From positions 59,479-83,478 of the forward strand of contig CBDDRR010000275.1 in NCBI GenBank assembly GCA_965233095.1: a DNA stretch of 24,000 nt, read 5' to 3'. This document shows positions 1-24,000 of the stretch, piece by piece. The notes below the pieces were generated by a model that ran no database searches, was not told the DNA's origin, and saw only the letters and a list, made by a program, of their open reading frames with translations. Both the position numbers and the translations under genes were made by a program. Position 1 is the first letter of the stretch; the number at the start of each line of letters is the position of its first letter. Source of the DNA: an uncultured bacterium. Lineage in GTDB: Bacteria; Pseudomonadota; Gammaproteobacteria; Steroidobacterales; XN24.

Positions 1-826
1 TCTTCGGCACCTGCCCGGCGCCCATCCAGCCCTGCAACAGGGAGGCCGCCTCGAACGGCGCGCCGATCTGCCCGGTGAGCGTAACCAGCCGCAGCCGGTC
101 TGCGGCATCGTTGAGATAACCCAGGCGGCTGGCAATTTCCATGGCCGCCTGCGCGCGCTCCTTGTTGCCGGTCTTGAGGTACAGGGCCGCAAGTTGCAGC
201 CAGGACTCGCGCTGCGCCGGGTCTTCGCGCAGCACCTGTTCGAGCGGCCTGGCCGCCTCGGCGTACTGGCCGGCGCCAATCAGGGCGGCGATCAGGGTCA
301 TGCGCCAGCTCACGTCGGGTCGGGTCGACGCCGCGATGCCCTGCTTGAGCAGCGGAATGGCGTCCCTGAAGCGCTTGTTCTGCACGTAGGCGGCGCCCAG
401 CGCGACCAGGACTTCGGGGCTGGCATTGCCGGACTTGACGATGGATTCCAGCAGGGGAATCTGGTCCTTGATATTGCCCGTGGCCAGGGCCAGCGCCGCC
501 AGATCCTTCTTCATCATCTCCGCCGCAGGACCGGAGAGCGACTTGAGTGCGAGCGCCTCTTGCAGCAGGCGCTGGGCCTCCTTGTAATCCTTGCGCCCTG
601 CCGCGGCTCCGGCCAGTTCGCGCAGCAGCAACGCGCGCTCGTAGGGATCGGTGGTGGACTTGAGCAGCGCGGCGAGATCCACCGCCTGGGTCTGGACCGG
701 AGGCGGCGCAATCTCGTGGACCTCGCTGCGGTACTGATCGGCGTGGGCACCACTGGCGAAAAGGAGGAACAGTCCGGGCGCAAGCCGGTGGTTCAAGCCG
801 CGCCGTCGTCGCTCTCGCGACTCCAC
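1..826 (-). CDS. Secreted tetratricopeptide-repeat protein (TtpD-like last gene of a TonB2-type cluster); 3' end cut by the window edge
   Basis: Absent from the ORF track because it runs off the window. Hand translation of the minus strand is open from GTG at 826-824 down to position 2. It reads (M)ESRERRRRGLNHRLAPGLFLLFASGAHADQYRSEV (signal-peptide-like), then helical repeat text: GNIKDQIPLLESIVKSGNASPEVLVALGAAYVQNKRFRDAIPLLKQGIAAS...GQYAEAARPLEQVLREDPAQRESWLQLAALYLKTGNKERAQAAMEIASRLGY. Its position directly after tonB matches the TPR gene of TonB2 clusters. The start codon choice (GTG 826) is uncertain. Confidence 0.7.
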   Translation of the reverse strand, partial: MESRERRRRGLNHRLAPGLFLLFASGAHADQYRSEVHEIAPPPVQTQAVDLAALLKSTTDPYERALLLRELAGAAAGRKDYKEAQRLLQEALALKSLSGPAAEMMKKDLAALALATGNIKDQIPLLESIVKSGNASPEVLVALGAAYVQNKRFRDAIPLLKQGIAASTRPDVSWRMTLIAALIGAGQYAEAARPLEQVLREDPAQRESWLQLAALYLKTGNKERAQAAMEIASRLGYLNDAADRLRLVTLTGQIGAPFEAASLLQGWMGAGQVPK

Positions 827-875
827 GTCGGATTGAACCCGCCGAATTGGAACGGCGCGCGCATGCGCGTCCGGT

Positions 876-1604
876 CTAGCGCCAGTTGTACGCACAGTCT
901 TCATGATTCATCGGCACGCGCTGCTTGACCTCGGCGGCCTTGCCGGTGGGCTCGTAAATCCATTGCGAAATGCTCTCCACCGCCGCGGCCTCGAACACGC
1001 CGCGCGGATCGGCCTCGACGATCTTCACGTCCTGCACCCGGCCGTTCGGCATCACGGTGAAAATTGCTTCCACCCAGCCATTGAGCTTCTGTTTGCAGGC
1101 CCAGTCCGGCATCTGCGGCCGCGCGGTCGAGAGCGGCACCAGCGGCTTGCCCTTCCAGCCGCCCTTGCCGGTGCCGCCCAGCCCGCTGCCCGTGCCCGCC
1201 CCCCCGCGTCCACTGCCGAAGCCGCCAAAGCTGCCGACCTTGCCCAGCGCACGCCCGGTCTCGCCCAGCGCCACCGGCACCACGATGTTGCCGATCGCGC
1301 TGGGGTCCAGGGCCAGGCTCGGCACGTCCAGCGCCGGCAGATCGGGGCGGCCCATCGGCGGCGGGGCGGGGGGCGGCGGCGGCGGCGAGTTGTCCAGGGC
1401 TTCCAGCGGATTCGGCGGCTCCACCGGCGGCGGTTCGTTGCGCACGATGTCCACCGGGTCGAGCAGTCGCTCGGGGCCAAGCCCCTCGCCTTCATCCCCC
1501 CGGATGATCCAGCCCAGCACCAGGAACAGCAGCACCGTCGCGAGCAGGCCCAGCACCGGCAGCACCAGCCAGCGCGGTCCGCGGTTCTGTGCCAGGGCGT
1601 TCAT
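876..1604 (-). CDS. tonB: Energy transducer TonB (N-terminal TM anchor, Pro-rich spacer, Gly-rich insert, C-terminal TonB domain)
   Basis: 242 aa. TM segment WLVLPVLGLLATVLLFLVLGWII, proline spacer EPPPVEPPNP...SPPPPPPAPPP, and C-terminal domain text WACKQKLNGWVEAIFTVMPNGRVQDVKIVEADPRGVFEAAAVESISQWIYEP. The ATG at 1604 lies 3 nt after the exbD stop. Confidence 0.85.
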   Translation of the reverse strand: MNALAQNRGPRWLVLPVLGLLATVLLFLVLGWIIRGDEGEGLGPERLLDPVDIVRNEPPPVEPPNPLEALDNSPPPPPPAPPPMGRPDLPALDVPSLALDPSAIGNIVVPVALGETGRALGKVGSFGGFGSGRGGAGTGSGLGGTGKGGWKGKPLVPLSTARPQMPDWACKQKLNGWVEAIFTVMPNGRVQDVKIVEADPRGVFEAAAVESISQWIYEPTGKAAEVKQRVPMNHEDCAYNWR

Positions 1605-1607
1605 GCG

Positions 1608-2012
1608 CTATTTCGGTGTCGCCGCGATCGACACGTCCGGCACGCCGGCCAGCCGCGCCTGATCCATCGCTTCCACCATCAGCCCCGCACGCGCGTCCTG
1701 GTCGGCCTGGATCACGACCACGGCCTTGGGCTTGTCGCGGCGCACGCGTTCGATTTCGGTGCGCAGGCGGCGGATGTCGACGCGCTCGCGATTGATCCAG
1801 ATCTCATTGGTCGCCGAGATGGCGACGAAGATGCTGGTCTTGTCCTCCTGCTGCGCGGTCTTCGCGGCCGGCTTGTTCACGCGGATGCCGGACTCCTGCA
1901 CGAAGGCCGCAGCGATGATGAAGAAGATCAGCAGGTTCATCACGAAGTCGAGCATCGGCGCGAGGTCGATGCCGGTGTCTTCGGGAGGCGGGTTGTGGCG
2001 GCGGAATTTCAT
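1608..2012 (-). CDS. exbD: Biopolymer transport protein ExbD/TolR
   Basis: MKFRRHNPPPEDTGIDLAPMLDFVMNLLIFFII...NEIWINRERVDIRRLRTEIERV...VVVIQADQDARAGLMVEAMDQARLAGV is the typical ExbD layout. I prefer ATG at 2012 (7 nt after the exbB stop) over the TTG at 2033 used by the ORF track. Confidence 0.85.
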   Translation of the reverse strand: MKFRRHNPPPEDTGIDLAPMLDFVMNLLIFFIIAAAFVQESGIRVNKPAAKTAQQEDKTSIFVAISATNEIWINRERVDIRRLRTEIERVRRDKPKAVVVIQADQDARAGLMVEAMDQARLAGVPDVSIAATPK

Positions 2013-2019
2013 GTGCGCA

Positions 2020-2559
2020 TCAGCCCGGCGCAATCAAATCATTCAGCCGTTCCGACTCAACCCGCACCCGCGAGGCGAACAGGTTGCTGAAGAACAGCCC
2101 AATCACGCTCACCACCAGCCCGGCCATGGTCGCGATCATCGCGTGCGAGATGCCGTCGGCCATCGCGCGCGTGTCGCCGCCCTTGCTGAAGGCCATCGCG
2201 TCGAACACCTGCAGCATGCCCATCACGGTGCCGAGCAGGCCGAGCAGCGGCGCCATCGGCACCATCACTTTGATGATGGGCAGGCCGGATTCCAGGCCCA
2301 TGCGCAACTGGCTGATCAGCGCCGTGCGGATGCGGTGCGCGACCCAGGAGTGGCGCTCGCTGCGCGCGTTCCACCCGGCTAGGGTCGCGGCACGCACGCG
2401 CGGATAGATGCGCCACAGATACCAGAGGCGCTCGAACACGACGGTGAGCAGGACGGCACAGGCCGCGAGGATCCAGCGCGTCACCCAGCCGCCGGCATCG
2501 AGGAACTCGCCGAGCGTGTCGTACTGCTCCGTGAACGACTGGACGATCAGCTCAAGCAT
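2020..2559 (-). CDS. exbB: MotA/TolQ/ExbB proton-channel protein (short form)
   Basis: 179 aa with three TM segments and the conserved PLLGLLGTVMGMLQVF motif. Its start overlaps the upstream stop by 8 nt. Confidence 0.85.
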   Translation of the reverse strand: MLELIVQSFTEQYDTLGEFLDAGGWVTRWILAACAVLLTVVFERLWYLWRIYPRVRAATLAGWNARSERHSWVAHRIRTALISQLRMGLESGLPIIKVMVPMAPLLGLLGTVMGMLQVFDAMAFSKGGDTRAMADGISHAMIATMAGLVVSVIGLFFSNLFASRVRVESERLNDLIAPG

Positions 2560-3940
2560 GCTGGCGACCGCCTGCCGCTTCCAAGCGCTGCGCCAGCAGC
2601 CCGGCGGCCTGCTCGTCGAGAACCTGCGTGATGCTGCGCGAACGGGTCATCAGGAAGCTGTTCACGAACAGCAGCGGGATCGCGATGATGAGGCCCAGCA
2701 CGGTCGCGATCATCGCCTGCGAAATGCCGCCAGCCATGAGCTTGGGATCGCCCGCGCCGACTTCGGTGATGACCTGAAAGGTGATGATCATGCCGATCAC
2801 GGTGCCGAGCAGGCCCAGCAGCGGACCGGCGGCGACGATCATGCGCAGCAGTGACTGGAAGCGTTCCAGCTTCGGCGTCTCGCGCAGCACCGCCTCGGAC
2901 AGGCGGGTCTCCAGCACTTCCGGGTCCTGCGCGGCGTCGATCTTCAGGCTGGCGAGCACGCGGCCCAGCGGATTGTCCTCACGCGGCTGCGCCACGTCCC
3001 CCAACTGCCGCTGCACCCTCACACCCACCAGCAGCAGGTACCCGAACTGGTAGGCCGCGAGCACCGCGCCGATCACACCGATGGCGATGATGACGTAGCC
3101 CACCTCACCGCCCTGGTGGATGCGCTCCATCGTGGTGGGCCGCTCGGCGATCTTGCGCAGCAGGTCGCCGCGCGAGGGGTCGATCAGCACCGTATGCAGC
3201 CCCTCGCCGGCGGCGCTGAAATCCTCGGCAAGCCCGGACTGGCCATCGGGCTGGCGCGGCAGCAGGGCGAGTGCAGCGGTCTGTGCTTGCAAGCTCAGAT
3301 AGCCCTCCGCGGTCAGCGCCGTGAACTGGCCCACCCGGATCACCTCCGTCATCGATTTTTCTCCCAGGGCATCGAGCACCTCGGCCTGAAAGCGGACCAC
3401 CCGCCCGCTCTCGGCGGCCTCTTGTGCGTACAAGAACCAGAGCTGCTCCAGGTCGGCCACGCCCGGCACTTCGCCCGCCTGTGCGATGCGATCCAGAAAC
3501 TCGGCGCGATCCGGGTATTGCGCCGAAACCAGCGAGCCGGCGATCTGGCTGCGGAACTCGCCGGCGGACTGCGCGATCGCCGCATACATCTGCCCGCTGT
3601 CGCCCAGGCGCTCGGTCAGGCGCTTCTTGAGTTCGGCGATCTGGGCCTGGCCGGCCGCGAATTGCGCTTTTGCCTGATCGGCCCGCGCGCCGGCGGCAGC
3701 GCGATCCGCCTCGGCCTTGGCCAGCAGGGCGGCCTGCTCGTTCTTGTTGCGCAGGAAACGCTGCTCGCGTTCTGCGTTGAGCTTGGCGGCCTCCTGCGTC
3801 CCCTGGCGGATCTGCTTGAGCAGTTCGTCCATGCCTTTCTGCGAGGGCGAAGGCGCCTGCGCGTGCAAGGCTCCGGTGCCGGTGCCGAGCATCAACGCCG
3901 CCGCGATGAGCCCGCGCCAGAATGCGCAGTCACGCCTCAT
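2552..3940 (-). CDS. Long MotA/TolQ/ExbB-family protein with N-terminal periplasmic coiled-coil domain (TtpC-like)
   Basis: 462 aa. Signal peptide LIAAALMLGTGTGALHAQA, a long Ala/Gln/Lys/Glu-rich coiled-coil region, and a C-terminal ExbB core PLLGLLGTVIGMIITFQ...GGISQAMIATVLGLIIAIP. The start forms an ATGA overlap with the upstream DUF3450 gene. Confidence 0.8.
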   Translation of the reverse strand: MRRDCAFWRGLIAAALMLGTGTGALHAQAPSPSQKGMDELLKQIRQGTQEAAKLNAEREQRFLRNKNEQAALLAKAEADRAAAGARADQAKAQFAAGQAQIAELKKRLTERLGDSGQMYAAIAQSAGEFRSQIAGSLVSAQYPDRAEFLDRIAQAGEVPGVADLEQLWFLYAQEAAESGRVVRFQAEVLDALGEKSMTEVIRVGQFTALTAEGYLSLQAQTAALALLPRQPDGQSGLAEDFSAAGEGLHTVLIDPSRGDLLRKIAERPTTMERIHQGGEVGYVIIAIGVIGAVLAAYQFGYLLLVGVRVQRQLGDVAQPREDNPLGRVLASLKIDAAQDPEVLETRLSEAVLRETPKLERFQSLLRMIVAAGPLLGLLGTVIGMIITFQVITEVGAGDPKLMAGGISQAMIATVLGLIIAIPLLFVNSFLMTRSRSITQVLDEQAAGLLAQRLEAAGGRQHA

Positions 3941-4719
3941 GGCGCGGCTCCGGCCGCAGCGGCGGCAGCGACAGGCAACCTCAGCAGATCCGGCGCGGCC
4001 GTTTCCCGCGCCATGCGCAGGCCATGCCGCACCTGAGCGACGTGCTGATGCGGGAGTGCCTCCCAGGCGCCGCTGCTGCTGTTCCAGGTGCCCGCCTGCT
4101 TGCCATCGGCCGACAGGTAGTACAGCGCCGTGCGCCCCAGACGCAGCACATCGACGGTGCGGCCCTGGACCTCGGCGCGCTCGGTGCCGATCGAACGTCC
4201 GTACTCCGATTCGATCTGCCAGGCTTCCAGAAGGCGCTTGAACTTCTCGGCGTTGTTCGCCTCAGGATCGGACATGAGCTTCTTCAGCGTGTCCAGCCGC
4301 TCGCGGCGCTCGGTCGCCAGAAACGGCAGGTCCAGCGCGATGAATTTCTCCAGCCCCTCGACCATGCGCAGCATCAGCGGCAGCAGCTCGCGCTCGGTGC
4401 GCTCCATCTCGGTGATCTGACGCTCGATCGAGCTGCGTTCGCCCTCCTGCGCGGACACCAGTTCGCCGAGCTGCTTGGCATAGACCGTGAGTTGCTGCGC
4501 CTGCCAGCTCGCGGCGCGATAGCGCTCGAGCATGGACTTGGTCTGATCGTCGAGGCTATCGACCCTCTGCTGGGACGTTCTCGCGGCGCGGTTGCCATCG
4601 ACCACCGCGTCCAGCGCCTTGCCGGCAGCGTCCTGAGCCGGCGCGCAGGGCACGGCAACCGCCAGCGACAGGCCGAGCATCCGCGCGGCGACAGCCTTCC
4701 ACTTTGGGAATACGATCAT
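3937..4719 (-). CDS. DUF3450-family periplasmic protein (TtpB-like first gene of the TonB2 cluster)
   Basis: Signal peptide MIVFPKWKAVAARMLGLSLAVAVPCAPA, then coiled-coil text SIERQITEMERTERELLPLMLRMVEGLEKFIALDLPFLATERRERLDTLKKLMSDPEANNAEKFKRLLEAWQIESEYGRSIG, as recalled for DUF3450. I chose ATG at 4719, which has GGAGGAG about 12 nt upstream. The ORF track extends to 4761. Confidence 0.75.
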   Translation of the reverse strand: MIVFPKWKAVAARMLGLSLAVAVPCAPAQDAAGKALDAVVDGNRAARTSQQRVDSLDDQTKSMLERYRAASWQAQQLTVYAKQLGELVSAQEGERSSIERQITEMERTERELLPLMLRMVEGLEKFIALDLPFLATERRERLDTLKKLMSDPEANNAEKFKRLLEAWQIESEYGRSIGTERAEVQGRTVDVLRLGRTALYYLSADGKQAGTWNSSSGAWEALPHQHVAQVRHGLRMARETAAPDLLRLPVAAAAAAGAAP

Positions 4720-4825
4720 GTTCCAGGGGACTCCTCCCCGCCGACAAACGCGCGGTGGCAAGCCACCGCACTGATCGAAACTTCAATGCACGGATCCCTC
4801 TCAGGCCGGCTCGAAGTCTCTTTTA

Positions 4826-4852
4826 AATGTGCAGAGTGAGTATACGCACATT
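4826..4852. promoter_or_regulatory. Inverted repeat AATGTGC-N13-GCACATT upstream of the TonB2-type operon (possible regulator site)
   Basis: The plus strand reads aatgtgc agagtgagtatac gcacatt at 4826-4852, in the AT-richer gap between the DUF1302 stop and the DUF3450 start. Confidence 0.3.
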
Positions 4853-4918
4853 GCGATTTGCCTTTCCATCGCTCGCGCTTCCGCGCAGTGGAAACTGACC
4901 ACTGCCCGCGTCCGCACC

Positions 4919-7417
4919 TCAGAACTGGTACTTGACATAAAAGCCGAGGTTGTCGCGATCCTCGTAAAGGTTGTCCTTACCGCCGCCGAAGAAACTGTTG
5001 TAGGCGATAGTGAACGAGTAGGACTTCCCGTAGCGCGTTTCCAGCAGGAAGTTCAGGGTCTTGCGGCCTTCCACGAAATTGCCGGCCGGTCCCGGCGAGT
5101 TGCCACCGATGTCCTGTGACCAGATGAACAACGGCTGGATGCTGATTGAAGGGAACACCGACTCGTAGGCGATGCGCCCAACGATGCGATAGCCCCAGGA
5201 AAATGCATCGGCGAATGCACTACGCGGTGCCTGGTAAGGGTTGAAGCGCAGTCCGTCCGGACCCACCGAGCACGAGGGATTGGTCGAACAGGCTAGGCGC
5301 GATCCATCCGCACCACTGCCATCGGCGCCGGCGCTGGCGTGCGTGGTCGCCGTCAGCGGGCCTTCGATCTGCAGCTTGTCGAAATCCGGCATGTTGAGCA
5401 CATGGGTTGCCGCCAGTTCGTAGAGCAGGATCACCTGGTCCGCAGCAATCCAGTTCTCGTTCGGGCCGAGCACCTGCGTCGCTCCGAAGTTGTACTGTGC
5501 CACCTTTCCGGGAATCCAGCCGCGGATGTAGCTGTTCGGCGGATTCTCGCCTACCACACCGCCGCGGTAGGGCACGATGAAGTTGGGAAAGGAACGCGCC
5601 GAACCCGGCGCCGCGCCCACGACCAGATTGATTGCATCAGGGTAGGGGTTGTTGCCGCTGGCGTCGGTGAAGTTGTTGCCGTCGTAGACCACGTAGCTCC
5701 CCGCCTCGTTGAACCCGAGTCCCGCAGAGGCGCCCAGGCAACCCAGATTCCGGTCGTGGCAGCGGGTCAGAGTGGGACCGAAGGAGGCAAAGGCCAGATC
5801 GATCAGGGCAACCTGCAGCGGAAGTTTCGGTCGGTAGGACAGCTCGCCCTGCAGGGACAGCTCGCCAGCGGTGGTGGTGAAGCTGAACCCGAACATCTTC
5901 AGGTCTTCGGGGTATTCGAGCTGGATCTGGGCCGTGTCCAGCGGCACGGCGTCACTGATTTGCTGACCAGGCTGCGGCAGCAATAGTCCGCCCACGCCGC
6001 CCAGAATGGCTCCCAGGTCCAATGTCCCGGCGCCCAGATCAGCGAGCGCGCCCGGCCTCTGTGCCGCCAGAGTGACCAGATCGAGAGCCAGTTGCGATGA
6101 CGCCGACGGCGCGGTGACCGGTAGGTTTGGACACCCGGCCAGGAATTCGAGAGTGTTCGTGGCGTCGATGCCCCGGGAACTGCCCTCGCGACGGGCGCAA
6201 CTGGGATCGGTGGAATAGAAACTCACGTACGGCAGCTTCGAATGGTAGTTCATGAAGTAAGCCGCGAACTCGGTGCCGTTATTGAGTTCCTCGGCGTAAT
6301 ACTTCAGGCCGATGCCGTACTGGCCCTGGTCGCGGGCCTCGTTGTCGCCGCGCCGATCCAGGGTCAAGGTGGTTGGCGTGATCAGGGTGAGCGGGTTGTC
6401 CAGCGGCGCACCGACGTGATCGGGGTCGTCCGCCGCGCCACCGAACGCCGCGTTGACCGTACCGCGCAGATTGTCGGTACCGATGTCGACGAAGGACATG
6501 TAGCTGCCAGGCGTCGGAATCTCGACCGGGTCCCATTCGTACTGGTAGTAGATCTCGACGCCGACGTCGTTCACCAGTTCTGTGCTGAAGCGCGCCATGC
6601 CCACCGGGACGAAGAGCTCCTCCAGCAGACCGAAACCGAGCCGGTAAAGGCTGTTCGCGTTCACCGGCTGCGCCTGGTTGACGCTGTTGACGACCGCGAC
6701 CGTGCTCTGGCCCCAATTCACTGTCTGCCGGCCGAGCCGAAAGGTCAGTTCGCGTTCGCCGACAAAAGGCAGACTCCCGTAGAAATTGGCATCGAGCAGG
6801 TCGTATCTGAGCCCGATTTCTTGCGCCTCGTCTTCCGCCCGGTCACTGCGAACCGGAGCCCCAGGACCGTACACCCGCGGCAGGTACCGGTTGGACGTCG
6901 GGCTGCCGACAATACCCACGCTGCCAACGTTCTCGGCGGTGATCTGGTTGGGGTAGAAATTGCGGAAGTCGGAGTAGTTCGCCTGGTCGAAAATGCCAAG
7001 TCCTCGAACAAAGATGCCGTAGTCTCCGAAGCTGACGGTAAGGTCTTGCGAGAGCTTGAGCGGCGCCTGGATGATGTCGCCCTTGTTGTAGTTGAGATTG
7101 CCGTCGTCGAAGTTGATGGAGGCCATACCCGGCGCAGACGCCAGCCGTTGGGCGGGAAAGTTCTGCAGGCGGTGCAGGCCCTGGCAGGACTGGTAGGGAC
7201 CGGAACAAACCCCGGGATCGAGGTTGGACTTGCCGACCAGATCATTTGATCGACCCTCGATTCTCCACGCAGCGCCAAGCGTGAGGGTATTGTTCAACAC
7301 TGACGAAAAATCAAAGCCTCCTGCCGAGAAGTCGTACTCGACGGCGTTCGCGGCCGGCCCTGCGAGCAGCAACGCAGGAATGATTGACCAGCGACATGCA
7401 GACCTACTCCAAAACAT
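4919..7417 (-). CDS. DUF1302-like outer-membrane protein (predicted large beta-barrel), unusually long
   Basis: Signal peptide MFWSRSACRWSIIPALLLAGPAANA. The N-terminal text VEYDFSAGGFDFSSVLNNTLTLGAAWRIEGRSNDLVG and the C-terminal aromatic ending DRDNLGFYVKYQF match my memory of the DUF1302 family. Alternating beta-strand-like composition runs throughout. ATG 7417 has GGAGAG 5 nt upstream; the ORF-track start at 7435 is a TTG. Confidence 0.65.
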   Translation of the reverse strand: MFWSRSACRWSIIPALLLAGPAANAVEYDFSAGGFDFSSVLNNTLTLGAAWRIEGRSNDLVGKSNLDPGVCSGPYQSCQGLHRLQNFPAQRLASAPGMASINFDDGNLNYNKGDIIQAPLKLSQDLTVSFGDYGIFVRGLGIFDQANYSDFRNFYPNQITAENVGSVGIVGSPTSNRYLPRVYGPGAPVRSDRAEDEAQEIGLRYDLLDANFYGSLPFVGERELTFRLGRQTVNWGQSTVAVVNSVNQAQPVNANSLYRLGFGLLEELFVPVGMARFSTELVNDVGVEIYYQYEWDPVEIPTPGSYMSFVDIGTDNLRGTVNAAFGGAADDPDHVGAPLDNPLTLITPTTLTLDRRGDNEARDQGQYGIGLKYYAEELNNGTEFAAYFMNYHSKLPYVSFYSTDPSCARREGSSRGIDATNTLEFLAGCPNLPVTAPSASSQLALDLVTLAAQRPGALADLGAGTLDLGAILGGVGGLLLPQPGQQISDAVPLDTAQIQLEYPEDLKMFGFSFTTTAGELSLQGELSYRPKLPLQVALIDLAFASFGPTLTRCHDRNLGCLGASAGLGFNEAGSYVVYDGNNFTDASGNNPYPDAINLVVGAAPGSARSFPNFIVPYRGGVVGENPPNSYIRGWIPGKVAQYNFGATQVLGPNENWIAADQVILLYELAATHVLNMPDFDKLQIEGPLTATTHASAGADGSGADGSRLACSTNPSCSVGPDGLRFNPYQAPRSAFADAFSWGYRIVGRIAYESVFPSISIQPLFIWSQDIGGNSPGPAGNFVEGRKTLNFLLETRYGKSYSFTIAYNSFFGGGKDNLYEDRDNLGFYVKYQF

Positions 7418-7640
7418 CCTTACTCTCCATACCAAATGTTTGTTAGAACAACATCATACCGGGAATAGATTGGATTGATGCCAGTTCGGACCGGCGGGCG
7501 AAGCGCCCCGACCAGCGGGTGCCTGCCTCGTGGACGCGCTCGGGCGGTGGACGCCGTGCGCAAGCGATCAGCGTCGACCTGCGAAGCGTCGGACGCGCAG
7601 GCGCGCGACAGGATTCTCCTGCCGCCGTTCCCTTCCTACT

Positions 7641-8147
7641 TCACTTTCCAGGACTGATCGCGCCCTCGACGATCACCTTGACCGTCTGCATGCTCGAATC
7701 GATGGTCCGGTGCATGCCATCCGACCAATACACCCGCAGGCTGCGCTCGCCCGCGCTGACCGGCAGGTCGAACACGAACACGTAACGGTTTCCACCGAGC
7801 CGGATGAGCTGGTTCTCACTCGGCATCAGGGAAATACCGTCCGTTTCGATATGCAGATGAGTACCCACCACCGGCGCGCTCATGGTCAGCCGTGCCATTT
7901 CGCCGGGCGTTTCGAACACCACGGCGAGCTGCGTCCCGACCTTGGCGCCGGTCTCGGGAAACAGGATGCGCAGCGGTGGAACCTCGGTGGCACCCTTGCC
8001 CGCCGCGCCATCGGCCGGGTGTTGTCCGTGCCCTTGGTGATGGTGATGCTGATGGTGATCGTGCGCCGCGTCGCCGCCTGCCCGCGTGCCAAGCGATACG
8101 CTGCTGGCGAGCAGCGCGAGAATAAAAAGAGCGGGGGATCGTTGCAT
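7641..8147 (-). CDS. Secreted DUF4399-like protein with N-terminal poly-histidine tract (putative periplasmic metal/copper-binding protein)
   Basis: Signal peptide MQRSPALFILALLASSVSLG, then HDHHQHHHHQGHGQH. The following domain LRILFPETGAKVGTQLAVVFE...VVGTHLHIETDG...LGGNRYVFVFDLPVSAGERSLRVYWSDGMH resembles the DUF4399 G-H-H-H-L-x-x-D pattern. AGGAGA lies 6 nt upstream of the ATG, and the gene starts 18 nt after the copD-fusion stop. Confidence 0.6.
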   Translation of the reverse strand: MQRSPALFILALLASSVSLGTRAGGDAAHDHHQHHHHQGHGQHPADGAAGKGATEVPPLRILFPETGAKVGTQLAVVFETPGEMARLTMSAPVVGTHLHIETDGISLMPSENQLIRLGGNRYVFVFDLPVSAGERSLRVYWSDGMHRTIDSSMQTVKVIVEGAISPGK

Positions 8148-8165
8148 GGTTGTCTCCTGAGTGTT

Positions 8166-10127
8166 TCAGTGAATGTGATCGTCCGGGGGCGGACGCAAGC
8201 GCGGTTCGGCATTGAGCCGATCCAGTTCCGGGTACAGCCTGACGGGGTCGGTCCATCCCTCCGGGTCGTCCTGTGCAATCCAGCGCGCACGCACGTAGCC
8301 GAAACGATCGATGAGGAATTCCGCATCCGTCCAATCCATGCCCAGCCGGTCCGGCAGGCCGCGGTCGCCGACCGTGCGCGCGAGCAACTCGTAGGCGGAC
8401 CAGAGCTCGGCAGCAGCGGTGCTCAACACGGGATAAGGCAAGTCGGCAGGCAGGCGAACATCGCCCAGCGGTACCGCGAGAATCTGCGTACGGCGCGACT
8501 GGAACTCAGGCATCGCAGCGGCGAGCGTTCGCGCGCGAGCTTCGGCATGTGGTCCGCCGAGAAAGGTCAGCAAGACATTGTGTGTATCGCGATATCCCTT
8601 GAGTTCCCCCGGTCCAGGCACGCCCTCGATGTAAAAATTGATCGCCCCCAGCCAAGCCAGTCCGGGAACCACGCGGGCCTGCAGCACCCGGCTTTCGAAA
8701 CCTTGCGAGAAGGCGCGCATGAAGTTGATCAGGTCCCAGCGGTCGTCCTCGGACAGCACGGCACCCAGGGCGGGCATTCCACTGTCGGGAATACCGTGCG
8801 TGAGCCACCAGTGCATGTCCCCCGCCGTGTGCAGCGCCGTGTGCGGCTCGCTCAGATTGGCCGGCGGCTTCGGCAGCTTGGCGGCCAGCGCGCCGTCTCC
8901 AAGTCCTCCCGCGCCGTGGCAGGCCGTGCAGTGCTCGGCGAACAGCGCGCGCCCGCCGGCCACGGACAGCGTCAGATACGGCACCTGGGAGCGCCGATAG
9001 GTATTCGGATAAGCCGGGACGGCGAACGCCCAGGCCAACACGCTGGTCGCGGCTACCGCCAACAGCATTGAGGGAATGCGCAGCGTTTTACGTCGCGAGC
9101 CGGTTGCCGCGGCTCCCGCGAGGATCAAGGCTGCGAAGGCTGCCAGAAACCACACCCGCAGCGACGAATCCGGCCAGGTTGCGTCTAATGACCAGCGGAA
9201 CGGCAGCCACCACTTCGGCGCGGGCTCGTGCAGTGCTGGGGTGGTCTGCGCCAGCCAGGCTGCACAGATCAGGACGCCGGAAGCCGCGGCCAGTTCAGGG
9301 CAGAAATGACGCAAGGCCGAGGCGGCAAGGCGACGCTGACCAGTCGCCTCGCCGGCCGATCTCAGCATGGGAAGAAACCGTGTTCGCAACCGGTTGGCGA
9401 ACAGCAGCGCAAGTGCCAGCAAGCCGAGCTTTCCGAGAATCAGCGCGCCGTAGCGCGTCCCCAGCAGGTCCCCCTGCGTGTCGATGTAGAGATCCGCCAG
9501 CCAGACGCCCGTGACGACGATGACGATCATCAACACCATCGCCAACCGAGAGAATCGCTCCAGGGCGGCCGCAAGAACCGGCGTGGGCAGCGCGGACGGA
9601 TCGGCGCGAGCAAAACGTCGCACCGCCACGAACCAGGACGGCAGGGCGCCGACCCAGACCGAGATGGCGAGAACATGGATGACATTGGGCAGCATCACCT
9701 GCCAAGCCGATTCCGCGCCGGCTGCGTGTCCACCCCAGGGTCCGAGCGCGAGATACGTCGCCGCCATCGAGGCGCAAGCCCATCGCGCCCGCCCCCATGT
9801 CGTCGCCACGAGCGCCGACAACAGCAGCAGGACGGCGACGCTGCCGCGTATCCGCCACACTCGCCCGACATGGGTGCCGTTGATCAGGCTTTCCCAATCG
9901 GTCGAACCGGAGCCGAGGGGGGCGAGCGAGAGCGCCTGGGCCCACATCAGGCCGGCATGGCCCAGAACCACCAGACCGACGGCGATCAGCAGGGGCAGCG
10001 CCGCGCGCAGGGCTGCACGCTGCGGATCCATCCGGGCGCACCATAGGCTGAAGCAGGTCGAACCGATGATCCACGCTGCGCCGGCCGTCGCGATGAGTCG
10101 AGAGGCCGCGGACAGGAATTCGATCAC
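8166..10127 (-). CDS. copD: Fusion protein: CopD-family polytopic membrane domain + mono-haem cytochrome c domain + Cys-less thioredoxin/TlpA/SCO-like domain
   Basis: 653 aa. Residues 1 to about 375 carry many TM helices with CopD-like text. CTACH (nt 8916-8930) plus a downstream GIPDSGMPA gives a c-type haem site with a Met ligand. The C-terminus NVLLTFLGGPHAEARARTL...AEFLIDRFGYVRARW looks like a thioredoxin-fold protein in which the CxxC position reads GPHA. GTG start at 10127, 7 nt after the copC stop. Confidence 0.75.
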   Translation of the reverse strand: MIEFLSAASRLIATAGAAWIIGSTCFSLWCARMDPQRAALRAALPLLIAVGLVVLGHAGLMWAQALSLAPLGSGSTDWESLINGTHVGRVWRIRGSVAVLLLLSALVATTWGRARWACASMAATYLALGPWGGHAAGAESAWQVMLPNVIHVLAISVWVGALPSWFVAVRRFARADPSALPTPVLAAALERFSRLAMVLMIVIVVTGVWLADLYIDTQGDLLGTRYGALILGKLGLLALALLFANRLRTRFLPMLRSAGEATGQRRLAASALRHFCPELAAASGVLICAAWLAQTTPALHEPAPKWWLPFRWSLDATWPDSSLRVWFLAAFAALILAGAAATGSRRKTLRIPSMLLAVAATSVLAWAFAVPAYPNTYRRSQVPYLTLSVAGGRALFAEHCTACHGAGGLGDGALAAKLPKPPANLSEPHTALHTAGDMHWWLTHGIPDSGMPALGAVLSEDDRWDLINFMRAFSQGFESRVLQARVVPGLAWLGAINFYIEGVPGPGELKGYRDTHNVLLTFLGGPHAEARARTLAAAMPEFQSRRTQILAVPLGDVRLPADLPYPVLSTAAAELWSAYELLARTVGDRGLPDRLGMDWTDAEFLIDRFGYVRARWIAQDDPEGWTDPVRLYPELDRLNAEPRLRPPPDDHIH

Positions 10128-10134
10128 CCCGGCC

Positions 10135-10515
10135 TCAGGGCAGGCTTAATTTGAACCCGTAGCCGTAATCCACGACATGGCCATCGACCGACAGAACACG
10201 ATACTTGATCGTGTAGCTTCCGCCGGGCAGCGAATCGACCGACGCAGTCAGACAGGCGGGCTTTTGCGGGTCGGCCTTCAGCTCACCGAGCGGAATCTCG
10301 GTGCCATCGGCGTTGTACAAGCTGACCTTGGAAAACTTCGCTTCGACGTTTTCGTTGAAACACAATCTAATTTCTTTCGGAGCCGCGGCCAGCACTGCAC
10401 GCCGGCCGGGTTCCGAACTGACCAGCCCTGCATGCGCGAACACAGCAGATCCGTAAGCGCCGAGCGAGCATGCGATGAGTAGCCAAAAAGCCATGCGGGG
10501 TGACTGCGTCCTCAT
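10135..10515 (-). CDS. copC: Periplasmic copper-binding protein CopC (Cu(II)-site-only type: N-terminal His plus D-x-H; no Met-rich Cu(I) site)
   Basis: Signal peptide ending VFA, then HAGLVSSEP. The SVDGHVV motif matches the D-x-H ligands of CopC. The mature protein contains no Met. The start makes an ATGA overlap with the upstream gene; an alternative start is Met8 at 10494. Confidence 0.85.
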   Translation of the reverse strand: MRTQSPRMAFWLLIACSLGAYGSAVFAHAGLVSSEPGRRAVLAAAPKEIRLCFNENVEAKFSKVSLYNADGTEIPLGELKADPQKPACLTASVDSLPGGSYTIKYRVLSVDGHVVDYGYGFKLSLP

Positions 10516-11123
10516 GTTGCTTTAGCTTTAGCTTTAGCTTTAGCTGTCTTGCGACCGGTGAGTCGATAAGCCAGTCCTGCGAGCGCGAAAACGATCATGA
10601 AGGCGGGGGCGTAGCGCCACAGGCTGTGCACGCCGACCTTGAACGGGAACACCGAGTGCAACAACGTGCCGGTGGCTGGATCCTTGGCGGTGATCATCCC
10701 GATGTACCAGCCCGGCGCATCGAAGCCCTGATCGAAGGTCAGCGTGCCTCGCGGATACACCTGCGGCGGCACGTGGATCAGGGTGGCTGCTGCGATGTCC
10801 GCCGGCGTTCCGAGGTCTTCGTAGCGTCCCCGCGACTTTAGATCCTTAGTATCTCTGAGCACGCGGAACTCGACTTCATACTGACGCAGCGCGGCGCTGA
10901 CGTAGTCAATGACAATGATGGCGCGCCCGAGTTCCGGGATGTCTTCGCAGAACTCCTGCGTCGCGCGCTTTTCCGGCTGGTAGCCGGTGAAATGCGCGGT
11001 CATCGCACCGATCTTCATGATGCAATTGTCGTCTTCCATGGACACGCCGCCGTGCGCGCCTGCAGGCGCGGTTGCGAGCACGGCGGACCCGAACACCAGG
11101 ACGCGGGCGAGACGACGCATCAT
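10512..11123 (-). CDS. PmoD/AmoD-like membrane-anchored periplasmic protein (putative copper protein)
   Basis: 203 aa from the ATG at 11123, which overlaps the pmoB TGA by 1 nt. Signal peptide MMRRLARVLVFGSAVLATAPAGA, mature N-terminus HGG, cluster DDNCIMKIGAMTAHF, and a second Cys in QEFCEDIPE. There is one C-terminal TM helix (YAPAFMIVFALAGLAYRL) and a KAKAKAKA tail. Architecture and position after pmoCAB match PmoD. Sequence-level homology was not verified. Confidence 0.55.
   Translation of the reverse strand: MMRRLARVLVFGSAVLATAPAGAHGGVSMEDDNCIMKIGAMTAHFTGYQPEKRATQEFCEDIPELGRAIIVIDYVSAALRQYEVEFRVLRDTKDLKSRGRYEDLGTPADIAAATLIHVPPQVYPRGTLTFDQGFDAPGWYIGMITAKDPATGTLLHSVFPFKVGVHSLWRYAPAFMIVFALAGLAYRLTGRKTAKAKAKAKAT
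10519..10545 (-). repeat. Hexanucleotide tandem repeat (GCTTTA)x4 plus a partial unit, encoding the (Lys-Ala)n C-terminal tail of the PmoD-like protein
   Basis: The plus strand reads gcttta gcttta gcttta gcttta gct. The minus-strand sense is GCT AAA GCT AAA GCT AAA GCT AAA GCA ACA TGA, giving AKAKAKAKAT*. Confidence 0.9.
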
Positions 11124-12361
11124 CAGCTCTTGCTCATACCGAAGTCGGGAATCATGGGGCCGCCAAATTCCACCAAGTGCCGCTTGCCGCCTTCCTCGAA
11201 GAAGAACAGCACGCCGGCCACGACCGCATCCGGCGAGGAAATCATGGTGGTCATGCGCTCGGTTTCCCACATGGCGTCGTCGGCGTAGATCACGACGCGC
11301 TGAGTGGCTCCCGCAGCAACCGGCCCACCTTCCACGCGCAGGGCATCGGAAGCCACCAGGTCGTGCTCGTCCTTGGGTTTGACGTCGAGCACCTTGGCGT
11401 TGATGAAGCGCAGGTTGCCGGCGGCGAATTCGCCGATGGTCACCTGGCGATCACTGTTGTTGATGACGTCGAATTCCATCCTGAAGCTGCGGCCGGGAAT
11501 ACGGTACCGGGCTTCGATGAGCTTGATGGAGATCGGGGTCGGCGGCTGATCGAGCGGGGGAACGTCGATCTTGCCGGTCTGGAGAGGGGTGGTGATGGGC
11601 CATTTTTCCTGGGCGTAGACATAGCCGCCGACGATCAGGCTCAGGGTCAGCACCAGGAAGATGCCGCCGATGCGCCGGTCCATCGGGGTGATCATCTGAT
11701 CGGCCTCGACGCCCAGTTCTGCGGTGCGCTTGAAGCGGGGCACGACGATGGGGCACTTGGTCAGCCAGTAAATGAACCAGGACAGGCCCACCGCAAACCA
11801 CAGCGCGGACCAGAACATGACGTTGCCCAGGCCGTAGGTTTCCAGATCGATGGTTTCGCCAAGCAGGGTCTTGGCGGTGTTCTGGAAGGCCGCTTCGTCG
11901 CCCGCCACTTCGACCCACATGCCGGGGCCGATCATGGGGCCGGCGCCTTCGACATTGATGACGGTGTGGACGTGATAACGACCCACCTTGCGCGCCTTGA
12001 GCGTGATCTCGAAATCGTAGGTCTCGCCCTTGCGAAACGAAGTGGAGCGGATCATCGGCACGCCGTTGACGCGCGAGTCCAGACGCACAAACGCAGGGCC
12101 GGGCACGCCGATGTTGAGGAAGGCCGTTTCCTCGATCGAGTTCACATGGTGCGGCCAGTACTTCGACGGCATGAACTTGCCGCTGATCTTGACGATGTCG
12201 TTGATGGCCAGCTTGGAAGCGGAGGCCTGCACGTCGATCCAGTGAACCGTGCGCATGCGCAACTGCGGCATCTGCGCGCGTTCGCCGTGCGCTAGCAACG
12301 TCGGGGTGTAGCCCGCGCACAGTGCGAGCAGCGGAAGCAGAAAAGCACGTAGGAGTTTCAT
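11123..12361 (-). CDS. pmoB: Copper membrane monooxygenase subunit B (PmoB/AmoB family)
   Basis: Signal peptide MKLLRAFLLPLLALCAGYTPTLLA, then HGERAQMPQLRMRTVHW. Also RYHVHTVINVEGAGPMIGPG, two central TM helices, and C-terminal cupredoxin text IEARYRIPGRSFRMEFDVINN...GVLFFFEEGG. This is closely parallel to Methylococcus PmoB as I recall it. ATG 12361 preferred over the ORF-track start at 12406. Confidence 0.93.
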   Translation of the reverse strand: MKLLRAFLLPLLALCAGYTPTLLAHGERAQMPQLRMRTVHWIDVQASASKLAINDIVKISGKFMPSKYWPHHVNSIEETAFLNIGVPGPAFVRLDSRVNGVPMIRSTSFRKGETYDFEITLKARKVGRYHVHTVINVEGAGPMIGPGMWVEVAGDEAAFQNTAKTLLGETIDLETYGLGNVMFWSALWFAVGLSWFIYWLTKCPIVVPRFKRTAELGVEADQMITPMDRRIGGIFLVLTLSLIVGGYVYAQEKWPITTPLQTGKIDVPPLDQPPTPISIKLIEARYRIPGRSFRMEFDVINNSDRQVTIGEFAAGNLRFINAKVLDVKPKDEHDLVASDALRVEGGPVAAGATQRVVIYADDAMWETERMTTMISSPDAVVAGVLFFFEEGGKRHLVEFGGPMIPDFGMSKS

Positions 12362-12371
12362 GGTCGCGCCC

Positions 12372-13145
12372 TCAGACGATCTTCCGGATCCAGAGTGCCT
12401 TGGCACCCAGGTAGCCGATCCACAGCCAGAACCAGTAGTTCATGATGTTCAGGAATCCGGCGAACACTGCCGTCAGCGGCGTCACCGCTGACCCGAAGGT
12501 TCTGAGCGTTGACTCCTCGATGATGCGGACGTATTCGGGAATCGCCGTGCGGATGTACTCGTAGCCCATGAGATCGGCCACAGTAAGCATGGTGCCGTTG
12601 AGTTCCAACGGCACCTGGAACGGCGCCAGCATCGACCAGTTGAGCGGGTAGATCAGCAGACCGAAGGCAAACCCGCCGAACAGCCCGGTCCAGAAGAAGC
12701 TGCGAGTGAGCAGCAGCATGCAGTCCAGAATCAGACCCAGCCCGATGTAGGTCGAGGGCCACACGAAGTTCATCGGGAAATCCGCGAACAGATAAAAATT
12801 GAGATAGCGGCTGATCCAGGCCGCGAGGGTCAGGCACAGGATCGTGAGCGTCCCGCCCAGCGGCAAACGAAGCTTGTCCCACAGCAGAAACCCGAACACT
12901 CCCGGCAGTACTGAGAGCGCCAGCGGCGTCACCAGCGGCCACCAGCGGCGGTCGCGCCAGTCCACCCAGTAATCCCAGTCGCCGACGAGCAGGGCGAAGT
13001 GAAAACTGAAGATGCCCATGAACAGCAGCACGATCAGGGGGATGACCAGCAGGTCCGCCTGGACGTAGGCCTTGTGCTGCTCTTTTGACGAGCTGAGCCC
13101 GTAAGCACCCGAGGCAGAACTGTCGAGATCATCTACGGCTTTCAT
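12372..13145 (-). CDS. pmoA: Copper membrane monooxygenase subunit A (PmoA/AmoA family)
   Basis: The hallmark GDWDYWVDWRDRRWWPLVTPL, plus multi-TM text through TAIPEYVRIIEESTLRTFG. GGAGG lies 5 nt upstream of ATG 13145. Confidence 0.93.
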   Translation of the reverse strand: MKAVDDLDSSASGAYGLSSSKEQHKAYVQADLLVIPLIVLLFMGIFSFHFALLVGDWDYWVDWRDRRWWPLVTPLALSVLPGVFGFLLWDKLRLPLGGTLTILCLTLAAWISRYLNFYLFADFPMNFVWPSTYIGLGLILDCMLLLTRSFFWTGLFGGFAFGLLIYPLNWSMLAPFQVPLELNGTMLTVADLMGYEYIRTAIPEYVRIIEESTLRTFGSAVTPLTAVFAGFLNIMNYWFWLWIGYLGAKALWIRKIV

Positions 13146-13286
13146 GGGGGCCTCCGCCTCAAAGCGTCAAGCAGAAAGCCCGCGAGCGGGACAGCCTGAT
13201 TTCCGCGTTTCTAATTATTCACGCAATGTTCTGACCGCCCGCGAGCGGTCAAGTCGTAAAGCGTCGCGTTAGTCTCGTCGCTCTCC

Positions 13287-13314
13287 GGCGAGGGCGCCGA
13301 GGGGCGCCCTCGCC
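13287..13314 (-). other. Perfect 12-bp GC-rich stem with 4-nt loop in the pmoC-pmoA intergenic region (RNA stem-loop; processing, stability or attenuation element)
   Basis: ggcgagggcgcc gagg ggcgccctcgcc; the arms are exact reverse complements. It starts 23 nt downstream of the pmoC stop. No U-run follows on the transcribed strand. Confidence 0.5.
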
Positions 13315-13337
13315 TGACGCAAGACCAAGGATCGTTA

Positions 13338-14132
13338 TCAGGCTGCTGCTGTGACTGCCATCGCCTTCGCCGATTCCACCCTCGGCGCGGGCTCACCGAT
13401 CACCTTGGTCAGTTCGACGACCCGGGTGAGGATCTGCACCACCAGTCCGCCGGCCGCAAACGTGGCCCAGCCGAGCAGCACGAAGCCCCAGTGAATCGGC
13501 GCGGCGAACAGTTCCTCGGCGTAGAAGAACGTGTGACCCCATTCGTTCAGCCCCAGGTTGGGCATGATCATGATCGGCCCTGCAACCACCAGCGCAAACG
13601 GCAGGGACAGCTTGTTCGCGAACTGTGGCAGCCGTGTACGGGCGTAGGCGAACGCCGCCACACCGCTCATGATGAACATGGGAATGCCGAAGTAGAACAG
13701 CGTGATGTGGGTGGGCGTGAAATCGGTATCGCGCACCGTCACCTGATGCCAGGCCGCATCCGCCTCGGTGAACGGCGACGCCGTCAGATAGGCCACGATC
13801 GCGAAGATCATGATGTACCCGAGCAGCACGAAGTAGCGTCGCAGCTCCTCGACCGGCGCGAGCTTGTCCAACTGGCGATCACGCGTGTGCCAGATCCATC
13901 CGACGATTCCCGTGCCCATCGCGACCAGCACCGGCAACTGGATATACAGCAGCATCATCCAAGTGCTCTGGAATTCCGGCGAAAAGTAGTCGAGCCCAAC
14001 AGTGAAGGCGGTAGCGTTTTGATACAGCCGGTAGCCGGTGTAAAGCATTCCAACTCCGACCAGAATCAGGAAAAGCTTGGCCCAGGGAGCCGTGGGGGAC
14101 TGGTATGTCGTGCTTTGGCTGACGGAACTCAT
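13338..14132 (-). CDS. pmoC: Copper membrane monooxygenase subunit C (PmoC/AmoC family)
   Basis: DAAWHQVTVRDTDFTPTH and NEWGHTFFYAEELFAAPIHWGF are signature PmoC motifs. AGGAGG (plus strand cctcct 14141-14146) lies 8 nt upstream of ATG 14132. The ORF-track start at 14180 has no such site. Confidence 0.93.
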   Translation of the reverse strand: MSSVSQSTTYQSPTAPWAKLFLILVGVGMLYTGYRLYQNATAFTVGLDYFSPEFQSTWMMLLYIQLPVLVAMGTGIVGWIWHTRDRQLDKLAPVEELRRYFVLLGYIMIFAIVAYLTASPFTEADAAWHQVTVRDTDFTPTHITLFYFGIPMFIMSGVAAFAYARTRLPQFANKLSLPFALVVAGPIMIMPNLGLNEWGHTFFYAEELFAAPIHWGFVLLGWATFAAGGLVVQILTRVVELTKVIGEPAPRVESAKAMAVTAAA

Positions 14133-14205
14133 GATGTAAACCTCCTGACCTGGATGGCGACCCGATTCTGCGCGCTTCACCAGCTAGGGCGCTGGCGACG
14201 ATCAG

Positions 14206-14235
14206 ACCATAATTGAGCTTACATGGAAAAGTCAA
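14206..14235 (-). promoter_or_regulatory. Candidate sigma70-type promoter for pmoC (TTGACT-N18-TATGGT on the minus strand)
   Basis: The minus-strand reading is ctaTTGACTtttccatgtaagctcaatTATGGTctg. It lies in the AT-richer divergent intergenic region, about 70 nt upstream of the pmoC ATG. The 18-nt spacer and imperfect -10 make this tentative. Confidence 0.35.
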
Positions 14236-14253
14236 TAGCAGATAGCTCTGCTA
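14236..14253. promoter_or_regulatory. Perfect 6-bp inverted repeat TAGCAG-N6-CTGCTA abutting the candidate pmoC -35 (possible operator)
   Basis: The plus strand reads tagcag atagct ctgcta at 14236-14253, directly adjacent to the TTGACT element. Confidence 0.3.
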
Positions 14254-14480
14254 CGCACATTGCTATCGTCCTGGATTTCGATCGGACCCGCCTATTTAGT
14301 AGTGCGCAGTACGTACATTCACTATATTATTTGTCGTCCTGATCGCGCCGATGTGCAGAACGTCGTTACCGCACTATCTAACAAACGCTTGACTGATTTA
14401 TTGTGGGCGAATGAACCCTATGAGCCTTATATGAACCTTAGTGGTCCGCAATCGCTTCCTCCTCACATGGAGACTCGTAC

Positions 14481-15938
14481 GTGAACGCTCCCTCGAAGAT
14501 TCCGGTGCCCAGCACGCCGGTCCAGGACCCGCTGGCAGAACGGGTGTTAGCCACTTTCGAGGCGCAGCGGCCCACCGCTCTGCGCTGGCGCACATCCACC
14601 GCCGTGGAGCGGATCGAACGTATCCGCAGACTGCGCGACGCGGTTCTGGCGGCAGCACCCGCCATTCGCGCCGCGGCGGCGGCCGACTTCCGCAAGCCGG
14701 AAGTCGAAGTGGACCTGACGGAAATCTTCACCGTCGTATCCGAAGCGAACATGGCCATGCGCAGACTCAAGCGCTGGATGAAGCCGACTCGCGTCGGGTT
14801 CTCGCCGCTGATGGCCGGCACTCAGGGACGCATCGAATACCAGCCGCGCGGCCGCTGCCTGATCGTTTCGCCGTGGAATTACCCGGTGAATCTCAGCTTC
14901 TGCCCGCTGGTGCTGGCGCTCGCCGCCGGCAACACCGCCATCGTAAAACCTTCAGAGATGACGCCACATCTGTCGGCGCAGATGCAGACAATCATCGACG
15001 CGACGTTTCCTGCAGAAGAAGTCGCGCTGTTCCAGGGCGACGCAGAACTCGCCAAGACCCTGCTCGACCTTCCCTTCGACCACATTTTTTTCACCGGGGC
15101 ACCCGCCCTGGGCAAGGTGGTGATGGCTGCCGCTTCGCACCATCTCACCAGCGTCACCCTGGAGTTGGGCGGCAAGAGCCCGACCATCATCGACGCCAGC
15201 GCCGACCTCAAGGCGGCCGCGCACAACGTGTGCTGGTCCAAGTTCATGAACAACGGGCAGACCTGCATCGCGCCCGATCACCTGTTTGTACACGCCTCGG
15301 TCGCCGACGAGTTCCTGGACCTGCTGCGCCAGCGGCTGGCGGAAGTCTTCGGCAAGGATGACGAGGCGCGTTTCCTGTCGCCCGATCTCGCGCGCATCGT
15401 CAACGCCCGCCACACCTCCCGCGTGCGGCGACTGCTGGACGATGCGCGTCAGCGTGGCGCAACCGTCGCCGTCGGTGGTGACGTGCGGGAAGAGCACTGC
15501 TACGTCTCACCAACGATCCTGGAACGAGTGCCGGACGACGCCGCCATCCTGCGGGAAGAGATCTTCGGGCCGCTGCTGCCGGTGATCCGGTTTGGCGAAC
15601 TCGACGAGGTCATCGACAGTATCAACGGCGGCGAAAAGCCGCTCGCGCTGTACATCTGGGGCAAGGACCGTGCACGCATCCGCCGCGTGCTGGACCGCAC
15701 CTCCTCGGGTGGCGCCTGCGTCAACAACACCGTCGTGCAGGCCCTGCACCCACTGCTGCCGTTCGGTGGCGTCAACCATTCAGGCCTTGGCAGCACGCAT
15801 GGCGAGTTCGGCTTCCGCACGTTCTCACACGCTCGCGCCGTCGCCGATACCCGCATCGGGCTGGTTCGGATGTTCTATCCACCCTACACCGAACGCGTGA
15901 AGCGCCTCATCGCGATGACCTTGCGCTGGTTCGCATAG
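14481..15938 (+). CDS. NAD(P)+-dependent aldehyde dehydrogenase (class-3 / fatty or coniferyl aldehyde dehydrogenase-like)
   Basis: 485 aa. ELGGKSP (general-base Glu) and NNGQTCIAPDH (catalytic Cys). GTG start with GGAGA 7 nt upstream. Confidence 0.85.
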   Translation: MNAPSKIPVPSTPVQDPLAERVLATFEAQRPTALRWRTSTAVERIERIRRLRDAVLAAAPAIRAAAAADFRKPEVEVDLTEIFTVVSEANMAMRRLKRWMKPTRVGFSPLMAGTQGRIEYQPRGRCLIVSPWNYPVNLSFCPLVLALAAGNTAIVKPSEMTPHLSAQMQTIIDATFPAEEVALFQGDAELAKTLLDLPFDHIFFTGAPALGKVVMAAASHHLTSVTLELGGKSPTIIDASADLKAAAHNVCWSKFMNNGQTCIAPDHLFVHASVADEFLDLLRQRLAEVFGKDDEARFLSPDLARIVNARHTSRVRRLLDDARQRGATVAVGGDVREEHCYVSPTILERVPDDAAILREEIFGPLLPVIRFGELDEVIDSINGGEKPLALYIWGKDRARIRRVLDRTSSGGACVNNTVVQALHPLLPFGGVNHSGLGSTHGEFGFRTFSHARAVADTRIGLVRMFYPPYTERVKRLIAMTLRWFA

Positions 15939-15976
15939 CTAGAACGGTGCTGAGATCCTTCCCAGCTCCCGTGTTT

Positions 15977-16004
15977 GGCCTCGTGATCGAGGCCCCCTTT
16001 CTTC
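15977..16004 (+). terminator. Candidate intrinsic terminator/attenuator after the aldehyde dehydrogenase
   Basis: ggcctcg tgat cgaggcc (7-bp stem, 4-nt loop) followed by ccctttcttc, 39 nt after the stop codon. The T-tract is interrupted, so it is probably leaky. Confidence 0.4.
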
Positions 16005-16044
16005 GCGTCATCCTCATCCATCTCAACCCTCTGGAGAGTCAACA

Positions 16045-17223
16045 ATGAGTCAGACCGTCGTCGTCGCCGGCGTGGGCATGGTGCCCTTCACCAAGCCCGG
16101 TACTTCCGAACCGTATTACGACATGGGCGCCGAAGCGGCCCGGCGCGCGCTGGCCGATGCGGGTGTCGATTACAAACTCGTGCAACAGGCCTATGTCGGC
16201 TACGTGTACGGCGATTCCACCTGCGGCCAGCGCGCGCTGTACCCGGTGGGCATGACCGGCATTCCGGTGATCAATGTCAACAACAACTGTTCGACGGGAT
16301 CGACCGCGCTGTTTCTCGCGCGCCAGGCGGTGCAGAGCGGCGCGGCGGATTGCGTCATCGCGCTTGGCTTCGAGCAGATGAAACCGGGCGCGCTGGGTTC
16401 GTACTTCCATGACCGGCCGAGTCCTTTCCAGCCCTTCGACACCGTTTGCGACGAACTCGTCGGCCAGCCCGATGTACCGCTCGCGATCCGCTACTTCGGC
16501 GGCGCCGGCATGGCGCACATGGAGAAGTACGGCACCAAGGCCGAAACCTTCGCGAAGATCCGCGCCAAGGCCAGCCGTCATGCCATGAACAATCCGGTGG
16601 CGCTGTTCCGCAAGGAAGTGACCGTGGAAGAAGTCATGGCCTCGCCGGTGCTGATCGGACCGATGACGCGCCTGATGGCCTGTCCGCCCACCTGTGGCGC
16701 GGCGGCGGCGATCATCTGCTCCGAGAAATTCGCCAAGACCCACGGCCTGGATTCGCGGGTGAAGATCATCGCGCAGGCCATGACCACGGACACTCCGGAG
16801 ACCTTCGAGGCGCGCAACATGATGCAGCTCGTTGGTTTCGACATGGCGCGTGCCGCGGCAGATCAGGTCTATGCCAGTTCCGGCGTTGATCCCAAGGATG
16901 TCGCCGTGGTCGAGTTGCACGACTGCTTCGCCACCAACGAACTGCTGACCTACGAGGCGCTGCGCCTGGCGCCGGATGGTGGCGGCGAGAAGATGGTCAA
17001 CGACGGGGACAACACCTACGGCGGTCGGGTCGTCACCAATCCCTCCGGCGGCCTGCTGTCCAAGGGTCATCCGCTGGGTGCGACCGGCCTTGCGCAGTGC
17101 ACCGAGCTGGTCCAGCAGTTGCGCGGCACGGCCGAGGCGCGCCAGGTCAAGGGTGCGCGCACGGCGCTGCAGCACAACCTGGGCCTCGGCGGCGCCTGCG
17201 TCGTGACCATGTACCAGGTCTGA
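16045..17223 (+). CDS. SCP2/SCPx-type 3-ketoacyl-CoA thiolase (lipid-transfer-protein-like thiolase)
   Basis: VNNNCSTGSTALF (nucleophile Cys), ELHDCFATNEL (the HDCF acid/base loop of SCP2-type thiolases) and KGHPLGATG. GGAGAG lies 6 nt upstream of the ATG. Confidence 0.85.
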   Translation: MSQTVVVAGVGMVPFTKPGTSEPYYDMGAEAARRALADAGVDYKLVQQAYVGYVYGDSTCGQRALYPVGMTGIPVINVNNNCSTGSTALFLARQAVQSGAADCVIALGFEQMKPGALGSYFHDRPSPFQPFDTVCDELVGQPDVPLAIRYFGGAGMAHMEKYGTKAETFAKIRAKASRHAMNNPVALFRKEVTVEEVMASPVLIGPMTRLMACPPTCGAAAAIICSEKFAKTHGLDSRVKIIAQAMTTDTPETFEARNMMQLVGFDMARAAADQVYASSGVDPKDVAVVELHDCFATNELLTYEALRLAPDGGGEKMVNDGDNTYGGRVVTNPSGGLLSKGHPLGATGLAQCTELVQQLRGTAEARQVKGARTALQHNLGLGGACVVTMYQV

Positions 17224-17237
17224 GGGCGAGCACTTCC

Positions 17238-17696
17238 ATGATCGACACCAAGCACATTGGCCGGCAGTTGCCGAGCACGCTGTTTGAAGTGGAGAAGGGG
17301 CGCCTGCGCTTCTTCGCCAAGGCCACCGGCGAAACCCGGCCCGAGTACATCGACGAGGCCGCGGCCCAGGCGGCGGGCTACCGCAGCCTGCCGGTACCAC
17401 CGACCTTCCTGATGGGCGCGGACCTGGATGCCGGAATCATGTTCACCCTGCTCGAGGAACTGGGCGTGCCCATCGGCAACATCCTGCACGGCGAGCAGAG
17501 CTTCACCTATCACGCGCAGGTCTGTGCCGGCGACGTGCTGAAAGTGGAGTCGCGCATCGCCGACATCTATTCCAAGAAAGGCGGCGCGCTGGAATTCATC
17601 GTCAAGGACTCCGTCATCACCGACCAGAACGGCGTCAAGGTCATGGAGGCGCGCAGCGTCATCGTGGCCCGCAACCCCAAGGAGAAATCGGCATGA
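17238..17696 (+). CDS. MaoC-N/HadA-like hotdog subunit of a heteromeric (R)-specific enoyl-CoA hydratase
   Basis: 152 aa from ATG 17238, in frame with ORF 17097..17696. KGRLRFFAKATGETRPEYIDEAAAQAAGYRSLPVPPTFL and ILHGEQSFTYHAQVCAGDVL are typical of the non-catalytic N-terminal-type MaoC half. The stop overlaps the next start (ATGA). Confidence 0.7.
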   Translation: MIDTKHIGRQLPSTLFEVEKGRLRFFAKATGETRPEYIDEAAAQAAGYRSLPVPPTFLMGADLDAGIMFTLLEELGVPIGNILHGEQSFTYHAQVCAGDVLKVESRIADIYSKKGGALEFIVKDSVITDQNGVKVMEARSVIVARNPKEKSA

Positions 17697-18112
17697 GCGC
17701 CCCTGCATTCCATGAAGTGAAGGTCGGCGACGAACTGCCGACGCTGAAGCTGCCGCGCATCACGCGCACCACGCTGGCCCTGTTCGCCGGCGCCTCGGGC
17801 GATCACAACCCGGTGCACATCGATCTGGACTTCGCCAAGGCCGCCGGCATGCCGGACGTGTTCGCGCACGGCATGTTGTCGATGGCCTATCTCGGCCGCT
17901 TCCTCACAAACTGGGCACCGCAGACGCAGCTCCGTCACTACGCCGTGCGCTTCTCGGCCATCACGCCCATCGGCGCCAAGCTGACCTGCGGCGGCAAGGT
18001 GGTGGAAAAGCTCGAGCGCAACGGCGAGACGGTGGTCAAGCTGGAGATCGGCATCGTCGACGACAAGGGCGAGGTCAAGCTCTCGGGCGACGCGCTGGTC
18101 GCGCTGAAGTAG
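17693..18112 (+). CDS. MaoC-like (R)-specific enoyl-CoA hydratase catalytic subunit (HadB/ChsH-like)
   Basis: 139 aa. LFAGASGDHNPVHIDLDFAKAAGMPDVFAHGML carries the hydratase-2 D-x(4)-H motif. Confidence 0.8.
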   Translation: MSAPAFHEVKVGDELPTLKLPRITRTTLALFAGASGDHNPVHIDLDFAKAAGMPDVFAHGMLSMAYLGRFLTNWAPQTQLRHYAVRFSAITPIGAKLTCGGKVVEKLERNGETVVKLEIGIVDDKGEVKLSGDALVALK

Positions 18113-18141
18113 TCACATTCAACCCTCAGGAATCAGACTCC

Positions 18142-18966
18142 ATGAAACTCGCAGGCAAGGTGGCACTCGTCACCGGATCAGGTCGCGGCATCGGCCGTGA
18201 AATCGCACTCAAGCTCGCCTCGGAAGGCGCGGACGTGGTGGTCAACGACCTCGACGCGGCGCCCGCGGAAGAAACCGTCGCCGCCATCAAGGCCCTGGGC
18301 CGCAAGGCCATCGCCTGCCCCGGCAGCGTGACGGAAAAGGGTTTCGCCGAACGTTTCGTCAACACCGCCATCGAACAGCTCGGTGGCCTCGACATCATCG
18401 TCAACAACGCCGGCTACACCTGGGACAACGTCATTCACAAGATGAGCGATGAGCAGTGGCACGCGATCATGGACGTGCATGTCACCGCACCGTTCCAGAT
18501 CCTGCGAGCTGCCTCGGAATATCTGCGCGTGCAGACCAAGAAGGAGGCGATGGAAGGCCGCGAGGTGTTCCGCAAGGTCGTGAACATCTCTTCGATCGCC
18601 GGCACCAGCGGCAATGCGGGCCAGGCCAACTACTCGGCGGGCAAGGCGGCGGTCATCGGCCTGACCAAGGCCATGTCCAAGGAATGGGGCCGCTACAAGG
18701 TCAACGTCAACTGCGTGGCGTTTGGCCTGATCAAGACGCGCCTCACGGAAGCGGCTGCGGGTACCGACGCGAGCATCGACGTCGAAGGACGCAAGATCAA
18801 GGTCGGCGTCAACCCGGATCTGCTCAAGACGATGGAAGCCACCGTGCCCCTGGGCCGCGCCGGAACGCCGGTCGAGGCGGCAGGCTCGGTGTATCTGTTC
18901 TGCATCCCGGAATCCAACTACGTCAGCGGACAAGTGCTGATCTGCGGTGGCGGCTTCTCGATGTGA
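18142..18966 (+). CDS. Short-chain dehydrogenase/reductase (3-hydroxyacyl-CoA dehydrogenase / FabG-like)
   Basis: LVTGSGRGIGREIA (TGxxxGIG), NNAG, and YSAGK (YxxxK). Confidence 0.85.
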   Translation: MKLAGKVALVTGSGRGIGREIALKLASEGADVVVNDLDAAPAEETVAAIKALGRKAIACPGSVTEKGFAERFVNTAIEQLGGLDIIVNNAGYTWDNVIHKMSDEQWHAIMDVHVTAPFQILRAASEYLRVQTKKEAMEGREVFRKVVNISSIAGTSGNAGQANYSAGKAAVIGLTKAMSKEWGRYKVNVNCVAFGLIKTRLTEAAAGTDASIDVEGRKIKVGVNPDLLKTMEATVPLGRAGTPVEAAGSVYLFCIPESNYVSGQVLICGGGFSM

Positions 18967-18968
18967 GC

Positions 18969-20126
18969 ATGACCATGAACAAGCCCGAGTCGCCGTGGAT
19001 GAACGAGGAGCTGTCGCTGTTCCGCGACAACGTGCGCAGGTTCATCGCCACCGAAATTACGCCCCACGAAGAAGAGTGGGGCGCGCAGCAGTGCGTGGAC
19101 CGCTCGCTGTGGCTCAAGGCCGGCGCGGCCGGCCTACTGTGCACAGACGTGGCCGAGGAGTATGGCGGCGCGGGCGGCACCTTCGCGCACGAGGCCGTGA
19201 TCCTTGAAGAGCAGGCCTACGCCGGTAACACGGCCTGGGCCAAGGGCGTGCACGAGATCGTCACACACTACATCGTCGGCTGCGGGACCGCCGAGCAGAA
19301 GGCCCGCTGGTTGCCGCAGCTGGTATCGGGACAAATGGTCGGTGCGATCGCCATGACCGAACCCGGTACCGGTTCGGATCTGCAGGCTGTGCGCACGCGC
19401 GCCGAGCGTGACGGCGATCATTACATCGTCAACGGCGCCAAGACGTTCATCTCCAACGGCCATCACGCCGGGCTGCTGATCATCGTCTGCAAGACCGATC
19501 CGGAGGCCGCGGCCAAGGGCATCTCGCTGATCGTTGCCGAGCATCCCAGTACCCTGCCCGGCTTCAAGCGCGGTCGGCTGTTGCACAAGATCGGCCAGAA
19601 GGGCCAGGACACGGCGGAACTGTTCTTCGAGAACCTGCGCCTCCCGGCCGAGAACCTGCTGGGTGGCCGCGAGGGTCAGGGTTTCTACCAGCTCATGAAC
19701 CAGTTACCGCGCGAGCGCCTGATCATCGGCGTCGGCGCGATCGCCGCTGCCGAGGCGGCGATGAAACACACGCTGGCCTACGTGCGCGAGCGCAAGGCTT
19801 TCGGCAAGACGCTCATGGAGTTCCAGAACACGCGCTTCAAGCTGGCCGAGCGGCAGACCGAAATCACCATCGGTCGCGTCTTCATCGATCACTGCATCCA
19901 GAAATTGATGGAGGGCAAGCTCGACGCAGCGACCGCCTCGATGGCCAAGTGGTGGGGCACACAAAAGCAGTGCGAGATCGTGGACGAGTGCCTGCAGTTC
20001 TTCGGCGGCTTCGGCTACATGACCGAGTATCCTATCGCCCGCATGTACCAGGACGCGCGGGTACAGAAGATCTACGGAGGCACCAACGAGATCATGAAGG
20101 AACTGATCGCGCGCGGGCTGGAATGA
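18969..20126 (+). CDS. Acyl-CoA dehydrogenase, LCAD/IVD-like (catalytic Glu on helix G)
   Basis: 385 aa from ATG 18969, in frame within ORF 18456..20126; the upstream part of that ORF overlaps the SDR. AMTEPGTGSDL, QLPRERL, and C-terminal IYGGTNEIMKELIAR, which resembles the long-chain acyl-CoA dehydrogenase C-terminus. Confidence 0.88.
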   Translation: MTMNKPESPWMNEELSLFRDNVRRFIATEITPHEEEWGAQQCVDRSLWLKAGAAGLLCTDVAEEYGGAGGTFAHEAVILEEQAYAGNTAWAKGVHEIVTHYIVGCGTAEQKARWLPQLVSGQMVGAIAMTEPGTGSDLQAVRTRAERDGDHYIVNGAKTFISNGHHAGLLIIVCKTDPEAAAKGISLIVAEHPSTLPGFKRGRLLHKIGQKGQDTAELFFENLRLPAENLLGGREGQGFYQLMNQLPRERLIIGVGAIAAAEAAMKHTLAYVRERKAFGKTLMEFQNTRFKLAERQTEITIGRVFIDHCIQKLMEGKLDAATASMAKWWGTQKQCEIVDECLQFFGGFGYMTEYPIARMYQDARVQKIYGGTNEIMKELIARGLE

Positions 20127-20151
20127 CGCGCGCTGCAATGCGGATGCCGAA

Positions 20152-20763
20152 ATGAATTTCTACGAACGCCATGTGTTGCCGCACGTCGTTGACTTCGTAT
20201 GTGGCCTTCCCTCCTTCGAGAACCAGCGCCGTCGACTGGTCCCCAAAGCGCGAGGCCAGGTGCTGGAGATCGGCATGGGCACCGGCCGCAACATCCCGCA
20301 CTACCATGGATCTGACGTGGCTTGCGTCTGCGGCGTGGACCCTGGCCTGCACCCCAAAACAACCCGGCGTGCCGCGGAAAAGGGGATCGAGCTGAAGGAG
20401 GTGCCGCTCTCTGCTGAACGCATCCCGGTGGAGAACAAGAGCTTCGACACCGTGGTCTGCACATTCAGCCTCTGCACCATTCCCGATCCCGAGGCGGCGC
20501 TGGCGGAAATGCGCCGGGCACTCAAGCCGGACGGACAGTTGCTGTTCGTCGAACACGGGGCTGCGACGGACGAGGGCGTGCGCCGCTGGCAGGATCGCAT
20601 CACGCCGTACTGGAAGGTCATCGGTGGCGGTTGCCATCTGAACCGGTCGATCCATTCAATGGTGGAGAAGTCGGGCTTCCGCATCGACAACGCTTGGCAG
20701 GGCTACGTCAAAGGCCCCCGGTTCCTGAGTTACTTCTACAGCGGGACCGCGGTCCCCAGATGA
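20152..20763 (+). CDS. Class I SAM-dependent methyltransferase
   Basis: VLEIGMGTGRN (motif I) and LKPDGQLLFVEH (motif post-II/III). Confidence 0.75.
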   Translation: MNFYERHVLPHVVDFVCGLPSFENQRRRLVPKARGQVLEIGMGTGRNIPHYHGSDVACVCGVDPGLHPKTTRRAAEKGIELKEVPLSAERIPVENKSFDTVVCTFSLCTIPDPEAALAEMRRALKPDGQLLFVEHGAATDEGVRRWQDRITPYWKVIGGGCHLNRSIHSMVEKSGFRIDNAWQGYVKGPRFLSYFYSGTAVPR

Positions 20764-20773
20764 TCCCTTTCGC

Positions 20774-21673
20774 GTGAACGTCGATCTCCAGAAACCCCAT
20801 TTTTCGCTTACGCAGGTCCAGCTCCTGGGCCGTGAAGGCAACCGGCTCGCCGCCGAGCAGGCCGGCGATCCTTCCGCCATCCCGGTGATCCTGTTGCACG
20901 GCGGCGGTCAGACCCGCCACGCCTGGGCCGGCACCGCGGTGCGCCTTGCCGCCGCTGGCTATCACGTGCTGTCCTATGACGCGCGCGGGCATGGCGACAG
21001 CGAATGGTCCGCCAATGGCGACTACAGCGCCGATGCCCTGATCGCCGACCTGCGCGCGGTTGCGCGAACGCTGGCCGCGCCGCCGGTGCTGATCGGTGCG
21101 TCGATGGGAGGAATGACCTCCATGGTCGCGCTCGGAGAGCTGGATGCGTCCTTCGCGCGGGCGCTGGTGCTGGTGGATATCGCGGCGCGGCTGGAACCCA
21201 GCGGCGTGGCGCGCGTGCTGGATTTCATGCGCGCGCACACCGCGGGCTTCGCCAGCCTGGACGACGCACTCGACGCCGTTGCCGCTTACAACCCGCACCG
21301 GCCACGCCCGCGAGACACCAAGGGCCTGAGCAAGAACCTGCGCCTGCGCGCTGGCCGCTGGTACTGGCACTGGGACCCGAGATTCCTGGATCACGCCACC
21401 CGCACCCAAGCCGGCGAAGCCCTGGTGCAGCAGGAGCGCCGCGAGGCCGCCGCGCGCAAGATCACCGTGCCCACCCTGCTCGTGCGCGGCGGCAGCAGCG
21501 ACGTGGTGAGCCCCGAGGGCGCTCGCGCGATGCAGGAACTGATCCCGCACGCGGAACTCGCCGACGTGGCCGAGGCCGGCCACATGGTGGCGGGCGACCG
21601 CAACGACCTGTTCAGTGACGCCGTCATCGACTTCCTGCGCCGGCGCGTGCCCGCGACCTCCGAGGCACGATGA
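20774..21673 (+). CDS. Alpha/beta-fold serine hydrolase
   Basis: VILLHGGGQTRHAW (oxyanion region), LIGASMGG (GxSxG nucleophile elbow) and AEAGHMV (catalytic His region). GTG start. Confidence 0.75.
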   Translation: MNVDLQKPHFSLTQVQLLGREGNRLAAEQAGDPSAIPVILLHGGGQTRHAWAGTAVRLAAAGYHVLSYDARGHGDSEWSANGDYSADALIADLRAVARTLAAPPVLIGASMGGMTSMVALGELDASFARALVLVDIAARLEPSGVARVLDFMRAHTAGFASLDDALDAVAAYNPHRPRPRDTKGLSKNLRLRAGRWYWHWDPRFLDHATRTQAGEALVQQERREAAARKITVPTLLVRGGSSDVVSPEGARAMQELIPHAELADVAEAGHMVAGDRNDLFSDAVIDFLRRRVPATSEAR

Positions 21674-22077
21674 GCCCGCTGGCCTGGCCCGTCGGCTTCT
21701 ATGTGCTCTACGTATTCGCGCTGTTCCTGGCGCTGGCAGTGGTGCGCGTGCGCGCCGTGAAGCGCGGCGAGGTCGGCATCGAGTACTTTTCTACGTACTC
21801 CGGCACGCCGCCGCCGGAGAGGATGGTGGTGCTGGGCCGGCATTACGACAACCAGTTCCAGGTGCCGCTGCTGTTCATGACCAGTTGCGCGGCGTTGATC
21901 CCCTCTTCCGGCCACGACGCGCCGACGGTAGCACTGGCCTGGGCCTTCGTCGCCGCGCGCTTGCTGCATTCGTTCGTGCACCTGTTCGGCAACGTGGTGG
22001 TGCGGCGCCTGCAGGCGTATGCACTGGGCTGGCTGGTGCTCATAGTCCTGTGGGGACGGCAGCTGTTCCTGGTCTGA
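21670..22077 (+). CDS. MAPEG-family small membrane protein (membrane glutathione-transferase-like)
   Basis: 135 aa with about four TM segments. HYDNQFQVPLLF and ARLLHSFVHLFGNVVVRRL resemble the MAPEG conserved regions. ATGA overlap with the hydrolase stop. Confidence 0.55.
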   Translation: MSPLAWPVGFYVLYVFALFLALAVVRVRAVKRGEVGIEYFSTYSGTPPPERMVVLGRHYDNQFQVPLLFMTSCAALIPSSGHDAPTVALAWAFVAARLLHSFVHLFGNVVVRRLQAYALGWLVLIVLWGRQLFLV

Positions 22078-22176
22078 GAGGCCTGCCGCGCGCGGCCCAA
22101 CTCGCCGGGCCGAAGCACACCTCGATCCCGAATTCGCTGCACCTTCATTCACCTTTCTTCATACTGGAGCAACACC

Positions 22177-23331
22177 ATGGATCTGGATTTTTCGCCAGAG
22201 GACGAGGCGTTTCGCGCCGAAGTCCGCAACTGGCTGCGTGCTAACGTGCCGCCCAAGGCCGGTCCGGAAATCGGCCTGCCCAGCGACCTCGCGACGCAGA
22301 CCGCCTGGGAGCGCAAGCTCGGCGCCAAGAGCTGGCTGGCGTACAACTGGCCCAAGGAGTACGGCGGGCCGGGCTGGAGCGCCACGCAGCGCTATATCTT
22401 CGACATGGAGCGCGCGCTGGCCGGTGCGCCGGTCGGCAGCCCATTCGGCCTGGCCATGCTCGGCCCGGTGCTGATGCACTACGGCAATGACGAGCAGAAG
22501 GCCCGCTACCTGCCGCCGATCGCGCGAGGTGAGGTGTTCTGGTGCCAGGGATACTCCGAGCCCGGTTCGGGCTCGGACCTGGCCAGCCTCAAGACGCAGG
22601 CGGTGCGCTCCGGCGATCACTACGTGGTCAATGGCCAGAAGATCTGGACCACGCAGGGCCACTGGGCGAGCTACATCTTCTGCTTGTGCCGCACCAACAA
22701 CGAGGTGCCCAAGCAGCAGGGCATCTCCTTCCTGCTGATCGACATGAAGACGCCCGGCATCGAGATCCGGCCGATCATGACCATCGACGGCCATCACCAC
22801 TTGAACGAGGTGTTCTTCACCGACGTCAAGGTGCCGGCGGAACACCTCGTGGGCAAGGAAGGCGAAGGCTGGACCATCGCCAAGTACCTGCTCGGCCACG
22901 AGCGCACCGCCATCGCGGGCGTCTCCGACAGCAAGTATCAGCTCGCCCTGCTGCGCGAGGCGATCGGCAGCGAGCCCGCGCTGGCCGATGACCCGGTCGT
23001 GGCGCGCCGCCTCGCCGAGCTGGAAGTGGACCTGATGGCGCTGGAGTACACCAACCTGCGCACTCTGGATCGCCTGGCGCGTGGCAAGGCGCCGGGACCG
23101 GAATCCTCCGGCCTCAAGATCAAGGGCGCCGAGTTGCAGCAAGCAATCTCCGAGGCCCAGGTGGAACTCGGCGGCCTGTCCGCCCTGCCCTGGCTCAGCG
23201 AGGAAGGCGAAGGCCACACAGTCTTCCGCGGCGCGACCACGCGCTACAACTTCCTGCGCGCCAGCAGCATCTACGGCGGCACCAACGAGATCCAGAAGAA
23301 CGTCCTGTCCAAGCTGCTGCTTGGCCTGTAA
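22177..23331 (+). CDS. Acyl-CoA dehydrogenase family protein
   Basis: 384 aa. GYSEPGSGSDLASL, KIWTTQGHWA, and C-terminal IYGGTNEIQKNVLSKLLLGL. Confidence 0.85.
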   Translation: MDLDFSPEDEAFRAEVRNWLRANVPPKAGPEIGLPSDLATQTAWERKLGAKSWLAYNWPKEYGGPGWSATQRYIFDMERALAGAPVGSPFGLAMLGPVLMHYGNDEQKARYLPPIARGEVFWCQGYSEPGSGSDLASLKTQAVRSGDHYVVNGQKIWTTQGHWASYIFCLCRTNNEVPKQQGISFLLIDMKTPGIEIRPIMTIDGHHHLNEVFFTDVKVPAEHLVGKEGEGWTIAKYLLGHERTAIAGVSDSKYQLALLREAIGSEPALADDPVVARRLAELEVDLMALEYTNLRTLDRLARGKAPGPESSGLKIKGAELQQAISEAQVELGGLSALPWLSEEGEGHTVFRGATTRYNFLRASSIYGGTNEIQKNVLSKLLLGL

Positions 23332-23349
23332 GCAACCGAGTAAACGACC

Positions 23350-24000
23350 ATGGACTTTTCCTTTTCCTCCGAGCAGCAGTTGCTCAAGGACAGCGCCACC
23401 AAGTTCGCCCTCAAGGGCTATGGCTTCGAGCGCTACAAGACCACCCTAAAGCTCGACGGGCATCTCGACCCCACCGCCTGGTCGCAGATCGCCGTGTTCG
23501 GCTGGCTGGCCCTGCCGGTTCCCGAATCGGCGGGCGGCCTTTCCGGCAGCGGAACCGACATCGCGCTGGTGGCCGAGGCGCTCGGTGCCGGCATGGTGCT
23601 GGAGCCCTTCGTCTCCGGCGCGGTGCTCCCGGCGCGCCTCGTCGTGCTCTCGGGCGACGAGGCGGCCGCGACCCGGCTGCTCGTACCGCTGGCCGCCGGC
23701 AGCCTGCAGCTTGCCGTGGCATGGAGCGAGGCCGGCGACCGCCAGGACCCGGCCGTCTGCGCCACGCAGGCCAAGCCGGCCAAGGCCGGCTACGTGATCA
23801 GCGGCCGCAAGCAGTGCGTACTCAACGCGCCCAACGCGCAGCGCCTGCTGGTGAGCGCGCGCACCGCCGGAAAGGCGGGCGAAGCCGCTGGCATCAGCCT
23901 GTTCGAGATCGACCCCGCCGCTGCCGGCGTGAAGCTCGAGCGCTATCCGATCATGGGCGGCGGCACGGCGGCCGACGTGATCCTGGACGGTGTCGAAGTG
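23350..24000 (+). CDS. Acyl-CoA dehydrogenase family protein, second of a tandem pair; 3' end cut by the window
   Basis: Hand translation from ATG 23350: MDFSFSSEQQLLKDSATKFALKGYGFERYK...FGWLALPVPESAGGLSGSGTDIALVAEALG...YVISGRKQCVLNAPNAQRLLVSAR...GISLFEID, open to the window end. This is the typical ACAD N-terminal and middle domain. Confidence 0.75.
   Translation, partial: MDFSFSSEQQLLKDSATKFALKGYGFERYKTTLKLDGHLDPTAWSQIAVFGWLALPVPESAGGLSGSGTDIALVAEALGAGMVLEPFVSGAVLPARLVVLSGDEAAATRLLVPLAAGSLQLAVAWSEAGDRQDPAVCATQAKPAKAGYVISGRKQCVLNAPNAQRLLVSARTAGKAGEAAGISLFEIDPAAAGVKLERYPIMGGGTAADVILDGVEV

Follow-up and report, generated by a model that had tools for sequence, protein, structure and literature searches.

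A copper membrane monooxygenase operon, probably of the gamma/betaproteobacterial hydrocarbon lineage, in heterotrophic Panacagrimonas

Among copper membrane monooxygenases (CuMMOs), the nearest functionally studied clade is the betaproteobacterial xmoCABD clade: work by Rochman and colleagues in 2020 reportedly used SIP to tie it to the assimilation of ethane and propane and found its transcription to be induced by propane, and its carriers are said not to assimilate methane. The enzymes of Solimonas, Polaromonas and Rhodoferax were of "unknown function" in papers up to 2021 (PMC6215863, PMC8630023). In the methanotroph Methylosinus trichosporium OB3b, the extended pmo operon reads pmoCAB-pmoD-copC-copD-pCuAC, and cells in which pmoD is disrupted show a growth defect that depends on copper (PMC6189053). 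We analysed a stretch of 24,000 nucleotides (the window) that carries a seven-gene operon for a CuMMO and copper-handling helpers (Table 1).

Table 1. Features of the window, with the match or attribute noted for each
Feature	Position	Strand	Length, match or attribute
TPR protein	from ~790, off window edge	-	TPR+DUF1329 fusion in relatives
TonB	1604..876	-	Pfam
ExbD	2033..1608	-	Pfam
ExbB	2559..2020	-	Pfam
ExbB	3940..2552	-	Pfam
DUF3450	4761..3937	-	Pfam
DUF1302	7435 (or ATG 7417)..4919	-	Pfam
Outer-membrane/TonB cluster (whole)	1..7435	-	downstream of g7; Pfam
g7	8147..7641	-	168 aa; signal peptide, His-rich tail
CopD–cytochrome c fusion	10127..8166	-	653 aa; Pfam CopD (E 7e-17), Cytochrom_C (E 5e-12)
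copC	10515..10135	-	126 aa; Pfam CopC (E 3.5e-21)
xmoD (g4)	11123..10512	-	203 aa; PmoD/AmoD homologue
xmoB/pmoB	12361..11123	-	412 aa; PmoB/AmoB family, signal peptide; Pfam Monooxygenase_B (E 2e-121)
xmoA/pmoA	13145..12372	-	257 aa; PmoA/AmoA family; Pfam AMO (E 4e-79)
Structured xmoC–xmoA spacer	13146..13337	-	RNA fold −90.2 kcal/mol, z = −3.8
xmoC/pmoC	14132..13338	-	264 aa; PmoC/AmoC family; Pfam AmoC (E 4e-83)
Sigma-70-like operon promoter	14206..14235	-	TTGACT, 18 nt, TATGGT
Invariant 21-nt block	14377..14397	+	divergent intergenic region, facing aldh
NAD(P)-dependent aldehyde dehydrogenase (aldh)	14481..15938	+	485 aa; Pfam Aldedh (E 1.5e-93)
Acyl-CoA block (whole)	16045..24000	+	Pfam and NCBIfam
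Ltp/SCP-x-type thiolase	16045..17223	+	passes NCBIfam "lipid-transfer protein" cut-off
HadA-like hydratase	17097..17696 as called	+	Pfam/NCBIfam
HadB-like MaoC hydratase	17693..18112	+	Pfam/NCBIfam
FabG-like SDR	18142..18966	+	Pfam/NCBIfam
ACAD	~18990..20126	+	Pfam/NCBIfam
Methyltransferase	20152..20763	+	Pfam/NCBIfam
Ser-type alpha/beta hydrolase	20774..21673	+	GASMG nucleophile elbow
MAPEG	21670..22077	+	Pfam/NCBIfam
pimC-like ACAD	22177..23331	+	Pfam/NCBIfam
Further ACAD	from 23350, past window end	+	Pfam/NCBIfam

Operon layout and transcription signals

All seven genes were found where the preliminary description had placed them, on the minus strand from 14132 to 7641. The junctions following xmoB are tight, as had been claimed for the downstream four genes (overlaps of 1–4 nt, gaps of at most 18 nt): xmoD overlaps xmoB by 1 nt and copC by 4 nt, and gaps of 7 and 18 nt precede copD and g7, respectively. 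Upstream, xmoA is separated from xmoB by 10 nt and from xmoC by 192 nt. This last spacer is highly structured (none of 200 shuffles folded equally well) and contains, directly 3' of the xmoC stop, a perfect 12-bp G+C hairpin (~13314..13287) without a T-run, which may play a part in mRNA processing or stability. No Rfam family matched.

The ATG of xmoC at 14132 is accompanied by an AGGAGG Shine-Dalgarno sequence, kept in four relatives, among them loci L003, L006 and L052. The putative operon promoter is the sole consensus match between 7300 and 14600, a match that by itself is not above chance; both hexamers are nevertheless kept in the same three loci, though the surrounding intergenic region diverges. 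On the aldh side, the block TCTAACAAACGCTTGACTGAT is identical in four loci (L001, L002, L003 and L006), with one mismatch in L052 and three in L085; it probably serves the promoter on the aldh side, as its −35 region and/or as an operator.

Copper ligands and phylogenetic position of the enzyme

The copper ligands known from the pMMO and AMO structures are all kept, those of CuB in XmoB and those of CuC and CuD in XmoC. Indeed, XmoC retains the Asp, His, His ligands of CuC and the Asn, His, His ligands of CuD, in two motifs (eaDaawH…tptH and glNewgH…apiH) that line up with the known ligands of PDB 3chx_C, and XmoB, aligned to PDB 6cxh_A, displays an N-terminal His after signal peptide cleavage (between LLA and HGE) together with the HxH motif RYHVHT.

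These ligands are common to pMMO and AMO, and CuMMOs are promiscuous enzymes, which would fit a rival reading: a facultative methanotroph or heterotrophic nitrifier whose enzyme acts on methane or ammonia. XmoB also scores above the cut-off of the NCBIfam model AmoB_BACT (512.7 vs 336), so that automatic annotation reads ammonia monooxygenase; the AmoA and AmoC equivalog models, however, score below their cut-offs. We therefore turn to the PmoA tree, which comprised 72 gamma- and betaproteobacterial sequences along with Bath PmoA, Methylomagnum PxmA, AmoA (9pxf) and NBB4 HmoA. The window PmoA and the 71 other gamma/beta sequences split from the pMMO, pXMO, AMO and actinobacterial HMO references with 99% bootstrap: the enzyme lies outside all four clades. 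Identity of XmoA to the PmoA, AmoA, PxmA and HmoA references was 38–43%, and just 42–43% to PmoA and AmoA. Neither C1 nor hydroxylamine genes were found in any conserved neighbourhood and, in agreement with the preliminary description, the 24 kb lack hao as well as genes for methanol dehydrogenase, C1 assimilation and cytochrome c554/cM552. A methane or ammonia monooxygenase thus appears very improbable, and nesting of the PmoA inside the canonical pMMO or AMO clades, which the preliminary description had named as a refutation, was not observed.

Within the gamma/beta group, the window PmoA belongs to a 10-member Nevskiales clade (92% bootstrap). The window is 100% identical to L001, a MAG of Panacagrimonas sp. 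SAW216 (Nevskiales) from which it derives and which also has a second, paralogous CuMMO operon (L018). The xmoA product is likewise 100% identical to that of L001, and is 91% identical to its counterpart in Solimonas sp. SE-A11, 72% in S. aquatica and 65–66% in Polaromonas/Rhodoferax. Note that the Nevskiales clade and the Rhodoferax/Polaromonas xmoCABD group are joined at only 64% bootstrap, a point against the reading proposed below.

Copper accessory proteins

The accessory set had been described as unusually complete. It is in fact standard in the clade and has the gene order of the OB3b operon, with g7 where pCuAC sits (PMC6189053); the full set of seven is found in Nevskiales, Aquabacterium and Bradyrhizobium, and the accessory set recurs in Alpha-, Beta- and Gammaproteobacteria.

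XmoD has no Pfam match; its residues 33–162 match PmoD (PDB 6cpd_A, E 4.5e-14), and it is built of a signal peptide, a cupredoxin-like periplasmic domain and a C-terminal transmembrane helix. Its motif, surveyed in 47 clade members, is Cx9H…C and not the CuA-forming Cx7MxH. CopC displays an N-terminal His after cleavage (between VFA and HAGL) and a D-G-H motif, and a Met-rich Cu(I) site was not found in its sequence. These residues, which we take to be copper sites as in the CopC family, make it a predicted periplasmic Cu(II)-binding protein. The next gene encodes a three-part fusion: a CopD membrane domain, a c-type cytochrome with the haem motif CTACH, and a Cys-less, thioredoxin/peroxiredoxin-like C-terminal domain of 174 aa (weak AhpC/TSA match, E 0.039), a layout shared by 232 homologues.

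The last protein, g7, consists of an Ig-like beta-sandwich, distantly akin to DUF4399, and the His-rich tail HDHHQHHHHQGHGQH. Pfam gave no match, and its 62 homologues are all annotated as hypothetical and likewise have no Pfam family; an exhaustive profile search retrieved 164 matches among 1.84 billion representatives. In the AF2 model, the domain has a pLDDT above 90 and its fold matches only generic Ig/FN3 structures. Residues M89, H97, H99, M108, W141, D143 and H146 are invariant among homologues, and one protein (P0341) is a CopC–g7-like fusion. We propose g7 as a putative periplasmic copper-binding accessory.

The copper-homeostasis proteins CopC and CopD are widespread, occurring in many bacteria devoid of a CuMMO (PMC6189053), and the four downstream genes might be a generic copper-resistance module that neighbours xmoCAB by chance and has no role in the enzyme. 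The tight junctions downstream of xmoB argue against this, as do the position of xmoD, which follows xmoB in roughly 65 of 80 related loci, the proximity of copCD and xmoCAB to each of the g7 homologues inspected for context, the location of both CopD–cytochrome c fusions that were looked up blind (CuMMO operons of other classes) and the pmoD phenotype in OB3b. We consider such a chance association highly unlikely. Instead, the four products would take up copper, reduce it and, working from the periplasm, hand it over to the enzyme. CopC is the candidate for Cu(II) capture, CopD may use its cytochrome c domain for redox work during transport, and XmoD and g7 could act as enzyme-specific copper partners, g7 standing in for the PCuAC of the alphaproteobacterial methanotroph operon. 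For the fusion protein, XmoD and g7, these candidate roles are drawn solely from homology and gene order.

Flanking genes and the likely substrate

The divergent pairing of the operon with an aldehyde dehydrogenase gene, already recognized in the preliminary description, is real and conserved across two classes: Nevskiales retain the gene, and so do Rhodoferax, Polaromonas, Hydrogenophaga and Acidovorax (about 60% identity), with position and orientation also conserved in L083, L085 and L087. The best NCBIfam match of its product is MdlD-like, below cut-off. The acyl-CoA block adjoins the operon in seven related loci (L002, L003, L006, L007, L052, L085 and L087, the last from Aquabacterium), and the complete cluster is found again in Aquabacterium and on divergent contigs from metagenomes. 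Given this conservation, the aldehyde/acyl-CoA link exceeds local synteny. Of the "full beta-oxidation set" described earlier, the block itself stands, but it is non-canonical (Ltp/SCP-x-type thiolase, HadAB-like MaoC pair, FabG-like SDR, pimC/D-like ACADs) and has no ligase; judged by family assignment, its genes belong with those used on bulky or branched acyl-CoAs, unlike plain short-chain beta-oxidation. Note that the HadA-like reading frame overlaps the thiolase gene by 127 nt, its true start thus probably lying further downstream.

On the other flank, the outer-membrane/TonB cluster follows g7 in the same order in L007, L083, L084 and L085, and it may be functionally tied to the monooxygenase. 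Gaseous alkanes would need no such DUF1302/TonB/DUF1329 system, a point against the alkane scheme given below, as are the bulky-type acyl-CoA genes and the lack of an alcohol dehydrogenase, an acyl-CoA ligase and a regulator in the 24-kb window, a lack that had been noted before. The CuMMO could accordingly start the breakdown of a larger, branched or bulky hydrophobic compound: DUF1302/DUF1329/TonB would handle the substrate or a related lipid at the outer membrane, and the acid would follow the Ltp-thiolase, MaoC-hydratase and heteromeric-ACAD route. The persistence of the acyl-CoA block in Aquabacterium is consistent with this, as are the DUF1302–DUF1329–MMPL–BNR genes flanking the CuMMO operons L018 and L009, the WS/DGAT or AlkB-like genes adjoining the operon in some relatives and the fitness defects of P. 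putida DUF1302/DUF1329 mutants on fatty esters (bioRxiv 10.1101/2020.07.04.188060). However, many clade members have neither the DUF1302 cluster nor the acyl-CoA block, the uptake role of DUF1302/DUF1329 is only putative, and adjacency may mean just a hydrocarbon/lipid "island". To our knowledge, moreover, the substrates of the characterised CuMMOs (pMMO, HMO, BMO) extend no further than about C5. We regard a bulky substrate as unlikely.

An alkene (ethylene or propylene) monooxygenase of the Haliea type, whose epoxides would then be detoxified or assimilated, seems quite doubtful. Alkene epoxidation is a known CuMMO reaction, and Haliea strains that carry pmo-like genes assimilate ethylene according to Suzuki et al. 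2012, as cited in PMC6215863; the adjoining block encodes MAPEG, a member of the glutathione-transferase family, along with an alpha/beta hydrolase. The Ser nucleophile of the hydrolase, however, indicates an esterase and not an Asp-type epoxide hydrolase, MAPEG is annotated in the window only (it was left out of the protein comparison with related loci), and no CoM-pathway or epoxyalkane-transferase genes occur in the window or in conserved neighbourhoods. The genes conserved alongside the operon encode alcohol and aldehyde dehydrogenases: a PQQ alcohol dehydrogenase with a cytochrome c domain adjoins the operon in Betaproteobacteria and in seven of the loci (L002, L003, L006, L052, L010, L013 and L016) and, on one contig sharing the window layout, lies just past the DUF1329 gene, which here would be beyond the left end of the window. 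The alcohol dehydrogenase is therefore probably not absent from the genome, its gene most probably lying a short way outside the window. In addition, GMC oxidoreductase and acyl-CoA synthetase genes are present in beta loci, and L083 has an AMP-ligase between aldh and xmoC.

The PmoA tree, the conserved divergent aldehyde dehydrogenase and the recurring cluster thus favour the hydrocarbon-type CuMMO first proposed. We consider it likely that the heterotrophic Panacagrimonas (Nevskiales) has in XmoCAB a CuMMO of the "hydrocarbon" lineage of Gamma- and Betaproteobacteria, working as follows. The subunits would form the usual trimeric membrane complex and, with O2 and electrons drawn from the membrane, convert a small hydrocarbon, for which a C2–C4(5) n-alkane is the likeliest candidate, to the alcohol by hydroxylation; this would be oxidized in the periplasm by the quinohaemoprotein alcohol dehydrogenase, the resulting aldehyde by the divergent aldehyde dehydrogenase, and the acid, once activated, would be broken down by the adjoining acyl-CoA enzymes. 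Sequence and gene context make hydrocarbons, and not methane or ammonia, the most likely substrates. The clade of the enzyme is already catalogued and the locus adds a member to it; cultured relatives, with Solimonas sp. SE-A11, Panacagrimonas perspica DSM 26377, S. aquatica DSM 25927, Sinimarinibacterium sp. CAU 1509 and Aquabacterium sp. CECT 9606 among the carriers, make the substrate experimentally testable.

The copper enzyme and its affiliation

CuMMOs are the enzymes of methane and ammonia oxidation; those that act on neither compound are poorly characterized, and their physiological substrates have mostly been guessed. The seven-gene operon of the preliminary description was recovered intact, with all seven ORFs on one strand and the spacing right in every particular (see the table). 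The junctions comprise gaps of 192 nt (xmoC to xmoA), 10 nt (xmoA to xmoB), 7 nt (copC to copD) and 18 nt (copD to g7), and overlaps of 1 nt (xmoB and xmoD) and 4 nt (xmoD and copC). The CuMMO subunit families AmoC, AMO and Monooxygenase_B are encoded together in the C-A-B order. XmoB keeps the CuB ligands, namely the HxH motif and the His at the N-terminus of the signal-cleaved protein (alignment to PDB 6cxh_A), and XmoC keeps those of CuC (Asp/His/His) and CuD (Asn/His/His; alignment to PDB 3chx_C). As judged from subunit families, gene order and copper ligands, XmoCAB is a CuMMO of the pMMO/AMO superfamily.

Coordinates of the operon, its flanking genes and the candidate signals
Feature	Coordinates	Strand	Match or content
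Operon	14132..7641	minus	seven genes
xmoC	14132..13338	minus	Pfam AmoC, E 4e-83
xmoC–xmoA spacer	13337..13146	minus
xmoA	13145..12372	minus	Pfam AMO, E 4e-79
xmoB	12361..11123	minus	Pfam Monooxygenase_B, E 2e-121
xmoD (g4)	11123..10512	minus	PDB 6cpd PmoD, E 4.5e-14; no Pfam or NCBIfam match
copC	10515..10135	minus	Pfam CopC, E 3.5e-21
copD fusion, 653 aa	10127..8166	minus	Pfam CopD and Cytochrom_C
g7, 168 aa	8147..7641	minus	no Pfam or NCBIfam match
TCTAACAAAC, copy upstream of DUF1302	7447..7438	minus
Genes after g7	7435..1	minus	DUF1302, DUF3450, ExbB, ExbB, ExbD, TonB, start of a TPR protein
Candidate promoter	14235..14206		TTGACT-18-TATGGT
21-nt block	14377..14397	plus	TCTAACAAACGCTTGACTGAT
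aldh	14481..15938	plus	aldehyde dehydrogenase, divergent from the operon
Acyl-CoA block	16045..24000	plus
Class I methyltransferase	20152..20763	plus
MAPEG-family membrane protein	21670..22077	plus

Operons of this type are automatically named "ammonia monooxygenase" because XmoB passes the AmoB_BACT NCBIfam equivalog (512.7 against a cut-off of 336), and the name is uninformative on function. It is the sole AMO model passed: the window scores 270.8 against the AmoA_BACT cut-off of 290 and 305.3 against the AmoC_BACT cut-off of 319. We rejected a bacterial ammonia monooxygenase on the failure of these two models and on the position of the window PmoA outside the clade of AmoA (9pxf), to which it is 43% identical. 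The pxmB gene on the Methylomagnum plasmid (L082) likewise passes the AmoB_BACT cut-off, and the pxmABC genes of that plasmid carry the same automatic names.

Related loci, 80 in all, were collected with a PmoA alignment from a scan in which each GTDB species was represented by a single genome. A neighbor-joining tree (Kimura distances, 250 trimmed columns, 200 bootstrap replicates, support counted as bipartitions) was then computed from 72 PmoA sequences of these loci together with Bath PmoA, AmoA 9pxf, Methylomagnum PxmA and, as outgroup, HmoA of strain NBB4 (L081). In this tree, which comes from a simple method and a small reference set (Bath PmoA being the sole gammaproteobacterial PmoA reference, with Haliea, alphaproteobacterial PmoA, comammox and verrucomicrobial sequences left out), the 72 gamma- and betaproteobacterial PmoA, including that of the window, split from the four references at 99% bootstrap. 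Nesting inside canonical pMMO or AMO, which was checked here, was not observed. A canonical methanotroph pMMO was rejected on this split and on an identity of 42% to PmoA of M. capsulatus Bath, and an actinobacterial HMO/BMO on the same split and 38% identity to NBB4 HmoA; identity to Methylomagnum PxmA is 41%, and alphaproteobacterial PmoA from the PDB score below Bath PmoA against the window protein.

Within the group, the window belongs to a 10-member Nevskiales clade (92% bootstrap), and Rhodoferax, Polaromonas, Hydrogenophaga and Acidovorax form a clade at 100%; a clade of exactly Nevskiales plus Betaproteobacteria reaches 64% only. The window PmoA is 72% identical to that of S. aquatica and 65–66% to those of Polaromonas and Rhodoferax. 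Since the latter and the window sit together inside the 72-member group, we assign the window, by sequence, to the beta/gammaproteobacterial xmoCABD lineage. One locus (L001; contig JBQTHL010000056.1 of the Panacagrimonas sp. SAW216 MAG, Nevskiales) is 100% identical to the window, in reverse complement. On another contig of that MAG (JBQTHL010000074.1, 9099-15014) lies a second CuMMO locus (L018), of the order xmoCAB-xmoD-copC-copD/cyt c without g7, whose PmoA is 80% identical to that of the window in the trimmed tree alignment.

Accessory copper proteins

The accessory set had been called "unusually complete", a view that did not survive comparison. Methylosinus trichosporium OB3b has an extended pmo operon, likewise of seven genes, that reads pmoCAB-pmoD-copC-copD-pCuAC (Fisher et al. 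2018, PMC6189053); its first six genes, copC and copD included, come in the order seen here. When every window protein was compared with the 80 loci by tblastn, XmoD was found after xmoB in about 65, across the whole gamma/beta lineage, and CopC, the CopD–cytochrome c fusion and g7 came next in the same order in 16 (L001–L004, L006–L008, L014, L015, L019–L021, L023–L025 and L052); in Polaromonas and two Burkholderiales MAGs the last three are present but rearranged. The operon of beta-AOB reads amoCAB-amoE-amoD-copC-copD (PMC6189053).

XmoD aligns with PmoD of Methylocystis sp. Rockwell (6cpd_A) over residues 33–162, that is, the whole periplasmic domain, and its C-terminus reads as a hydrophobic transmembrane helix. 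Its sequence CIMKIGAMTAHFTGYQPEKRATQEFC contains both family-invariant cysteines (Cys41 and Cys65 in Met49242_1452) and a His, as does the PmoD family member of OB3b. Given this cupredoxin-like periplasmic domain, the two Cys and the C-terminal helix, we regard XmoD as a member of the PmoD/AmoD family. The CuA-forming PmoD subclass is defined by the motif Cx7MxHxnC, and disruption of pmoD in OB3b impairs growth in a copper-dependent way (PMC6189053). In contrast to Cx7MxH, all 47 XmoD surveyed carry Cx9H…C; Met occurs at +8 in none of them (0/47), and at +7 in the window protein. Under the Fisher classification, XmoD is thereby predicted to belong to a class that binds copper without forming CuA.

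In CopC, an N-terminal His (VFA/HAGL) and VDGH read as a D-x-H Cu(II) site; by fold and predicted site the protein matches the C0-1 type. A CTACH haem motif is present in the CopD fusion, whose C-terminal domain of 174 residues gives a weak full-length match to AhpC/TSA (E 0.039) and has no Cys at the redox-motif position. The protein thus unites CopD with a cytochrome c and a thioredoxin-like domain; the CopD of OB3b was compared by gene order only. Homologues of the fusion (232 detected) share an architecture of about 650 residues. Two of them, picked solely because they had organism names, were looked up, and both lie in CuMMO operons with a g7 homologue next, one in Bradyrhizobium (PmoA 42%) and one in Aquabacterium sp. 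CECT 9606 (PmoA 85%).

The Bradyrhizobium locus (L086, GCA_003957705.1, 5737-12548) encodes a distant CuMMO and keeps the seven-gene order with PmoD-like protein, CopC, CopD–cytochrome c and g7; it adjoins conjugative-transfer genes (TrbI, CagX), which suggests that the operon is on a mobile element. The accessory genes are thus a conserved unit and no oddity, and the seven-gene unit extends over Alpha-, Beta- and Gammaproteobacteria. Another accessory set, made up of a three-domain multicopper-oxidase-like protein (about 514–560 aa) and a small cupredoxin-like protein, replaces copCD/g7 after xmoD in L012 (12690-15333), L009, L017, L035 and L040-L080, with Porticoccaceae, Macondimonas, Thiotrichaceae and Sinimarinibacterium among the hosts.

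The seventh gene product differs from that of OB3b, being DUF4399-like instead of PCuAC. It has a signal peptide and an HDHHQHHHHQGHGQH tail. A word-indexed search returned 62 homologues, all "hypothetical" and free of Pfam domains; their alignment shows invariant M89, H97, H99, M108, W141, D143 and H146 behind a variable His-rich tail. The AlphaFold2 model is an Ig-like beta-sandwich (pLDDT > 90 over residues 57–160), for which the 50 Foldseek matches listed from the PDB are generic Ig/FN3 folds only. Identity with PCuAC was rejected, as g7 matched no Pfam or NCBIfam family and no PCuAC structure was among these 50 matches; searched by sequence, the PDB gave His-tags as the only matches. Against Pfam, DUF4399 (PF14347) included, g7 had no match even at E up to 1.

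An exhaustive search of 1.84 billion cluster representatives with a g7 profile gave 164 matches at E ≤ 1e-3, among them multi-repeat proteins whose repeats are Pfam DUF4399 (P0324, P0345 and P0440, with three to six repeats). Aligned by hhalign, g7 and DUF4399 are related with 92% probability (E 5.6e-7), THLHIE of the one facing GHFHI of the other; the relationship is visible at the profile level only. The profile also reached a metagenome protein of 239 aa (P0341) in which a CopC domain is fused to a g7-like domain. Because of this fusion, the DUF4399 repeats and the weak C-terminal cytochrome c match of P0440 (E 0.002–0.008), DUF4399-type domains may, as a class, be metal-binding modules of the periplasm. 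A literature search found no functional work on DUF4399. We infer that g7 is a putative periplasmic copper-binding partner of CopC/CopD.

Catabolic and outer-membrane neighbors

On its upstream side, beyond the divergent aldh, the operon faces the acyl-CoA block. The block encodes a thiolase of the Ltp/SCP-x type (passing the NCBIfam "lipid-transfer protein" model, 695 against a cut-off of 436), a HadA/HadB-like pair of MaoC hydratases, a FabG-like SDR, three ACADs, of which two resemble pimC/pimD, a methyltransferase, an alpha/beta hydrolase and a MAPEG protein. An epoxide hydrolase was ruled out for the alpha/beta hydrolase because its nucleophile is Ser. The class I methyltransferase and the MAPEG-family membrane protein are inserted in the block; the former is shared, among the 80 loci, with L007 only.

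The position and orientation of the ALDH gene are kept in close Panacagrimonas relatives (75–89% identity), in Rhodoferax, Hydrogenophaga, Polaromonas and Acidovorax (about 60%), and in the metagenome contigs L083 and L085 and Aquabacterium L087. The acyl-CoA block adjoins the operon in L002, L003, L006, L007, L052 and L085, and also in L087, with 65–70% identity for the proteins compared. The latter locus (1-12505), from the isolate Aquabacterium sp. CECT 9606, combines a PmoA 85% identical to that of the window with a flank of thiolase, hydratase, SDR, hydrolase and ALDH genes; as called, its thiolase gene encodes just 207 aa and its SDR gene 47 aa, and both may be decaying. Because GC content and host class differ, the cluster appears to have moved into Aquabacterium as a unit, in what looks like an inter-class transfer of the whole cluster; such a transfer is better evidence of functional coupling than vertical synteny alone.

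As had been said of the window, its 24 kb hold no alcohol dehydrogenase, ligase or regulator, and neither C1 nor nitrification genes were seen there or in the related neighborhoods. Clustering of neighboring genes showed a 741-residue quinohaemoprotein alcohol dehydrogenase (PQQ-ADH) directly after g7 in L002, L003, L006 and L052; its place is upstream of the operon in the P. perspica group, and Betaproteobacteria have it right behind xmoD and also have GMC oxidoreductases and acyl-CoA synthetases among the operon's neighbors. Many Nevskiales loci have MerR-type regulators upstream of xmoC. From these neighbors, a pathway from alkane to alcohol, aldehyde, acid and acyl-CoA is encoded piecemeal around the operon family. 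In L085 the gene next to the TPR–DUF1329 protein is PQQ-ADH, and for this reason we suspect the window's own PQQ-ADH just beyond coordinate 1, the left end. In the P. perspica DSM 26377 sub-clade (L010, 6041-8238; L013; L016), an FA_desaturase-family (AlkB-like) membrane protein and an FNR-type FAD/NAD/2Fe-2S reductase are encoded directly upstream of xmoC, with PQQ-ADH further upstream. Wax-ester synthase/DGAT genes adjoin the operon in L012 (5613-7067), L005 (12708-14099) and L083 (19696-20474).

Downstream of g7, the DUF1302–TonB series of the window recurs in L007 and in L083, L084 and L085 (10554-19900), metagenome contigs found through divergent g7 homologues, where the TPR protein is fused to DUF1329; in L083 only about 80 nt separate g7 from the DUF1302 cluster. 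The flanks of L018 (divergently) and L009 contain instead DUF1302, DUF1329, an MMPL/RND protein and a YCF48/BNR protein, a set of genes that in pseudomonads show co-fitness on fatty esters (bioRxiv 10.1101/2020.07.04.188060). The recurrence of such outer-membrane genes beside an enzyme of the gas-oxidizing type led us to weigh another reading. Here the Nevskiales CuMMO would start the breakdown of a bulkier hydrophobic compound, for instance a hydrocarbon that is branched, cyclic or longer-chain, or a compound derived from lipids, together with a TonB-energized DUF1302/DUF1329 outer-membrane system and a steroid-side-chain-like acyl-CoA pathway; a previously unrecognized periplasmic copper module, made up of the His-rich DUF4399-like protein and the fusion of CopD, cytochrome c and a thioredoxin-like domain, would serve it. 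We consider this unlikely.

Among candidate signals, the promoter is by itself no better than chance; both its hexamers are kept in L003, L006 and L052 while the flanking sequence has diverged. The 21-nt block of the xmoC/aldh divergent region faces aldh and is kept across five species (in L052 with one mismatch). Its first 10 nt, TCTAACAAAC, also occur upstream of DUF1302 (two matches against 0.21 expected). We rejected a shared regulator site for aldh and DUF1302: the DUF1302 copy, not kept in L007, L083 and L085, is for that reason probably due to chance. Compared with shuffled sequences, the spacer between xmoC and xmoA is much more stably folded (z = −3.8), and a perfect 12-bp GC hairpin stands at its start, immediately behind the xmoC stop; the spacer's structure may set a differential stability or stoichiometry of the xmoC and xmoAB transcripts. 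The folding of the spacer between g7 and DUF1302 does not exceed that of shuffled sequences (z = −0.9), a search for an intrinsic terminator after g7 was negative, and no Rfam family matched in the window.

Relation to known systems and implications

The xmoCABD operons of Rhodoferax and Polaromonas from oil-sands tailings (L026, L028, L029) resemble the window in the xmoC-A-B-D order, in the divergent ALDH gene (about 60%) directly upstream, and in having CopC, the CopD–cytochrome c fusion and a g7 homologue nearby, with several paralogous operons per genome. Rochman et al. reportedly tied the betaproteobacterial xmoCABD clade to ethane and propane in 2020, by SIP and transcription. The PmoA clade of Rhodoferax and Polaromonas is a near neighbor of the window's clade, yet at 65–66% identity only. 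Unlike the window, the beta loci have PQQ-ADH inserted after xmoD, g7 ahead of copCD, and genes for a GMC oxidoreductase, an acyl-CoA synthetase and a MalT/LuxR regulator; in their place the window has the Ltp/MaoC/ACAD block and the DUF1302/TonB cluster.

S. aquatica DSM 25927 (L019), also of the Nevskiales and a heterotroph, shares the operon through g7 (PmoA 72%), but belongs to another sub-clade and has a MerR-type regulator upstream, a GMC oxidoreductase downstream, and neither ALDH nor acyl-CoA block adjacent. The hmoCAB genes of Mycolicibacterium chubuense NBB4, tied to C2–C4 alkane and alkene oxidation, likewise encode a CuMMO in a heterotroph, in CAB order and with an AMP-binding ligase nearby. 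They differ in being plasmid-borne and in a Gram-positive host, in the 38% identity of HmoA, and in what follows hmoB: two hypotheticals and the AMP-binding protein, none annotated as PmoD, CopC or CopD. The window enzyme differs from that of OB3b in lying outside the pMMO/AMO clades.

The position of PmoA outside the pMMO, AMO and HMO references (99%) and the conserved ALDH and acyl-CoA neighbors thus bear out the hydrocarbon-type reading of the preliminary description. In our judgment the best explanation, and a reasonably probable one, is that of a hydrocarbon-lineage CuMMO, XmoCAB, with copper-handling helpers, operating in alcohol, aldehyde and acyl-CoA catabolism. The conserved ALDH, PQQ-ADH, GMC oxidoreductase and ligases form a context supporting C2–C4 alkane oxidation, or induction by C2–C4 alkanes, as a likely property of the xmoCABD lineage.

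Genomic evidence of Nevskiales xmo operons goes back to Khadka et al. 2018 (PMC6215863), where the S. aquatica CuMMO is of "unknown function", and the locus is unsurprising to specialists; other Nevskiales carriers of pmoCAB have been reported (PMC13603553), a groundwater MAG survey of 2026 counts Nevskiales CuMMOs, and Nevskiales and betaproteobacterial CuMMOs were still of "unknown function" in a 2021 paper (PMC8630023). Because such operons are already catalogued, the window locus is conceptually little new. Less obvious are the pan-proteobacterial seven-gene unit, with two uncharacterized copper proteins, and the recurrent DUF1302/DUF1329 association.

As XmoB passes AmoB_BACT, automated "ammonia monooxygenase" labels in surveys will include the xmo lineage, which is misleading for nitrogen-cycle gene counts. 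Substrate range is directly measurable for this clade, since cultured strains carry it: Solimonas sp. SE-A11, Panacagrimonas perspica, S. aquatica, Sinimarinibacterium sp. CAU 1509 and Aquabacterium sp. CECT 9606. Of these, Solimonas sp. SE-A11 has all seven genes of the operon and a PmoA 91% identical to that of the window. The machinery that loads CuMMOs with copper has long been sought, and the CopD–cytochrome c fusion and the DUF4399-like g7 are candidates for it.

Follow-up and report, generated by a model that had tools for sequence, protein, structure and literature searches.

Copper membrane monooxygenases (CuMMOs) of methane, ammonia, and alkanes leave two questions open, namely where their copper and where their electrons come from. 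The protein considered here belongs with the CopD-type copper permeases, and in the Escherichia coli member YebZ the mutation of H135/H154 lowers or abolishes copper uptake (PMC11923076). CopC family members of the type found at this locus are Cu(II) binders (PMC8689200) and PmoD assembles a CuA-like site in vitro (PMC6189053); whether import of the CopD type requires its own cupric reductase is a question put in PMC13344008. About 4% of the proteobacterial CopDs, including that of Methylosinus trichosporium OB3b, have a cytochrome domain connected to one of the Sco1/thioredoxin-like kind (PMC11923076), and according to reviews the copCD mutant of this strain is not critically impaired in copper uptake and in the copper switch (PMC7558416, PMC6849597). 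Full-text literature searches for CopD-cytochrome fusions retrieved no study of them; one sentence in PMC11923076 mentions the architecture. As for the cytochrome, CytC552 of Thioalkalivibrio paradoxus is the redox partner of the tri-copper thiocyanate dehydrogenase and accepts electrons from the Cu(I) centres of that enzyme; His83 of CytC552 has been modelled as an electron gateway at the haem propionate (PMC9456337).

The fusion gene and its operon

The window, that is the whole stretch of 24,000 nucleotides analysed, contains the following genes, assigned by Pfam/NCBIfam where not otherwise stated:

11123..14180, minus strand: xmoCAB, a divergent copper membrane monooxygenase
13338-14180, minus strand: xmoC
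12372-13145, minus strand: xmoA
11123-12406, minus strand: xmoB
10512..11123, minus strand: PmoD/AmoD-like protein with a C-terminal TM helix (match to PmoD, PDB 6CPD, E=4.5e-14; synteny); probable start at M50/M51 of the listed ORF
10135..10515, minus strand: copC, predicted periplasmic Cu(II)-binding protein
8166..10127, minus strand: copD fusion gene (653 aa, GTG start, TGA stop), composed of CopD, two extra TM helices, cytochrome c, and a Cys-less thioredoxin-fold domain
7641..8147, minus strand: protein, secreted and His-rich at its N-terminus, whose position directly 3' of the fusion gene is conserved (synteny)

The fusion gene directly follows the copC stop, with the end of copC 7 nt before the GTG and a GAGG 7 nt 5' of it, while the gene of the His-rich protein has an AGGAG 6 nt 5' of its ATG. 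The predicted mature CopC begins with His and contains the D-G-H motif. The His-rich protein is not recognisable as PCuAC and gave only weak, sub-threshold DUF4399 matches; no multicopper oxidase or efflux genes are found in the operon.

The initial annotation described a single 653-aa ORF with three domains, and all three were indeed found, CopD and cytochrome c by Pfam and the thioredoxin fold by modelling. An artefact, in the sense of two or three genes merged through an error of sequencing or assembly, has a negligible probability: split versions of the fusion do exist in some nitrifiers, but the reading frame is uninterrupted across the ORF, CopD and cytochrome c Pfam domains occur in 120/120 of the homologues listed, most of them of about 650 aa, and the full-length single-chain model is confident (pLDDT 93, pTM 0.87, 10 TM helices). 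The same architecture recurs in assemblies independent of one another and in genomes of isolates (Sinimarinibacterium flocculans, Panacagrimonas perspica, Bradyrhizobium spp., Solimonas aquatica), and a Panacagrimonas MAG carries a 99%-identical copy of the gene. The artefact is refuted by the continuous frame, the listed homologues, and the model, and the fusion gene is real.

The succession of CopD, a cytochrome cbb3-type domain, and a C-terminal Sco1/thioredoxin-like domain in one chain is the layout reported in PMC11923076, and the fusion is a further member of this uncharacterised CopD-cytochrome-Sco1/thioredoxin-like subgroup. The architecture had been noted at first as not known to be characterised, which is correct for the extra domains, whereas the architecture itself was already in print (PMC11923076, 2025). 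The co-occurrence with CuMMO operons, raised as a question then, turned out to be strong: the order xmoCAB-pmoD-copC-copD fusion-(His-rich protein) is found in 38/56 related loci from Alpha-, Beta-, and Gammaproteobacteria, and the adjacency of copC is kept in most of the related loci. The fusion protein is, in fact, the usual "copD" of copper monooxygenase operons. Six loci (L014, L015, L047, L049, L052, and L056) have no CuMMO within 10 kb and one distant family member adjoins SCO1/SenC, not CopC. A tblastn search against 72,556 plasmids gave no match at E<=1e-8; therefore, the family is not of the plasmid Pco/Cop resistance type.

The membrane part and the cytochrome c domain

The features of the first two thirds of the protein are the following:

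9237..10127, minus strand: CopD core, aa 1-297, eight TM helices (Pfam, NCBIfam, alignment, model)
9726-9728, minus strand: invariant H134, aligned with YebZ H135
9675-9677, minus strand: invariant H151, aligned with YebZ H154
9012..9236, minus strand: conserved periplasmic segment TPALHE..WWLPFRWS (H300, W306, and R311 invariant), followed by TM9 and TM10 (alignment, model)
8697..9005, minus strand: class I cytochrome c domain, aa 375-477 (Pfam, alignment, structure matches)
8916-8930, minus strand: CTACH haem-attachment motif (C400-T-A-C403-H404)
8841-8843, minus strand: invariant H429
8829-8831, minus strand: invariant H433
8769-8780, minus strand: GMPA, Met-ligand region
8775-8777, minus strand: Met451 in GMPA, predicted axial ligand

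Pfam CopD (PF05425) matches aa 187-292 with 62.2 bits against a cutoff of 32.1, and NCBIfam copper_CopD aligns with aa 5-297 at 100 bits, below its equivalog cutoff of 195. The at least eight TM helices and the two periplasm-facing His residues of the CopD family are both present, in the form of ten helices and of H134/H151, which are unchanged across 105 aligned sequences. The N-terminal eight helices are thus assigned to a CopD-type copper permease in which both His residues essential in YebZ are kept and import activity is predicted. In the model, TM9 and TM10 bring the chain back to the periplasm, and the K/R-rich loops lie on the side opposite to the cytochrome and thioredoxin-like domains; the periplasmic position expected for these two domains agrees, as a prediction, with the positive-inside rule and the ten-helix model. 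The cytochrome and the Cys-free thioredoxin-fold domain are also predicted to pack with the membrane part into one rigid unit.

The haem c site read in the initial annotation, CTACH with GMPA, is confirmed at its exact position: Cytochrom_C (47.4 bits, cutoff 21.3) and Cytochrome_CBB3 (44.6 bits) match aa 390-471, both above cutoff, and the CxxCH of class I and its distal Met, expected some 40-50 residues further on, are present, with CxxCH and M451-P452 invariant in the 105-sequence alignment. CxxCH is found in 170/170 of the proteins that reach 600 aa and have the C-terminal domain complete, and outside the membrane part Cys occurs at C400 and C403 only. [quoted passage not shown] The nearest solved structure is that of T. 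paradoxus CytC552 (PDB 7O9U, 9VR0; E ~1e-15, 40% identity, rmsd 1.8 A), whose His83 aligns with the invariant H429 when counted from alignment offsets and assuming that the published numbering equals the chain index.

The thioredoxin fold and the C-terminal tail

[quoted passage not shown]

8193..8696, minus strand: thioredoxin-fold domain, aa 478-645, devoid of Cys (AlphaFold2 model, Foldseek, profile alignment); invariant or near-invariant R513, R531, Y579, R584, D607, R608, G610, R613, R615, W616, and E641
8544-8555, minus strand: GPHA (G525-P-H-A528) at the CxxC position (profile alignment with ResA)
8169..8192, minus strand: flexible tail PPPDDHIH-COOH, candidate copper-binding arm (H651, H653) (alignment; pLDDT 60 at the last residues)

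The TlpA/SCO/peroxiredoxin-like fold suggested for this domain is supported at the structural level, since the AlphaFold2 model (pLDDT 87) has 419 PDB matches at E<=0.001, all of them thioredoxin folds of the ResA/TlpA/peroxiredoxin/GPx kind, with Foldseek values for ResA and related chains of E ~2e-6 and a TM-score up to 0.73. It is not supported at the family level: Pfam AhpC-TSA (PF00578) scored 14.2 bits (E=0.043) on the C-terminal domain, below its cutoff of 26, and SCO1-SenC is absent both from the three Pfam families matched by the whole protein at E<=0.01 and from the matches listed for fragments of the C-terminal part, while a true SCO1 from another locus (L056), used as a positive control with the same tool, reached 159.8 bits.

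The reading of GPHA at the CxxC position is upheld by the profile alignment (hhalign probability 94%), in which C74-E-P-C77 of what we take to be the ResA sequence falls exactly on G525-P-H-A528. Cys is present in at most 2/219 family sequences at any column of this region; therefore, thiol chemistry is impossible across the family, and the loss of Cys redox chemistry claimed for this protein extends to its relatives. On the contrary, the proposal that the His of GPHA binds metal has to be abandoned, this residue being kept in 5/219 sequences only. That the domain is active as a thiol peroxidase, as a reductase of the TlpA/ResA type, or as a canonical Sco copper chaperone is extremely improbable, despite the resemblance of the fold to ResA, TlpA-like proteins, peroxiredoxins, and GPx, the precomputed AhpC-TSA matches of some homologues, and the label "peroxiredoxin" given to one of them by one source. 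The domain has no Cys, and hence no CxxxC, the AhpC-TSA score is sub-cutoff, SCO1-SenC is unmatched, and there is no Pro before the FLID strand, which presumably corresponds to the strand preceded by the cis-Pro in ResA. Thiol chemistry was accordingly rejected for this sequence. With ResA/TlpA/DsbE, peroxiredoxins, and Sco1 the domain shares a thioredoxin-like fold with an N-terminal beta-hairpin extension; unlike them, it is devoid of Cys, of the cis-Pro, and of the Sco His ligand pattern, has an invariant Arg531 where ResA has Glu80, and adds an extra C-terminal helix and the His-x-His tail.

The end of the protein is conserved in the family as ...PPPDDHxH, with the exact HxH ending in 205/218 complete C-terminal domains. 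Homologues of the Nitrospira type carry, in place of PPPDDHxH, a Met/His-rich extension (..GGMMHDMSGGMGGMRM), a motif of the classic Cu(I) ligand type. A link between the HxH end and a fused CopD was considered and dropped, as the short form of Nitrosospira Nsp5 ends in HVH and a Nitrosomonas form with a Pfam CopD domain ends in EYIK. The terminal H651/H653, together with H429/H433 of the cytochrome domain, are conserved candidate metal ligands.

Possible functions and comparison with known systems

A haem-driven copper redox reaction and hand-off at the periplasmic face of the CopC/CopD pathway serving the monooxygenase is the function tentatively favoured here, with somewhat less than even confidence; the reduction of Cu(II) to Cu(I) is the most plausible idea of its mechanism. 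CopC-held Cu(II) would be passed to the periplasmic face of the fusion protein, where the haem, reduced by the periplasmic cytochrome c pool, would give one electron to generate Cu(I). The His-x-His tail, and possibly also H429/H433 beside the haem, would hold the ion during the reduction, and from there the ion would either enter CopD at the H134/H151 site and be imported or be passed on to PmoD or the monooxygenase. The thioredoxin fold would act as a Sco-like scaffold that has lost its thiol chemistry, positioning the tail and docking the partners.

The invariant H134/H151, the CxxCH/Met451 pair, the HxH end in 205/218 domains, the kinship with CytC552, and the synteny in 38/56 loci are consistent with this hand-off, and the Met/His-rich tail of the Nitrospira type and the distant member adjoining SCO1/SenC are also counted in its favour. 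Cu(II) tightly held by CopC, however, may not readily oxidise a cytochrome c of the usual high potential. Some nitrifier homologues, moreover, have neither the HxH end nor the CopD domain, one of them lying in an amo operon without copC/copD, and the M. trichosporium OB3b copCD mutant is not critically impaired (PMC7558416, PMC6849597).

The standalone nitrifier versions of the module start at the TPALHE..WWLPFRWS segment, and in the operon of a true ammonia-oxidising bacterium (AOB) a 2-TM cytochrome/thioredoxin-like module is found alone after amoCAB and amoD-like genes, without copC/copD; therefore, the haem/thioredoxin module can work unfused to the importer. The same arrangement, along with the strict operon linkage to xmoCAB and pmoD, favours an electron-input function, in which the anchored cytochrome c would pass electrons from the pool to PmoD, a CuA-like cupredoxin, and/or to the CuMMO, with CopD mainly as an anchor or with a second function. 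This function, which resembles the electron supply of CuA by cytochrome c in the cytochrome c oxidase, is considered unlikely. The nearest solved cytochrome, CytC552, is the redox partner of a copper enzyme, PmoD builds a CuA-like site in vitro (PMC6189053), and the physiological reductant of pMMO/AMO is unresolved, cytochromes c552/c554 having been suggested for AMO (PMC13058606). On the other hand, the CopD His residues and the CopC partner are strictly retained in the fused forms, which points to copper handling, conserved copper-ligand tails would be superfluous for pure electron transfer, the six loci listed above are without a CuMMO within 10 kb, and reviews describe no more than a mild effect of the copCD mutation in M. 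trichosporium (PMC7558416, PMC6849597). A more far-reaching proposal is that the module is the missing periplasmic electron entry of CuMMOs via the CuA-like PmoD/AmoD, with the copper-ligand tail assembling or repairing the copper relay; it is quite unlikely, and what speaks for it is the position of the standalone module behind amoCAB and amoD-like genes in the AOB.

Electrons could also flow in the opposite sense, the direction being unreadable from sequence. The haem would then take an electron from periplasmic Cu(I), delivering Cu(II) to CopC/PmoD or removing toxic Cu(I) in a CueO-like manner. Met-rich tails favour Cu(I) capture, as this would require, but copper in the cytoplasm is Cu(I) and the fusion is to an importer. 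Neither a multicopper oxidase nor efflux genes accompany it in the operon, and copper oxidation is judged decidedly improbable, even if T. paradoxus CytC552 takes electrons from Cu(I) centres (PMC9456337) and CopC members of this type bind Cu(II) (PMC8689200).

The thioredoxin-fold core contains many invariant Arg and aromatic residues and no conserved His, Cys, or Met, as is typical of an interface, and the full-length model is rigid (pTM 0.87). Both features would suit a purely structural or regulatory role of the extra domains, as a periplasmic platform on which CopC, PmoD, or the His-rich protein would dock, or as a redox sensor gating CopD, with no copper chemistry. This role appears very doubtful, since the invariance of CxxCH, Met, and H429/H433, with the cost of haem c maturation that it implies, points to electron transfer, and the terminal copper-ligand motifs are conserved or swapped like for like.

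Whatever the role, the operon "copD", usually dismissed, bears a haem domain and a modified thioredoxin fold that are conserved in three proteobacterial classes and in nitrifiers, and the annotation labels "CopD family protein" and "peroxiredoxin" mask a redox module. Its aa 375-653 represent a soluble, expressible target bearing on copper reduction or electron delivery.

In comparison with known systems, the fusion shares with E. coli YebZ/YobA and B. subtilis YcnJ a CopD core with both essential His residues and an adjoining CopC partner with an N-terminal-His Cu(II) site; a pairwise comparison with YebZ gives a low similarity (25% over 199 aa, E=0.072). YebZ, however, has eight helices and no periplasmic redox domain, and YcnJ adds CopC and YtkA domains instead of the cytochrome. 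Among the cupric reductases, CcoG uses Fe-S clusters, whereas Fre/STEAP use haem b and flavin. Neither has sequence or cofactor kinship with the fusion protein, and R. capsulatus CcoG and the eukaryotic Fre/STEAP with Ctr1 share with it only the proposed logic of a membrane redox protein that generates Cu(I) beside a copper transporter or assembly line (PMC13344008).

The subgroup of PMC11923076 has the same three-part build and the same place in the pmoCAB/xmoCAB-pmoD-copC-copD operon, the CopD of OB3b, which belongs to its extended pmo operon, being likened by description only. That account consists of one sentence from a sequence-network survey and is silent on the Cys loss, the HxH/Met-rich end, the CytC552 kinship, and the standalone nitrifier forms. 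T. paradoxus CytC552 differs in being a soluble, free-standing electron acceptor from thiocyanate dehydrogenase, without membrane or thioredoxin-fold fusion; common to both proteins are the ..PPxAxLxE(P)HxxxHxxGD.. segment and the MP axial-Met segment, and CytC552, the partner of a copper centre, itself bears His-rich termini.

Architecture of the fusion gene and its operon

The ORF at 8166-10127 (-) starts with GTG and encodes a protein of 653 aa in which CopD (aa 187-292; 62.2 bits, cutoff 32.1) and, at aa 390-471, both Cytochrom_C and Cytochrome_CBB3 are matched above the Pfam cutoffs; the NCBIfam model copper_CopD spans aa 5-297 with a score below its equivalog cutoff. The motifs described in the initial annotation were confirmed, namely the haem motif CTACH at the stated nt 8916-8930, GMPA, containing the axial methionine, at nt 8769-8780, and GPHA at nt 8544-8555; on the C-terminal side of the membrane part the only cysteines are the two of the haem site. 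Of the three domains proposed there, CopD and cytochrome c were recovered by profile search, while the thioredoxin fold was missed by Pfam and recognised by structure modelling. Frameshifted or artificially joined genes are excluded because CopD and cytochrome c Pfam domains occur together in all 120 homologues listed, mostly of about 650 aa and including proteins from isolate genomes. A Panacagrimonas sp. MAG (order Nevskiales) encodes a copy at 99% identity. A 513-aa ORF antisense to the fusion gene, at 7530-9071 (+), was regarded as spurious, as long open frames in high-GC DNA commonly are.

Features of the operon (window coordinates)
7641-8147 (-): secreted His-rich protein, 168 aa, 3' of the fusion gene
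8166-10127 (-): fusion gene
between the fusion gene and the PmoD homologue (-): copC, from Pfam and NCBIfam profile searches
10512-11123 (-): PmoD homologue (PDB 6CPD, E=4.5e-14)
11123-14180 (-): xmoC, xmoA, xmoB, divergent copper membrane monooxygenase (CuMMO), below the NCBIfam AmoA/AmoC cutoffs

Neighbouring genes are closely spaced, with Shine-Dalgarno sequences at the junctions. Because neither XmoA nor XmoC reaches the AmoA/AmoC cutoffs of NCBIfam or the TIGR cutoffs, the enzyme is classed as a divergent CuMMO; the aldehyde dehydrogenase and two acyl-CoA dehydrogenases on its other side, at 14481-15938 (+), 18456-20126 (+) and 22177-23331 (+), fit hydrocarbon oxidation rather than that of ammonia or methane. 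The PmoD homologue, whose likely ATG shares one base with the xmoB stop codon, has the motif C-x6-M-x2-H (NCIMKIGAMTAHF), aligned with C-x7-M-x-H in 6CPD, the PmoD crystal-structure protein. The His-rich protein combines a His-rich N-terminus (HDHHQHHHHQGHGQH) with a conserved domain of ~110 aa containing G-T-H-L-H; its gene comes directly after the fusion gene in the majority of related loci, the N-termini of its homologues are rich in His/Met, and DUF4399 was matched only weakly and below threshold (E 0.005-0.05) in four of six homologues. This protein may stand in for the PCuAC of methanotroph operons. Downstream of the operon, 2552-7435 (-) encodes an outer-membrane protein of 838 aa with DUF1302, a DUF3450 protein and a member of the MotA/ExbB family, which might form an uptake system; DUF1302 is also close to the fusion gene in three related loci (L010, L020 and L021).

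Thioredoxin fold, haem domain and conserved residues

No Pfam model passed on the sequence of the C-terminal 179 aa (AhpC-TSA, E=0.043). An AlphaFold2 model of this domain, built with 22 family sequences as input (pLDDT 87), gave 419 PDB matches at E<=0.001 with TM-scores up to 0.73, all of them thioredoxin folds of the ResA/TlpA/DsbE, peroxiredoxin and glutathione-peroxidase kinds. Profile-sequence alignment of the family with Bacillus subtilis ResA (94% probability) places C74-E-P-C77 on G525-P-H-A528, so that the assignment of GPHA to the usual CxxC position is right; E80 of ResA falls on R531, which is invariant. As judged from sequence, thiol chemistry is excluded family-wide, as had been proposed for this protein, since no column of the region contains more than two cysteines among 219 family sequences. 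H527, previously suggested as a metal ligand, is kept in only 5 of the 219 and so does not qualify as a conserved ligand. The domain was not assigned to the TlpA/ResA, peroxiredoxin or Sco proteins, whose fold it shares but whose defining residues it lacks.

Among solved structures, the closest to the haem domain is that of Thioalkalivibrio paradoxus cytochrome c552 (E about 1e-15; 40% identical to the model, with an rmsd of 1.8 A), an unusual cytochrome with an exposed haem and His-rich termini that accepts electrons in vitro from a tri-copper thiocyanate dehydrogenase. On the strength of this nearest relative, the haem domain is placed in a small set of c-type cytochromes with known interactions with copper centres. 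His83 of c552, beside a haem propionate, is in a published model the entry point for electrons coming from copper (PMC9456337); counting by alignment offset, and assuming that the published numbering equals the chain index, His83 and His87 correspond to H429 and H433.

Both these residues are invariant among 105 full-length sequences, together with C400, C403, H404, M451 and P452 of the haem site, H134 and H151 of the CopD core, H300, W306 and R311 in the loop after helix 8, a set of Arg/Tyr/Trp in the thioredoxin fold, and H651 and H653 at the chain end. H134 and H151 align with H135 and H154 of Escherichia coli YebZ, whose replacement reduces or abolishes copper uptake (PMC11923076). Among the 218 proteins whose C-terminal domain is complete, 205 have exactly His-x-His as their terminus, and in a subgroup including Nitrospira proteins the chain is extended by a Met/His-rich tail (e.g., GGMMHDMSGGMGGMRM), a motif typical of Cu(I)-binding segments. 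This swap of one kind of copper-ligand tail for another among homologues is the strongest indication from sequence that the tail would handle copper. In the Nitrospira-type proteins P0307, P0312, P0313, P0317, P0320 and P0323 (~540 aa; CopD part apparently shortened), HxH is replaced or extended by such a tail (e.g., DTSGGMMHDMSGGMGGMRM); one of them (locus L061) lies downstream of a PAS histidine kinase and response regulator pair, not of amo genes.

Hydropathy indicates ten membrane segments, with every K/R-rich loop (aa 30-37, 109-114, 168-194, 245-274 and 342-353) on the same side. On this basis a periplasmic location is predicted, in line with the expected topology, for the N-terminus, the conserved loop that follows helix 8 and the entire cytochrome/thioredoxin portion. 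The full-length model (105 sequences as input; pLDDT 93, pTM 0.87) has ten long helices, with low confidence limited to the last few residues (pLDDT 60), and suggests that the three parts are packed in a fixed arrangement. A purely structural or regulatory role of the extra domains is held to be improbable.

Related loci and a proposed copper redox step

A search for the C-terminal domain in one genome per species returned 56 loci, in Nevskiales, Bradyrhizobium and other Hyphomicrobiales, and Burkholderiales. The co-occurrence with CuMMO operons was borne out, xmoCAB, a pmoD-like gene and copC lying within the fetched flanks in 38 loci, mostly in the same order; among the remaining loci, nine are cut by contig ends and eight have full flanks without CuMMO. 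In two Bradyrhizobium loci, copC, the fusion gene and the His-rich gene adjoin a PQQ alcohol dehydrogenase, a cytochrome c protein and a molybdenum hydroxylase; at L014 3852-14567 (Bradyrhizobium manausense) there is no xmoCAB nearby, and the cytochrome c neighbour is a solute-binding/cytochrome c fusion. At L056 8034-10510 (Aestuariivirga MAG), copC is replaced by a bona fide SCO1/SenC gene (159.8 bits) immediately 5' of a 611-aa family member, and neither copC nor CuMMO occurs within 10 kb. Two loci, L001 and L020, each with its own fused CopD, belong to the same MAG, Panacagrimonas sp. SAW216, which thus appears to carry two CuMMO operons; their C-terminal domains share only about 43% identity.

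The initial annotation is confirmed in its observation and partly supported in its interpretation. The system comprises a CopD-type permease that keeps its functional histidines and its CopC partner, a c-type cytochrome of the copper-partner type predicted to be periplasmic, a thiol-free thioredoxin fold and a conserved tail of candidate copper ligands, in operon linkage to CuMMO and PmoD. Tentatively, the haem would exchange a single electron with copper on the periplasmic side, most probably reducing CopC's Cu(II) to Cu(I); the ion, held by the tail and perhaps also by H429/H433, would next enter CopD or pass to PmoD or the monooxygenase. Whether CopD-type pathways need a localised cupric reductase is a question already posed for B. 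subtilis YcnJ (PMC13344008). Copper oxidation, as the reverse reaction, seems improbable.

A search seeded with a distant member retrieved proteins of Nitrosomonas, Nitrosospira and Nitrospira with cytochrome and thioredoxin-like parts, some complete at about 345-380 aa, which have no CopD core and start with the conserved loop preceding helix 9. In an operon of genuine ammonia-oxidiser type, with AmoA and AmoB above the NCBIfam cutoffs, amoCAB, a 225-aa gene and an AmoD-like gene are followed by a 367-aa module (L059 8001-9104 and L060 4522-5625, after two AmoD/E-like genes) consisting of two TM helices, cytochrome c and a thioredoxin-like domain and nothing more; its terminus, ..PPEVYVR, lacks HxH. 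Since copC and copD are both absent from this operon, the haem/thioredoxin module is an independent unit tied to the monooxygenase and not to CopD alone. The standalone module, together with the unsettled reductant of these monooxygenases, speaks for the main rival explanation, considered unlikely, in which electrons are delivered to PmoD or the monooxygenase.

Comparison with known CopD proteins

Among the papers searched, no study of the extra domains of CopD was found. Extended operons are textbook knowledge, as pmoCAB-pmoD-copC-copD-pCuAC in alphaproteobacterial methanotrophs and amoCABED-copCD in betaproteobacterial ammonia oxidisers (PMC6189053). The novelty implied for the architecture is modest because it is already on record: about 4% of proteobacterial CopD sequences, including that of Methylosinus trichosporium OB3b, have a cytochrome cbb3-type domain and a C-terminal Sco1- or thioredoxin-like domain (PMC11923076). 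[quoted passage not shown] The fusion gene is a fresh example of an architecture noticed before but uncharacterised, to which are added the loss of cysteines throughout the family, the terminal HxH or Met-rich tail, the relationship to c552, the linkage to CuMMO operons and the free-standing nitrifier form, which jointly make a clear, testable case for a redox step in CuMMO copper handling or electron supply.
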